A stretch of 64,000 nt of DNA from Malacoraja senta (Eukaryota), in assembly GCA_038087875.1 (NCBI GenBank), contig CM075991.1:10914001-10978000 (forward strand). The letters are read 5' to 3'. Below, piece by piece: positions 1 to 64,000 of the stretch (its first letter is position 1; every line of letters begins with the position of its first letter). A model generated the notes under the pieces. The model had not been told where the DNA came from. It searched no databases and saw nothing but the letters and a program-made list of their open reading frames with translations. The position numbers were made by a program, and so were the translations under genes.

Positions 1-320
1 GACATTTTTTTTACTCGTAGGTTTAGTTGAAGTAGGTCGTAGTAGGTCGGCATGTTAATTGAAGGTGCTCGAAGGTAGTCGTAGATAGTCTTCAGCAAAG
101 TCGAAGGGAGGTCGAAGGAGATCGAAGGAGGTCATCTTCACTCTCCACTATTCGGTTTCCAATTTTCCCGAAGCTAGTCGTAGCTAGTCTTCAACATAGT
201 TGAAGGAGGTTGAAGGAGGTCTTCCACATAGTCGAAGGAGGTCTTCAACATGACACTTTTTCAAACTCTCCAAAACTCTTCTAAACTCGCCAACTAGGTC
301 GCCGCAGTGGGACAGCCCCA
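1..320 (-). mobile_element. Terminal part of a PIF/Harbinger-type DNA transposon (runs off the window start)
   Basis: Ends in GTGGGACAGCCCC, the TIR type also seen at 20179 and 49280. Contains degenerate GAAGGAGGTCTTCAACATAG units, the reverse complement of the 22-bp repeat at 50.5-50.96 kb. Confidence 0.7.
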
Positions 321-2054
321 TAAGTATATTATAAAGTAATTTCAGGATTTAACATGGGTGTCTGGCGCTCTAAGATAACAACAACTGCTGTGTCATTGTC
401 CCTCCATTCCCTGCATATCCATGTGCCTATTTAACAGCCTCTTAAATGCTGCTATTCCATCTGCACCCATCACCACAGCACAGGCAGCCTCCACTCTATG
501 TAAAACTTGCCCCAACCATCTCTTTTACACTTTGCCCTCTCACATCACAGCTATGCCCTCTAGATTCGACATTTGCACCCTGAGAGAAAGAATTCGGAAT
601 GTTTCCCCTAGCTAAGCCTCATAATTTCATAAACTTCTATAAGGTCTCTCCTCAACCTCTGGCTTTCCAGGGGAAACAATACAAATTTGTCCAATCTCCG
701 CCTCATAGCTAATACCACATAATCTAGGCAGCGTCTGGTAATTCTCTTGTGCACCCTCTTCAAAGCTTCCACATTGTGCAATGGGACAAACAGAACTGCA
801 CGCAAATCTCCAAATGGTGCCAAACCAAAGTCTTAAGAGCAAAACCCAAAATGCTGGAGTAACTCAGTGGGTCAGGCAGCATCTGTGGAGGGAATGGACA
901 GGTGAAGTTTCAGGTCAGGACCCATCTTCAGACGCTAAACATTGCCTATCCATCCACTCCTCAGATGCTGCCTTACCCACTGAGTTCCTCCAGCATTTTG
1001 AGTTTTACTTAGGATCTTAGCATAGTCGCACAGCACAGAAACAGGCCCTTCAGCCCAACTTGCCCATGCTGCCCAGGATGCCCCATCTACACTAGTCCCA
1101 CCCGCCCGCAGTTCCTTGTAGTTTCTTCTGTCTCCAAAGTCTTAAGAGCGTGTTGTGTCTTGAACAGGCAACTTACTTTAAACAAATAGAATTCAGTTGC
1201 GCAAGAAATAAGACAAGCAGAGACAAGGCCCCCTCTCGGAGTAAAAGCCCAGTTTAGATTTGACAAGAACCTTGTATCTACCTGGAGCAAGTGGGGAACC
1301 TTTAATGAAATCACAGATCTAACTCCAAATATTTGACAGTATTAAAGAATTTGATAAATCTCTTCACACCCACCCCTAAAAAAAAACACCATTTTGCTGG
1401 CGGGTACTGTTCTCATTATTCTTTCAAACCAAAAATGAAACCTATTAATTATGTCTGCAGATGTAATAATTCTCCCTTGAAGGGACTTCTCCTTTAATGG
1501 GGAATTGGACACAAGGCCAAAGTAAACGAGGGCAAAAACTCAAAACAAGGATGAAACATCAACTAGTTGCAATAAAAAAATATGTATAAAAGTTATAGAG
1601 GGAAGGAATAGACGTCCCGGGTCGCTCCTAACTTCCATCTAAATCCCACAGCAACCTCAGTGGATCAGTCACCCGCCTTTAATGAGTACTTTCTGACTGG
1701 CGATGTTTGTTTTAAATTCCGAAGATAGACACAAAATGCTGGAGTAGCTCAGCGGGACAGGCAGCATCTCTGGAGAGAAGGAATGGGTGAAGTTTCGGGT
1801 CGAGACAGGGGAAGAGGGAGACACGGAGATAAGGAAGGGTAGGGTGTGAAAACGAAACATCCACGCAGATTGGAAAAAATCAAGGAAAATGTAGGATTGT
1901 GAGCGAGGAGAGGCATAAAATGCAATCAGAGGGGACAGTCAGACTGGTCGGAGAACTGTGGTGGAGAGAGAAGGGGGAAAGCAAGGAGTTGCTTGAAGTT
2001 AGAGAAGTCATATCGCTGGGGTGTGAAGTTCCCAAGTTAAATATGAGTTGCTGG

Positions 2055-2397
2055 TAGACAAAAGTGCTGGAGAAACTCAGCGGGTGCAGCAGCATCTGTG
2101 GAGCGAAGGAAATAGGCAACGTTTCGGGCCGAAACCCTTCTTCAGACTGGAGGAAATAGGCAACGTTTCGGGCCGAAACCCTTCTTCAGACTGGAGGAAA
2201 TAGGCAACGTTTCGGGCCGAAACCCTTGGGGTTTCGGCCCGAAACCCTTGGGGTTTCGGCCCGAAACGTTGCCTATTTCCTTCGCTCCATAGATGCTGCT
2301 GCACCCGCTGAGTTTCTCCAGCACTTTTGTCTACCTTTCTCCAGCACTTGTGTCTACCTTCGATTTTCCAGCATCCGACTGCAGTTCCTTCTTAAAC
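2055..2397. repeat. Penelope-type hammerhead-motif repeat: 44-bp tandem units followed by an inverted copy
   Basis: GAAATAGGCAACGTTTCGGGCCGAAACCCTTCTTCAGACTG twice at 44-bp period plus a truncated third unit, then the reverse-complement arm. Confidence 0.7.
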
Positions 2398-2429
2398 AAA
2401 ATACGAGTTGCTGTCTCCCCCCAATTTGC

Positions 2430-2835
2430 ACCGGGCCTCCCTCACTCACTCACTCCCTCCCTCCCTCCCTCCCTCCCTCGCTCCGACGAAATTCCCCTTC
2501 GAACTCACCCAGAAGAGCGTGGCGGAGATCCCCAGTGTGAGCTTGAGGATGAAGTAGGCTGCATCGGCGCCAGTACGGCGCAGACGTGAGCGGCCGCTCA
2601 TCGCCCCCGGCTCCAGCGGCTCCAGCGGCTCCGGCCACACACGCACCTGCTACCGCGGGTAAACAGCCGGACAAGCCAAGCCCCACGCCCCACCGAGGCT
2701 ACCTCCAGCTTCCGCCCCGCAAAATGAAAGCAAAAGCAGCCCGGCTCACTCAGCCGTCTCCTCCTTTGTCTCATCTCCGCGCCGACTGCTCAATCCAGCC
2801 CAGGCACCGACCAGCTCCCATTGAGCTCCCAATAT
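2430..2835 (-). promoter_or_regulatory. CpG/GC-rich island covering the putative 5' end of the tetraspanin gene
   Basis: High GC and CpG density in non-repeat sequence surrounding the ATG-containing exon. Confidence 0.55.
2509..2601 (-). CDS. TSPAN15: Tetraspanin-15-like, first coding exon (MSGRSRLRRTGADAAYFILKLTLGISATLFW); remaining exons lie left of the window
   Basis: ATG at 2601-2599, 31 codons, then a canonical donor TGG|GTGAGT. AAYFILKLTLGISATLFW resembles TSPAN15 TM1 (FSYLWLKFSLIIYSTVFW, recalled), and tetraspanin first exons typically end at this FW. Confidence 0.75.
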
Positions 2836-2862
2836 TTGTTTTGAGGTCCTGTTAACACAACA

Positions 2863-3400
2863 AAGTCAAGTCAAGTCACATTTATTTCTATAGCACATTT
2901 AAAAAACAACTCTCGTTGGCCAAAGTGCTTTACATTTGTTATAAGAATAGCACAAACTAAACAAACTACATACATATATACATGTGTTAAAGAAGGAACT
3001 GCAGATGCTGGAAAATCGAAGGTACACAAAAATGCTGGAGAAACTCAGCGGGTGCAGCAGCATCTATGGAGCGAAGGAAATAGGTAACGTTTCGGGCCGA
3101 AACGTTGTCTGAAGAAGGGTTTCGGCCCGAAACGTTACCTATTTCCTTCGCTCCATAGATGCTGCTGCACCCGCTGAGTTTCACCAGCATTTTTGTGTAC
3201 CTACATATATACATGTAGCCCTCACGCAGAGGACGTCAGGAAAGGCTTGGGAGTATAGATAAGTCTTTAGTCTTGACTTAAAAGAGTCGATGGAGGGGGC
3301 AGTTCTGATGGGAAAGCGGGATGCTGTTCCACAGTCTGGGGGCTGCAACCGCAAAGGCGCGGTCGCCCCTGAGCTTATGCCTAGACCGTGGGATATTCAG
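2863..3400 (-). mobile_element. L2-like LINE 3' fragment interrupted by a palindromic insertion
   Basis: (AAGTC)n tail followed by TTTATTTCTATAGCACATTT...CAAAGTGCTTTACA, typical of reverse-complemented L2 3' ends. Confidence 0.5.
2986..3201. mobile_element. Palindromic Penelope-type hammerhead-motif insertion with 15-bp TSD
   Basis: TACATATATACATGT at 2971-2985 and 3202-3216; inverted arms around CTGAAGAAGGGTTTCGGCCCGAAAC. Confidence 0.75.
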
Positions 3401-4026
3401 CAATCAAAGGAACCTGTTTCTCTATCAATCTGTGTTTGAGGGGGGGCAGGAATGGTTGAGAGGCAAGGAGCGGGACTCAAAAATATTGGGAGCTCAGTAA
3501 TGGTCCACATTTTAACCTCCGTTTGCTTTGTTCTCAACTTCTCACACCTAACAATGATCTAAGTAAGTAAGTAAGTAAGTTTATTGGCCAAGTATTCACA
3601 TACAAGGAATTTGCCTTGGTGCTCCGCCCACAAGTAACAACATGACATACAGTGACAGGTACGAATGACTCAGAATGACTCGGAATGATCTACCTAGAAC
3701 AAGAGGGACCTGTGGTGTGTGTGTGTGGGGGGTGGGGTGGGGGGGGGGGGTCGAAGAAGGGACCCACAATATTTATAAGGGCTACTATTTTCTAACTTTG
3801 GGGCTTGTGGCTACTGTTTGGTGTACTGTGTATGGGGAAAAAATCAAGAATTTCACTGTACCTTCACGGTACATGATGTGACAATAAAATATCTATCAGT
3901 CTGAAGAAGGGTCTCGACCCAAAACGTCACCCATCCATGTTCTCCAGAGACGCTGCCTGTCCCGCTGAGTTACTCCAGCATTTTGTGTCTACCTGCGATT
4001 TAAACCAGCATCTGTAGTTCTTTCTT

Positions 4027-4139
<113 letters not shown>

Positions 4140-4629
4140 TCTTTGAACATCATCTCTTGTTGTTAGACACAAAATGCTGGAGTAACGCAGCGGGACAGGC
4201 AGCGTCCATGGAGAGAAGGAATGGGTGACGTTTTAGGTCGAGACCCTTCTTCAGACTGATGTTTTGTTTTTGATCTCTTTTGTTGTCGTTTTCACACCTT
4301 ACCCTTCCTTATCTCTGTGTATCCCTCTCCCTTGACTCTGTCTGGGGAAGGGCCTCGACACAAAACGTGCAAACATCCTCATTCTATCCAGGTCTTTCAC
4401 CATTCGCTAAGTTTCAATGAGGTCCCCCCTTATCCTTCTAAACTCCGGCGAGTACAGGCCCAGAGTTTTCCAACGCTCACCATATGTTAACCCACTCATT
4501 CCTGGAATAATTCACTTAAATCTCCTCTGGAACCTCTCCAGAGCCAGCACATCCTTCCTCAGATCTGGGTCCAAAACGGCGCACAATACTCCAAATATAT
4601 GTAACATATAGAAAATCATATGCATATGC

Positions 4630-5065
4630 TGAGAGAATGGAGTGGCTGGGCTTGTACACTCTGGAGTTTAGAAGGATGAGAGGGTATCTCATTGAAACAT
4701 ATAAGATTGTTAAGGGTTTGGACATGCTAGAGACAGGAAACATGTTGCCGATGTTGGGGGAGTCCAGAACCAGGGGCCACAGTTTAAGAATAAGGGGTAA
4801 GCCATTTAGAACGGAGATGAGGAAATACTTTTTCTCACCGAGAGTTGTGAGTCTGTGGAATTCTCTGCCTCAGAGGGCGGTGGAGGCGGGTTCTCTTGAT
4901 ACTTTCAAGAGAGAGCTAGATAGGGCTCTTAAAGATAGCGGAGTCAGGGGATGTGGGGAGAAGGCAGGAACGGGGTACTGATTGGTGATGATCAGCCATG
5001 ATCACTCGAAGTGCCGAATGCTGGCTCGAAGGGCCTACTTCTGCACCTATGGTCTATTGTCTATT
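4630..5065 (+). mobile_element. CR1 (HER1-like) LINE 3' fragment
   Basis: ORF 4637-4981 has LGLYTLEFRRMRG...RTRGHSL...FFSPRVVSLWNSLP, the CR1 ORF2 C-terminus, followed by a CTATTGT tail. Confidence 0.9.
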
Positions 5066-5355
5066 AAATATATGTAAACAATCTTAATGATTATCGATGT
5101 GGAAGATCACTTCAGATTAACATGGGATTGTAGATCCATCTTCCACTCTAGGTATCTGCAAGCCTATCTGAGCCTATCCTTACTGGTGGACCAAGTTATG
5201 TGTAAACATTGTCCTGACTTATAGAAAAAGAAGATTTAAGATACATCATAGATAGACACAAAAAGCTGGAGTTACTCAGCGGGACAGGCAGCATCTCTGG
5301 GGAGAAGGAATGGGTGACGTTTTGGGTCGAGACCCTTCGTCATAACAGTGAGTTC

Positions 5356-5960
5356 AAGAGTAGAAAACATTTCTGAAGACTAAGGCCAACAGTCAATTAC
5401 TCTGACGTTATTATATATCCCAGCCAACAACTGAAATTAAATGTGATGGATTATAGTGAAGATGTATTTTTTTCCACAAATAACGTCAAGAGCAGGAAGA
5501 AATGTTGGACAGGCTCCACGCGGGTTCAAGAATGGTTCAACTGTCAGGATAAACCAATTTATACTGAAGGAGAGACTCCCCATGGTTCAATAACACTTAC
5601 TCCCACCGGTTAATGTGATTTTTCATAGATTCATTTCTGCTCTTGGACTTGGCTCGGAAAAACATACGTTTGGGCCAGTTTCAACTGCACCAAACTGAGG
5701 GTACAGTAACTTGGTGGTTAGGTTACAGGATCACCAGTCAGATTTCTAGGCTGTTTGACCCAGTAAAATGTGCTCGAAGGGCCGAATGGCCTACTCCTGC
5801 ACCTATTGTCTATTGTCTATTGTCTATTGTCTAACATCAACAGCAACAGCTGGGAAATTTAAATCCAAGTCATTAAGTGACAAACCAGATTTAAAAGTAA
5901 AAGGTTGTCCCAATCCTAAAATGAACAAGAAAACTATTGTATAGACAACATACAATATTA
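5356..5960 (+). repeat. Copy A of a local inverted duplication
   Basis: Colinear with the reverse complement of ~12070-12955. Confidence 0.85.
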
Positions 5961-6969
5961 GTTTAGTTTAGAGATACAGCGCGGAAACAGGCCCTTCAGC
6001 CCACCGAGTCCACACCGACCAACGTTCCCAGCACATTAACACAAGCCTACACTCACCAGGGACAACTTACACTTATACCAAGTATACAAACCCAAGCCAA
6101 CTAACCTACAAACCTGTTCGTCTTTGGAGTGTGAGTGGAAACCGAAGATCTCAGAGAAAACCCACGTGGTCACGGGGAGAATGGACAAACTCCATACAGG
6201 CAGAGGATGTAGGTTTAAGGTGAGGGGGGGAAGATTTAACTAAATCCTGAGGGGCACCTTTTTTATACAAAGGGTGGTGGGTGCATGGAATGAGTTGCCA
6301 GAGGAGGTAATTGGGGCAGGTATTATCACAATGTTCAAGAAACATTTAGACAGGTACATGGATAGGGCAGATTTAGAGGGATATGGGCAAACACAGACAG
6401 GTAGGACTAGCATAGATGGGGCTTGTTTGTCAGCGTGGGAAGGTTGTGCTGAAGGGCCTGTTTCTGTGCTGTATGAGTCTATGAGTCGAGAAAGGTTCTG
6501 ATCTGAAACATCATCTGTCCATTTCCCTTCACAGATGCTGCTTGGCCCATTGAGTTTCTCAGCAGTTTGATTTTTTCCTCAGACTTGATTCTGTGCTCGA
6601 TTCTCTAGTTGGGGAACTTGTGACATTCTGCCACAGAGGTCAGACTGTAGGCCATGCAGCCACAATGGACACAAAACTCCCAAGATGGAGATCATGGGAA
6701 AGAGAATCATGGTCTCATACGACCGGTTTCTGCCTCCAGGGTGACCCAGAGCCAAGTGGTCTGTGGCGTGTTGGAGGAGACTGCCTCCTGCCTCCCTCAC
6801 AGGGCGGCACGGTGGCGCAGCGGTAGAGTTGCTGCCTTACAGCACCAGAGACCCGGGTTCGATCCTGACTACGGGTACTGTCCATATGAAGTTTGCACAT
6901 TCTCCCTGTAACCACGTGGGCTTCCTCCAGGTGCTCCGGTTTCTCCCCACATTCATAGAAACATAGAAA

Positions 6970-7471
6970 ATAGGTGCAGGAGCAGGCCATTCAGCCCTTC
7001 AAGAGTGCACCGCAATTCATTGTGATCATGGCTGATCATCCACAATCAGTAACCCGTGCCTGCCTTCTCCCCGTATCCCTTGATTCCGCTGGCCCCTAGA
7101 GTTCTATCTAACTTTCTTTTAAATTCATCCAGTGATTTGGCCTCCACTGCCTTCTGTGGCAGAGAATTCCACAAATCCGCAACTCTCTGAGTGAAAAAGT
7201 TTTTTCTCATCTCAGTTTTAATTGGCCTCCCCTTTATTCTTAGACTGTGGCCCCCTGATTCTGGACTCCCCCAACATTGGGAACATTTTTCCTGCATCTA
7301 CCTTGTCCAGTCCTTTTATAATCTTATACGCTTCTATAAGATCCCCCCCTCATCCTTCTAAATTCCAGTGAATGCAAAGCCCAGTCTTTCCAATCTTTCT
7401 TCAGACGACAGTCCCGCCATCCCGGGGATTAACCTCGTGAACCGACGCTGCACTGCCTCAATAACAAGGAT
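6970..7471 (-). mobile_element. CR1 LINE 3' fragment
   Basis: ORFs 7046-7297 and 7358-7564 show IEAVQRRFTRLIPG...ERLERLG and FFTQRV..LWNSLP motifs. Confidence 0.85.
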
Positions 7472-7525
7472 GGGGTGGGAGATTGCAACCTTCACGTGGT
7501 CCGCCCTGTTTCGACGAATGCAATC
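7472..7525 (+). ncRNA. Predicted minimal HDV-like (CPEB3-type) self-cleaving ribozyme
   Basis: P1 GGGGTGG/CCGCCCT with G1-U wobble, P2 GATTGCA/TGCAATC, P3 ACC/GGT, L3 TTCACGT, vestigial P4 T-TTCG-A, J4/2 CGAA. Confidence 0.8.
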
Positions 7526-7610
7526 AACCTGGCGTGCACAATCAAATAAGAACAAATAGAACAAGTTGTCCTACAACTTTTCGGCTGTGCACGCCATACG
7601 CAAGAAGAAG
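7472..7610 (+). mobile_element. Short retroposon with a 5' HDV-like ribozyme and (GAA)n tail, copy 1
   Basis: TSD AATAACAAGGAT (7460-7471) / AATAGCAAGGAT (7611-7622); five more copies in the window. Confidence 0.85.
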
Positions 7611-10600
7611 AATAGCAAGGATGTCCTTCCTCAAATTCCAAAGACGTGCGGGTCGGTAGGTTAATCGGCCTGTTAATGTGTAGGGTGTGGGCGAGAAAGT
7701 GGGACAACAAACAACAGGTGAGTGGGTGATCAATGGTTGGCGTGGACTCGGTGGGCCAAAGGTCCTGTTTCCATGCTGTATCTCCAAACTAATCTAAACA
7801 TGACTGTGATTCACACCTGGCCAATGGTTAATTTGACTTTATGGAGAATGTTATGCCTCACTTCTTATTGATTCCCTGGGATGCTGCATCTTGTTTTGGT
7901 TAATTTGGTGGTTGAAGATATGTTAAAGTAGCCCCGGGGGACTTGAGGACTGAACCCATTGGGAAAAGGGTTGGCATCCTCTAGTGGATGATGCTGGTAT
8001 CACCCTCCTGCTGACACAGTCATTCATCCAGAAAAGCACAGCCTACTTCACGTGGCCCCGGCATTCCGAAACGTTGCCTATTTCCTTCGCTCCATAGATG
8101 CTGCCTCACCCGCTGAGTTTCTCCAGCATTTTTGTCTACCTTCGATTTTCCAGCATCTGCAGTTCCTTCTTAAACATTCCCTCTCTCTCTATCCCTCCTC
8201 CACCCAAGTCGCACTAGCTTCTCATTTTCACCCTACAAACACTTTACAATGGCCTGTTTCCTTTATCATCATTACTTTTTTTCCATATCTTTCATTCATT
8301 GTTCTTTATCTCTCCACATCACCGTCTATATCCTTCGTTTCCCTTATCCCTAACCAGTCTGAAGAAGGGACTCGACCCGAAATATCACCCATTGCTTCTC
8401 TCCAGAGATGCCGCCTGTCCCGCTGAGTTACTCCAGCTTTCTGTGTCTATCTTCGCTTTAAACCAGCATCTGCAGTTCCTTCATACACACTTTTTATCAC
8501 CAGCTGCTATTAGGAGAACCTAATAATGGTATCAGTTTCCTTTTGATTATAGAGAGTTATGGCATGGGAACAGGCCTTTTAACCCATCATGTCTCTCCCA
8601 ACCATCAGTCACCCATCTACACTAATCATAACATTGACTTCACCCAGATTCTACCACTCAGATACACACTATAACCCAACTTTGATTAGTGCAGGTGTCG
8701 GGGGTTATGGGGAGATGGCAGGAGAATGTGTTTGGGAGGGAAAGAAAGACCAGCCGTGATTAAATGACAGAGTAGACTTGATGGGCCGAATGGCCTAATT
8801 CTTCTCCTATCATTTATGAATTTATGAACCTACTTACCAACCTACACGTCTTTGGAATGTGGTAGGAAACCAGAGCAACCGGAGGAAACCCTTCCGGTCA
8901 CAAGTCGAACATGCAAACTCCACACAGACAGCATTCGAGGTAAGGATCGAACCCATGTCTCTGGTGCTGTGAGGCCATAGCCCTACCAGCTACGCCACTG
9001 TGCCGCAATCTTCTCAAAGTCAAAAACATGCCCAATTTTTATCGGACCACAAGATTGTAAATGATTGAACATTTGTCTTATCCAGTTCTTGTTCATATGC
9101 TTTGTCGGCCTTTGCTGTCAGTCTGATGAAGAAACGTCTCAAACCGAAACATCACCTGGGTCTGAAGAAGGGTCTCAACATGGAACGTCACCTATCCATG
9201 TTCTCCAGAGATGCTGTCAGAAGTGGTAAATTACTCCAGCACTTTGTATCCTTTTGAGTCTTAACCAGCATCTGCATTTCTAAGTTTCTACGACTAAAGA
9301 GGAAATACTTTATCCTTGATCGAACTTTGCTGGCTTTACCTTGCACCTAACGTTATGTATCTATACACTGTAAATGGGTCGATTGTAATCATGTATTGTC
9401 TTTCTGCTGACTGGTTAGCATGCAACAAAAGCTTTTCACTGTACCTCAGTACACGTGACAATAAACTAAACTGAACTACTTTAACAGCATGTAATTCTCA
9501 AAGCAGCAAGCCCATCTTTCCCAGTTAGATTGGTAATATAAGACTGGACGCCGTGAAGGCCTGAGAAATATTATTCCGCTCCTCCCGGACCAAGATTGTA
9601 AATGTTTTTTAAAAAAGGAAAGATTTAAACCAATCATCTTAATAACCAGGAAGGTGAAGTTTTAAATAAAACTATTTCTGACAAAATTACGTTACTTGGA
9701 AAAGTGTGGACTAATACATGAAACTCAGTAATAGAATCATAGTCATACAGCATGGAAACAGTCCTTTCGGCCCATCCCATCCGTGCCGGGGAAGATGGAA
9801 GAGTGTTTTAAATAATTTGAGTAAAGCCAATGATGATGGGTGTTTAAAATTCCGCAATTCGCAATTCCTTCTCTAAAGGACAAAAAATGTTATTGTTAAA
9901 TACAGTAGCGATTGAAAAAAAAAAGCGTAAATGTTAAAATTAACACTGTGAAAAACTAGGTTTCTAGCAACGATTATCAGCTCCACCCCTAGCATTGCTC
10001 CTTGCCAACTTCCTAGTTCAAATATCTTTGCACTTTCCTACTCACCCCTGAGTTTTGACTTTTGAAGCCTGCAAGTATCCAAAGATGTTCCCTGCACCCG
10101 CCATCGCTGCTTACTGGAGCACGTGTGAAAGTTTGCCAGACCCCAGTGCCACCAGATTAACACCGATGTGCAGCCGAGCGTGGCCAATGAGACAAGGGGC
10201 TGGAAAGCTGCGCTTTTTATTTATTTATTTATTTATTGCCAGTGCTAGTGTCGAGTTATCGGCTTAAAACAGTATTATTCTGAAATGGAGAGCAAGGTAA
10301 ATTACTGAAGTGTTGTTCAGAGACTACAGTGCGTTGTGACAGCATATGTAAGAAAGGCCTATGACAGTGTCAAAAATATTATACACCTTGGCCGGAGGCC
10401 CCCTAGATTTTGAGGCCCTAGGCTTCAGCCTACCAAGTCTATAGGTAAATCCGCCACTGGTGAACACCTCCTCCACAGCGAACAACAGACTATTGTGGGC
10501 TCTTTGGCCATCAGCACCGATTTGTTCTATGCCTTTTCATCCCTCTAGTTTCCCTCTCCCCTGACTCAATCTGAAGAAGGGTCTCGACCCGAAACGTCAC

Positions 10601-11777
10601 CTATTGTTTTTCTCAAAAAGAGATGCTGCCTGATCCGCTGAGTTACTGCAGCCTTTTGTGTCTATCTGTGGTTGGGCTAACGTTGTGTACATGGGCTTCC
10701 AGAGGGGGTGTAGCAATGAACTACAATGTTGACTGAGCTAAAGCCCACAGGTTTAGCGGGACAAGGCTAAAGGCAGGACTGAGACAGCAGTGAAGTGAAC
10801 CTCAATTATGATCCCAGCTACTGTCAATATGAATAAATAAACTGGTCTTACGCACATAGAGAACAATTGTTTGAAAGTTGCAGGACCAGTTGAGTTGTTA
10901 AAAAGTAAACAGAAGTCTTCATCTAATAATTCAAAGTGCTGGATTAGTCCAGCGGGTCAGGCAGCAACTGTGGAGAACATGGATAGGTGACGTTTCGGGT
11001 TGAGTAAGGTGATGTTTCTGGTTCAGACTGATCCGTCATTCTGCAGCAGGCTTCTGACCCAAAACAGCATTTGTCTAATCCCTCCACAGATGCTGCCTGA
11101 CTTCCTCCAGCACATTGTGTTTTCAGCTCAAAGATTCCAGCATCTGCAGTTCCTTGTGTCCGCATCTTTTAACATGGGCACAGAGTACAAAAGGAAGAAG
11201 GGTCTCGACCCGAAACGCCACCTATTCCTTTTCTCCAGAGATGCTGCCGGACCCACTGAGTTACTCCAGCATTCTGTATCTTCCTTTGGTATTAACCATC
11301 ATCTGCAGTTCCTTCCTAAACAAAAGGAAGGGAGTTTTGCTGAACACATACAAAATACTAATCAGACATCAGCTTGTCTTTTCAGAAGACTTCAGGGAAA
11401 GAATGATAAAGAACTTGAGCCATGTGGATGCTGGCAAATCTGGGATTGTTGTTCTTTAAGCAGAGGAAGTTATCTATCAGTAGACACAAAAAGCTGGAGT
11501 AACTCAGCGGGACAGGCAGCACCTCTGGAGAAAAGGAATGGATGCCGTTTTGGGTCATTTGATAAAGAGGTTCTTGAATGTTTTCTTATTAATAAATAAG
11601 CCCAAACTATTTTCAGTGGGAGAATGGTCAGTAACCAAAGGACACAATCTATTTATAGTGGGTTGTGGTCTGCAAACCTTTGTCCACAAAGGAAGTAGAA
11701 AGACATTTAACAGTCATTTTCAAAAGGAAATTAATAAATTGAAAGGAACACTATGAGGGAAAGACTCAGAAGGTCAG

Positions 11778-12072
11778 GGAGGCACAGTGGCGCAACGATA
11801 GAGCTGCTGCCTCACAGCGCCAGGGACCCGGGTTCGATCCTGACTACGGGTGCTTGTCTGTATGGAGTTTGTACGTTCCCCCTGCGACATGCTTGGGTTT
11901 TCTCCGAGATCTTCAGTTTCCTCCCACATTCCAAAGATGTACAGGTTTATAGGTTAATTGGCTTGGAATAATTGTCCCTGGTGTTTGTAAGATATTGTTA
12001 ATGTGCGGGGATCGCTGGTTGGTGCGGACCGAAGGGCCAGCTTCAGCGCTGTATCTCTAAACTAAACTAATA
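11778..12072 (+). mobile_element. tRNA-derived V-SINE (HE1-like)
   Basis: A box GTGGCGCAACG, B box GGTTCGATCC, central GGAGTTTGTACGTTC core and (CTAAA)n tail. Confidence 0.85.
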
Positions 12073-12955
12073 TTGCACGCTGTCTATACAATAGTTTTCT
12101 TGTTAGTTTTCAGTATTGGGACAACCTTTTACTTTTAAATCTGGTTTGTCACTTAATGACTTGGATTTAAATATCCCAGCTTCTGCTGTTGGAGTTAGAC
12201 TTAGACAATAGACAATAGACAATAGACAATAGGTGCAGTAGTAGGCCATTCGGCCCTTCGAGCCAGCACCGCCATTCAATGTGATCATGGCTGATCATCC
12301 CCAATCAGTACCCCGTTCCTGCCTTCTCCCCATATCCCCTGACTGCTATTTTTAAGAGCCCTATCTAACTCTCTCTTGAAAGCATCCAGAGAACCTGCCT
12401 CCACCGCCCTCTGAGGCAGAGATTCCACAGACTCACCACTCTCTGTGAGAAAAAGTGTTTCCTCGTCTCCGTTCTAAATGGCTTACTCCTTATTCTTAAA
12501 CTGTGGCCCCTGGTTCTGGACTCCCCCAACTTCTGTTACTGGGTCAAACAGCTGAGAAATCTGACTGCTAATCCTGTAACCTAACCACCAAGTTACTGTA
12601 CCCTCAATCTGATGCAGTTGAAACTGGTCCAACCGTATGTTTTTCTGAGCCAAGTCCAAGAGCAGAAATGAATCTGTGAAAAATCACATTAACCTGTGGG
12701 AGTAAGTGTTATTGAACCATGGGGAGTCTCTCCTTTTAGTACAATTTGGTTTACCCTGACAGTTGAACCATTCTTGAACCCGAGTGGAGCCTGTCCAACA
12801 TTTCTTCCCACTCTTGATCTTATTTGTGAAAAGAAAACCCCATCTTCATTATAATCCATCACATTTAATTTCAGTTGATGGCTGGGATATACAATAACGT
12901 CAGAGTAACAGATCACGTCTGTTGGCCTTAGTCTTCAGAAATGTTTTCTACTCTG
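12070..12955 (-). repeat. Copy B of the local inverted duplication (includes a CR1 3' fragment at ~12200-12530)
   Basis: Reverse complement matches 5356-5960. Confidence 0.85.
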
Positions 12956-13246
12956 CTATGAAGAAGGATCTCGACCCGAAACGTCACCCATTCCTTCTCC
13001 CCAGAGATGCTGCCTGTCCCAGGTTTGTAGGTTAAATGGCTTGGTATAATTGTAAAATTGTCCCTAGTGTTTGTAAGATATTGTTTTCGTGTGCGGGGAT
13101 CGCTGTTCGGTGCAGACTCGGTGGGCCGAAGGGCCTGTTTCCGCGCTGTATCTCTAAAACTAAAACTGGAGGGGAATGGAGTCTGTCGGGAACCTTCTTC
13201 AGAATGTTGCCGTCACAGATGACGTATGACCCACTAGGTTTGCTCT

Positions 13247-16200
13247 TTCAAGATTCAAGATTCAAGAAGTTTATTGCCATGTCAACAAGTTGATAGGAAT
13301 GTGTCTTGGTTCGCTCTCAGACAGATACAATTCAGTACAATACATCCACCACATACACCACAATAAATAATAAATAATACAGACAATATCGTACGAAGGA
13401 CAGTATATACAGGAAGGACAGTACCCAGCAGCGTCATGTTAAACGTAGGTGCAAGTGCAAAAGAAAATGCAAAGTGATTAGTGCAAATTCAAATATCTGA
13501 TGGCTTGGAGGTAGGTGCTGTCTCTGAAGCGAGATGTTTTACTTTTAATGCTTCTATATCTCCTTCCTGATGGGAGGAGATTAAAGAGGTGATGTGCCGG
13601 GTGAAAGTGGTCTGCTATGATTTTTTTGGCCTTTCTGGTGAGTCTTGTTGAGTAAAGTGATGTCACTGAGGGAAGTGTGCTGCAACCTATGATCTTAGAA
13701 GCTCAGCGCACTATTCTCTCCAGCCGAATCTTATCCTGCGAGGTTGTGTGACCATACCAGACAAGCATGGAGAATGTGAGTATGCTTTCTATGGTAGACC
13801 TATAGAAGTGGGTCATGGCTGGTCGACTGACCCTGAATTTTTTGAGCTGCCGCAGGAAGTAGAGTCGCTGGTGGCACTTACTGATTATGAGACTAGTGTT
13901 GAGCTCCCATGATAGGGATTGATGTATGGTGGTCCCGAGGAACTTAAAGAAGGTGACCTTCTCAACCACCTCTCCATTGATGAAGAGAGGGAGGAGGGGG
14001 GTGGCCTTCTTTCTGAAATCAACAACCAGCTCCTTAAAGGCCTGTCTCACGAGTCTGCGGTCTATGGCGGCGAAACGGGAGGAATCTGCCGCCATAGACC
14101 GCGCACTCGTGAGAAAGTACAATTCCCGAGCCGTGCGGCGGTGTTCCCAACACCGCGCGGTGCTAAAATAAAATTGACAATGTCCAAAACACTATACTCA
14201 CCGCACAACCTCCACCAGTGATGCACAAGTGCGGCACGGCCGCTCGCACGGGCCGCCGCCAGTGTGGGTCGAGCGCCGTGCGTCAAACCTCCTCTGCCAC
14301 AGCCTCCGCCAGTGACGCACGTGCCGCCGCCAGTGAGGCACGTGTGCTGCACGGCCGCATGCACAGCCACCGCTACAGCGCCGCGATCAGGATGGCCGCC
14401 GCCACAGCCGCCGCTGGTGAGTCACGTGCGGCGGGCCGACGTCATCGCAGTCGGCCCGCCCTTTTTTTTACTTACCGCAAGCACGTGGGACCCGCCGTGT
14501 TTGAATTAACTCGGCCCCCGCGCAGCATCCGTGCGGCGCTCCGGTGGATAGGCTCGACGCACTCGCCGTTGCCGCGCGGTCCTCGCTACCGGCGACGCCG
14601 CGCTTCACCGCCGATGACCGCAAACAGGTAAGACAGAGCCTTTAGTTTTTGAGATGTTAAGTATAAGGTTGTTGTTCTCACACCACCTTACTAGCTCCTC
14701 TACTTCCCTACGGTAAACGGTTTCGATGTTATTGGTAATAAGACCTACCACAGATGTGTCATCTGCAAACTTAAATAACAAGACAGAGTCAGAGTGTGAA
14801 CAGCAAAAATGTGTGTATACAGAGTACAGAAGAGGGGATAAAACGCAACCCTGGGGGGCGCCGCTGTTCAGGAACCTAGCCAGTGAGACATGGTTACCAA
14901 TTTTTACCACCTGTTTTCTGTCACATAGAAAGTTATAGATCCATTTACATAGAGATGAGTTGACCCCCAGTTCCTGTAATGTGTGCATCAACTTTACAGG
15001 AACGATGGTATTAAATGCGGAGCTAAAATCCACAAAAAGAATGCGAGCATATGTGGATCTGGATTCCAGGTGTTGGAGGATGGAGTGCACACAGAGGGAC
15101 ACTGCATCATCTACACTTCTGTTGGCTCTGCAGGCGAATTGATAAGGATCAAGTGTAATGCTGGAAAGATGTTTGCATACCAGTCTCTCAAGAACCTTCA
15201 TGATGACTGAAGTTAAGGCAACAGGCCTATAGTCGTTAAGACAAGTGATGTTATTTTTCTTGGGGACTGGTACGATCACAGCTGACTTGAAACAAGCAGG
15301 CACAATTGAGAGTTGAAGTGACCAGTTGAAAATGGAGGTGAGGACGGGTGTCAGTTCATTAGAGCAGTGTCTTAATGTAGCAGGCGCCACACCGTCAGGC
15401 CCTGCTGCCTTCCTGGTGTTAAGTTGGCGGAGCAGGGTTCTCACGTCATGTTCTGAGACAGCAGGAGTAGTGTCGCCCAGCTCTGTGGTTAAAGAGGGAG
15501 ACTGATGGTTGCCCTTGTCAAAACGACAGTAAAAGTCATTGAGCCTCCCAGGGAGGGAGGGGTCGCTGTCTAGAACATGGTGCTTGGTTTTATAGTCTGT
15601 GATAGCCTGCAGACCTTGCCACACCCCTTTGATGTCATTAGCTTGTAATTTGTTTTCTAGCTTTACTCTGTAGGAAGCTTTAGCTTTGATCGCAGCTCGC
15701 TGAAATTCATATTTCAGCAGTTTGTATTGAACCATGTCTCCATGTTTAAATGCATCATACTTCTTCCTACATAGTAACCTCACATCATTATTAAACCAGG
15801 GCTTGTTGTTATTATAAACAGTCACAGTTTTAGTTGGAATGCATACACTCTCACAGAAATGAATATACGATGTAACAGTGTCAGTGTAGGTGTTAATATC
15901 GTACTGGCCATCAGCCCAGAAGGTGCTCCATTCAGTGGAGCCAAAACAGTCCTGTAAAGTTTCTATGGCTTGTGAGGACCATTTCCTAGAAAGTTTGACA
16001 GTTGGTTTTTCCACCTTAAGTTTTTGACGATACTTAGGAATCAGGAGAATGGTGTTGTGGTCAGACTCACCGATAGGGGCTCCAGCCACAGCATGATATG
16101 CATCGGGTATGGAGGAATAGCATTGGTCCAGTGTATTATCCAGCCTGGTGGCAATGTGGATCTGAGGCTTGTATCTCGGGAGAGCCTTCTTTAGGGTGAC

Positions 16201-16345
16201 GTGATTAAAGTCTCCTAACGCCAGCACAACCGCGTCTGGATTGGAATTCTCCACCTCCATGGTGTGATCGGCCAGTTGCTGCAACGCAGACGGAGCTGAG
16301 GTGCTCGGTGGTATGTAGACAGCGGCCAGGATGATGGAGGATTAA
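13247..16345 (-). mobile_element. Rex1/Babar non-LTR retrotransposon, 5'-truncated, split by a Harbinger MITE
   Basis: ORF 14605-16284 has partial APE (GDFN, SDH) and RT (LNDYRPVALT, DFSSAFNT, GAPQG, FADD). It continues at 14035-13478 (KELVVDFRK...LLPSGRRYRS) with one in-frame stop at ~13703; (TCTTGAA)n tail. Confidence 0.92.
14037..14641. mobile_element. GC-rich non-autonomous PIF/Harbinger element (MITE)
   Basis: TTA TSD (14034-36, 14642-44); imperfect TIRs AAGGCCTGTCTCAC / GTAAGACAGAGCCT; removal restores the Rex1 frame ISKTKELVVDF. Confidence 0.85.
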
Positions 16346-16828
16346 GGTTCCAGTTTGTGCAGGCCTAGTTGTCTCTGGTTCTCTTGTGTTCTGGTTAGCA
16401 ACACCAGCTAATCCATCCCATTGCAGTCTCTGACCATCTGAACCATTTTTTAATATCTCTTTAATGGGGGAAGGCGCAGTGAAGTGAGATTCATTGCATG
16501 GCTACCAAAGAATTGTCTGTTACCAAAGAAGGTCTCGACATAAAACCCATTCCTTGTATCCTGAGATGCTGCCTGTCCCGCTGAGTTACTCCAGCGTTTT
16601 CTGTCTATCTAAACCAGCATCTGTGGTACCTTCCTACATAGTTGTCTGGCCATGTCTTCCTGTAATGCCATGATGCAAAATGGTTGGGTCAGGATACTGG
16701 CATCTAAATCTAATCTTAATCTAAAAAGGATTTAGAATATTGACTAACACAACCCTGTCAAGGACAATTAGAAATGTTAGCCTAGCAATCAATACACATA
16801 GTGAATAAATTAAATCTTAAATCTAAGT

Positions 16829-16969
16829 CTTCTTCTTCTTGTGTATGGCGTGCACAGCCGAAAATTATGGGACAACTTGTTCTATTTGATCTTATTTGAT
16901 TGTGCACGCCAGGTTGATTGCATTCGTCGAAACAGAGCGGACCACATGAAGGTTGCAATCTTCCACCCC
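16829..16969 (-). mobile_element. HDV-like-ribozyme-headed short retroposon, copy 2
   Basis: Perfect TSD AAATCTAAGT (16819-16828, 16970-16979). Confidence 0.85.
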
Positions 16970-17554
16970 AAATCTAAGTAATCTCACTGCAGATAGAGGA
17001 TACAGATTTGATTAAATTAACATCTGCTATATAACACCCTTCATCATGAAAGTCACACTTAACACCATCCCTTCCCTCTTATGAATTAAAATTAATTTTG
17101 TAGTTAAATCCATACTCCTCCCTACTGTCATTTAAATTAAAGTGCAGGTGTTTTTTTTTATCCTTTGATTCAAGCTCCGAATCTGGTCCAATTCACATGA
17201 ATGACCTTTCAATCTTTAGGGCTTGGTTTAGGTTTATTGGTGTCATCTGTAGCAAGATACAGTGAAAAGCTGAAAAGGAGTTTGTACCTTCTCCCCGTGA
17301 TCGCGTGGGTTTTAGTTTTTAGTTTTAGAGATACAGCACGGAAACATGCGTTTCGGCCCACCGAGAGCGTGCTGACTCGTACACTAACCCATACACTAAC
17401 ACTATCCTACACACATTAGGGACAATTTACATTTATACCAAGCCAATTAACCTACAAACCTGGATGAAGATCTCGGAGAAAACCCACTCGCTCTCGGGAA
17501 GAATGTACAAACTCCGTACAGACAGCACCCGCAGTCAGGATCGAACTGCGATCT

Positions 17555-18022
17555 CAGCGAAAAAGACTACAAAAAGTAGTAAACACCGCGCAGTCCATCA
17601 TCGGCTCTGACCTCCCTACCATCGAGGGGATCTATCGCAGTCGCTGCCTCAAAACAGCTGGCAGCATAATCAAGGACCCACATCATCCTGGCCACGCACT
17701 CATCTCGCCGCTACCTTCAGGTAGAAGGTACAGGAGCCTGAAGACTGCAACGTCCAGGTTCAGAAACAGCTACTTCCCCACAGCCATCAGGCTATTGAAC
17801 TCAACTCAAACAAAACTCTGAATATTAATAGCCCATAATCTGTTTATTTGCACTTTATCTGTTTCATTTATTCATGTGTGTATATATTTATACAATGGTA
17901 TATGGACACACTGATCTGTTCTGTATTTATGCCTTTTGTATTCTGTTGTGCTGAAGCAAAGCAAGAATTTCATTGTCCTATCTGGGACACATGACAATAA
18001 ACTCTCTTGAATCTTGAATCTT
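17555..18022 (+). mobile_element. Rex1-type LINE 3' fragment
   Basis: Encodes ...DPHHPGH.LISPLPSGRRYRSL...RFRNSYFP; ends in (TCTTGAA)n. Confidence 0.75.
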
Positions 18023-20178
18023 GATCTCTGGTGCTGTAAGTCAGCAAATCTACTGCTGCGCTGCCCTTGGGTTTTCTCAGGGTTCTCCAGTTTCTTCCCA
18101 CATCCCAAAGTCGTGCAGGTTTGTGGGTTAATTGGCTTCTGTAAATTGTCCCTGGTGTATGGGAAAAAAACGGGTGATCTTGGTGGCGTGGACTCGGTGG
18201 GCCGAAGGGCCTGTTTCTATGCTGTATCTCGAAACTAAACTAAACTGGTGGATAATAGGGTCTGGTGGGGAAAGAGGAGAGAAAGTCAAACAATGATCGG
18301 AGAATGGGCAAGTATGGCAAGTGCAGCAATTCTTCACAACTAAGACGTAATCAGTCAATTAATGCTCAAACAACAGGTTCCACATGAGAAATGTATTTGT
18401 CACTGTTGCTATTGACAGACTGAACCTGTGTTTTCTCAAGAACACAGCAAAAGACAGCATGAAACGGTTCCTTTCTGCAATATTCAGAGATAGACACTCA
18501 GCAGATGTGATACTCAGAGTAAGTGGATTATTTCATAGCATCCAAATTACAAATCTTGCAGACACTTGGCACAGTGTAGCATCCAGCACAGTGATGGAAG
18601 GCTGGATACAGGAGCCGGTGTCCAACTGATACAATATCTACACTTACTGAAGTAATTCCAGATCCTGCAAAATAGATCTCAGTAGTGAATGCCAACATGC
18701 TGCTTAATAATCCTTATCAACACTAAATGCTGGAGTAACTCAGCGGGACAGGCAGCAACTCTGGAGAGAAGGAATGGGTGACGTTTCGGGTTGAGACCCT
18801 TCAGCTTGAGTTACTCCAGCATTTTGTGTCTACCTTTGATAGTAAAGAGAATGAATATCAGTTGTGGACGAAAATGCTGGAGAAACTCAGCATTTTCAGA
18901 CTAGTCATTTTCTTCTCTCCAGAGATGCTGCCTGTCCCACTGAGTTACTCTAGCATTTTGTGTCTATCTTCAGTTTAAACCAGCATCTGCATTTCCTTCC
19001 TACACAATAAACCTTCAAGTAAATTTCTGGAGTGTGGGAGGAAAACTGGAGCACCAACACGGCCACATGGAGAACGTACAAACTCCGTACAGACAGCACC
19101 CGTAGTCAGGATCGAACCCAGGTCCCTGGCGCTGTCAGGCAGCAACTCTACCGCAGCGCCACTGTGCAAGGCAACATCTTAAACCACCACTGGCAATCAA
19201 TAATTATAATATTACATCCAGTGGCAGTGTTTGTGTTAAGGTCTACACTCTTGCCAAATGCATAATCCCATTTTGCAATCAATCTGATCTATCACGTTCA
19301 ATATTGCTGCAGAAATTCATCTGGTGCACTCATATAACGCCAGAGAAGGAAGATTGTGTTTAAGAAGGAACTGCACATGCTGGAAAATCGAAGTTAGACA
19401 AAAATGCTGGAGAAACTCAGCGGGTGAGGCAGCATCTATGGAGCGAAGGAAATAGGCAACGTTTCTGGTCAAAACCCTTCTTCAGACAACATTCTTCAGG
19501 GGAACATTGTCTACCCCAGACACACCATACAGTTGACTATTATCAGTTTAGTTTGTGGTCACATGTACCGAGGTACAGTGAAAAGCTTTTGTTGCGTGCT
19601 ATCCCGTCAGCGTAAAGACAACACATGATTACAATCGAGCCATTCACAGTGTACAGATACATGATAAGGGAATAACGTTTAGTGCAAGGTAAAGCCAGTA
19701 AAGTCCAATCAAAAATAGTCCAAACGTCACCAATGAGGTAGATAGTAGTTCAGGAGTGTTTGAGGACAGAGGCATGTGTGTGTAGTTCAGCGGCAGTTAG
19801 GACATTGTTGATACTGTACTGTAAAGTGCCGCGGTCTCCGGGGAGGAAGCGGCCGCTCCAGACATTCCAAGCCACTGAGGAGTGTTCACCCGACGCCGTG
19901 CTCCACCTCCCCGGCAAGAGGGCCTGAAGCATCGGGCTGCTGTAGCAGCGACTGCGGAGGCCACAATGGGCCCGACTATGGGTGAACAGGGGACGGGACG
20001 GGACTGGACTTTGCTGCCTTCCCCCACAGTGGGAACCATTGTGGGGGGATGTTTTTATGTTTATTGTTAAATTATTTAATGTTGTGTCTTATCTTTATTC
20101 GCGTGCTGCAATGGCAAGTCAAATTTCACTGCACCAATTGGTATATGTGATAATAAGTGTCCTTTGTATCCTTTGAAA

Positions 20179-20424
20179 AGGGCCTGTCCCACTTACAGGC
20201 TGTATGGTCATGAGAGGTCTCCGATGGTCGTGAGAGGTCACCCGCGACATGTCGCCAGGGGTCGCCTGTATGGTCATGAGAGGTCTCCTATGGTCGTGAG
20301 AGGTCTCCAAAGAGTCGTAACGTCTTTCTGGTCACCGCTGAATTTTCAACATGTTGAACATTTCGGCGACCTATCACGGGTGCCGGCAGTCGCCTGTAAA
20401 GGTCGCGTAAGTGGGACAGGCCCT
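20179..20424. mobile_element. PIF/Harbinger MITE
   Basis: TIRs AGGGCCTGTCCCACTTAC / GTAAGTGGGACAGGCCCT, followed by TAA; internal direct repeat TGTATGGTCATGAGAGGTCTCC. Confidence 0.85.
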
Positions 20425-21134
20425 TAACAAAACCGTGGTTGATACGAGGGGCCTAATCTAATCAGACTTCAAGCCTTCAGCATCAGAGGAAATTAAAAAA
20501 ATATTGTTTAAACCGTACTCAAATTAACACCTTTCTTGCCTAGTCATTGGCATATACATCAAACGCCTTTAAAATTAATCCTGGACTCATAGAATTAATT
20601 AGCTACATTCATTTAAACAGAACAAATTATATAAATGGCACATTAATGGAAAATTAATGACGGTTGTCGCTTTCCTGCCTCCGATGATGAACAGCATCTG
20701 AAACTACTGCTGGCAATTAATAATTATAATCTTACAGCGAGTGTCACTGTTTGTTCGAGGGTCTACTTTCTCGGCAAACATGTATTCCCATTTTGCAATC
20801 AATCTGATGATGCATATTCCATATAGATCGCTCCCGCAGACCAAAAAAAGGATTGTAACCTGATATGAGGAACGATATTGTACTCGGTGGAGTTGCTTTA
20901 TGGAGCTCTCACTTTCAGGATTACTCTTCTGGGTGTCGTTGTTTGAGACCAGCACACGATGGTGGATTTCTGTTTGGTATCCACCAGTTTGCAAACCTCC
21001 CCGTCCACATTCTACTCCACAGGTCGATTCTCATTCCATCTTCTGCCTCTCACACCAGCCATTTAACACCAGCAGTAGATATGTCGACTGGTAATAAAAT
21101 AATGTAGCTGCAACCGACATAATTCCCTGGCCAC

Positions 21135-22050
21135 CATCTCCATCTCCCTCTCCCTCACTCACACTGCCTCTACCTGTTCTTTACCTCTTCCTCTATCTCT
21201 CCCTCCTTTGCACTTTCTCTCTCCTTCTCTCTCTCCCTCGCTATCCTGCGTTCCCTCCACTCCGTCTCTCTTCTCTCCTCGCCATCGTTCTCTTGCTTAC
21301 TCCCCCTTGTTCTCCCACTTGCCCCCCTTGATCTCTCTATCTCTCTCCTTGCTCGCTTTCTTATCCTTCCTCTCCCCCTTCTCTCTCCCCTTTTCTTTCT
21401 TTCTCCCCCCCCTCTCTCTCTTTCCATCCCCCTCTCTTTCTTTCCCCTCTCTTTCTTTCCCCCTCTTTCTTCCTTTCCCTGCCTCTGCTTCTTTCCTCCT
21501 CTCCCTCTACACCTCCCTTGTTCTGCATAGTACTGGCTTTCACCTGCTTTCACCAGATGGAGGTGAGGGAAAGGGAGGGGGGGGGAGAGAGGGGGAGAGA
21601 GGGGGGGAGAGGGGAAGAGGGAGGGAGAGGGAGGGAGAGGGAGGGAGAGGGAGGGAGAGGGAGGGAGAGGGAGGGAGGGAGAGAGGGAGGGAGGGGGAGA
21701 GGGAGGGAGAGAGGGAGACGGAGGAAAGGGGAGAGGGGGCGGGAGAGGGAGGGAGAGAGGGAGAGAGAGGGAGGGGGAGAGGGAGGGAGAGAGGGAGACG
21801 GAGGAAAGGGGAGAGGGGGCAGGAGAGGGAGGGAGAGAGGGAGAGAGAGGGAGGGGAGAGGGAGGGAGAGAGGGAGACGGAGGATAGGGGAGAGGGAGGG
21901 AGAGAGGGAGAAAGAGGGAGGGGGAGAGGGAGGGAGAGGGAGGGAGGAGGAAGTGGGAGGGAGAGGGAGAGGGAGGGAGAGAGGGATGGAGGGGGACAGA
22001 GAAAGGGAGAGGGAGGAGGATTGGGATGGAGAAGGGGACAGGGAGGGGGT
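21135..22050. repeat. Low-complexity CT-rich tract (21135-21520) followed by a GA-rich tract (21558-22050)
   Basis: Homopyrimidine then homopurine runs, with larger repeated units GGGAGACGGAGGAAAGGGGAGAG. Confidence 0.95.
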
Positions 22051-24164
22051 GGTCATTGTAAAACACTCCTAGGCCCATGTTGAAGACTGCTGGTGTTACA
22101 ACATAAGTCCGTAATTTTATCTACTATGAATGGAATTAAAGTTTAAAAAACGTCTCTCCCTAAAGCTTGCACCTCGTTACATCCCTGGTGCCTGCGAGGT
22201 GCAATTTCATGAGGTGTTAATGTTATTACTTGTGATAATGAAATTTTTGGTTCCTGTGAGCACGACTCGGGAAATTCATTGCTATTGATCCGTCCTCTGT
22301 CTGTGACGTGAAGACACACAGACCAGGCTCTGAAACTAATGAGACAACATTGCACTCCGTCTCAATGCCGAGATAAATCTGCGTCTTTCTCCTGCTGTGT
22401 AGGAAGGGACTGCGAATGCTGCTTTAAACCGAAGATAGACACAAAAAGCTGGAGGCACTCAGCGGGTCAGACAGCATCTCTGGAGAAAAGGAATAGGTGA
22501 TGTTTCGGGTCTGAAGAAGGGTCTCGACCTGAAACGTCACCTATTCCTTCTTCCCATCCCTCTCCCTTCCTAGGTACACAAAAATGCTGGAGAAACTCAG
22601 CGGGTGCAGCAGCATCTATGGAGCGAAGGAAATAGGTAACGTTTCGGGCCGAAGCCCTTCTTCAGACTTTGTCCTCTCCCTTCCCAGTTCTCCGACAAGT
22701 CTGACTGTCCCCTGATTATATTTTATCTCTGTCTGCTTCATTCTCACCTTCTAGCTAACAATGATCTATTCTAAATTTTCTTTGAACCACATCTCCTTTA
22801 ATGTCTCATTTTCACACCTTACTCTTCCTTATCTATGTGCCTTCAGTCTGAAGAAGGGTCTCGACCCGAAACGTCGCACACTCCTTCTACCCAAAGATGC
22901 TGCCTGACCCACTGAGTTACTCCAGCATTTTGGGTCTATCTTCGGTGTAAACCAGCATCTGCAGTTCCTTCCTGCACATTAGAAACATTTCAAACCTGTG
23001 TCGTCCCACACCAGAATCAAGATCCTGCAATCACTGGAGTGCAGTGTGCAGTCAATGCTTGTTTGTGTTTGAGCATGTTCGTTCTCTAGTCCTAGTTCAA
23101 TGTGTTACGGAGCAACACTTGCATCACCCTGACACACCCCATCAACCTCAGTTCAGCAGTTTAGGTGCGAATGGCCTACATCTGTTCCTATTTCTAATAT
23201 TCTGATATATTTTCCTCGGTAAGTTGATTGGACATACCTCGCAGGTCCAGCAAACACCCTGAAGAAACCCTGGAAGTGCTCGGATTTAAAAAAAAAAGCT
23301 CTTCCATCCCCCACAAGACCGTTGTATGCAGTTGGGTTTTATCGCAGTGGCGCTGCCTAACTACGCCAGCATGGAAACAGGTCCTTCTGCCCACCGAGTC
23401 CACGCCGACCAGCGATCACCCACACACCAGTTTTTTCCCCACACACTAGGGACAATTTACAGAAGCCAATTAACCGACAAACCTGCATGCCTTTGGGATG
23501 TGGGAGGAAACTGGAGAAACCAGAGAAAACTCATGGGCTGCCTTACAGCGCCAGAGACCCAGGTTCGATCCTGCCTACGGGTGCTGCCTGTACATTCTCC
23601 CTGTGACCGCGTGGGTTCTCTCCAGGTGCTCTGGTTTCCTCCCACACTCCTGAGACGTGCAAGCTTGTAGGTTAATGGGCTTCTGTAGAGTGTAAATTGT
23701 CACCAGTGCGTATGACAATGCTCGTGTACGGGGTGATCGCTGGTCGGCGCGGACTCGGTGGGCCATAGAACCTGTTTCCGTGCTGTATCTCTAAAAGTAA
23801 TGCATGGTGGATGTTTATGTTAAATTCTATTGTGTATTGTGTGTTCTTTATTTAAGTGTATCGCTGCTGGCAAATTCATTTCACTGCACCTTTGGGTGCA
23901 TGTGACCAATAAAATTGACTTTGACTTTGACATGATAAAGGAAACAAAGTGCAGAAAATGGATGTGCAGCCACAGGGAAAATGCAAGGGCCACACCAAGG
24001 TAGATAGTGAGAAGGACCGACAGGCCTGTCTCCACGCTGTATCTCTAAAGTCTAAAGTCTATTCAGTATCTCCCCAAGTAGACAATGGAATCTACAAGGA
24101 AATAAGTCCAGGTCCAGGACAATGGAGAACCACCTCCCCCATTCCTTGCTCAATGGTGCCAGAT

Positions 24165-24520
24165 TGTTAAGGGCTTGGACACGCTAGAGGCAGGAAACAT
24201 GTTCCCGATGTTGGGGGAGTCCAGAACCAGGGGCCACACAGTTTAAGAATAAGGAGTAAGACATTTAGAACGGAGACGAGGAAACACTTTTTCTCACAGA
24301 GAGTGGTGAGTCTGTGGAATTCTCTGCCTCAGAGGGCAGTGGAGGCCGGTTCTCTGGATGCTTTCAAGAGAGAGCTGGATAGGGCCCTTAAAAATAGCAG
24401 AGTCAGGGGATATGGGGAGAAGGCAGGAACGGGGTACTGATTGGGGATGATCAGCCATGATCACATTGAATGGCTCGAAGGGCCAAATGGCCTACTCCTG
24501 CACCTATTGTCTATTGTCTA
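24165..24520 (+). mobile_element. CR1 LINE 3' fragment
   Basis: Near-identical to 4710-5065. Confidence 0.85.
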
Positions 24521-26164
24521 CTGTGCCACGGCAATGAGATCGGAGAGAACAGAGGCAAGGACAAAGGGCAATTATGCACATTGATATAAAACAATTGGAA
24601 ATTGCTTTTTGCAAATGGAGATCATACGTTTCCTGCAATTCCAATTTGTTATAATAAGGATAGTGGTTCGTCTTGGAGGTGCAAACTTCCACTATTTATT
24701 TTTCTCACACTGCTGATAAGAAGACAAATCATTGCCGATTTAATTTAAAACATTTCATGCTCCAACATATTGAATCCTGAATCGCTATTTAAGTTGTTGC
24801 TTGCATTTCTTCCTTGTAATTTTCTCTATTTTAAGGAACTCTGTTTCATTCCACTTTAAAGCGGTTTCATTCAAAATTTGATTTTTTTTTCCCCCTCCCA
24901 AAGTAATTTTCCATATGCATGGGGTCTTTGGAGACACTATGACCTGTCCAAAGAGCAAGGTGTTTGCAGGGAAGATAGACACAAAATGCTGGAGTAACTC
25001 AGTGGGTCAGGCAGCATCTCTGGAGTACAGGAATAGGTGACGTTTCTGGTCGAGTTGCTAGTATCTTCTCTCTCCCATCACAATACAGTATTACCCTCCA
25101 AGCCTGAAGAAGGGTCTCGACCCGAAACGTCACCCATTCCTTCTCTCCAGGGATGCTCCCTGCCCCATTGAGTTACACCAGCATTTCGTGTCTATCTTCA
25201 ATTTAAAACAGCATCTGCAGTTCTTTCCTACACAGTATTTATTCCCTTCCATCTCATGTCTGCAGATAACTCAGTGCTGGTACAACCCTCCCATCCCTGA
25301 TCTACTACAGCTTTCACAAGCTTTGCAAAGCTCCTGAAATGTGTTTATTGTTCAAATAAACAGTAGAATACATGCACTTTTGCGAGGAGACGGGCTGTTA
25401 TTAACTAAATGGAAATGGAGGACAACTTGATAAAACGTGGAAGTACAAAAAAATTAAATGGCCAAAAACATTCCAAGGATAAATAGCTGAAGGGAATCTG
25501 AGAGTATTCTAAAAGCCTTTAAGTAGGAGAACTTTTAGAGACACGATGGAGATAATTAAAGATCTAAACAGAAATCCGTAGAAGATTGAAAGTCCAGCTG
25601 AGACACTAATTGATAGCAATTGGTCCATGTTTACCAGGGAAGAGGACCTTGCCAAAGGCATTGTCAATGGGGAGCAGACAATGATGGATGAAGAAGACGC
25701 CAACGAAAAAGGCAGCACTGAAAATGGAAGACACAAAACGCTGCAGTAACTCAGCGGGTCAGGCAGCATCCTTGGAGAACATGGAGAAAGTGAAGGTACA
25801 CAAAAATGCTGGAGAAACTCAGCGGGTGCAGCAGCATCTTTGGAGCGAAGGAAATAGGCAACGTTTCGGGCCGAAACCCTTCTTCAGACTGATGGGGGGT
25901 GGGGAGAAAGTGACATCACCTATCGATGTTTTCCTGACTCGTTGAGATACTCCAGCATTTAATGCCTTCTTTTGTAAACAAGCATTTGCAGTTCCTTGTT
26001 TCTTGCATTTAAAATGGATACGTTGCAGATACAGATGGATGCAACTGATGACATTGATAGGTTGCAAACAGAAACAGCAGACTCCCAAATTATCTTTTAG
26101 TAAAAGGTTGATGGCAGGTTATTGGAGTTCAGTAAACATTGCATGCTTAGTTCAGTTATATCTA

Positions 26165-26455
26165 GTTTAGTTTAGTTTAGAGATACAGCACAGAAACAGG
26201 CCCTTTGGCCCATCGACTCCACTCTAACCAGCGATCCCTGCACATTAACACTATCCTACACACACTAGGGATAATTTACAATTATAACCAACCAAATTAA
26301 CCTACAAACCTGTACGTCTTTAGAGTGTGGGAGGAATCCGGAGATCCAGGAGAAAACCCACGCAGGTCACGGGGAGAACGTACAAACTCCGTACAGACAA
26401 GCACCCGTAGTTAGGATTGAACCCCGTAAGCAAGTCTACCGCTGCGCCACAGTGC
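26165..26455 (-). mobile_element. tRNA-derived V-SINE (HE1-like)
   Basis: Reverse complement of the SINE family, starting with (TTTAG)n. Confidence 0.8.
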
Positions 26456-27074
26456 TGATTTGAAGGTTAGTTAGTTTAGTTTATTGTCACTTGTACTGAG
26501 GTACAGTGAAAAGCTTTTTGTCGCATGCTAACCAGTTAGCAGAAAGGCTAGACGTGATTACAATCATGATTACATTTGAGTCTGATGAAGGGTCTCGACC
26601 CCAAATATCACCCATTCCTTTTCTCCAGAGATGCTGCCTGTCCTGCTGAGTTACTCCAGCATTTTGGGTCTACCTTCGATTTAAACCAGCATCTGCAGTT
26701 CCTTCCTAACCCGGAACGTCACCCATCCATGTCCCTCAGAGATGCTGCCTGACCGACTGAGTTACTCCAGCACTTTGTACTCTGCACCAGATTCCAGCAT
26801 CTGCAGTTCCTTGTGTCTCTGTCTCTTCAGATCCAGAGACAGTTTCTTCCCAGCTGTTATCAGGCAAATGAATCATCCTACCACAACCAGAGAGCAGTGC
26901 TGAACTACTATCTACCTCATTGGTGATCCTCGGACTATCTTTGATCAGACTTTATTGACTTTACCTTCCCCAAAAGTTATTCTCTGATGTATCTATACAT
27001 TGTAGATGGCTCGATTATAATCATGTGTTGTCTTTCCGCTGACTGGTTAGCACGCAACAAAAGCTTTTTACTGC

Positions 27075-27577
27075 TATTGAGGGGGTGCAGCAAAGGTTTA
27101 GTGGTTAATTCCTGGGCTGGCAGGACTGTGTTATGTTGATAGAATGGAGCAGCTGGGCTTGTACACTCTGGAATTTAGAAGGTTAAGAGGGGATCTTATT
27201 GAAACATATAAGATTATTAAGGGATTGGACACGCTAGAGGCAGAAAACATGTTCCCGATGTTGGGGGAGTCCAGAACCAGGGGCCACAGTTTAAGAAAAA
27301 GGGGTAGGCCATTTAGAACGGAGATGAGGAAAAACTTTTTTACCCAGAGAGTTGTGAATCTGTGGAATTCCCTGCCTCAAAAGGCAGTGGAGGCCAATTC
27401 TCTGGATGCTTTCACGAGAGAATTAGATAGAGCTCTTAAAGATAGCGGAGTCAAGGGATATGGTGAGAAAGCAGGAACGGGGTACTGATTGTGGATGATC
27501 AGCCAAGATCACAGTGAATGGCGGGGCTGGCTCGAAGGACCGAATGGCCTACTCCTACACCTATTGTCTATTGTCTA
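27075..27577 (+). mobile_element. CR1 LINE 3' fragment
   Basis: ORF 27144-27488 is the CR1 ORF2 C-terminus; CTATTGT tail. Confidence 0.9.
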
Positions 27578-28324
27578 CCTCGGTACACGTGACAATAAAC
27601 TAAACTGACCTGAATGGTCATATCATTCTTATTACACCACGGTCGTGATGGGCCAATCTGTCCCCTTCTATGATGTCAAGTTCCTCAGCTTCCATATGAA
27701 CATTACCAGCCACTTTAATAAACATGTACTAATTAAAGAAAGCCATGTACAGATTTGTAAAGCAGAAATCACGTTTGATTAACTTGCCAGGTGCGTTTAT
27801 TGAGAAGATGAAGGCAGGTAATCTGCATAATGATTTAAATGGATATCGACTTATTAAAAGTTTATTAACGTTTCTTTGTTAGCAAGTTGAAGCGTGTCAG
27901 ATCAAAGTGCAGTGTTGGGATCCCAGCTATAAATTTGAGATGCTTAAAGATTAGCTGAGATGCTGTGAAAGGAGAACATGAAATAAAATTCATGAAATAA
28001 AGCTGGGTTTGCTAAACTAATTCATGGTCAACGAAGCAAAACTGGAAGTAATAACTGAGTTATTACGGTCAAGAGATTCCCATTGATGACATTGGACTTT
28101 CCTGGTGAGGTTTTTGTGCTTTCCTGCAGAGTCACCATCTTCTCTGAGGGAACAGGAGAATGTAAAGTTCAGTCAGCAATCCTAGGCCAAAACCTGTCTC
28201 ACAGCTTATCATGGAACCTGGCCACACAGCTGCTCTGCACACTGACATAGATACATAGATACATAGACAAGTCAAGTCAAGAGAGTTTATTGTTATGCAG
28301 TGGGCTGCAGCCATACATTAGTGG

Positions 28325-28667
28325 GAGTCACGGTGGCACAGCGGTAGAGTTTCTGCCTTACAGCGCTTACGGCGCTCAGCGACCCAGGTTCGATCCCGAC
28401 AACGGGTGGTGTCTGTACGGATTTTTTTAAAACAAAACGTAGTTTGTACTTTCTCACCGTGACCGCGTGGGTTTTCTCCGAGATCTTTGCTTTCCTCCCA
28501 CACTCCAAAGACGTACACAGGTTTGAGGGTTAATTGGTGTCAATGTATAGGGTCCCTGGTGTGTGTAGGGTGGTGTTAATGTGCGGGGATCGCAGGTCGG
28601 TGCGATGCAGAAGGGCCTGTTTCCATGCTGTATCTCTAAGCTAAACTAAAAACCAAACTAAACTAAA
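28325..28667 (+). mobile_element. tRNA-derived V-SINE (HE1-like)
   Basis: A/B boxes, V core and (CTAAA)n tail. Confidence 0.8.
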
Positions 28668-28939
28668 TTAGCAATGCCACCACGCTGGCCAAGCACGACA
28701 CTTGTCTGTTTAGAATTTCATCTGCTGCTGTCCTTCGCTGCCCCTGGAGTTACGGCAAGAGAAATAAATGGCGCTGGAGAACATAGAAACTCCGCACAGA
28801 TAGCACCCGTAGTCAGGGTCGAACCTGGATCTCTGGCAATCTAAGCAGCAACTCTACCATTGCGCCACCGTGCTTCTGTAGAAGTTGATAAGAGTCATTC
28901 ATTTCCTTAGTCTCCTGAGGAAGGAGAGGCTTTTTCGGC

Positions 28940-29500
28940 CGTAACTCCTGTGTGACGTGGTCCTGTGGTCCACAACGGCCAAGTTGGCGTACGTTGTGGA
29001 ATTGACAGTTCCATGGGAAGATGGTGTTGAAGAAGCTTATGAGAGGAAAAAAGACCAAGTACTCTGAACTGGCAACTGAAGCTTCCCAGAATGGCTGGAA
29101 GACCAAGATGTTCCCTGTCGAAGTGGGATGCAGGGGATTTGTTGCTACATCTATGACCAGGCTATTAAAGAAAATGGGGGTGAGGGGTCGCTCCCTCCAA
29201 CAAGCAATCAAATCATTATCAAATTCTGCAGAAAAAAACAGCAATTGGATTTGGATCAGAAGGAGAGACAACAATTGGGCTGCAAGATGAAGACAGGAGG
29301 GTATGGAATTGAGGTGGGTGTAACTGGGACGCCAGGTATCATCGTTGAGCCCTCTGGAGACGTTGTGGGCTTATCAATGAAACGTCAAAGAAGGAGGGTG
29401 CCCAGCTGATGACCTTTCACCACTCCAATCCCACTGCAAATAGCAAGATTGCCGACTTATTACAGGGATTGAAACATCAAGTCCTATTAGCTCTACTTCT
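28940..29500 (+). mobile_element. Hero-clade (restriction-like endonuclease) non-LTR retrotransposon 3' end
   Basis: Reads DVVLWS...VVELTVPWEDGVEEAYERKK, then after a frameshift in an A-run TKYSEL...GW...FPVEVGCRGF...WIWIRR, stop at 29290. Confidence 0.8.
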
Positions 29501-32500
29501 GATGTGAACAAAGCCCATGACTTAGTTGTTAATTAATAAGATGTTGTGGAAGTTACAGCGCTGACAATCGCACTGACGGAATGTCTACTGAACAGCTGGA
29601 GGAAAGCGACGCCACCAAGGTTTCCTGACTCGTTTCCCTCTGTGCTGCTTTGAGAACCCTCCTTTGATCACCGGCCCTGTGCTTGGAGGAGAAGCATACT
29701 AGTTGTCACTTTTTTTAATTGAATGCAAACAAGGGAGAATCATAGAGTCAGTGACTCAAACTTCACTGTACTTTAATTGGCACTTGTGACAATTAAATTG
29801 AATCTTGAATCTTGAATCTTAAATCATTTAGCATAGAAATAGGCCCTTTGGCCCAACTTGCCCACGCCAACCAACATGTCCCCATCTACACTAGTGCCAC
29901 TTGCATCCTTTTGGCCCATATCCCTCTAAACCTGTCATAAGGTCATAAGATCATAAGGAATAGGAGTAGAATTAGGCCATTCAGCCCATCAAGTCTACTC
30001 CGCCATTCAGTGATGCCTGACCCAGCTCTCCCTCCTAACTCCATTCTCTTGCCTTCTCCCCATAAGTTCAAGTTCAAGTTCAGATTTATTTATCACATGC
30101 ACCATAAGGTGCAGTAACATTTTATTTACCTCCGACACCTGCACTAATCAAGAATCTATCTATCTCTGCCTTAAAAATATCCACTGACTTGGCCTCCACA
30201 TCCTTCTGTGGCAAAGAATTCCACAGATTCACCACCCTCCGACTACAGAAATCACTCCTCATCTCCTATTGTCCTCTCCACAGTTGTATTCATTGTACAA
30301 TCAGTGTATTTCCCCCCCGGATTACAGATCTTGTTCGTTGGAAGTTCAACGAAGGACGATAAGTCACGCGCATCCGTTCCCCCTGGAGAACCAGCCAAGG
30401 TCAAGGCGACAAATTTCCCTCTCTGTATCCAAGTTACCTGCGCTCAATCCACCGCATCTCGCAACAGTTGTCGTTCCATGCCTTGAGGTCCACATTCGCC
30501 CACATGCGCCGGCACCTGCAGATCTACGCTCTGCCTCTCCTGCAGCTCCGGGCCCCACTCACCCAGAAAAGCAATGGACCTCGACTTCCCTTCATCCTCC
30601 ACACATCTCCTCCAAACTTTGTCCCTCTCACCTCCCATCCCAGTCAACCCTTTTGTTGTTAAGCCCAGGGGAGGGCTATCTGCCTGCGGAATTCAACTTG
30701 AATAGTTTAGTCTTAGTTTAGTTTAGAGGTGTATAAGATCATGAGGAATAGATAGGATCCAGAGTAGGGGAATCAAGAACCAGAGGACATAGGTTTAAGG
30801 TGAGGGGGGAAAGACTTAATAAAATCTTTTACACAAATGTTGGTAGGTGTATGGAATGAGCTGCCAGAGGAAGTAGTTGAGGCTGGGACTGTTACAATGT
30901 TTAATAAACATCTGGACAGGTACATGGATAGGATAGGTTTAGAGGGATATGGGCTAAACGCAGGTAGGTGGGACTAGTCTAGATGGGGCATGTTGGTCAG
31001 CGTGAGCAAGTTGGGGTGAAGGGCCTGTTTCCACACTGCAAACTCTTTGACTATGACTCTCTATACCTAGGGGGTCACTTTGGGGCAGGCTTGGCCTGGA
31101 TAGGCAGGTGAGTTGTAGGGATAGGCACCAAGCACTTCAGGTGACCAAAATAACATTGCACACTGGGATGTTATGTTTCCTACTGCACCATCTGGGTGAA
31201 ATAAAGTCAAAGAGTAAAATAGGACATAGATTCCGTAGCCCACCCCATCCACGCCAACCATTGCACTCATCTCTACCAATTCAATTTACCCACATTAAGT
31301 AGCCTTCTATACCGTGGAAATTCAAGTGCTTCTCTATGGAGTCACAGCATTATACGTTGACTTAGTTGGGGGGTTCTCTTTCAACGTCCAGGATTAGAAT
31401 GAGTTCATGCACTGAACAAGCCCTCATGACGTCCATTCATAAATGTTCAACACTGCGTGGGCAGATTTGCCAATTACATTCTTCAATGTGTTCAGAGATA
31501 CAGCGCGGAAACAGGCTCTTCGGCCCACCGAGTCCGCGCTGACCAGCGATCCCCGCATATTCACACTATCCTACACACACTAGGGACAATTTACAGTCTA
31601 CAGAATCCAATGAACTTACAAACCTGTACGTCTTTGGAGCGTGGGAGGATACCGAGGATCTCGGAGAAAACCCATGCAGATCACGGGGAGAACGTACAAA
31701 CTCCATACAGACAGCACCCATAGTCAGGATTGAACCAGGGTCTCTGGCGCTGTGAGGCAGTAGCTCTACCACCTTACCTCCCTGTTGCAGATAAAACTTG
31801 ATGACTTGATGACATGGCAGATAAAAATATTACACTTTTAGTCTTTTTCGGTCCAAGTTTTTAATCCAGTCCATTGTTCAGTAAATCACAACTGCCCTGC
31901 AGAACTTCAATTCCACTATATTATTAACTCATATATCGCACTTTGAATTTTTATTTCAGTAGTATGTCAATGGTGCGTAACCAAATGGAGGAGGAATAGT
32001 TTAATACTCTGATGACTTTCACACTCAGCTTCTTAATATTATATTCAGTTAGTTCTTGTGTTGTACACTTGCAGAGTGTACAGTTCACAACCGGCAGCCT
32101 GATATTGATTATTAAGTGGTCATTCATAATAGCTACCTAGGGAAAATGTTCCATATATACTCACAACGTTGATTTAAACTGCAGTCCTGTTTATCTAAAT
32201 ATCAGTAATGGCTCTTGGCTGCTCAATGCCCAATATTACAATCGATAAATTCATAATTCACAGGAGCAGAATTAGGCCATTTGGCCCATCGCGTCCACCA
32301 TTCAATCATGGCTGAACTACCTTTCCCTCGCAGCCTTTTTTCAGACTGTTCACAGCCTTTTCCCCTGGGTAGAGGATTCTAAAACTAGCGGGCACAGGTT
32401 TAAGTTGAGAGACAATCTCTGCCTTCTCCCCATAACATTTGACACCCTGGGACAGGCAGCATCTCTGGAGAGAAGGAATGGGTGACGTTTCGGGTCGAGA

Positions 32501-33296
32501 CTCTTCTTCAGCATCTTGTGTCTAACTTTGGTTTAAACCAGCATCTGCAGTTCCTTCCTTCACATTTGACACCCTTACTAATCAAGAATCTGTCTCCCTC
32601 TTAGGCCTTCTGAGCACCTTTGAGCACCGTTTGAGCACCTTACCATTAACATCGCATGCAAAGAAAACCATTCAGCCCATTGTGTGTGTGCTGGTGCATT
32701 AAAATGCCTGTGCTGGCTGCTTGGAAGAGTTATCTAGTCTCAGGCCCTGTTTTTTCCCCACAGTTGAACAATATCCTTTTAAAACCACTTCTCTGGTCTG
32801 AAGAAGGGTTTCGGCCTGAAACGTTGCCTATTTCCTTCGCTCCATAGATGCTGCTGCACCCGCTGAGTTTCTCCAGCACTTTTGTCTATCTCTGGTTCAT
32901 CCATTGTGTCTGTTTGTGTGCCTCAAGGGAAATCTCATTTCCTCTCTAATCTTGTTGCTGATATTTCAAACCTGAAACTTGGCTACCTCCTCTCGCATGG
33001 TTGCCAACTTGTTTGGCAGGTGAACTATTTTCTCCGCCTCCTCTATCAGAACCCTGCAAGCCACCTTCCTTTCACCTTCTCATCTCTTCCAATCTGCCCA
33101 CAGGGCTGAAATCCATTGTTCCGGGCATTATTCAGGTAAACATTCGCCTTCGCCAAGACATGCTTCCTCGGGAAGGCTGCCCAGTTTCATTCATTGGGCT
33201 ACAGGCCTAACTGGTGATATTACCAGGACATCTTTCTTTGGCTGCTCAAAGCCAATGTTTCATTGGCAGCCTCCCATTTGCTTTCTTAAGTAATCT

Positions 33297-33592
33297 GGGC
33301 CGGCACGGTGGCGCAGCGTTAGAGTTGCTGCCTTACAGCACCGGAGACCCAGGTTCGATCCTGACTACGGGTGTTGGCTGTAAGGAGTTTCTACTGCATG
33401 GGTTTTCTCCGGGATCTCCGGATTCCTCCCACACTCCAAAAGTGTAGTTTGTAAGGTAAATTGGCTTGGTATAATTGTAAATTGTCCCTAGTGTGTGTAG
33501 GATAGTGTTAGTGTGCGGGGATCGCTGGTCGGTGCGGACTTGGTGGGCTGAAGGGGCCTGTTTCTGCGCTGTATCGCTCAACAAAACTAAAG
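33297..33592 (+). mobile_element. tRNA-derived V-SINE (HE1-like)
   Basis: GGCACGGTGGCGCAGCG...GGTTCGATCC head and the family 3' tail. Confidence 0.8.
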
Positions 33593-33769
33593 CAAACTTC
33601 CTAGTTAGAAACAACGAGCTGCAGAGACTAGTTTACAGAAGAACTGAGTGCTGGGGTAGCTCAATGGGTCAGGCAGCATCTTAGGAGACATGGATAAGTG
33701 ACGTTTCGGGTCAGGATACTTCTTCAGACTGATTCCCATTTGGATTGGGACCCTTCTTCAGCCTGATTG

Positions 33770-34330
33770 TCACAGCACACCTCTACTTCCTGAGAAGGCT
33801 TAGGAAGTTCGGCATGTCCCCACCAACCCTCGCTAACTTCTACAGATGCACAATAGAAAGCATGTTATCGGAATGCCTCACATCATGGTTTGAGAGGTTC
33901 TCCATCCAAGACCGCAAGAAATTGCAGCAAATTGTGGACGCAGCCCAGACCATCACGCAAACCAACCTCCCTTCCATTGACTCCATCCACACTTGATGCT
34001 GCCTCTGCAAGGCCACCAGCATAATAAAGGGGGTGGAAGATTGCAACCTTCACCCTGTTTCGACTAATGCAATCAACTCGACGTGCACAAACGGAAGATC
34101 AAATAGAACAAGTTGTCCAACAACTTAAGGCTGTGCACGCCACACGGAAGAAGAAGAAGAAGCATAATCAAGGACCAGTCTCACCCTGGTCACTCCCTCT
34201 TCTCTCCTCTCCCATCAGGCAAGAGTTATGGAAGTTTGAAAACCCAGCTGTTATCAGGCAACTGAACTGTCCTCTCACCAACCAGAGAGCGACCCGGACC
34301 TGCCATCTACCACATTGGAGACCTTTGAAC
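33770..34330 (+). mobile_element. Rex1-type LINE 3' fragment (interrupted by copy 3 of the ribozyme retroposon)
   Basis: ORF 33745-33996 has LYFLRRLRKFGMS...FYRCTIES...LQQIV. Confidence 0.8.
34030..34160 (+). mobile_element. HDV-like-ribozyme-headed short retroposon, copy 3 (small deletion in the ribozyme)
   Basis: TSD AGCATAATAAAG / AGCATAATCAAG; (GAA)n tail. Confidence 0.8.
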
Positions 34331-35100
34331 TATGTATAATCTTTTCACTGTACCTTGCACAGGTGACAATAATAAACTAATCTAAACTGAATGAGGCATA
34401 AAACGTTGCCTATCCATGTTCCCCTGAGATGCTGCCTGACCCGCTGAGTTACTTCAGTACTCTGTGTCTTCATACTTATCCCTATTAAACTGGTCACGTG
34501 GCTTCTCAGTTTATCAATCTCCCGAAATCCATCCAAAATTCACGACCATCACGTTCAATCTCTGCTCGGTTGCTGAGATTTGCAAGGTCTACACATGTCA
34601 AGACTTGTACTCACTAAACTAGACAAGCCATTTGTATATTACAAGAGAACCCAAAGACCTAACACTAATCTCCACTGCATATTTCTGCTTCGTCAGACAA
34701 AAAACACATGTATTCATTACATTTTGCCACGTCCTATATCTAATCATTTCTAAGAACGCAGAACAGTGCAACACAGGAACAAGCCTCTCAGCCCACAATG
34801 TCTGTGGCAAATGTGATTCCAGTTCCAGGATCTTGACCCAAAATGGTGTATGTCCATTCCCTCCACTAATGCTGCCTAGCTACTCATTTTCCTCCAGCAT
34901 GTAGTGTTTTACTTAACTACCCAGCATCAACAGCTTCTTGTTACTCTCTTCCTGCCTGTTTATGCGCTTGTCTAAAGGCCTCTGAAACATTTAGACACAA
35001 ACCTCTCGCTGAGGTCCAACTACTGATTCATAGTGTGTAGGAAGGAACTGCAGATGCTGGTTAATACACTAAAGGACACAAAGTGCTGGAGTAACTCAGC

Positions 35101-35449
35101 AGAACACAGAGAACATGGATATGTGACCATTCTGGTTGAGAACGGTCCCGACCCAGAACGTAAGTAAGAATTTCATTGTTCTATCTGGGACATATGACAA
35201 TAAAACACTTTTGACTCTTGACATATTCTCCAGAGATGCTGCCTGACCTGCTGCTCCAGCATTTTGTACCCTTTTGCCTCTTAAACATTGCTATTGTTAC
35301 ATCTGCTTTCATATGCTAAATTAAATATTTTACATGGTACTTCATCAAAAGTCATTCCCCATGTCCACATCTGACCCGTAGTCAGGATCGAACCCAGGAC
35401 TCTGGCACTGTGAGGCAGCAACACTACCACCGTGCCGTCCTTGAATGAA
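35101..35449 (+). repeat. 349-bp direct duplication, left copy (flanks L1)
   Basis: Appears identical to 42088-42436. Confidence 0.95.
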
Positions 35450-35643
35450 CACACTTCCGGTTGCGACATGCTCTGCTAGCAGTCGCAAATTTTTTAGCTC
35501 CGCTGAAAAAATCGCGATTTTTCGCGTTAAAATCGGGTCTGGAGGTCGGGACCGTTTTTAAAAACTTACCGGAGCTTCATGTCGCGGTGCTGATGACGTC
35601 ATCAGTAAGCGCCGCGATTTTAACGGAGGGAAAGTCATTTTAA

Positions 35644-36639
35644 ATGAAAAGTACATCTCCAGGTCAGAGCCCACAGAGGAAAATCTCAAAACATCTGCTA
35701 AAGACTCTGGAACAGCAAGAAACTTCAGAACTGACCTCTGGAGAGGTCTCTGGAATGGCTACTCGATCTGCAAAAGAGAAAACCGAAATGGAGGACTTAA
35801 GAAACTCGGTAAGAGATATCAAAAATGATATGGAAGCTGGGAACAGTAAATTGATAGCCGGTAATGATAAAATACTTGAGGGTATTGAGGCTCTCCAAAA
35901 AAGAATTGAAGGTGTGGAAAAAGGACTATCGATAAAAATTGAAAAGGTGGTAGAAGAGACCACAAAGATGTTTGAGGCTGTGCACGAAACTGTGGCTGCA
36001 AATGCATCTGCAGTGAATGATTTGGAAGCTGCTGTGGAAGTGATGGCTGGAGAGATGCAGACTATGAAGTCAGAAATAGATAGTCTCAAGAACCAAGTCA
36101 CAAAGGTTTCGAATAAATGTGTTGACCTAGAAGCTCGCTCAAGACGTCAAAATATAAGAATACGTGGTGTAAAAGAGGGAGCTGAGGGGGACAATGTTTG
36201 TGAGTTCGCTGCCAACCTAATTAAACACGTACTGAAGCTACCAGAAGTACCTGTAATTGAAGTAGCACATCGACTCCCCAGATTTAAATCAAGATCTCAA
36301 GGAGAACGTGCCTACCCACGACAGATCATAATTAAACTTCGGGATATCTCAACAATGGAAGCGCTGATGAAAAAAATCAACCACGGAGAGAAGATGATGT
36401 ACAGAGGTGATACTATTAAACTCCTACGGGACTACCCTTATGAGATTGAGCAAAAGAGAAGAAAGTTCTCACAGACCAGAGAAGTTCTTTATGGTGTTAA
36501 GGGAGTTTTGTGTGGAGTGTTTTACCCGGCTAGAATGCGTATCACCTTTGAGGGAGTGTCAAAAACATTCACTAATTCGGATGAATCTCTCAAATACGCT
36601 CAAGAAATCGCGACTAAGGCTGCATCAACTGGAGACTGA
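35644..36639 (+). CDS. L1 ORF1p (coiled coil, RRM, CTD)
   Basis: 331 aa; heptad region followed by DLEARSRRQNIRIRGVKEG, IEVAHR, PRQIII and YPARMRI motifs. Confidence 0.93.
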   Translation: MKSTSPGQSPQRKISKHLLKTLEQQETSELTSGEVSGMATRSAKEKTEMEDLRNSVRDIKNDMEAGNSKLIAGNDKILEGIEALQKRIEGVEKGLSIKIEKVVEETTKMFEAVHETVAANASAVNDLEAAVEVMAGEMQTMKSEIDSLKNQVTKVSNKCVDLEARSRRQNIRIRGVKEGAEGDNVCEFAANLIKHVLKLPEVPVIEVAHRLPRFKSRSQGERAYPRQIIIKLRDISTMEALMKKINHGEKMMYRGDTIKLLRDYPYEIEQKRRKFSQTREVLYGVKGVLCGVFYPARMRITFEGVSKTFTNSDESLKYAQEIATKAASTGD

Positions 36640-37858
36640 AAACCAAGACGACATGAACAAATGAACTTGCTTATTCTTCCAACAAGAATATCACAAGGAA
36701 AGTGAATTAACTGAACACTGATTTTTTATTTTTTATTTGACTTCAAGCAACAGATTCTTAGTGAGACGTGGCTAGACATTATTATCTTCGCTGGAACATT
36801 GTGCTATGTAATTCAAGGACACTACGTGCTCAAACGAGGAAAACCTGATAACGGGACGAACTGCTGGGCTGAGAGTGAAAAACATCACATGGCTTATATT
36901 GTTTATAAAAAACTGAAAAAACTGAGAACTAATAATAATTAACAATTAACAATACTAATATAGAAATAGCAATTGAAATAGATAAAAAATGTGCAGTCTG
37001 CTCTGTTTAGCAGATAACAGCAAGTGCTATGCAGCTCGAGAGTGGAGGGAGGGGGAGACCGGGTACCTGGCATAACTCCAGGAGCCAGACTCCCGTTAAC
37101 CCTTCCAGCGAACAGCTCATTTTTAACAATATTAAAATCAATTTAAAATAGTTAAGAGATAATATACACTCGAGGTTGATATGAAAAATATATACGGCTT
37201 ATATAGTTTTACAAAATGCTGAGAATTAATCATAATTAATAATTAACAATACTAATATAGAAATAATATTTGAAACTGATAAAACTGTGGTGCCTGCGTC
37301 ATAACGCAGACAGCAGTTATCACCTATGTTCGCAGCTCGTGGAGAGGAGAAGAGATCAGGCACCTGGCACAATTCCAGGAACCTGACTCCGGTTAATCCA
37401 CTCAGTAAACCGCTCACTTTAACAATACTAAATTCATTTTAAAATAGTTAAGAGATAAAGAGTGAGTAGGATATGGAATCGAATACATTTGACATATATA
37501 TAAATTGTAACTGGGTGAAATAGAACTGAATTGGAAACGGTAATGACCCCATAGATTTTGGGTAAGAAATACAGCGGGGCTAACTTTATACCAACTACGC
37601 CGGAAGCGTTATGGATGTCGTACCCCACAGACGAGTGGGCCACTCACTACGGTGTTGAAATTTTAGACACCGTAAATTTATTTGATTTATATATATATTT
37701 TTTTTTAATCACAATATGTCACATCTGTGTGTTTTTTCTTCAAGGACAATCGCGCAGGAGAACTACCAAGGAAGTCTATAATAGAAATACTCCCAAAATA
37801 ACCAGAGTCCGGAGGTATGAACGCACCACAATAATTAAGGTCATTAAAATTGGTAAAA

Positions 37859-40800
37859 ATGCATGACGACAATCAAAAGAAAATAGGAGGAATCACATTA
37901 TGTAGTTGGAATATAAGGGGGATTAATGAACCTATTAAAAGGGGCAAGATACTAGCTCAGTTGAAATCATACAACACGGACATAGCGTTTCTACAGGAAA
38001 CACATCTTAAACAGCAAGATCAGACAAGACTGAGGGCGAACTGGATAGGCCAAACATTTCACTCTTCATTTACCTCTAAATCTAGAGGTACTGCAATTAT
38101 TATTCGTAAAGGAATTCCATTTAAACCAAAGAACACTATTTTAGATAAGGAAGGGAGATATCTTATAGTAGCAGGGGAGATCAATAATATGCCAATCACG
38201 CTGGTAAACATATATGCGCCCAACTTTGATAACCCTCAATTTTTTAATAAAATTCTGAATATAATTGCAGAATCTAATTATCAAAATGTTATAATCGGAG
38301 GAGATTTTAATTGTGTTTTAGATCCTTATTTAGATAAATCGATGCAAAAACAAAAAGGTCAGACGAAATCTAAAACCAGTGAACTCTTACACACATATAT
38401 GGAAAACACAAATATAACAGATGTATGGAGGATTGCAAACCCGACGGGAAGGGATTACTCGTTTTATTCAATGGTGCATAAAACATATTCACGGATAGAC
38501 TATTTTCTAGTGGATACAAAATTAATTTCGCAATCTTTGAATCCTAAATATCATATTAATGCGATCTCAGATCATTCTTCGTTAACTTTTGTTCTAAAAC
38601 TAGAAGGAATGTCTATGAATAAACCGTTCTGGAGGTTTAACTCACAAATTTTAAAAGACCCTCAAGGGAGTATCTATCTAAAAAAACAGATGGATCTATT
38701 TTTTGAGTTAAATGATACACCAGAGATATCCCCCACGTTATTATGGGAATCCTTCAAAGCATTTATAAGAGGAGTCATTATTTCATTTCAAGCTTATCAA
38801 AATAAAAAGAATAAGAATGAACAAAGACACTTAGAAGATCAAATAAAACAGTTAGATATAGATAATGCTAAAGACCCAACTATGGATAAACATAATAAAA
38901 TACTACTACTGAAATTTCAGTTAAATAAATTACTGTCAGAGAAAGTTATAACATTATTTCAAATCACAAAACAAGAACACTTCGAATTCGGGGACAAACC
39001 CCACAAACTTCTAGCACGACAACTTAAAAAACGGGAAAAAGAGAATGCAATATTAAAGATTAAATCAGATAGAGGGGAAGTATTAACACTACCCAAGGAT
39101 ATTAATAAAAGATTTGCTCAATTTTACCAGAATCTATACACATCTAAAACGTCAATAGACAATAATAAAATCTCAGAATTTTTAGATAATTGTAATCTAC
39201 CACAATTAGAACGCAGGGAACAAGAGGAACTGGGAGCACAAATTACTTCTAAGGAGATAGAAGACACAATAAAAACACTAAAAAATGGAAAAACACCAGG
39301 ACCAGACGGATTCAGTAATGAATTTTATAAATCTTTTTATGATATAGTTACTCCACGATTACAAAAAATGTATACATATGCTTATAAAGAGCAAAACCTA
39401 CCTGAAACACTAGCGGAATCAACGATCATATTAATACTTAAAAAAGATAAAAATATAGAAGAACCAGGATCATATAGAGCTATTGCTTTGTTAAATACGG
39501 ATCAGAAAATAATAGCAAAAACATTAGCCAATAGATTAAGCAAGTATGTTAGTAGACTAATACATGAGGATCAAACAGGATTTATACCTAAGAGACACTC
39601 ATTTAATAATTTGAGACGTTTGCTTAACATAATGCATTCACATAAATCTTATGACCAAGAGTTAGCTATCATCTCACTGGACGCAGAAAAAGCGTTTGAT
39701 CAAGTAGAATGGGACTATATGATCAAAGTATTGCAAAAATTCCAATTGGGAGAAAACTTTATTGCATGGATAAAACTACTATATAACAAACCTACGGCTA
39801 GAATACTAACTAATAATATATTATCTTCAAAATTCGAATTATCTAGGGGCAACAGACAAGGATGTTCACTATCACCGCTGTTATTTGCTTTGGTAATTGA
39901 ACCCCTTGCTGAAAAAATAAGAACACACTCGAATATTCACGGTTATAACACAAAATATTCAAACAACAAACTATCCCTATATGCTGATGATGTACTACTG
40001 TACATCACAAAACCACAAATTAGTATACCAAATATATTAAACTTAATTGAGGACTTTGGATCCTTTTCAGGATATAGAATAAATTGGAACAAAAGTGAAA
40101 TTATGTCGATTAAACCAAAAGATTCAACACATCTCAGGAAATTCCCTTTTAAAATAGCTATGGAAAAATTCAAATATTTAGGAATTGAGATTACTAGAAA
40201 TTACCATGATATGTTTAAAGCTAATTATAATCCCCTACTTAAGAAATTAAATAATCTGATTAAATTTTGGAAAACACTTCCGATGTCCTTAATAGGTAGG
40301 ATAAATGCTATAAAAATGATTTTCTTACCACAAATCCTTTACCTATTTCAATCAATACCTATATATCTCCCAAAAAAGTTTTTCAAAAAACTGGACTCAG
40401 ACATTACAAATTTTATATGGGATTACAAATCCCACAGAATACAAAGAACACACCTTAACAAACGAAAAGAGTTGGGGGGTCTAGCGCTCCCTAACTTTAT
40501 GTATTATAACTGGGCAGTAAATATTAAAAATATGATTCACCTGCTGGACAATTCTGCCCAGCAGGTGGACTGGATTATAATGGAAAAAGGGGATTGCTCC
40601 CCGAATAATATAGGAGCGATTATTCTCTCTCCAATAAACTTGAATAATAAAAATTATAATAAAAATCCAATTATATATAGCACTATTAGAACATGGAAGC
40701 AAATAAAACAGAATCTAAAATTAAGAAACCTATCTCTCTTAATACCAATAGTCAATAACCCATCGTTTAAACCTTCAATCATAGATAAAGCATTTATACA

Positions 40801-41650
40801 ATGGGAAAGAATGGGAATTAAAACGCTCGAAGATCTGTATGAATTAGAAAAATTACTATCATTCCAACAACTACAACTGAAATATAATTTGAAAAATAAT
40901 CAATATTTTAAATATATACAAATCTGTGACTATTTGAAAACACACACAAAAGATTATTATAATATGCCTTCCGACTTACTAGATGAAGCAATGAAGACAA
41001 AGGCGGAATCAGTTAATTTAATATCATACTTATATAATATCATCTTAAATATAGAAATACCCACAACAGATGGAATTAGAAGAGATTGGGAACAAGATCT
41101 AGGTATAAAAATTTCAAAAGAGAGTTGGGATAATCATTTATTACAGGTGCATAAATGCTCGATCAACGTACGACATACGCTTATCCAATTTAAAACATTA
41201 CATAGATTATATTATTCAAAAACCAAACTAAATAAAATCTTTCCTAACGTCTCACCAATCTGTGATAAATGTATATGTCAAGAAGCTACCATAGCACATT
41301 CTTTTGTTTTTTGTACAAAAATCCAAAAATTCTGGTTTGAAATATTTGATATTTTTTCAAAATTAATCAAAATAAAACTGGTACCAAAACCAGAATGGAT
41401 TATTTTTGGAATATCGGAAGGTATTCCTGAATTAAACGTGTATCAGAAGAATTTACTCAATTATGGGCTAATAATGGGAAAAAAGCTTATACTTAAATTC
41501 TGGAAAAATGCGCCCACACCAACAATAAAAATGTGGACATCAAATATGTTGGAAACATTACATCTGGAAGAGATGAGATTCCTCCTAGTAGGCAAAGTAG
41601 ATCAATTTCAAAAGACGTGGTCTACGTTTTTGGACCTATTACAAGCATGA
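37859..41650 (+). CDS. L1 ORF2p (APE endonuclease, reverse transcriptase, CCHC)
   Basis: SWNIRG, LQETH, GGDFN, SRIDY, SDH; PGPDGF, LDAEKAFD, RQGCSLSP, YADD; CDKC...H...C. No stops; first ATG at 37859. Confidence 0.97.
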   Translation: MHDDNQKKIGGITLCSWNIRGINEPIKRGKILAQLKSYNTDIAFLQETHLKQQDQTRLRANWIGQTFHSSFTSKSRGTAIIIRKGIPFKPKNTILDKEGRYLIVAGEINNMPITLVNIYAPNFDNPQFFNKILNIIAESNYQNVIIGGDFNCVLDPYLDKSMQKQKGQTKSKTSELLHTYMENTNITDVWRIANPTGRDYSFYSMVHKTYSRIDYFLVDTKLISQSLNPKYHINAISDHSSLTFVLKLEGMSMNKPFWRFNSQILKDPQGSIYLKKQMDLFFELNDTPEISPTLLWESFKAFIRGVIISFQAYQNKKNKNEQRHLEDQIKQLDIDNAKDPTMDKHNKILLLKFQLNKLLSEKVITLFQITKQEHFEFGDKPHKLLARQLKKREKENAILKIKSDRGEVLTLPKDINKRFAQFYQNLYTSKTSIDNNKISEFLDNCNLPQLERREQEELGAQITSKEIEDTIKTLKNGKTPGPDGFSNEFYKSFYDIVTPRLQKMYTYAYKEQNLPETLAESTIILILKKDKNIEEPGSYRAIALLNTDQKIIAKTLANRLSKYVSRLIHEDQTGFIPKRHSFNNLRRLLNIMHSHKSYDQELAIISLDAEKAFDQVEWDYMIKVLQKFQLGENFIAWIKLLYNKPTARILTNNILSSKFELSRGNRQGCSLSPLLFALVIEPLAEKIRTHSNIHGYNTKYSNNKLSLYADDVLLYITKPQISIPNILNLIEDFGSFSGYRINWNKSEIMSIKPKDSTHLRKFPFKIAMEKFKYLGIEITRNYHDMFKANYNPLLKKLNNLIKFWKTLPMSLIGRINAIKMIFLPQILYLFQSIPIYLPKKFFKKLDSDITNFIWDYKSHRIQRTHLNKRKELGGLALPNFMYYNWAVNIKNMIHLLDNSAQQVDWIIMEKGDCSPNNIGAIILSPINLNNKNYNKNPIIYSTIRTWKQIKQNLKLRNLSLLIPIVNNPSFKPSIIDKAFIQWERMGIKTLEDLYELEKLLSFQQLQLKYNLKNNQYFKYIQICDYLKTHTKDYYNMPSDLLDEAMKTKAESVNLISYLYNIILNIEIPTTDGIRRDWEQDLGIKISKESWDNHLLQVHKCSINVRHTLIQFKTLHRLYYSKTKLNKIFPNVSPICDKCICQEATIAHSFVFCTKIQKFWFEIFDIFSKLIKIKLVPKPEWIIFGISEGIPELNVYQKNLLNYGLIMGKKLILKFWKNAPTPTIKMWTSNMLETLHLEEMRFLLVGKVDQFQKTWSTFLDLLQA

Positions 41651-42087
41651 GGTGCAATAGTAATTTAGAAAAACAAATAAATAAATAAAAGGTATCTGGA
41701 CCTGGTAATGGGAGGTAAAATAAAAATAGACTTGGTTGGTAGTTCCTTCTCTATGAAGTATGGTATAAGAGTCATAATAGAGCGATTGTTCCTTCTTTCT
41801 TTCTCTTTTTTTTCTAGGGTCTATTTTCTAACTTTACTTCCTTCTCTAACCTCTTTTCTAAGGGGCTTTCTTTTCCCAACACTCTTTTGCACTTCACAAC
41901 CTTTGCGCACTTTCTTCACTTTTCTTACTTCTTTCTTTTTCTTTCTTAAAGTTTAAAAAAGTGAAGCGGTACAAAAAATGTATTAATATATACGTGTTGT
42001 ACATTACTGTAATCTACCGTACTTCTAAAAAATAAAAAAAAAAAAAAAAAATAAAAAAAAAAAAATAAAAAAAAAATAAAAAAAAAA

Positions 42088-42436
42088 AGAACACAGAGAA
42101 CATGGATATGTGACCATTCTGGTTGAGAACGGTCCCGACCCAGAACGTAAGTAAGAATTTCATTGTTCTATCTGGGACATATGACAATAAAACACTTTTG
42201 ACTCTTGACATATTCTCCAGAGATGCTGCCTGACCTGCTGCTCCAGCATTTTGTACCCTTTTGCCTCTTAAACATTGCTATTGTTACATCTGCTTTCATA
42301 TGCTAAATTAAATATTTTACATGGTACTTCATCAAAAGTCATTCCCCATGTCCACATCTGACCCGTAGTCAGGATCGAACCCAGGACTCTGGCACTGTGA
42401 GGCAGCAACACTACCACCGTGCCGTCCTTGAATGAA
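42088..42436 (+). repeat. 349-bp direct duplication, right copy
   Basis: Starts immediately after the L1 poly(A); matches 35101-35449. Confidence 0.95.
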
Positions 42437-43314
42437 GTTATTAATGAATATCCAATGTGTAGGAAGGAACTGCAGATGCTGGTTTAAACCGAAGACAGAC
42501 ACAAAAAGCTGGAGTAACTCAGCGGGTCACACAGCATCTCTGGAGAAGAGGAATGGGGAAAAGAGAAAAAATAGCTCCACTCCGAAGAAAGGTCTCGACC
42601 CATAACGTCACCGATTCCTTCTCTCCAGAGATGCTGTCTAACCCGCTGAGTTACTCCAGCTTTTTGTGTCTTTCTTCAGTGAATATCCAAGACCTCCAAA
42701 AGAGATCTTTGCAGGTCTACAAATCACACCTTCCAATTAAGTAGCTACACTTTCCTTTCTCTAATGAAGGACCGTAATGAAAGACTTCTGGAACTTCAGA
42801 TAAATGATGTGCACCAGAATAGTTTGCATGTGATTTCAGCACCTCTTCAAAAAAAAAAAAAAAAAATCAGATATGTCAGGTTTTGAGCTGTAATCTTAGA
42901 TCAATGCTGGCTCATTCCAATCAGTATAAAGCTCAATGTAGTCAGGCACTCTATAGTTTTGCAGTAATGGACTTTGTCTATAGTTTCCTGTTTTGCTGCT
43001 GCCTGCATCCTTAAATAGCAGAAAGACATGTACAGCTTTCCAAGATGAAGCACTGGCTCCAGAAGCAAGGGGACTTTTATCTTGACCTTGACCTCCAGGC
43101 CATGAGGTCCAGCTGTAAGCCTTCAGAACTCTTGCAATAACAAGGAACTGCAGATGCTGGTTTATACCAAGCATAGGCACAAAGTACTGGAGTAGCTCAG
43201 TGAGTCAGGCAGCATCGGTGGAGAACATGGATAGGTGACGTTTCGGGTCAGGACCCTTCCTCAGACTTTGTCTTTCAGACTCCTTCATCACTCTTTGTGG
43301 TCTGAATAAATCCA

Positions 43315-43700
43315 GTCATAGAGTCACACAGTGTGGAAACAGGCCCTTCAGTCCAACTTGCTCACTCCGGCCAACATATCCCATCTACACTTGTGCCACC
43401 TGCCTGCATTTGGCCCATATCTCTCTGACATTTCCTATTCATGTACCTGCCTAAATGTTGCTTAAACGGAGTGATAGTACCCGTCTCAATTACCAGCAGC
43501 TCGTTCCATACACCCACTATCCTTTGTGTGAAAAAGTTATCCCTCAGGTTCCTATTAAATCTTTCCCCCCTCACCTTAAACCTATGTCCTCTGGTTTTCG
43601 ATTCCCTTACTCTGGACAAGAGACTCTGTGCATCTACCAGATCTATTCCTCTCGTGACTTTGTACATGTCTAGAAGATCAGTACACCTCTATAAGATCAG
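43315..43700 (-). mobile_element. CR1 LINE 3' fragment (second subfamily)
   Basis: ORF 43362-43667 has SKTRGHRFKVRG...FFTQRIVGVWNEL. Confidence 0.85.
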
Positions 43701-43790
43701 TCGACTTACCCTGAAACACTATGGGAAGGAACTGCAGACGCTGCTTTAAACCGATGATAGACAAAAAAATATGAAGTAACTCAGCGGGTC

Positions 43791-43907
43791 CTCATCTTGC
43801 GTATGGCATGCACAGCCTAAAGTTGTAGGACAACGTCCTATTTAATCTTATTTGATTGCATTAGTTGAAACAGGGCTGACCACGTGAATGTTGCAATCTC
43901 GCACCCC
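43791..43907 (-). mobile_element. HDV-like-ribozyme-headed short retroposon, copy 4 (diverged, internally deleted)
   Basis: TSD ACTCAGCGGGTC / ACTCAGTGGGTC; inserted inside a Penelope-type repeat. Confidence 0.75.
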
Positions 43908-44051
43908 ACTCAGTGGGTCAGACAGCATCTCTGTAGAAAAGGAATGGGGAGACCCTTCTTCAGACTGAGAGTCAGGGGAAAGCCTTTCGGCTTTTTTGTT
44001 AATTGTGACCCTAAATATGACTTTGTCCGTGGTGGGCAAGAGCTGAGTCGG

Positions 44052-44362
44052 GACAGCACGGTGGTGCAGCGGTCGAGTTGCTGCCTTACAGCTCCAGAGA
44101 CCAGAGGTTCGATCCTGACTACGGGTGCCGTCTGCACGCAGTTTGTACGTTCTCCCTGCGACCGGGTGGGTTTTCTCCGGGTGCTCTGGTTTCCTCCCAC
44201 ACTCCAAAGACGTGCCGGGTTTTAGGATAATAGGCTTTGGTAAACTTGTAAATTGTGCCTAGTGTGTCGGATAGTGCTAAGGTGCGACGGGATGATCGCT
44301 GGTTGGCGCGGACTCGGTGGGCCGAAGGGCCTGTTTCCGCACCATATCTCTAAAGTTTAAAG
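44052..44362 (+). mobile_element. tRNA-derived V-SINE (HE1-like)
   Basis: A/B boxes, core and tail. Confidence 0.8.
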
Positions 44363-46862
44363 ATTGCTGCACCGTATGTCAAAAAGCTGAACGGGGACAT
44401 GATATATACCCGGACACTCAAAAACGACCGAAGCAGTGTGTATTAAAACATCCTCACACACTTTCAAAATTAATGAGTTATTGGAAGGAATCTGAAATAT
44501 TGTAAAGTGACATTTTAAGTTAACAAGTTGCTTTGAAGACTATTAAAATTGCTTCCAATTAATAAAAAAACTGCATTAAGATTCAGTAGTCATATTAAAT
44601 TAGCATGTTATGTAAATTCTACCATTGCACCTACCACAGCCATTAAAGTCTCTTCTGTAGCAAAGAACATCTTGCAACACTGCATGCAAAATCTTTGGGA
44701 AAGTTATCTATTTTCAGCCCTGGGGAATGAGCACATTTACCCTGCCTTGATTTCAATGAAGGAAACGACATCTGTGCAGCCTACTTGTGCCACTGTTGTG
44801 ACACACGGAACTGCAGATGCCAGCATCTTCAGCAAAACACAAAGTGCTGGAATAACGCAGAGGGTACGGAGGGAGAAGTGTTGTGAGAAGCAGAGTATGG
44901 AGCGTTGTGATCATCCCGGCGAGAGGGCCTGTACATCGGGCCGTCCGTAGCGGCGACTGTGGAGGCTTCTAGGCCCCGACCACGGGCGAACAAAAGGAGG
45001 AAGATGAGTGAACTTTATTGCCTTCCATTACAGTGAGGAATGTTGATTCCATTGTGGTGGATGTTTATGTTAAATTCTATTGTGTATTGTGTTATTTTTA
45101 TTCATATGTCTCTATAGTTTCTCAAATATCACTGTACCAATTGGTGCATGGGACACTAAATGTGAACTAGGACTTGAACTTGAATTTGTGTATGAACTGG
45201 AAGCAGAACTCAAAGCCAGTGGACAGATGGCATGTAGACAAGTGTTTGTTTAGCTTATTGTAACGTGTACTGAGGTACAGTGAAAGGCTTTAGTGTGTGT
45301 TGCATGCTATGCAGTCAGTGGAATTACTATACACGATTACAACCGAGCCGTCCACAGTGTACAGAAACAGGGTAAAGGGAATAACATTTGATAAAGGGAA
45401 TACTTTGAGGGGATTTGGCAGTGGACCAGTGAAGTGGAGTCACCATAAACTGCAGACGTTGCGATCTTGAACAAAACACAAAGTTCTGGAGTAACTCAGT
45501 CTGAAGAAGAGTTCCGACCCAAAACATTGTCTGTCCATTCACTCTACAGATGTTGCCCGACTCACTGAGCTACTCCAGAGGTGTTGTGTTTCCACAGTTC
45601 ATTATTTCTGCCATAGTCCTACATATGAAGATCCATGGTCTATGGATAAATGTCCAAGATATTGCTGCCATGGTCCTAGCTCTCAAAGATAACGGAGTCA
45701 AGGGATACAGGGAGAAGGCAGGAACGGTGTACTGATTGTGGATGATCAGCCATGATCACAGTGAATGGCGGTGCTGGCTCGAAGGGTCGAATGGCCTACT
45801 CCTGCACCTATTGTCTATTCTCTATAATCCGAAGGAATCTATTCCCTTCCTAACCAGTGATGAAAGAAATGTAACTCATCCTACCCACGCCCTTGGACAC
45901 ACAAGTGCTGGAGTAACTTAGCAGGTCAGGCAGTATCTCTAAAGAATATGGATAGGTGAGGTTTCAGGTTGAGACCCCTATTCAGACCCATGTTCTCCAG
46001 AGATGCTGCCTGACCTGCTGAATTACTCCAGCGCTTTGTGTCCATTTGTTTCTTAACCAGCATCTGCAAGTCTTTTCTTCTACCCACCTGTGTTTTCCAC
46101 GAAATATTCATTGTTTTCCACACTCCAGACGGGCAGAAGATACAGAAGCTTGAAAGCACGCACCACCAGACTCAGGAACAGCTTTGTCCCCTCTGTTATC
46201 AGGCTCCTGAACGGAATAGAGGAGTGTGGGAGGAAACCAGAGCAGCCGGAGAAAGCCCACGCAGTCACAGGGAGAATGTACAAACTCCGTACAGACAGCT
46301 CCCTCAGTCAGGATCGAACCTGGGTTTCTGGCCCACGGTAAGGCAGCAACTCTACCACTGCACCACTGTGCCGCCCTCTCAGGTTTATCAATAATTGAAT
46401 TGAAGTGAATTGGATACTTTATTGTCACATGTGACAAGTCACCGTAAAATTCTGTGTGTCACGTACACAAGGTATGCAAAGAGTCGCCACGTAAAGGGCG
46501 CAGACAGTGTTACAAAGTATCCCGCACCAGGTCTTCCTCTGTTCTCCCCCTGCCCCCTCACCCTCCCCCTCCCTCCCAGCTGGCGACGAAACGGCACTTA
46601 TCCATCGTCATTCTGACCTTTGCCAGACACCATCTTGATCCATGTTTGTAGATGTGAGCACAGGGCTGACTCGAAGAAAGTAAAATGAACATGCAAACGG
46701 ATATAACTCGTTCTGCACCTTTCAGTCCGTTTAGATCTAAGGGTCTGGCAGTGGGGAAAATGGTTCCCAAGTCATGATGGACAAAATAAATGTGTAGGAA
46801 GGAACTGCAGATGCTGGTTTAAACCAAAGATAGACACAAAAAGCTGCAGTTGATTGATTGAT

Positions 46863-47117
46863 TGTCTGTGTCTGTGTCTGTGTCTGTGTCTGTGTCTGTG
46901 TCTGTGTCTGTGTCTGTGTCTGTGTCTGTGTCTGTGTCTGTGTCTGTGTCTGTGTCTGTGTCTGTGTCTGTGTCTGTGTCTGTGTCTGTGTCTGTGTCTG
47001 TGTCTGTGTCTGTGTCTGTGTCTGTGTCTGTGTCTGTGTCTGTGTCTGTGTCTGTGTCTGTGTCTGTGTCTGTGTCTGTGTCTGTGTCTGTGTCTGTGTG
47101 TGTCTGTGTCTGTGTCT

Positions 47118-47156
<39 letters not shown>

Positions 47157-47233
47157 CACGCGCGCACGCACATATATATAAATATATATATATACACAAC
47201 ATATAACCAAACATAAAAATGTATATTAAAAAA

Positions 47234-47275
<42 letters not shown>

Positions 47276-47348
47276 GTATATATATATATACACACACATA
47301 TATACATGTGTGTGACAATGTGTGTGTGTATATATATATATATATATT
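46863..47348. repeat. Compound microsatellite (TGTCTG)n-(TG)n-(CG)n-(TA)n/(CA)n
   Basis: Directly visible. Confidence 0.98.
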
Positions 47349-48421
47349 TGCTGAGTTGTTCTGTGCATCTGACAACCAAACACACTTGATTCTTGGTAAG
47401 AAACTGAACACTGAGCAGAAGCTTGCAACCCAGCCTTGCCCTTTTGACGAGCGACATATTAAACATCTTATTATGATGAAAAATCTCATGAACAAAGGCC
47501 AGAGGGATGTTAGGTGCAGAAAATAAACAATTATTTAGGAGAGAGCGCTCTTCTGGAGTGAAGGACTTGTTTTCCCTACTCATGCAAGGTGTAGTGTTGA
47601 TCTGTTGTGTATAAAACCAGTGCACAATACTATTGTAGAAACAAGGAACTGCAGATGCTGGTTAACGCAAAAGAACACAACATGTTGGAGTAATTCAGCG
47701 GGTCAGGCAGCACCTCCGGAGAACAGGGGCAGGTGACGTTTCAGATCGGGACCTTTCTTCAGACTCAATTCTTCAATTCCTGTACTTCAGCTCCAGTACA
47801 TACTGTACTCACAAAACTGAGAACATAGACTGAAGGTAGGCATAACAAGCTGGAGTACCTCAGCGGGACAGGCAGCATCTCTGGAGAGAATGAATGGGTG
47901 GCGTTTTGGGTCGAGACCCTTCTTCAGACCCAGACCCAGTCTAAAGAAGGGTCTCGACCCGAAACGTCACCCATTCCTTCTCTCCAGAGATGCTGCCTGT
48001 CCCGCTGAGGTACTCCAGCTTGTTATGCCTACCTTTGGTTTAAACCAGCATCCTCTGTACACATGGACTGAAGATATCTGTATAGTTATTTATAAATCTT
48101 ATAGTTATTTTCTGGACATTATTGAAGTAATCTACGCGGTGATTGTGTTGGATTCAGACGGGATCTGCAAAGGATTTGTACAAAAAATTAATCTCACATC
48201 AAAGCTTTCAATCAGGATGGCGTGCTATCAATGGCTAATGAGGGACAATTCTACAAAGCTTCAATGGTCGTTTATCAGCTTATTATATGTTTAAATTAGT
48301 TTGAAAGAATGAATGGACGGGAAGGGGCTTGGGTGCACTGGAGATACGATCTGCCTCTGGTTCAATTCACAGCTGTAGCTTTAAGGTTGTGTGACACCCT
48401 TCTGTAAGCCAGAACCCCTTG

Positions 48422-48740
48422 GCTTAGCTTAGTTTAGAGATACAGCACGGAAACAGGTCCTTCAGCCCACCGAGTCCATGCTGACCAGCGATCCCCGCAC
48501 ACTAACACTATCCTACACTAGGGACAATTTTTACATTTATACCGAGCCAATTAACCTACAAACCTGTACCTCTTTGGAGTGTGGGAGGAAACCAAAGTTC
48601 TCGGAGAAAACCCACGCAGGTCACGGGGAGAACGCACAAACTCCGTACAGACAGCACCCGTAGCCAGGATCAAACCCGGGTCTCTGGCGTTGTAAGCGCT
48701 ATAAGGCAGCAACTCTACAGCTGCGCCATCATGCCGCCCA
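48422..48740 (-). mobile_element. tRNA-derived V-SINE (HE1-like)
   Basis: Reverse-complement copy of the family. Confidence 0.8.
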
Positions 48741-49279
48741 TAATAAATGGTGGTAATAAATGTTGCAAACTTTCTTCCAGAAGCCTCGTTTCCTTCACTA
48801 ATTTATACACTTAATTTCATGAACATTTTTTATGTCTGCTCAGTTCACATAAAGTCAGACATCATTTTTACATCCTTGTCCATTTGTGATCGTTCGGTCT
48901 CCAAACTGATTCATTTTAAGGCCATATCCTCATGCGTTTGAATGCAAAGGAGGTTCTAGCACAGAAGGAGGCCATTGAGCCCATCATGCCCACACTTGTT
49001 CTCTAGTTTAGTTTTGTTTGGTTTAGTTTAGAATTACAGTGTGGAAACGGGCTCTTCAGCCCACTGAGTCCGCACCAACCAGTGATCCCCGCACACTAAC
49101 ACTATCCTACACACTTTTTACAATTTTTACCGAAGCCAATTACAGCTACAAACCTGTACGTCTTTGGAATGTGGGAGGAAATCAGAGCACCCGGGGAAAA
49201 CTCATGCGGTCACAGGGAGAACGTACAGATTCTGTACAGCACCCGCAATCAGGATTGAACCCGAGTGTTGGCGCTGTAA

Positions 49280-49688
49280 TGCCCCTGACCCACTTAGGAA
49301 ACCTGAACGGAAACCTCTGGAGACTTTGCGCCCCACCCAAGGTTTCCGTGCAGTTCCCGGAGGTTTTTGTCAGTCTCCCTAATGGTCGAAAATGGTTTCA
49401 GCTTTGTCTATGTTCCGGCGAATATTTCAAAAAATTCCACACCGGCCGTGACTAAAAATAGGTTGCCGTTTTAAAAATCGGTAATTGCCGGAGGTTGCAG
49501 GTGGTTGCCGGAGGTTGCAGGTAGTGGAAGGTCTTACCTTCCACTACCTGCAACCTCCGGCAACCACCTTCAACTAGCATCGCAACCGGCTTCGACTAAA
49601 AAAGTACCGATTTTTAAAACGGCAACCTTGGGTGGGGCGCAAAGTCTCCAGAGGTTTCCGTTCAGGTTTCCTAAGTGGGACAGGTGCA
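49280..49688. mobile_element. PIF/Harbinger MITE nested in a SINE
   Basis: TAA TSD (49277-79, 49689-91); ~60-bp TIRs CCCACTTAGGAAACCTGAACGGAAACCTCTGGAGACTTTGCGCCCCACCCAAGGTT; the SINE resumes as GGCAGCAACTCTAC. Confidence 0.9.
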
Positions 49689-50507
49689 TAAGGCAGCAAC
49701 TCTACCGCTGTGCAACTGACCCTTGGCACCAGACCACAGTACACTTGGCAGCAGATTGCTTCACCGAGAGCGAGGAGGGGCCTGCGAGCGTAGGGAACCA
49801 CCGAGAGCGTAGGTGGACTGTCGAGAGCGAGGTGGGCCGTTGAGAACGAGGGGGGACACGGTGAGGGGCCGCCTGCTGCCACATGAGGTGGCCCATGGTA
49901 GGTGGCAAATATGAGAGTTCAGTGACCTTTGTCAGTATCGTGGCAACACTATTGCACTACGCGGTGTCCACGGGGACTTTGGAGGCCTTCCGTAAACGCT
50001 GATCGCCACGGGAAGTCGAGTGTTTTGTTGATAAAGTTGGCGTCATATTAATTTGATGATCATTTGCTTGTAAAACTGTAAAGATAGGCAGTATTTGATT
50101 GTGTTAATTTGTATGTTTATCTTTATTTTTTGAATAAAAGTATTTGCATAATGAGAAAAGAGGTGAGGTCCGCTGTATGATTTTGCCGCGTTACATGCAA
50201 AACAAAGCATTTCACTGTACCTCGGTATCACTGAATTGAATCATAGAATTTCCCAGCCTGGAGTTCCTCTTGCGGAACCTGTCAGTCAGTATGTCAGCTC
50301 AACAAGATCCCAACTCGAGCCTAACTTACCCTATCCCTGGTGCTCAAGTTAAGCCCCTGCCCCAGTTTCACGACCTAATTCGCGACCTCTGACGACCTTA
50401 AACAACCTAAAAAAACAAGGTCGCGGTAACCTACGACTTCCTACGACCTTCCACGACTATGAGTACGACCTCCTACGGCCTTCCACGACTATGTCTGCGA
50501 CCTCCTG

Positions 50508-50962
50508 CGACTATGTTGAAGACCTCCCACAACTGTTGAAGACCTCCCACGACTATGTTGAAGACCTCCCACGACTATGTTGAAGACCTCCCACGACTAT
50601 GTTGAAGACCTCCCACGACTATGTTGAAGACCTCCCACGACTATGTTGAAGACCTCCCACTACTATGTTGAAGACCTCCCACAACTATGTTGAAGACCTC
50701 CCACGACTATGTTGAAGACCTCCCACAACTATGTTGAAGACCTCCCACAACTATGTTGAAGACCTCCCACAACTATGTTGAAGACCTCCCACAACTATGT
50801 TGAAGACCTCCCACAACTATGTTGAAGACATCCCACAACTATGTAGAAGACCTCCCACCACTATGTTGAAGACCTCCCACCACTATGTTGAAGACCTCCC
50901 ACAACTATGTTGAAGACCCCCCACGACTATGTTGAAGACCTCCTTTGACTATGTTGAAGACT
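50508..50962 (+). repeat. 22-bp minisatellite (ACTATGTTGAAGACCTCCCACR), about 20 units, subterminal in the Harbinger element
   Basis: Directly visible tandem array with no spacers. Confidence 0.95.
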
Positions 50963-51094
50963 GGCTTCGACCATGTACGTTTTACTGCTGTTTGCAGTAG
51001 CCCTTTTGCTTCAGCAGCCTTTTAAGAAAGGCAGAAGGGGAAGAGCAAGGGTGAAGAGGAAGCAGAAGAAGAGGTCTCAATGGGTGAATGGAGA

Positions 51095-51212
51095 TGATGT
51101 GATGGACTGTCCCCGTACACCAGAAGACTGGAAGAGAGTGGCACTGGGCTTTGACAAAAGATGGAACTTTAAGCACACATGTGGGGCAGTGGATGGTAAG
51201 CATGCCATTCAT
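51095..51212 (+). pseudogene. Harbinger DDE transposase fragment
   Basis: MDCPRTPEDWKRVALGFDKRWNFKHTCGAVDGKH contains the first catalytic Asp motif of PIF/Harbinger transposases. Confidence 0.8.
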
Positions 51213-51566
51213 GTCCCTGTCCCTGTACCCCTCATTTTCCTTTTCGTACAGGATGGCATTCTGCTGGAACCATTCCTCAAGGTCCCCCTCCTGCTGCCTG
51301 GTGAAGGTGTAGGGCATAACCTTCCGCCAGCCCCCCCTCACCACCAATGGGGCATCTGCCTCTGATGCTGTGTCAGACACAGGAGAAAGGGCTGCTTTGC
51401 TGCCTTCAAATGAGGCAGTGAAGGATGGGGTGGTGGTGGGGACATATACTACCACCCTGCTCTCCTCCTCCAGGGGTCTCTCATGCAGGGCTACCTCCTC
51501 CTGCACTATCACCTCCTGTGGCATCACCTCCTGCCACTCCTCCTCCTGGGTGGGCAACACCTGCAT
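51213..51566 (-). pseudogene. Harbinger accessory Myb/SANT(MADF)-like protein fragment
   Basis: YTFTRQQEGDLEEWFQQNAILYEKENEGYRDRD resembles a Myb/SANT N-terminal half; convergent to the transposase. Confidence 0.6.
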
Positions 51567-52414
51567 GGCCAGTTTTTTTTAGGGTTGTGCCCTCCCCCTG
51601 CGCTGCTGCCTTTTTGGTGCCATCTCTAAAACACAAGTCTCCACTCCAAAAAAATCTCCAGCTATGAATGAACATGCCTTGGAGTGATAGAGGTGACGTT
51701 CTGCTGTTGAAATAACCTTTTTTATCTACCGACCCTTTTTTCACCCCGGAGCAATTACCTTCGACTGCCTCCGACCACCTACGACTAGCATCACGACCTA
51801 CTACGACCTACCTACGACCTCCTACAACCTCGTGGCAACCATGCTGCAGGTAAGAGTCAAGTGCAAACTCGGCAGAGGTCGTGAATTAGATCGTGAAAGT
51901 GTGACAGGCCCTTTAACCACGTGATGTCCTGTAGTCGGCTATAACTGAGGTGAAGATTAGCCTCTCCTCCATAAATATGAAAATGTAAGTTTCAGCTCAC
52001 TTAACCAGCTCTCCCCGCGGCACCTCAGGCATAGTTCGACTGACAACTTGTAATGAGAGAGGCTTTTCAATTATTTATGTGATTTATACTTATGCCATGG
52101 AATGCATTAAAAGAGACTGCAAGTACAGTACGGATCACAGCGGGAATAAATTTGAGAAAGGGACTTGGAGGATGGAATGGAACTGCAGGGAAATTTGTAG
52201 CCTCCAGCTGGGTTTGAAAGGTAATTTGATGAGAGTTCCAATGTTAGTAAGCCAGAAATTTGCACAGGAGGCTTTGTAACTTGAAGAAATTCCCAGCCCG
52301 TGGGTGGAAGTTGACAAATTGCCTCAGAAGATTGCAGAGACGTGTACATAGAGTCATACAGCGTGGAAACAGGCACTTTGGCCCAGCGTGTCCTATCTAC
52401 ACTAGTCCCACACT

Positions 52415-52730
52415 AGGGAGGCACAGTGGCACAGCGGTAGAGTTGTTGTCTTACAGCGCCAGAGACACGGTTTCGATCCTGACTACGGGCGCTGTCTGTA
52501 CGGGTGGAGTTTGTACGTTCTCCCTGTGACCTGCGCGGGTTTTCTCCGGGATCTCCAGTTTCCTCCCACATTCCAGAGCCGGACAGGTTCATCGGCTAAT
52601 TGGCTTGATATATTTGTAAATTGTCCCTAGTGTGTGTAGGATAGCATTAGTGTGCGGAGGATCGCTGGTCGGCATGGACTCGTTGGGCCAAAGGGACTGT
52701 TTCTTCGCTGTATCTCTAAACTAAACTAAC
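52415..52730 (+). mobile_element. tRNA-derived V-SINE (HE1-like)
   Basis: A/B boxes, core and (CTAAA)n tail. Confidence 0.8.
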
Positions 52731-52815
52731 TGTCTAGACATGAACATTTTAAAAAATGGTGTCTATCTTCTGTGTAAACTATCATCTGCAGTTCCTTCCT
52801 ACACAGTTACACGTG

Positions 52816-53142
52816 AATCAGTACCCCGTTCCTGCTTTCTCCTCATATCCCTTGATTCCGTTAGCCCCAAGAGCTAAATCTGTCTTGAATACGTCCAGTG
52901 AATTGGCCTCCACTGCCTTCTGTGGCAGAGAATTCCACCGATTCACAACTCTCTGGGTGAAAAAGTTTTTCCTCATCTCAGTCCTAAATGGCCTACCCCT
53001 TATTTTTAAACTGTGATCCCTGGTTCTGGACGCCCCCAACATCGGAAACATTTTTCCTGCATCTAGCGTGTCTAATCACTTAATAATTTTACATGTTTCT
53101 ATAAAATTCCCTCTCATCCTTCTAAATTCCAGTGAATATAAG
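52816..53142 (-). mobile_element. CR1 LINE 3' fragment
   Basis: ORF 52818-53051 is the CR1 C-terminus. Confidence 0.85.
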
Positions 53143-54309
53143 GAGGTACATGGGGGTCCCTGTCCGAGTATCCTGGCTTCAGAAACTTTGCTTATACAGA
53201 CAGATATCACCAGTCATTTACCATCACTTGGCCCTGGAACTCTCCTAACTTCCATGTATGTTTCTTCATCACATGGACTGCATTGGTATAAGATAGTGAC
53301 TCACCACCACAATGGCAAGGACAGTGAGAGGTGGTAATTAAATATTCACCTTGACCACAATACCAACATCCCATGAAAGAAGCAGAAAGAAAAACTTTCC
53401 TTGGACTGTGACTGCCATCAAGGACGCTGCAGCTCGATGATTCACTATTACTACGTTTTCTTGCGGTTTCTATTCTTTCTTTGAGTTCAGAGCAATCTAT
53501 AATTCCCTGTATTGCCAACCTTTCCACTAGCTGCCGATCAATTTGTCACCCGGGTGCAACAAGGTTTGCTCTGCAGAATTCAGAGCAGTCCTAATCCTCC
53601 CAAATCTTTTCCTTCTCCCTCTGCTGTGCTCAGAACAATCTCAGAACAATTAAATCCCGTTGGGTCGCCGCCTCTCGGCGTTCGAGACATTGGTTCAAAC
53701 CTGACCTTCGGTGCTGCCTGTGTAGAGTTTGCACGCTCTCTCTAACAACGATGTGGGTGGTCCGGTTTCCTCCCACATTCCAAAGACGTGCCTATTTGTA
53801 GGTTAATTGGCTTCTGTAAATTGCCCCTACTGCATAGGATAGAACTAGTGTATGGCGGATCGCTGGTTGGTGTGGACTCATTGGGCCAAAGGGCCTGCTT
53901 TACGCTGCATCTCTAAACTAAACTTCGCACAGGAACAGGCCCTTTGGCCCACAATGTCCATGTTGGACATGATGCCAAGCAAAACTAATTTCCTTTCCCT
54001 GCCCGTGATCCATATCTGTCCATTCTCTGCGTATCCATGCATCTATACGAAAGGCTCTTAAACACCACCATCATATCAGTCTCCACCAGTACCTCTGGCA
54101 ATGCAGTTCTCTGGGGTAGAATGTCCCAAATACTCGCGGCCCTCTGAGGGAAAAAACTCCTCTTCTTCTCCCTCTGCAATGGGCAACCACTTGTCCTGTA
54201 TCCTTCCCTCCTAGTCTTAGGAAGCCACATCAGCAAAGCCATCCTCTCTGCTGTATTTTCTTTCCATGCCATCACCTGCTTCTACTATTTCTGAGATGGG
54301 TGAATTCTT

Positions 54310-54460
54310 GGAAATAGGCAACGTTTCGGGCCGAAACCAAGGGTTTCGGCCCGAAACGTTGCCTATTTCCTTCGCTCCATAGATGCTGCTGCACCCGCTG
54401 AGTTTCTCCAGCAATTTTGTCTACCTTCGATTTTCCAGCATCTGCAGTTCCTTCTTAAAC
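54310..54460. mobile_element. Penelope-type repeat with a short inverted 5' segment and 14-bp TSD
   Basis: ATGGGTGAATTCTT at 54296-54309 and 54461-54474. Confidence 0.75.
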
Positions 54461-55209
54461 ATGGGTGAATTCTTCCTAGTCCAGCATCCGCTATAAACTG
54501 CAAATATACAGTTACATTAAACAATCCACCTGACATAATCAACAAGGAAGAAAATTCCTCCCACATGGTCTGAATGGAAGTTTGAAAACAAGACGTTCTT
54601 TTCTTGTAATAACAAGGAACTGCAGATGCTGGTCTACACCAAAGATGGACACAAAGTGCGGGAGTAACTCTGCGGGTCAGGCAGCATCTTAGGAGAACAT
54701 TCACAGATTTCCGCAGAAGGGTTTCGACCTGAAACGTCCCCTGTCCAGTTTCTCCCGGGATGCGGTATCACATAGTGCTGGAGTAACTGAGCAGGTCAGG
54801 CAGCATCACCGGCGAACGTGGATAGGTTACGTTTCGGGTCAGGACCCTTCTTCAGACGATCACCTGTGTAGTGCTGGTTCCCTGTCCTTCCAGTGGCTTG
54901 GAGCTTCCCAACTTCTCATTGAAACATGTCAGTACTCCAAGTTCATAGGTAATGGAGGCCTTCTTAAATATGTGCATATCGTCCACACATGGTGATTGAA
55001 GCCAGATTCATTACTGTTTAGATACAAGGTCATACACATCACTGTAGTCACCCAGCAATGACAGATGAACAGAGTGATACATTTGTATTTACTGCCAAAT
55101 GGTCCTTGTGTCAGATAACTGATCTGATTCACTCTGACAAATTGCTTCTGTGTTGGTTCAAGTCTCCTTCCGTGTTATCTCATTTAATCTCAATGCCTCG
55201 TGCCCTTAC

Positions 55210-55359
55210 ACCGGTCCTGGGCCTCATCAAACGTTGATTTGTCTTGTGCAGCAGACAGCACTTTCAACAGCTGTGTGGCTGATAGACCACTCGAGTCCAC
55301 AAGATGACTCGCGTTAAATCTCAATTTCACCGAATCAAATAAATGGCCTGCCCAGTTAC
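55210..55359 (-). CDS. Possible internal exon of an unidentified gene (NWAGHLFDSVKLRFNASHLVDSSGLSATQLLKVLSAAQDKSTFDEAQDR)
   Basis: Non-repeat sequence; acceptor CTGCATCCTCCAG, donor GTAAGG, 150 nt, open frame; no homology recognised. Confidence 0.2.
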
Positions 55360-57279
55360 CTGGAGGATGCAGGCAGACATTTTCAGTCGACACCATGTGC
55401 ATTTATCAGATTTCCCTTCATGGCTGAACGGCACCAATTGAGGAACAGAAAGACTACAGTAGCTGAACCTCAGAGGGAATCGCTGAGAGGTATCTCCAAA
55501 CTTAAATCTGCGCCAACTGATATTTGATAAACATACTTGGCGAATAAAGTGTGATTCTATTGATCACCTTTACACTAGATGTATGTTATCCCACTTTTGC
55601 ATCCTACATGCTCAGGGCAACCTACCTAGCCAGTTAATCTACAACCTACACGTCTTTGGGATGTGGGAGGAGAGCAGGAGGAAACCCATGTGGCTACATG
55701 GAGAACATACAAGCAGCACCTGTACTCAGGGTCAAACAGGTCTCTGGCGCTGTGAGGCAGCAACTCTACTGCTGTACCACTGTGCCGCACAAACAATCTA
55801 CATAGATGCAGACAATCAATCCTGCATTTCACAGTACCTGGCTTTGTACAAGTGACACATCTTTGCAACCCTGGCCATGGACTGTCACACCACCGGTCAA
55901 GGGACTGTCAAGGTCAAAACAGAAAATGCTGGAAAAACTCAGCAGGTCAGACAGCTTCTGTGGAAAGAGAACAGTTAATGTTTCAAGTTGAAGATATAAA
56001 ATATTGACTGTTTTTAAAGGCAGCGCAGCGGTAGAGCTGCTGCCTCACAGCACCAGAGACCTGGGTTCGATCCTGACTGTGGGTGCTGCCTGTGCGGAGT
56101 TTGTACGTTCTCCCTGTGACTTGCGTGGGTTTTCACCAGGTGCTCCGCTTTCCACCCACATCAAAGACATGCAGGTTTGTAGGTTAATTGGCTTCTGTAA
56201 ATGCCGTCAATGCGTAGGGTGCAAAAAGTGGGATAACATGGAACTAATGTGAACGATGCTCGACCTGGACTCAGTGGGCCGAAGGGCCCGTTTACACGCT
56301 GCATCTCTAAACTAAACTGCTTTTCGTTCCACAGACCTGGTGAGTTTTTCAACAGTTTCTGTTTCTTAGTCAGTTCCCTAATACATTGGATCATAAGCTT
56401 TTCACTGCAAGACATAAACTAAGCAAAATTAAATAAGCATCAGCAAATGCAAGTATATTCTGTACAATGACTGCAACAGCATTACACCTTGATGAATAAC
56501 TATTCCAGATGCTGTAGAATGCAAGATTTTTTTGCAAGATAAAATATTGTAACCATAATATGAAGAAGCCAAGTAGAATCCTGGAGCCAATCGCAATACG
56601 TGCTCACATTTATCTGATTGGCCTGATGGCAAAAATTTGCTAAATAATATGACCAAATAGTTCTGTCTGTATTATTTTAAATTTCTTTGTTACTTTTCAA
56701 AGAAAAATGTAACAAAGTAACAAGATCTTCAAAGCACAGGGGGGAGCAAATGGGGAGTTTAACATGCAACTGGAGAAGGATGTACATTGCCTTTGACGTC
56801 AATGAAATGGACAACTGCCCCGTGCATGAACCTAGTGTGAGCACCAACTGGACAGTGAAGTCTTAAATGTTCACCCACAACACACGATTACAATGGAGCC
56901 ATCCACAGTGTACAGATACATGATAAAGGGAATAGTGTGAATAACGATTCGTGCAAAATAATGTCCGATCAAAGACAGTCCGAGGGTCTCCAGTGAGATA
57001 GATATTAGCTCAGGACCACTCTCCTAGCTGTTGGCATGATGGTTCAGTTGCCTGATAACAGCTGGGAAGAAACTGTCCCTGAATCTGGAGGTTCCTAGCC
57101 TAGTGCCCAATGATCATTCTCCATTTGGATTGATCACTGCCTGAAATTCAATTAGGGATTCCAGTCTGAAGAAGGGTCTCGACCCGAAACACACCTCTAC
57201 CGTTGCACCACTTTCCTCAAAACATTTCTAGTATGTTCAGCGCATAGCCTTGCCCAAACTAACTTTGATCCCATTACAC

Positions 57280-57419
57280 TTCTTCTTCCTGCGTATGGCG
57301 TGCACAGCCTAAAGTTGAAGGACAACTTGTTCTATTTGATCTTATTTGATTGTGCACGCCCGGTTGATTGCATTCGTCGAAACAGGGCGGTCCACGTGAA
57401 GGTTGCAATCCCCCACCCC
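57280..57419 (-). mobile_element. HDV-like-ribozyme-headed short retroposon, copy 5
   Basis: TSD ATCCCATTACAC / ATCTCATTACAC. Confidence 0.85.
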
Positions 57420-58353
57420 ATCTCATTACACGCATTTCCCCAACTGATAAATGACCATTCCCAAATAAATTAAGAAAGGAAACAAACTATTTTGTTTTAA
57501 TGCCCTTCTTGATCTTTCTCCTGTGTATCCAATAACAAAGCAAAGATGAAGAATTATCAAATTCTGTGGAGAACTAGACAATCCTGGAAGTTACACAGCA
57601 AATCCTCATACAACCGTTTGATTTATTTTAGCAGCTGATCACAGCCTTTGCCATTTCTGCTGAACTTAGACCTCAAAACAATTAGATGACTGATTAAAAA
57701 GTACAGGTCTTTGAGATTTGATGGGGAGAGAATTAGTCCCACACCTCCAATTCTTCCTCGTTTCTTTTCTCTTTATTACCCTGATTAACCTTGATCAGAA
57801 ACAAAAAAAAACCAACTCGAGTCTGTTCAGCTATCAGTATTGACTAGTCTGAAGCAAAGATCTGGCATAAACGCTATCAGCCTCCATATTGAACCATTAT
57901 TATTGCCTTAGAGCACTGGCCGAGCAATAAATAATGAATTGTGTAACTCCAATCCAAGATCAAAGCAAGAGATTTAACTGGGCAAATAACCTGAGAGGCA
58001 CTAAGAATATAAGCACAAAATGCAAATGAAACAAAGTTTATAAGGAAGGGATTCGAAAGTAGGAAATTAAAGGGGAAATTAAAACGGATAAGAAAACTGA
58101 GAGAATGAAGGGCAATAGTATAAATTCTACACTCAACACTGATGGATGAAGACCAATGTACAGAAAGCCTTCTGGACCACCCTATCTACCTGTAAAGCCA
58201 CTTTCAATGAACTTTGCACCTGCACTCCTGGATGAAGCAGGTAGAATTAAAATAGCAATTGTCTGAATGACAGAAAATGGACAATAGTTGTGAATGAAGC
58301 TGAAAATAACAGGGAAATAATACATTTAGATAACACAGGCAATGACTCAGGTG

Positions 58354-58618
58354 GTACACAAAAATGCTGGAGAAACTCAGCGGGTGCAGCAGCATCTATG
58401 GAGCGAAGGAAATAGGCAACGTTTCGGGCCGAACCCCTTCTTCAGACTGATAGGGGGTGGGGAGAAGAAAGGAAAAAAGGAAAAAAGGTGGAGGAGGAGC
58501 CCGAGGGCTATCAGTCCTCTATCAGTCTGAAGAAGGGTTTCGGCCCGAAACGTTGCCTATTTCCTTCGCTCCATAGATGCTGCTGCACCTGCTGAGTTTC
58601 TCCAGCATTTTTGTGTAC
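58354..58618. mobile_element. Palindromic Penelope-type hammerhead-motif insertion with 14-bp TSD
   Basis: CAATGACTCAGGTG at 58340-58353 and 58619-58632; ~100-bp inverted arms. Confidence 0.8.
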
Positions 58619-58989
58619 CAATGACTCAGGTGTACAGCCATGTATTTCATAAATTCATGTGATAGGCACAGATTTTGGCCATTCAACTCATCAAGTCTGC
58701 TCCGCCATTCAATCATGGATGACCTATCTTTTCCTTTCAACCCCGACACCCGCACTAATCAAGAATCATTGCCCTAAAAAGATCCATTGACTTGGCTTCC
58801 ACAGCCTTCTGTGGCAATTAATTCCACAGATTCACTACCCTCTGGCTAAAGATATTCTTCCTCATCTCCTTCCCAAAGGTACATCCTTTTATTCTGAGGA
58901 TATGTCCTCTGATCCTAAAATGTCTTAAATGTTTTTTTATCATTTTCTGTCATTTGCCCGTTTCATTCTACACGCTTCAATTCTGCCAC

Positions 58990-59128
58990 GGGGGAGGGAG
59001 ATTGCAACCTTCATGTGGTCCGCCCTGTTTCAACAAATGCAATCAATCTGGCATGCAAAATAAAATAAGATCAAATAGAACAAGTTGTCCGACAAGTTTA
59101 AGCTGTGCACGCCATACGCAAGAAAAAT
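58990..59128 (+). mobile_element. HDV-like-ribozyme-headed short retroposon, copy 6 (diverged)
   Basis: TSD AATTCTGCCAC on both sides. Confidence 0.8.
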
Positions 59129-60284
59129 AATTCTGCCACCACATCTTCTCACCGACTTGTGAAACTCCATATAAACAACATAATTCACATTACGCACGTT
59201 ATATCTCCATTATTTCATTGGATAAGGTTAGATAATTTTCTTTCCTGAAGGATGATAGTGAACATTTGTTTTTCTGTTTTATTACAATCCGGTAGTTTCA
59301 CAGTCATCGTTATTGGTGTGAGTTTTAGATTGGTGTGCCAATGTGTTTAATTGCCTGGACTTAAATTCTCCCTTTAAACTTCATTTGATCTTCGTCTCCG
59401 GATAATTGGGCTAAGCCTCTGGGTTCTGAATAACAACTGCTGTGTAAGCATATCAGCAGAGGAAATATTCCAAAGAGCTATTGAAAAATGACTATCACAG
59501 ACTGGTTTATATTAACGATTTGGATGTGAATGTAGAAAGCATGATGAGCAAGTTTGCGGATGGCACTAAAGTGGGCGATATCATAGATAGCAATGTGTAG
59601 AGTTGTGTGTGGAATTCTCTGCCTCGAAAGGGCGGTGGAGGCTGGTTCTCTGGAAAATTTCAAGAGAGAGCTACATAGGGCTCTTAAACATAGCAGAATC
59701 AGGGGATATGGGGAGAAGGCAGGAACGGGGTACTGATTGGGGATGATCAGCCATGATCACATTGAATGGCGGTGCTGGCTCGATGGGCCGAATGACCTAT
59801 TCCTGCACCTATTGTCTATTGTCTATAGGAAGGAACTGCACCTGCTGGTTTAAACCAAAGATAGACCCAAAATGCTGGAGTAACTCAGCGAGGCAGGCAG
59901 CATCTCTGGAGAAAAGGAATGGGTGACGTTTCGGGTCAAGACATCTGAAGAAGGGTCTTGACCCAAAATGTCACCCATTCTTCTCTCCAGAGATACTGCT
60001 TGTCTCACTGAGTTACTCCAGCATCTTGTGTCTATTTCTATGATATAGATAGAAATGGTGGTTATCAGAAATTGCAGCGGGATCTTGATCTGTGGGGCAA
60101 GTGGACTGAGAAATGGTTAATGGCAATAAATAGGAGGTTTTTGTGAAGTCAAACCAAGGTATGACCGTCTGTGAATGGCAGGAGGCTGGGGAGTGTTGTA
60201 GAGCAGAGAGATCCAGGAGTGCAGGCACATAGTTCCTCGAAAGTGGCTTCACTGGTAGATAGGCTGGTCAAGAAGGTTTTCGGT

Positions 60285-60525
60285 ACAATAGACAATAGAC
60301 AATAGGTGCAGGAGTAGGCCATTTGGCCCTTCGAGCCAGCACCGCCATTCAATGTGATCACAGCTGATCATCCCCAATCAGTACCCCGTTCCCGCCTTCT
60401 CCCCATATCCCCTGACTCCGCTATTTTTAAGAGCCCCATCCAGCTCTCTCTTGAAAGCATCCAGAGAACCTGCCTCCATCGCCCTCTGAGGCAGAGAATT
60501 CCACAGACTCACCACTCTCTGTGAG
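60285..60525 (-). mobile_element. CR1 LINE 3' fragment nested in older CR1 sequence
   Basis: (ACAATAG)n tail and SQRVVSLWNSLP motif. Confidence 0.8.
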
Positions 60526-63279
60526 GTACATTGGCCCTCATTAGTCAGGGTGTTGAGTATAGAAGTTAGGATGCTATGCCACATGCTGGAAAGAGTGCAG
60601 AGAATATGTCAACCTCCATACTCGGGTTGCACTGTTGGGACAATGTCAAGCATTTTCTGTGATTTGCCTTGGATACGCTTCTGGATCTCTGTTGCAGCCA
60701 TGCCAACAAAGACAAGGGGGGCGAGCAATCCATCACTTCCACCGAGTTGGTGTTGGGGAGGTTTAGGTCCGATGATGAGCTGCTCTCTGCAGAATTCAAA
60801 TCAATAGCAGGACCTTTTAATTTGAATAAAGCAAAATCATTCCTGGGCCGAAAGCCAAATAGGGAGCTTGGCAACCTTTAATAAATAAGATAGATACAAA
60901 ATGCTGGGGTAACTCAGTGGGACAGGCAGCATCTCTGGATAGATGGAATGGGTGACGTTTCAAGTCGAGACCCTTCTTCAGACTGACCCTTCTTCACAAG
61001 TTCACGTTGCACGAGTAGAATTAGGCCATTCGGCCCATCGAGTCTACTCCACCATTCAATCATGAATGATCTCTGCCTCCTAATCCCATTTTCCTTCCCT
61101 CTAACCCGATCTAATCAAGAATTTGTCTATATCTGCCTTAAAAATATCCACTGACTTGGCCTCCACAGCACCACTATGGCAATGAGTTCTACAGATTAAC
61201 TACCATCTGACTAAAGAAGTTCCTCCTCACCTCTTTTCTAAAAGAGCACCCTTTAATTCTGAGGCTATGACCTTCTTCAGCTTTAACAAATGTTGTAAAG
61301 AAGTGAACTACTTTTTAACTCCATCAGATCCAGGCAACTCCTGAGTCACAAAAATGTCCCAGCTTGTCACAAGCCCCTGGCATGATGAACACGGCATCTG
61401 CATGTGTGAATGCCACCCTATCAGCACTCAAATAGCTGAATAATAGTCAGGTCAAAACAGCCTGTTTGACTGCTACACCATCCATTACCATAGCCGTTCT
61501 GGCAAGCTGTATTAACCCACAGTATGTCCTACAGCTATTCCCGATATACCTCTATCTCTTCCCTTTCTAACATAGAGTCACAGACATACAGCATGGAAAC
61601 AGGCCCGTCAGCCCAACTTGCCCATGCTGACCAAAATGTCCCATCTACACTAGTCCCACCCGCCCGCTTTTGACTCGTATCCTCTAAACCTATCCTATCC
61701 ATGTATCTATCCAAATGTCTTTTAAATATTGTCATAGTTATGCATTCTTATTATCTCCAAATTATATATTACTGATATGATGTTTTGTTTCATTTTACTT
61801 ATATATTTGTAATTTGCTTGTTTTAACTGTAAGGTGTCCTTGAGTGTCCTAAAAGGCGCCCATAAATAAAATGCAATATTATTATTATTATTATAGTACC
61901 TGCCTCAACTATCCCCTCTGGCAGCTGGTTCCATACACCCCATCACCCTCTGGGTGGAAAAAGTTGCCCCTCAGGTTCCTATTAAATCTTTCACCACTCA
62001 TCTTAAACCTTTGTCCTCTGGTTCTTGATTTCCCCCCACTCTGGGTAAAAGACTCCATGCATTCACCCCATCTACTCCCCTCAACATCTTAAACCTCTAA
62101 GATCACCCCTCATTCTCCTGGGCTCCAAGAAATAAAGTCCTAGCCTGTGCAACCACTCCCTATAGCTCAGGCCCTCAAGTACTGAAAACCATCCTCAATG
62201 GATATTTTAAAGGCAGAGATAGACAAATTCTTGATCAGAAGCGGTGTCAAATGTTATGGGGAGAAGGCAGGAAAATAGGATTAGGAGGCAGAGATCAGCC
62301 AAGATTGAATGGCAGAGTAGATACAATGGGACGAAAGGACTGATTCTACTCCTATAACGTGAAGTTGTGAACTTGTGAATAGAGGGCGTAAGAGTAGAAC
62401 AACAACAAAGACTACTTCCAAGTGTTTAAAAGTTGTAAGACATTGATACAGCTTTGCTCTGAAAAATACACAATCATTCATGTGATAGGAGCAGAATTAG
62501 GCCATTCGGCCCAAGTCTACTCCTCCATCCAATCGTGGCCAATCTATTTCTTCCTCCTAACCCCATTTTCCTGCCTTCTCCCCATAACCTCTGACATCCG
62601 TACTAATCAAGAATCTATCTATCTCTGCCTTAAAAATATCCGCTGCCTTGGCCTCCACAGCCTTCTGCGGCAAAGAATTCCACAGATTCACCACCCATGC
62701 AAAAGGAACAGAACCTGAATTTAAATAATGCCATCACAATCTCAAAATATTTTTGAGCTCAAAGCATTTTGAAAGTGTAGTCATTGTTGTAACATAAGCT
62801 TTTCACTGCACCTCGGCATACAGGACAATAAACTAAACTGTCGACAACTCTATGGCAGACAGTTGGTGAACAATATGCTGATACATGTGTAGGAAGAAAC
62901 AGAAGAAGTCAGTCAGACTTTCAGTCTGAAGAATGGTCTCGACCCAAAACGTCATCCATTCCTTCTCTCCAGTGATGCTGCCTGACCCGTTGAGTTACCC
63001 CAGCATTTCGTGTCGATCTTCAGTGTGCTGATACAGTCGGTTTTGTTGGTGTGGTGAGAGATGGGTTTTGGCCAGGACACCAGAGATTGCTCAATAATAG
63101 CCATTCCTCCTCTCTTGAAATTAAAACCCAGCTGCCAGTGTCCTCTATACCGCAGGGGAAGTTAAAGGGATAGTGAAAGGGATAAGACTTCTTCAAAATG
63201 ATTAGGGATTTTGATGGGATGGATTAACAGGTGGTGACTAACCAGAGATAGACACAAGAGACTGCAGATGCTGGAATCT

Positions 63280-63830
63280 TAGAGTCAGAGTCATTGAGTG
63301 ATACAGTGTGGAAACAGGGCCTTCGGCCCAACTCGCCCACACCGGCCAACAATGTCCCAGCTACCCTAGTCTCACTTGCCTGTGCTTGGTCCATAACCCT
63401 CCAAAGCTGTCCTATCCATGTACCTGTCCAACTGTTTCTTAAATGGTGGGATAGTCCCAGCCTCAACTATCCCCTCTGGCAGCTTGTTCCGTACACCCAC
63501 CACCCTCTGTGTGAAAAAGTTACCCCTCGGATTCCTATTAAATCTTTTCCCCTTCACCTTGAACCTATGTCCTCTGGTCCTCGATTCCCCTACTCTGGGT
63601 AAAAGACTCAGTGCATCTACCCGATCTAATCCTCTCATGATTTTGTATACCTCTATAAAATCTCCCCTCATCCTCCTACGCTCCATGGAATAGAGACCCT
63701 CTCCCTATAGCTCACACCCTCTAGTCCTGGCACCATCCTCGTAATTTTTTTCTGAACCCTTTCAAGCTTGACAATATCTTTCCTATAACATGGTGCCCAG
63801 AACTGAACACAATATTCTAAATGTGGTGCA
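63280..63830 (-). mobile_element. CR1 LINE 3' fragment (second subfamily)
   Basis: ORF 63372-63686 has MERRRMRGDFIEVYKI...SRTRGHRFKV...FFTQRVV. Confidence 0.88.
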
Positions 63831-64000
63831 AAAATACAAGGAGTGTCCCACCCCTAAACCTCCTCCCTCCATTTCCTTCCACAGATGCTGCATGGCAGGT
63901 TGAGTTCTTCCGGCACAACTAAGCTTGAGGAGACAAGGATGTTATGAGGATGTTGCCAGGACTCGAGCTACAGGAGGAGGTTGAGCATTCCTTGACTTTA

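What the first reader, a model, noticed from the sequence alone, without database searches (positions are those of the whole stretch)
7472..7610. A ~140-bp SINE-like retroposon whose head is a minimal HDV/CPEB3-like ribozyme instead of a tRNA
Seen: nt 7472-7525 form a full nested pseudoknot: P1 GGGGTGG (7472-78)/CCGCCCT (7501-07) with G1-U wobble, P2 GATTGCA (7481-87)/TGCAATC (7519-25), P3 ACC/GGT, L3 TTCACGT, G7508 available for a single P1.1 pair, P4 shrunk to T-TTCG-A, and J4/2 CGAA with candidate catalytic C7515. There are no Pol III boxes and no ORF; the element ends in (GAA)n and has a 12-bp TSD. Known: HDV-like ribozymes process the 5' ends of R2, RTE and L1Tc retrotransposons; as I recall, the mammalian CPEB3 ribozyme has the same L3 (UUCACGU) and a CGAA J4/2. 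Inference: a non-autonomous element that cuts itself out of host read-through transcripts and is mobilised in trans, possibly related to the mobile source of CPEB3-type ribozymes. I cannot tell whether this family has already been described.
Basis: partly seen in the sequence, partly recalled or inferred. Interest (0 to 1): 0.92.

Follow-up and report, generated by a model that had tools for sequence, protein, structure and literature searches.

The report
Ribozyme-headed SINE with CPEB3-type core
A 139-base jumping element present in thousands of copies begins exactly at the cut site of a tiny self-cutting RNA of the hepatitis-delta/CPEB3 type, and the same genome carries related jumping genes whose ribozymes closely match the mammalian CPEB3 ribozyme, hinting at where that ribozyme came from.

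Summary
It heads a 139-bp retroposon with a (GAA)n tail and a 12-bp target-site duplication.

- **Copy number:** the 32-nt ribozyme core occurs 2,164 times exactly in the 1.94-Gb genome.
- **Shape of copies:** 49 of 50 copies sampled in genome order are short full-length elements.
- **5' end:** in 70 of 81 copies with a detectable duplication, the element starts within 1 nt of the predicted cleavage site.

Within the family there is no covariation, because the copies are young. However, the genome holds at least five other ribozyme families that pass Rfam's CPEB3_ribozyme threshold (37-64 bits, cut-off 35). One heads an intact 3.1-kb endonuclease/reverse-transcriptase LINE with the same (GAA)n tail. 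Another heads a second mini-SINE. Across families, P1, P2, P3 and P4 covary strongly. A covariance model built without the SINE still finds it (E 1.6e-4).

Not shown: self-cleavage itself, the identity of the mobilising LINE, and the host class (a vertebrate). I file it as a new variant of ribozyme-headed non-autonomous retroposons, with an unexpected link to the origin of the CPEB3 ribozyme.

The parts
7460..7471 (+). left target-site duplication AATAACAAGGAT
   Evidence: It matches 7611-7622 at 11 of 12 positions. One search finds the pair as 13 nt with 1 mismatch.
7472..7525 (+). 54-nt minimal HDV/CPEB3-type ribozyme: P1 7472-78/7501-07, J1/2 7479-80, P2 7481-87/7519-25, P3 7488-90/7498-7500, L3 7491-97, P1.1 C7493-G7508, P4 remnant 7509-14, J4/2 7515-18 with candidate catalytic C7515
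   Evidence: Sequence. Rfam aligns it in register to the HDV-F-prausnitzii and CPEB3 models, below threshold. Model R1, built without it, gives 25.1 bits and E 1.6e-4. Cross-family covariation.
7526..7602 (+). 3' domain: 11-bp stem 7530-40/7586-96 enclosing hairpin 7563-69/7573-79. I take it to be the recognition module for a reverse transcriptase (inferred).
   Evidence: Minimum-free-energy fold. Sequence. Conserved in all full-length copies.
7603..7610 (+). (GAA)n tail, variable in length between copies
   Evidence: Tails run from 1 to more than 50 nt of GAA-type repeat.
7611..7622 (+). right target-site duplication AATAGCAAGGAT
   Evidence: Reads from uninterrupted copies of the host repeat run straight from ..AAGGATG into TCCTTCCTCAAATT (loose ends '7472 behind', agreement 0.84-0.86).
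43791..43907 (-). second, decayed copy of the same element, with an internal deletion after the ribozyme and the J4/2 CTAA variant. It is flanked by the 12-bp duplication GACCC[A/G]CTGAGT (43908-43919 and 43779-43790).
   Evidence: Model R1 hit at 43854-43907, minus strand, 27.2 bits, E 4.6e-5. Sequence.

Best explanation
The element is a non-autonomous non-LTR retroposon, SINE-like in size and copy number. Its 5' module is a minimal self-cleaving ribozyme of the HDV-like class with a CPEB3-type core, rather than a Pol III gene.

Proposed mechanism:
1. Copies are transcribed passively, as part of longer host or read-through transcripts.
2. The ribozyme folds co-transcriptionally and cleaves 5' of G7472. 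This gives an RNA that starts exactly at the element's first base.
3. The 3' stem-loop and the (GAA)n tail are recognised in trans by the reverse transcriptase of a (GAA)n-tailed endonuclease/RT LINE.
4. That enzyme copies the RNA to its very 5' end by target-primed reverse transcription and creates duplications of about 7-16 bp.

The best candidate driver is the 3.1-kb single-ORF LINE of this genome, which itself starts with a full-size CPEB3-type ribozyme.

What is shown: the anatomy, the copy number, the exact 5' boundary, the duplications, the homology of the ribozyme to sister families, and selection on its helices.

What is inferred: catalysis, passive transcription as the source of template RNA, and the identity of the driver.
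For: **Fold.** The fold is present as described and is rare by chance, about 0.02 per window.

**Family size.**
- The 32-nt core matches exactly 2,164 times; the reversed control matches 0 times.
- The 28-nt 3' end matches exactly 2,409 times.

**Shape of copies, sampled in genome order.**
- 30 of 30 heads belong to short 125-140-bp elements.
- 19 of 20 tails that lack an exact head are full-length copies with a mutated head. The remaining one is 5'-truncated and sits in single-copy DNA.

**5' end.** A duplication was found in 81 of 87 copies. Its end lies at offset 0 from G1 in 35 copies, +1 in 25 and -1 in 10, so 70 of 81 are within 1 nt.

**Homology of the ribozyme.**
- With a 63-nt search space, Rfam aligns 7472-7525 in register to HDV-F-prausnitzii (14.4 bits) and to CPEB3_ribozyme (11 bits). 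The shared letters are UUCACGU, CCCUGU and CGAAU.
- A covariance model built from 21 ribozymes of five other families, with no SINE sequence, finds only two hits in the whole window at E up to 10: 7472-7525 (E 1.6e-4) and a second SINE copy.

**Selection on the fold across families (24 sequences).**

| measure | observed | shuffled | shuffles reaching observed |
|---|---|---|---|
| cells paired | 92.0% | 77.4% | 0 of 500 |
| pairs changed on both sides | 15 of 23 | 9.7 | 0 of 500 |
| covariation score | 0.417 | 0.160 | 0 of 500 |

With the 3' partner slid by 1-3 columns, the covariation score is at most 0.108. The P1.1 pair C-G is invariant in 24 of 24 sequences.

**High-frequency variants.** The common variants in the head seen in thousands of reads are all compatible with the fold:
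- 7479 G>A, in J1/2.
- 7503 G>A, which turns a U-G pair into U-A.
- 7513 G>A, in the P4 loop.
- 7516 G>T or G>A, the free second position of J4/2.

**Candidate driver.**
- One LINE copy (L113+L127) has a CPEB3-type ribozyme scoring 63.8 bits.
- A 29-nt leader follows, then an open 934-aa ORF with endonuclease and RVT_1 domains.
- Its end reads ..GACACGAAAAGAAGAAGAAG, and it has an 11-bp duplication.
- Its 3' end occurs 209 times within 2 mismatches.
- SINE subfamily B ends ..CACACGAAAGAAGAAG.

**RNA.**
- In two oligo-dT RNA runs the element is covered about 600-fold per mate direction.
- 96% of laid reads run on into unlike flanks, so the element is embedded in longer transcripts.
- In run X23, 366 reads break exactly before 7472. 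Their loose part has a consensus ending CAGAGTACATGGG.
- I recall, from no call, that this ending is the 3' end of a template-switch oligo. If so, these are cDNA ends at G7472.
Against: - **No cleavage was measured.**
- **Rfam thresholds not met.** The curated HDV and CPEB3 models score the element at 14.4 and 11 bits, against cut-offs of 44 and 35. At gathering thresholds the window has no hit.
- **No covariation within the SINE family.** There are 0 compensatory changes, and the share of paired cells equals the shuffles. Support for the fold rests on comparison with other families.
- **RNA evidence is weak.** The read table of 'places where many molecules begin or end' lists none. The template-switch reading is ambiguous, because such oligos end in GGG and can invade at an internal GGGG. 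It also cannot tell cleavage from transcription starting at G1. In run X24 the same consensus is much weaker.
- **The driver is not established.** The SINE body shows no similarity to the candidate LINE beyond about 8 nt before the tail, and only in subfamily B: score 31 against a shuffle maximum of 26. Subfamily A scores 19, below the shuffle median range. No LINE carrying the SINE's own head or 3' domain appeared among 50 sampled ends.
- **P4 is nearly absent**, which might lower activity.
Confidence: 0.85

Rival explanations
1. The head acts mainly as an internal promoter, or has a dual promoter/ribozyme role like Pr77 of L1Tc/NARTc. The exact 5' end would then come from transcription starting at G7472, and the pseudoknot would be a relic or secondary feature.
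For: The first 77 nt of L1Tc/NARTc are described as both an internal promoter and an HDV-like ribozyme (abstract start of PMC3383444, listing). Read ends at 7472 cannot tell initiation from cleavage. A family of more than 2,000 young copies is easier to sustain with its own promoter.
Against: Across six families the helices change sequence while keeping their pairing, and the unpaired core stays fixed. That is the signature of selection on an RNA fold, not on a DNA promoter. No tRNA-like or other Pol III gene was found. 96% of RNA reads continue into foreign flanks.
Confidence: 0.08
2. The ribozyme is an inactive fossil. The element was born from a ribozyme-headed ancestor, but P4 loss killed catalysis, and its 5' ends are now set by something else.
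For: P4 is reduced to a 6-nt linker. Rfam scores are low. No cleavage data exist.
Against: A second, independent SINE-like family (L122, L123, L126, L136) keeps the same kind of minimal linker and has element starts at its G1. 70 of 81 copies start within 1 nt of G1, which needs a precise end-maker. All master-level variants spare the fold. Minimal HDV-like ribozymes without P4 are reported as active (recalled; theta ribozymes PMC10879173 seen only in the listing).
Confidence: 0.05
3. The fold is a chance match and the element is an ordinary SINE or LINE fragment.
For: My descriptor gives about 0.02 chance hits per 64-kb window, which is many hits over a large scan. The Rfam models are below threshold.
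Against: The fold starts exactly at the retroposon's first base. It is found by a model trained on other families. It shares L3, J1/4 and J4/2 letter for letter with CPEB3-type ribozymes. It takes part in compensatory variation across families.
Confidence: 0.02

Closest known systems
R2 SIDEs and R2/R1 hybrid SIDEs of Drosophila (Eickbush and Eickbush 2012, PMC3414825; abstract read)
   Same: Non-autonomous non-LTR elements made of a 5' HDV-like ribozyme joined to a 3' end that a LINE reverse transcriptase recognises. They are propagated by target-primed reverse transcription.
   Different: SIDEs are rare, insert site-specifically in rDNA, and are plain internal deletions of a known R2 or R1. 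This family is dispersed and has thousands of copies in a vertebrate. It has a minimal P4-less ribozyme with its own helices. Its body has no match in the candidate LINE.
NARTc / L1Tc (Pr77, L1TcRz) of Trypanosoma cruzi (PMC3185411, PMC3383444; abstract starts listing)
   Same: A short non-autonomous partner shares an HDV-like ribozyme head with its LINE.
   Different: In NARTc the first 77 nt are identical to the LINE's and also act as a promoter. Here the SINE ribozyme differs from the LINE ribozyme in every helix, and no promoter role is indicated.
HDV-like ribozymes at the 5' end of RTE, R2, R4 and L1-clade LINEs (Ruminski et al. 2011, not held; cited in PMC3774820, passage read)
   Same: Cleavage at the element's 5' junction releases the retrotransposition template from a co-transcript. 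The 3.1-kb LINE found here (L113+L127) fits this pattern.
   Different: Those are autonomous elements. The RTE-clade placement of the LINE here rests only on its build (single 934-aa ORF, short UTRs, simple-repeat tail) and was not tested by a tree.
Mammalian CPEB3 ribozyme (Rfam RF00622)
   Same: Identical L3 (UUCACGU), J1/4 start (GU) and J4/2 (CGAAU), in the same register. A mouse primer placed 18 nt from the cleavage site confirms the L3 letters (PMC10919898). Sister families in this genome score 37-64 bits against the model, cut-off 35.
   Different: The SINE head itself scores 11 bits, lacks P4, and has different P1, P2 and P3. It is multi-copy and mobile, not a single intronic locus.
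Minimal HDV-like and theta ribozymes (Kienbeck et al. 2024, PMC10879173, listing only; Riccitelli et al. 2014, recalled)
   Same: An HDV-type double pseudoknot with P4 reduced to a short linker, about 50-60 nt in all.
   Different: Those come from microbiome and phage sequences next to tRNAs. This one heads a vertebrate retroposon.
Ribozyme-bearing SINE-like elements with other ribozyme classes (twister variants in Schistosoma non-LTR retrotransposition, PMC8501958; hammerhead retrozymes, PMC7229834; listings)
   Same: A small self-cleaving ribozyme serves as the processing module of a non-autonomous retroelement.
   Different: A different ribozyme class. Retrozymes also use a different, circular-RNA propagation route.

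Membership tests
HDV-like self-cleaving ribozymes (structural class) | Nested double pseudoknot: P1 and P2 interleaved, P3 inside P1, P1.1 between L3 and J1/4, P4 between P1 and J4/2 | tested here: met
   The same topology covaries across six families. P4 is only a 1-bp remnant.
HDV-like self-cleaving ribozymes (structural class) | Cleavage-site G1 in a G-U wobble closing P1, and a cytosine in J4/2 (the C75 equivalent) followed by N-A-A | tested here: met
   G7472-T7507 and C7515-G-A-A. The C is at least 90% conserved and the first following A invariant across 24 sequences of six families.
HDV-like self-cleaving ribozymes (structural class) | Divalent-ion-dependent self-cleavage giving a 5'-OH product | not testable with these tools
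   Only indirect evidence: the element's 5' end lies at G1, and there are ambiguous cDNA ends at 7472.
Rfam HDV families (RF02682 and others) | Score at or above the curated gathering score | tested here: not met
   Best is HDV-F-prausnitzii at 14.4 bits against 44. No hit at gathering thresholds.
Rfam CPEB3_ribozyme (RF00622) | Score at or above 35 bits | tested here: not met
   The SINE head scores 11 bits, E 0.97 in a 63-nt search. Sister families in the same genome meet it: 39 of 59 scored candidates and 12 of 12 fetched loci.
Rfam CPEB3_ribozyme (RF00622) | Single conserved locus in an intron of the mammalian CPEB3 gene | tested here: not met
   The element is dispersed, with 2,164 exact cores. 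The host is a vertebrate whose COX1 is equally distant from pig, sheep, cow, mouse and human.
CPEB3-type retrotransposon ribozymes of this genome (families F1-F5, defined here) | Detected by a covariance model trained on the other members | tested here: met
   Model R1, built from 21 sequences with none from the SINE: 25.1 bits, E 1.6e-4, full length, at 7472-7525.
Ribozyme-headed non-autonomous non-LTR elements (SIDE / NARTc type) | 5' self-cleaving ribozyme, no coding capacity, target-site duplications, 3' end typical of a LINE | tested here: met
   The (GAA)n tail matches that of the ribozyme-headed LINE.
Ribozyme-headed non-autonomous non-LTR elements (SIDE / NARTc type) | Both ends derived from an identified autonomous element by internal deletion | tested here: not met
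   No similarity between the SINE body and LINE F1 beyond the last few bases before the tail. No LINE with this head or 3' domain among 50 sampled ends.
Classical SINEs | Head derived from tRNA, 7SL or 5S RNA with an internal Pol III promoter | tested here: not met
   No tRNA by ARAGORN. No Rfam family at gathering score.

The most novel reading that the evidence does not exclude
The mammalian CPEB3 ribozyme may be a domesticated 5' head of a retrotransposon lineage that is still present, and recently active, in this vertebrate genome. That lineage carries CPEB3-type ribozymes on an intact (GAA)n-tailed LINE, on old low-copy repeats whose P1, P2 and P4 nearly match the mammalian consensus, and on at least two miniaturised 'ribozyme-SINE' families. 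One of these SINE families has thousands of copies. If so, these elements would be the outgroup that the literature says is missing for the CPEB3 ribozyme.
Probability: 0.5. Interest if true: 0.9.

Novelty: new variant of a known kind. Interest (0 to 1): 0.8.

Why it matters
Ribozyme-plus-3'-end non-autonomous retroposons are known only as rare, site-specific curiosities (R2 SIDEs) or in trypanosomes (NARTc). This finding shows that the design can produce a dispersed SINE with thousands of copies in a vertebrate. The ribozyme is shrunk to 54 nt and replaces the Pol III head that defines SINEs. That widens the definition of what a SINE can be.

The genome also contains LINE- and SINE-borne ribozymes that satisfy Rfam's model of the mammalian CPEB3 ribozyme. 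[quoted passage not shown] If the host is indeed non-mammalian, the origin of the CPEB3 ribozyme becomes directly testable, and the long-discussed link between HDV-like ribozymes and retrotransposons with it.

The 54-nt natural variants, with six sets of covarying helices, are also a ready-made series for studying minimal HDV-type catalysis.

My searches of the held library found no report of such an element. The terms were: HDV-like + ribozyme + non-autonomous + retrotransposon; HDV-like ribozyme + SINE; CPEB3 ribozyme + retrotransposon + origin; CPEB3 ribozyme + RTE; CPEB3-like + ribozyme. Dfam and Repbase could not be consulted.

Tried and rejected
- **Head-only BLAST.** A search of the genome with the 60-nt head returned nothing, because the tool skips very common words. 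Exact pattern counts replaced it.
- **Search for the autonomous partner by shared sequence.** All 30 loci from a 3'-half query were full-length SINEs. The one tail without a head (L092) is a truncated copy in single-copy DNA. No other element with a tail of four or more GAA units was found in the loci held plus the window.
- **The two LINEs in the window.** Both look unrelated: an L1-like element with a poly(A) tail and a reverse-transcriptase fragment.
- **Covariation inside the SINE family.** None, as expected for young copies.
- **Model R1 on the fetched loci.** Over 72 loci (224,856 bases) it found only SINE heads: 30 hits at E up to 0.01.
- **Sequencing runs.** No RNA holder was listed by the index. 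Laying reads showed no place where many molecules begin or end.
- **Host class.**
  - The nearest protein-atlas clusters to the L1-like ORF say only Chordata.
  - A COX1 fragment gave no named close hits in the protein database.
  - It is 182 of 200 identical to mammalian COX1 chains by my count of the alignment.
  - The host is therefore a vertebrate, with class unsettled.
  - My impression that the flanking repeats are of the cartilaginous-fish type is recall only.
- **LINE relatives.** They occur in amphioxus, sea urchins, insects, a lizard and fishes. This says nothing about the host.
- **Fetch limits.** As a result, only 24 of the 60 Rfam matches were examined.
- **Wasted steps.** A paper search combining elasmobranch terms was uninformative. 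Ruminski et al. 2011 is not held. Earlier scan notes hold nothing on this genome or sequence; those on other genomes did not bear on this report.
Full report
**1. The observation**

The first 54 nt can form an HDV-type nested double pseudoknot:
- P1: GGGGTGG / CCGCCCT, 7 pairs, two of them wobbles. One wobble is G7472-T7507 at the predicted cleavage site.
- P2: GATTGCA / TGCAATC, 7 pairs.
- P3: ACC / GGT.
- L3: TTCACGT.
- A single possible P1.1 pair, C7493-G7508.
- A vestigial P4: T-TTCG-A.
- J4/2: CGAA, with C7515 in the position of the catalytic cytosine.

The remaining 85 nt hold an 11-bp stem (7530-40 / 7586-96) around a 7-bp hairpin (7563-69 / 7573-79), then a (GAA)n tail. The element is flanked by AATAACAAGGAT and AATAGCAAGGAT.

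ARAGORN finds no tRNA. Rfam at gathering thresholds finds nothing in the whole window.

I wrote a structural descriptor to estimate chance. It hits the real window only at 7472. It hits 5 times in 244 dinucleotide shuffles, or about 0.02 per window. A looser version hits 0.43 times per shuffle, so the fold alone would not be convincing in a large scan.

**2. It is a large, young retroposon family whose copies begin at the cleavage site**

The window lies in a 1.94-Gb assembly.

Copy number:
- The 32-nt core of the ribozyme occurs 2,164 times exactly. The reversed control occurs 0 times.
- The last 28 nt occur 2,409 times exactly.

Shape of copies, sampled in genome order rather than by similarity:
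- 30 of 30 heads belong to short elements of about 125-140 bp with unique flanks.
- Of 20 tails that lack an exact head, 19 are full-length copies with a mutated head. One is a 5'-truncated copy in single-copy DNA.
- The 30 unbiased copies are on average 94.4% identical to the window copy, range 87.5-98.5%.

Target-site duplications of 7-16 bp were found in 81 of 87 copies. The duplication ends at offset 0 from G1 in 35 copies, +1 in 25, -1 in 10 and further away in 11. The retroposed unit therefore starts at the base that an HDV-type ribozyme would leave as its 5' end. This is independent of the fold prediction.

The window holds a second, decayed copy on the minus strand at 43791-43907, with its own 12-bp duplication.

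Reads from copies of the host repeat without the insertion run straight across the site. This confirms an insertion.

**3. Is the fold real? Evidence from inside the family is empty**

An alignment of 89 heads (70 distinct) keeps 94.4% of cells paired, against 25-49% when partners are slid. However, it shows 0 compensatory changes and equals the column shuffles. This is expected for copies decaying neutrally from one master. It says only that the master sequence folds.

The variants frequent enough to mark active sublineages, seen in thousands of reads, are these:
- 7479 G>A, in J1/2.
- 7503 G>A, which turns a U-G pair into U-A.
- 7513 G>A, in the P4 loop.
- 7516 G>T or G>A, the free second position of J4/2.

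None breaks a pair or touches L3, C7515 or the two A's of J4/2. This is mild support.

**4. Evidence from other families in the same genome is strong**

Rfam on a 63-nt search space aligns 7472-7525 in register to HDV-F-prausnitzii (14.4 bits, E 0.53) and to CPEB3_ribozyme (11 bits, E 0.97). The shared letters are UUCACGU, CCCUGU and CGAAU, far below the cut-offs of 44 and 35.

I then searched the genome with RF00622. This gave 60 matches, and 39 of the 59 scored candidates were above the gathering score, up to 64.2 bits. The same search was over the cut-off in 0 of 14 control genomes.

They fall into five families:

| Family | What it is | Key data |
|---|---|---|
| F1 | Head of a LINE | See section 5 |
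| F2 | Full-size ribozyme with J4/2 GCTAA | Two loci (L116, L120) |
| F3 | Head of a second SINE-like family | See below |
| F4 | Low-copy old repeat | P1, P2 and P4 nearly identical to the mammalian consensus (alignments); 4 copies within 1 mismatch |
| F5 | Further full-size family | Four loci (L125, L130, L133, L135) |

Details of F3:
- L122 is 172 nt long with the duplication GCGAGAAGCAT, and L126 is similar.
- Its P4 is reduced to TTT[T/C]CA and its J4/2 is CCAA.
- This is the same design as in the present SINE.
- Its head occurs 12 times exactly.

All 12 loci re-scanned pass the CPEB3 cut-off, at 37.4-64.2 bits.

Aligned together with three SINE heads (24 sequences), the fold covaries:

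| Measure | Observed | Shuffled | Shuffles reaching observed |
|---|---|---|---|
| Pairs changed on both sides | 15 of 23 | 9.7 ± 1.7 | 0 of 500 |
| Cells changed on both sides | 79 | 20.7 | 0 of 500 |
| Cells paired | 92.0% | 77.4% | 0 of 500 |
| Covariation score | 0.417 | 0.160 | 0 of 500 |

With partners slid by 1-3 columns, the covariation score is at most 0.108. Six of seven P2 pairs, three of seven P1 pairs, two of three P3 pairs and four of five P4 pairs show double changes. C-G of P1.1 is invariant in 24 of 24.

Caveats: the families are related, cells are not independent events, and I drew the structure from these sequences.

A covariance model built from the 21 non-SINE ribozymes (P2, P3 and P4 as pairs) finds exactly two things in the 64-kb window at E up to 10. 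They are 7472-7525 (25.1 bits, E 1.6e-4) and the second SINE copy (27.2 bits).

I conclude that the SINE head is a diverged, miniaturised member of a CPEB3-type ribozyme lineage carried by retroelements of this genome.

**5. The candidate driver**

Behind one F1 ribozyme (L113, 63.8 bits) lie the following:
- A 29-nt leader.
- An uninterrupted 934-aa ORF with an endonuclease domain (Exo_endo_phos_2, E 3.1e-8) and RVT_1 (E 2.3e-32).
- A 3' UTR of about 220 nt.
- The end ..GACACGAAAAGAAGAAGAAGAGG.
- An 11-bp duplication, ACAGAACAAAA.

The element is about 3.14 kb. Head and tail hits 3.1 kb apart show at least four full-length copies. The 3' end occurs 209 times within 2 mismatches, and the 100 listed are all exact. 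The head occurs only 4 times exactly. This is the usual picture of a young LINE with mostly 5'-truncated copies.

Its build resembles RTE-type LINEs, which are reported to carry HDV-like ribozymes (PMC3774820, passage). I did not test the clade. Its protein relatives are spread over amphioxus, echinoderms, insects, a lizard and fishes.

What it shares with the SINE:
- The ribozyme lineage.
- The (GAA)n tail.
- The size of the duplications.
- In SINE subfamily B, the bases ACACGAAA before the tail.

Nothing else matches. It is therefore a candidate, not a demonstrated partner. Only 24 of the 60 Rfam matches were fetched, so another LINE could fit better.

**6. RNA**

The element's words occur in runs under nine coded organism labels. 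No indexed holder is on record as RNA.

In two oligo-dT RNA runs laid on 7372-7710:
- The element is covered about 600-fold in each mate direction.
- 96% of laid reads continue into unlike flanks, so the element is mostly part of longer transcripts.
- No place qualifies as a start or end of many molecules.

Among loose ends, 366 reads of run X23 break just before 7472, with a median loose length of 40 nt. Their consensus ends CAGAGTACATGGG. I recall this as the 3' end of a template-switch oligo. That would mark cDNA ends, and hence RNA 5' ends, at G7472. Such ends are expected if copies embedded in polyadenylated transcripts cleave themselves.

Three cautions apply. The oligo's GGG can invade at an internal GGGG. 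The signal is weaker in X24. It cannot separate cleavage from initiation. I count it as suggestive only.

**7. Comparison with what is known**

In function and design the nearest things are:
- R2 SIDEs and R2/R1 hybrid SIDEs, which join a ribozyme to a LINE 3' end (abstract).
- NARTc (listing).

The differences here:
- The host is a vertebrate.
- Insertion is dispersed and the copy number is in the thousands.
- The ribozyme is a 54-nt P4-less version with helices unlike those of any LINE seen.
- No body sequence is traceable to a LINE.
- A second such mini-family exists in the same genome.

It is not a classical SINE, since it has no Pol III head. By Rfam's criterion it is not a member of CPEB3_ribozyme, but its sister families are.

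What is known of the host:
- It has a 16,723-bp mitochondrial genome.
- The first 200 residues of its COX1 are 91% identical to, and about equally distant from, the pig, sheep, cow, mouse and human chains.
- No RF00622 hit exceeds the LINE's 64 bits.

It is a vertebrate and probably not a placental mammal, but I could not settle its class.

**8. Verdict**

- Catalysis and the driver remain to be shown.
- The finding is a new variant of a known kind.
- Its added value is that it exposes a living, diversified family of CPEB3-type ribozymes on retroelements.

Noticed in passing
L113:72-544 with L127:1-2680 (G000:C1:217550496-217553648): An apparently intact 3.14-kb LINE. It has a 73-nt CPEB3-type ribozyme (63.8 bits against RF00622), a 29-nt leader, an open 934-aa endonuclease/RT ORF, a (GAA)n-type tail and an 11-bp duplication. 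About 209 copies of its 3' end are in the genome.
   Followed up: partly
L122:229-400 (-), L126, L123, L136: A second SINE-like family, about 140-170 nt, with a minimal P4-less ribozyme head (P2 GGAAAGA/TCTTTCC, J4/2 CCAA). It passes the Rfam CPEB3 cut-off (37-44 bits), ends in ..CGATAAGAAG and has 10-11-bp duplications. Its head occurs 12 times exactly in the genome.
   Followed up: partly
L124:63-130, L128, L129, L134: Low-copy, decayed repeats whose ribozyme is nearly identical to the Rfam mammalian CPEB3 consensus in P1, P2, P4 and all junctions. The sequence behind them was seen for only 5 nt in three of the four copies and for about 140 nt in L124, without analysis, so the type of element is unknown.
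   Followed up: partly
window 37835-42090 (+): An L1-like LINE with an open 1,271-aa ORF2 (Exo_endo_phos and RVT_1) in an AT-rich stretch (30-32% G+C), ending in a long poly(A) run at about 42030-42090.
   Followed up: partly
window 13300-16341 (-): Another reverse-transcriptase ORF (578 aa, RVT_1). Its reading frame is followed by a G+C-rich stretch of about 600 bp (about 14040-14640) that looks like an insertion before the LINE sequence resumes.
   Followed up: no
window 42460-42690 and 43779-43960: A palindromic repeat (..CTGGAGTAACTCAGCGGGTC.. / ..GACCCGCTGAGTTACTCCAG..). The second SINE copy is inserted into a copy of this repeat. The same repeat appears in flanks of other SINE loci, for example L011.
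   Followed up: no
window about 47032-47140, both strands: My loose HDV descriptor gave four further starts here (47136, 47138, 47140 on plus; 47032 in minus-strand coordinates, not converted). They are probably a simple or low-complexity repeat. None passes the strict descriptor or model R1.
   Followed up: no
G000:C2915 and G000:C6182: COX1 recurs every 16,723 bp at least four times on contig C2915. C6182 is a 16,723-bp contig. This looks like a concatenated mitochondrial genome left in the assembly.
   Followed up: no
L005/L006, L013/L014, L103/L104: Pairs of SINE copies with identical flanks at different coordinates. They are segmental duplications that carried the element along, not independent insertions.
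   Followed up: no

Follow-up and report, generated by a model that had tools for sequence, protein, structure and literature searches.

A full-length L1 element of the fish type, ~6.6 kb long, lies at 35450-42087 of the 64-kb stretch of DNA analysed here (the window), between two copies of a 349-bp unit, with its parts on the + strand. The 5'UTR (35450..35643, 194 nt) is CpG-rich (o/e 1.75) and starts with CAC, followed at 35453-35462, 3 nt past the left copy of the unit, by ACTTCCGGTT; this terminus matches the zebrafish terminal consensus GGACTTCCGGTT in 10 of 12 bases. Both reading frames are open, as an earlier note on this DNA had stated. ORF1 (35644..36639) encodes 331 aa of the L1 ORF1p type (E 3.8e-6 to human ORF1p 2ykp) and has no match in Pfam. 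ORF2 (37859..41650) encodes 1263 aa with an APE endonuclease, a reverse transcriptase (YADD at 708) and a C-terminal CCHC (1135), and it resembles human ORF2p 8sxt over residues 12-1257 (E 7.7e-188), with the catalytic motifs present. The spacer between the ORFs (36640..37858, 1219 nt, 36% GC) holds a ~290-bp tandem duplication (36876-37162 and 37182-37458, 74%), and ORF2 is followed by a T-rich 3'UTR (41651..42026, 40% T) and a 61-nt A-rich tail (42027..42087) which contains four AATAAA and reaches the right copy of the unit. Judged by similarity and anatomy, the element is a member of the L1 clade of the fish type, with the 5' terminus, long spacer, T-rich 3'UTR and A tail of that group. In excerpts of Boissinot and Sookdeo 2016 (PMC5381506), vertebrate L1s of the fish/frog type likewise have a short 5'UTR from ACTTCCGGTT, two ORFs, a long AT-rich spacer, a T-rich 3'UTR, AATAAA and an A tail; unlike the present element, they have spacers of 257-1032 nt, and the L1 duplications described there are short (<10 bp).

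The two flanking copies (35101..35449 and 42088..42436, both +) are identical at 349 of 349 bases when compared directly, so that the duplication, which had seemed perfect by eye, is indeed so. It can be extended neither leftward nor rightward, and since the first A of the unit may be assigned to the A tail, its length is 348-349 bp. The copies abut both ends of the L1 as direct repeats, and each end of the duplication is no more than 3 nt away from an L1 terminus. No other long exact dispersed repeat is present in the window, which is gap-free and contains zero N; the runner-up is an 82-bp repeat (100%) inside a multicopy family. At ~20 times the usual length of an L1 target-site duplication (TSD), the unit lies outside the canonical short range of 5-30 bp, a range also given as usual in the excerpted text of PMC5223499.

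The duplicated unit is itself a patchwork of decayed host repeats, and this decay indicates where it came from. An old palindromic host repeat (35034..35290, no strand assigned), aligned with 6 other copies in the window, starts upstream of the left copy and crosses its boundary in register. An 11-nt deletion in this repeat, 6 nt inside the left boundary, and a ~50-nt insertion are common to both 349-bp copies; because they share this locus-specific decay, both must derive from one locus rather than from two members of a repeat family. As the decayed repeat runs into the left copy, we regard the left copy as native, original target DNA and the right copy as derived. These observations uphold the earlier view that the left copy is continuous with an upstream repeat and that no 3' transduction took place, given the native left copy and the match between the duplication ends and the L1 termini. 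The right end of the duplication is crossed by no repeat, and continuity there is thus without a marker. Also within the unit is the decayed head of a SINE (35374..35440, - strand, 17 other matches in the window), which we take to be tRNA-like from its B-box motif and whose 5' end and the 5' junction of the L1 are 9 bp apart.

The tail junction places a candidate first-strand nick on the bottom strand at 5'-TTCT/GCTG-3' (35097..35104). The nick context had previously been described as atypical, a description that is not supported once the bottom strand is read: 5'-TTCT/GC-3' fits published L1 sites and is within the range of the L1 endonuclease, as a degenerate site rather than a perfect TTTT/AA. 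Human L1 site tables include TTCT/a, TCTT/g and TTTT/g (PMC5223499, in part), and TT/AGAA is termed a near-perfect L1 site in an excerpt of PMC5932605. The second end differs, as its top strand, GAATGAA/GTT, is not an L1 endonuclease site. Since ten such sites lie inside the 349-bp unit and none at its distal end, the L1's own nuclease probably did not make the second cut.

We consider it probable that the locus records a single real insertion event, with the 5' end of the element attached to target DNA 349 bp past the first nick. ORF2p would have made its nick in the bottom strand, at 5'-TTCT/G-3' (35100|35101), the exposed TTCT would have paired with the A tail of the L1 RNA, and the entire 6.6-kb RNA would have been copied. 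The cDNA end would then have been joined to the top-strand 3' end at 35449, instead of ~15 bp from the nick, and filling in of the intervening 349 bp on both sides would have produced the duplication. The distal end most likely came from a nick that arose independently in the same duplex; a broken sister-chromatid end during replication is a less likely but substantial alternative. The sequence is compatible with both routes, which yield the same product, and cannot tell them apart; the distant second-strand cleavage proposed earlier is one of the two. In folding, the duplicated strand shows no unusual degree of structure (z -1.17, with 11 of 100 shuffles equally good), and a mechanism driven by a hairpin therefore finds no support.

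Nematode Rte-1 reportedly has a TSD of ~200 bp, for which a literature search gave 0 papers, and the zebrafish element ZfL2-2 belongs to the L2 clade. In the available excerpt on ZfL2-2 in chicken DT40 cells (PMC2666801), a long TSD is likewise rare and arises in wild-type cells (1228 bp in 1 of 25), in a different LINE and in a culture assay. A close parallel is provided by human L1 in engineered form (Servant et al. 2017, PMC5223499; excerpts), whose insertion at sites such as TCTT/g produced duplications of 217-614 bp and more. According to the same excerpts, TSDs >100 bp accompany as many as 10% of insertions in HeLa cells and 57-91% of those in NER-deficient lines, and a distal, unrelated nick was proposed to account for large TSDs. 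Those insertions carried reporters, were ~2-4 kb long and arose in cell culture, mostly in NER-deficient lines, whereas here a natural full-length element is found in a genome assembly. In a tumour L1-bridged tandem duplication (PMC7058536, excerpt), a single L1 likewise connects the two ends of a direct duplication and an endonuclease motif is present at the 3' end, but the event is somatic, spans 22.6 Mb and involves a short L1. HERV-K insertions with 250-bp and 111-bp TSDs (PMC5488345, excerpt) are natural, polymorphic and have duplications of this size, yet are made by a retroviral integrase and not by target-primed reverse transcription. Only short TSDs appear in excerpts of 10.1101/522623 and PMC5932605, and neither TSD term occurs in PMC6466679. 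The papers listed by our literature searches included none that evidently deals with long L1 TSDs in cartilaginous fish.

Contigs from sequencing runs bear on the left side of the locus. A run search with 28000-36000 listed 24 runs, all of them contigs, two of which contain more than half the words, and four were compared over 33500-36300, a region that includes the left copy only. The left flank is identical to contigs of two samples, without a single difference across 613 and 625 bases. The locus contigs listed for all four runs end at 35024-35056, before the 349-bp unit, and with 93,000-165,000 records per run repeats swamp the junction tables. No locus-specific junction is among those listed, an absence that carries no evidential weight.

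The structure might be an assembly artefact, either a falsely duplicated segment or a switch between haplotypes inside near-identical L1 sequence at a polymorphic insertion. A false duplication would give perfectly identical copies, the L1 family is highly repeated in this species, and short-read polishing alone could presumably produce identical copies and open ORFs; furthermore, the repeat-swamped contigs, which end before the unit, offer neither a junction-crossing read or contig nor an empty allele. However, both ends fall exactly at the L1 termini, which ordinary overlap errors would not be expected to do, a haplotype switch requires that two insertions on the same strand, no more than ~350 bp apart, both segregate in a single animal, and the window is gap-free with a left flank identical in contigs of two samples. 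We therefore regard an artefact as unlikely. It is also conceivable that two independent L1s, 349 bp apart on homologues, underwent unequal crossing-over, which would leave duplicated DNA on both sides of an L1 that is a true chimera. The same structure would result, and under guessed inputs (500-2000 full-length and 2500-10000 total copies in a 3-Gb genome) 0.1-1.7 neighbour pairs are expected; but the same guesses give 2.5-80 single-event long duplications at 0.5-4%, without counting the crossover that such a pair would still need, and we think this origin very unlikely.

That a circle made of the L1 plus 349 bp arose by retrotransposition and was returned to the chromosome through homologous recombination seems highly improbable. 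The length of 349 bp corresponds, on our assumption, to about two nucleosome repeats, a point in favour of such a circle, and Zorro3, a fungal L1-clade element, is described in part of PMC3510499 as forming RNA-derived episomal products via a variant of target priming. This route nevertheless requires an extra step, there is no evidence of circles at the locus, and of the 4 papers listed by a literature search on long TSDs, nucleosomes and forks, none uses 'long TSD'. Direct repeats at both ends also look superficially LTR-like, as if the 349 bp were part of the element, either as terminal repeats or as a transduced flank. Such ownership is scarcely credible for a unit that is a patchwork of decayed host repeats, whose left copy is continuous with upstream DNA and is followed by no A tail, and after which the L1 terminus motif begins.

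The claim that the insertion is very recent was overstated, as 0 of 349 mismatches and two open ORFs still leave room for a divergence of 0.24-0.43% per lineage and the age may possibly reach millions of years. The L1 family looks young, because ORF1 (35662-36300) has a summed contig depth of 3e4-9e4 in X19 and 7e3-1.4e4 in X20, values that are not copy numbers (unique-flank depths are 22.6 and 5.5), vs 0-140 in two other organisms, where the flank differs at 43 of 614 and 52 of 597 bases. An ORF1 search found 4 relatives among 1654 candidates (best, 74%). Neither the ORF1 nor the ORF2 protein is present in an exact-match protein collection, and metagenome scans gave 0 matches for a 20-nt L1-terminus pattern and 33, 0 of them confirmed, for an ORF2 pattern; neither scan turned up a further copy of the element with its flanks.

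In all likelihood, we suggest, the insertion is an exceptional case within an L1 family that is young and abundant. It is unlikely that this family, or the host germline, frequently yields duplications of hundreds of bp, perhaps in steps the size of a nucleosome; if so, it would be a natural vertebrate system for the second-nick question and a route for L1 to duplicate host DNA. Such a frequency would have been overlooked, since three genome surveys count only TSDs of 5-30 bp, 5-25 bp and <30 bp (>600 vertebrates), respectively. The cutting and joining of the second end in L1 insertion is a standing question in the field, long duplications had been suspected to be peculiar to cell lines, and longer TSDs in vivo were still considered in need of study (PMC2912911). 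If real, a natural full-length case means that such events are heritable. With long L1 TSDs known from cultured cells and these surveys stopping at about 30 bp, it is a modest curiosity; one case does not settle the mechanism, but it gives reason for a family-wide count of long duplications. Repeats of 349 bp could also permit excision of the L1 by recombination, as suggested in part of PMC5223499.

Two other pairs in the window were considered as long TSDs, 19172/20692 and 61893/63451, and rejected: they are two-copy direct pairs (78-79%) that enclose 1.3-1.4 kb and flank no single retroelement. A Pfam run on 147 of the 170 stop-to-stop segments of at least 75 aa gave no host gene above cutoff among the 147 apart from two ALKBH8_N-type matches and one RT. 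The two ALKBH8_N-type matches are probably retroelement remnants.

The two 349-bp copies on either side of the L1 (35101-35449 and 42088-42436) are equal at 349 of 349 bases in pairwise comparison and cannot be extended, as the earlier note had claimed by eye. The duplication is a real feature of the sequence, 348-349 bp long, as its first A is possibly part of the tail. In a self-comparison of the 64-kb window it is the sole long dispersed pair that matches exactly; the next-best exact pair is 82 bp long and lies inside a multicopy family, and ~42% of the window is present in another copy elsewhere in it. Both copies carry the same private decay of a host repeat, which has lost 11 nt and taken up an insertion of ~50 nt, demonstrating that they are copies of this locus. 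No unusual structure of the duplicated strand was found.

The palindromic host repeat starts at 35034 and crosses the left boundary (35100/35101) in register with six other copies in the window, its deletion sitting 6 nt inside that boundary, and the first 67 bp of this repeat are absent from the right copy, which lies directly after the tail. The left copy is therefore the original and the right one derived, which bears out the earlier reading. No repeat was found to cross the right end of the duplication, and the continuity criterion is thus confined to the left side. A palindromic repeat just to the right (42445-42691) has, read by eye, its own 11-bp direct repeat (42445-42455 and 42681-42691), an ordinary short target-site duplication (TSD). 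A ~230-bp family of palindromic repeats has ~20 copies in the window, and some short stretches are 97-100% identical (e.g., 3020-3101 and 22572-22653), suggesting that it may in part remain active. Judged by its repeats, presumably of the HE1/HER1 families, the host looks like a cartilaginous fish. HE1/HER1 families are listed for sharks and rays (PMC3747384).

The L1 is full length (35450-42087, 6638 bp), and both ORFs are open, as had been stated. ORF1 (35644-36639, 331 aa) matches human ORF1p (E 3.8e-6), has no Pfam match and has four relatives, the best at 74%, while ORF2 (37859-41650, 1263 aa) matches human ORF2p over residues 12-1257 (E 7.7e-188) and contains endonuclease and RT domains (Pfam). 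It also contains the motifs SWN, LQET, IYAPN, GGDFN, YSRIDY, ISDH, YADD and CCHC. Metagenome scans with the terminus pattern and ORF2 gave no confirmed match, nor did exact-match look-ups of both proteins find any. The 5'UTR (194 nt) has the sequence CAC-ACTTCCGGTT; in zebrafish L1, the consensus of the terminus is GGACTTCCGGTT (PMC5381506). The inter-ORF spacer (36640-37858), which holds a ~290-bp tandem duplication (74% identical), exceeds at 1219 nt the 257-1032 nt of the fish, frog and lizard L1s in that source. The long spacer, T-rich 3'UTR and tail with AATAAA fit the fish L1 pattern described there, and the assignment to L1 is by similarity and anatomy. A second, different LINE (13706-16341, minus strand) has an open RT frame of 578 aa (RVT_1, E 2.4e-28), while an ALKBH8_N-type match lies in another frame farther downstream; the element is not intact as a single frame.

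All 24 sequencing runs listed as matches are contigs, and two samples of one organism (X19 and X20) hold 0.67 and 0.54 of the words. These and two relatives (X21 and X1) were compared over 33500-36300 at 88% likeness. The flank shows 0 differences in 613 bases in X19 and 0 in 625 in X20, with 43/614 in X21 and 52/597 in X1. Summed depth over ORF1 (35662-36300), which is no copy number, is 3e4-9e4 in X19 and 7e3-1.4e4 in X20 (unique-flank depth, 22.6 and 5.5) versus 0-140 in the relatives, a sign that the family is abundant and lineage-restricted. At the L1 5' end (35474-35661), depth in the relatives reaches ~480-1560 at the same likeness, suggesting that this end is shared with a related family. 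Among the contigs listed, those of the locus stop at 35024-35056, and the joint and loose-end tables are swamped by repeats; neither junction and no empty allele appeared in them, which argues in neither direction.

The nick context had been considered atypical, a view that the literature does not favor. At the 3' junction, the bottom-strand sequence is 5'-TTCT/GCTG-3', which falls among published L1 sites: those of human insertions include TTCT/a, TCTT/g and TTTT/g (PMC5223499), and TT/AGAA is described as near-perfect (PMC5932605). The TTCT/G site is degenerate yet ordinary. At the distal end (35449), the top strand reads GAATGAA/GTT, no L1 endonuclease-type site despite 10 pyrimidine-run/purine sites inside the unit, from which we infer that this end was probably not cut by the element's own nuclease. 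Within 35374-35449, the L1 5' junction comes 9 bp upstream of the presumably tRNA-like head (35374-35440) of a decayed SINE copy, which lies on the opposite strand and head to head with it. As the head has 17 other matches in the 64 kb, chance proximity is ~0.3%, a post hoc figure.

A single insertion with distant 5' joining probably best explains the duplication. A first nick at TTCT/G would be followed by priming on the L1 tail and copying of full-length RNA; the product would then join a top-strand end at a distance of 349 bp, with both sides filled in. The distal end could be an unrelated nick, as PMC5223499 proposes, or a break on the sister chromatid (cf. PMC7058536); the short distance would make the former somewhat the likelier. 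An assembly artefact is an unlikely source of the second copy. Crossover between two neighbouring L1s is quite improbable, with 0.1-1.7 pairs expected against 2.5-80 single-event long duplications (guessed inputs), and reintegration of a circle (cf. PMC3510499) more so. A native left copy excludes an element-borne terminal repeat, leaving hardly any credence for 349 bp carried by the element as repeats. With the right copy directly after the tail, it also rules out 3' transduction, as first argued.

The most plausible reading of the locus is a natural full-length L1 whose TSD is unusually long, a known but rare kind. The share of TSDs >100 bp was never above 10% in HeLa and rose to 57-91% in repair-deficient (NER-deficient) cultured lines (PMC5223499); 1 of 25 ZfL2-2 insertions had a 1228 bp duplication (PMC2666801), and natural HERV-K cases measure 250 bp and 111 bp (PMC5488345). 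Against the ordinary reading, all six full-length HeLa insertions cited in PMC2912911 had 10-17 bp. Genome surveys count short TSDs alone: 5-30 bp in one, 5-25 bp (PMC12016303) and <30 bp (PMC13320814) in others. Long TSDs of L1 in cartilaginous fish came up nowhere in the literature searched, subscription papers and supplements aside. That this family makes them habitually is unlikely.

With zero differences over 349 bp, each lineage has diverged by at most 0.43% (95%), or 0.24-0.33% once the two open ORFs are added. With substitution rates of 1.6e-4 per site per Myr and another ~6x faster (PMC5499810), the upper bound on age is 2.5-27 Myr. Of the claimed very recent insertion, a young age is supported by these divergence estimates; they do not show it to be very recent.

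Elsewhere in the window, a 194-aa ORF (50982-51566, minus strand; no Pfam match) adjoins a 22-bp minisatellite (50479-50961; 22 copies, 93% matches). A 117-bp direct repeat (19172-19288 and 20692-20808; 79%, old), the only two copies in the window, with 1.4 kb of mixed repeats between, is an ancient duplication or low-copy repeat.
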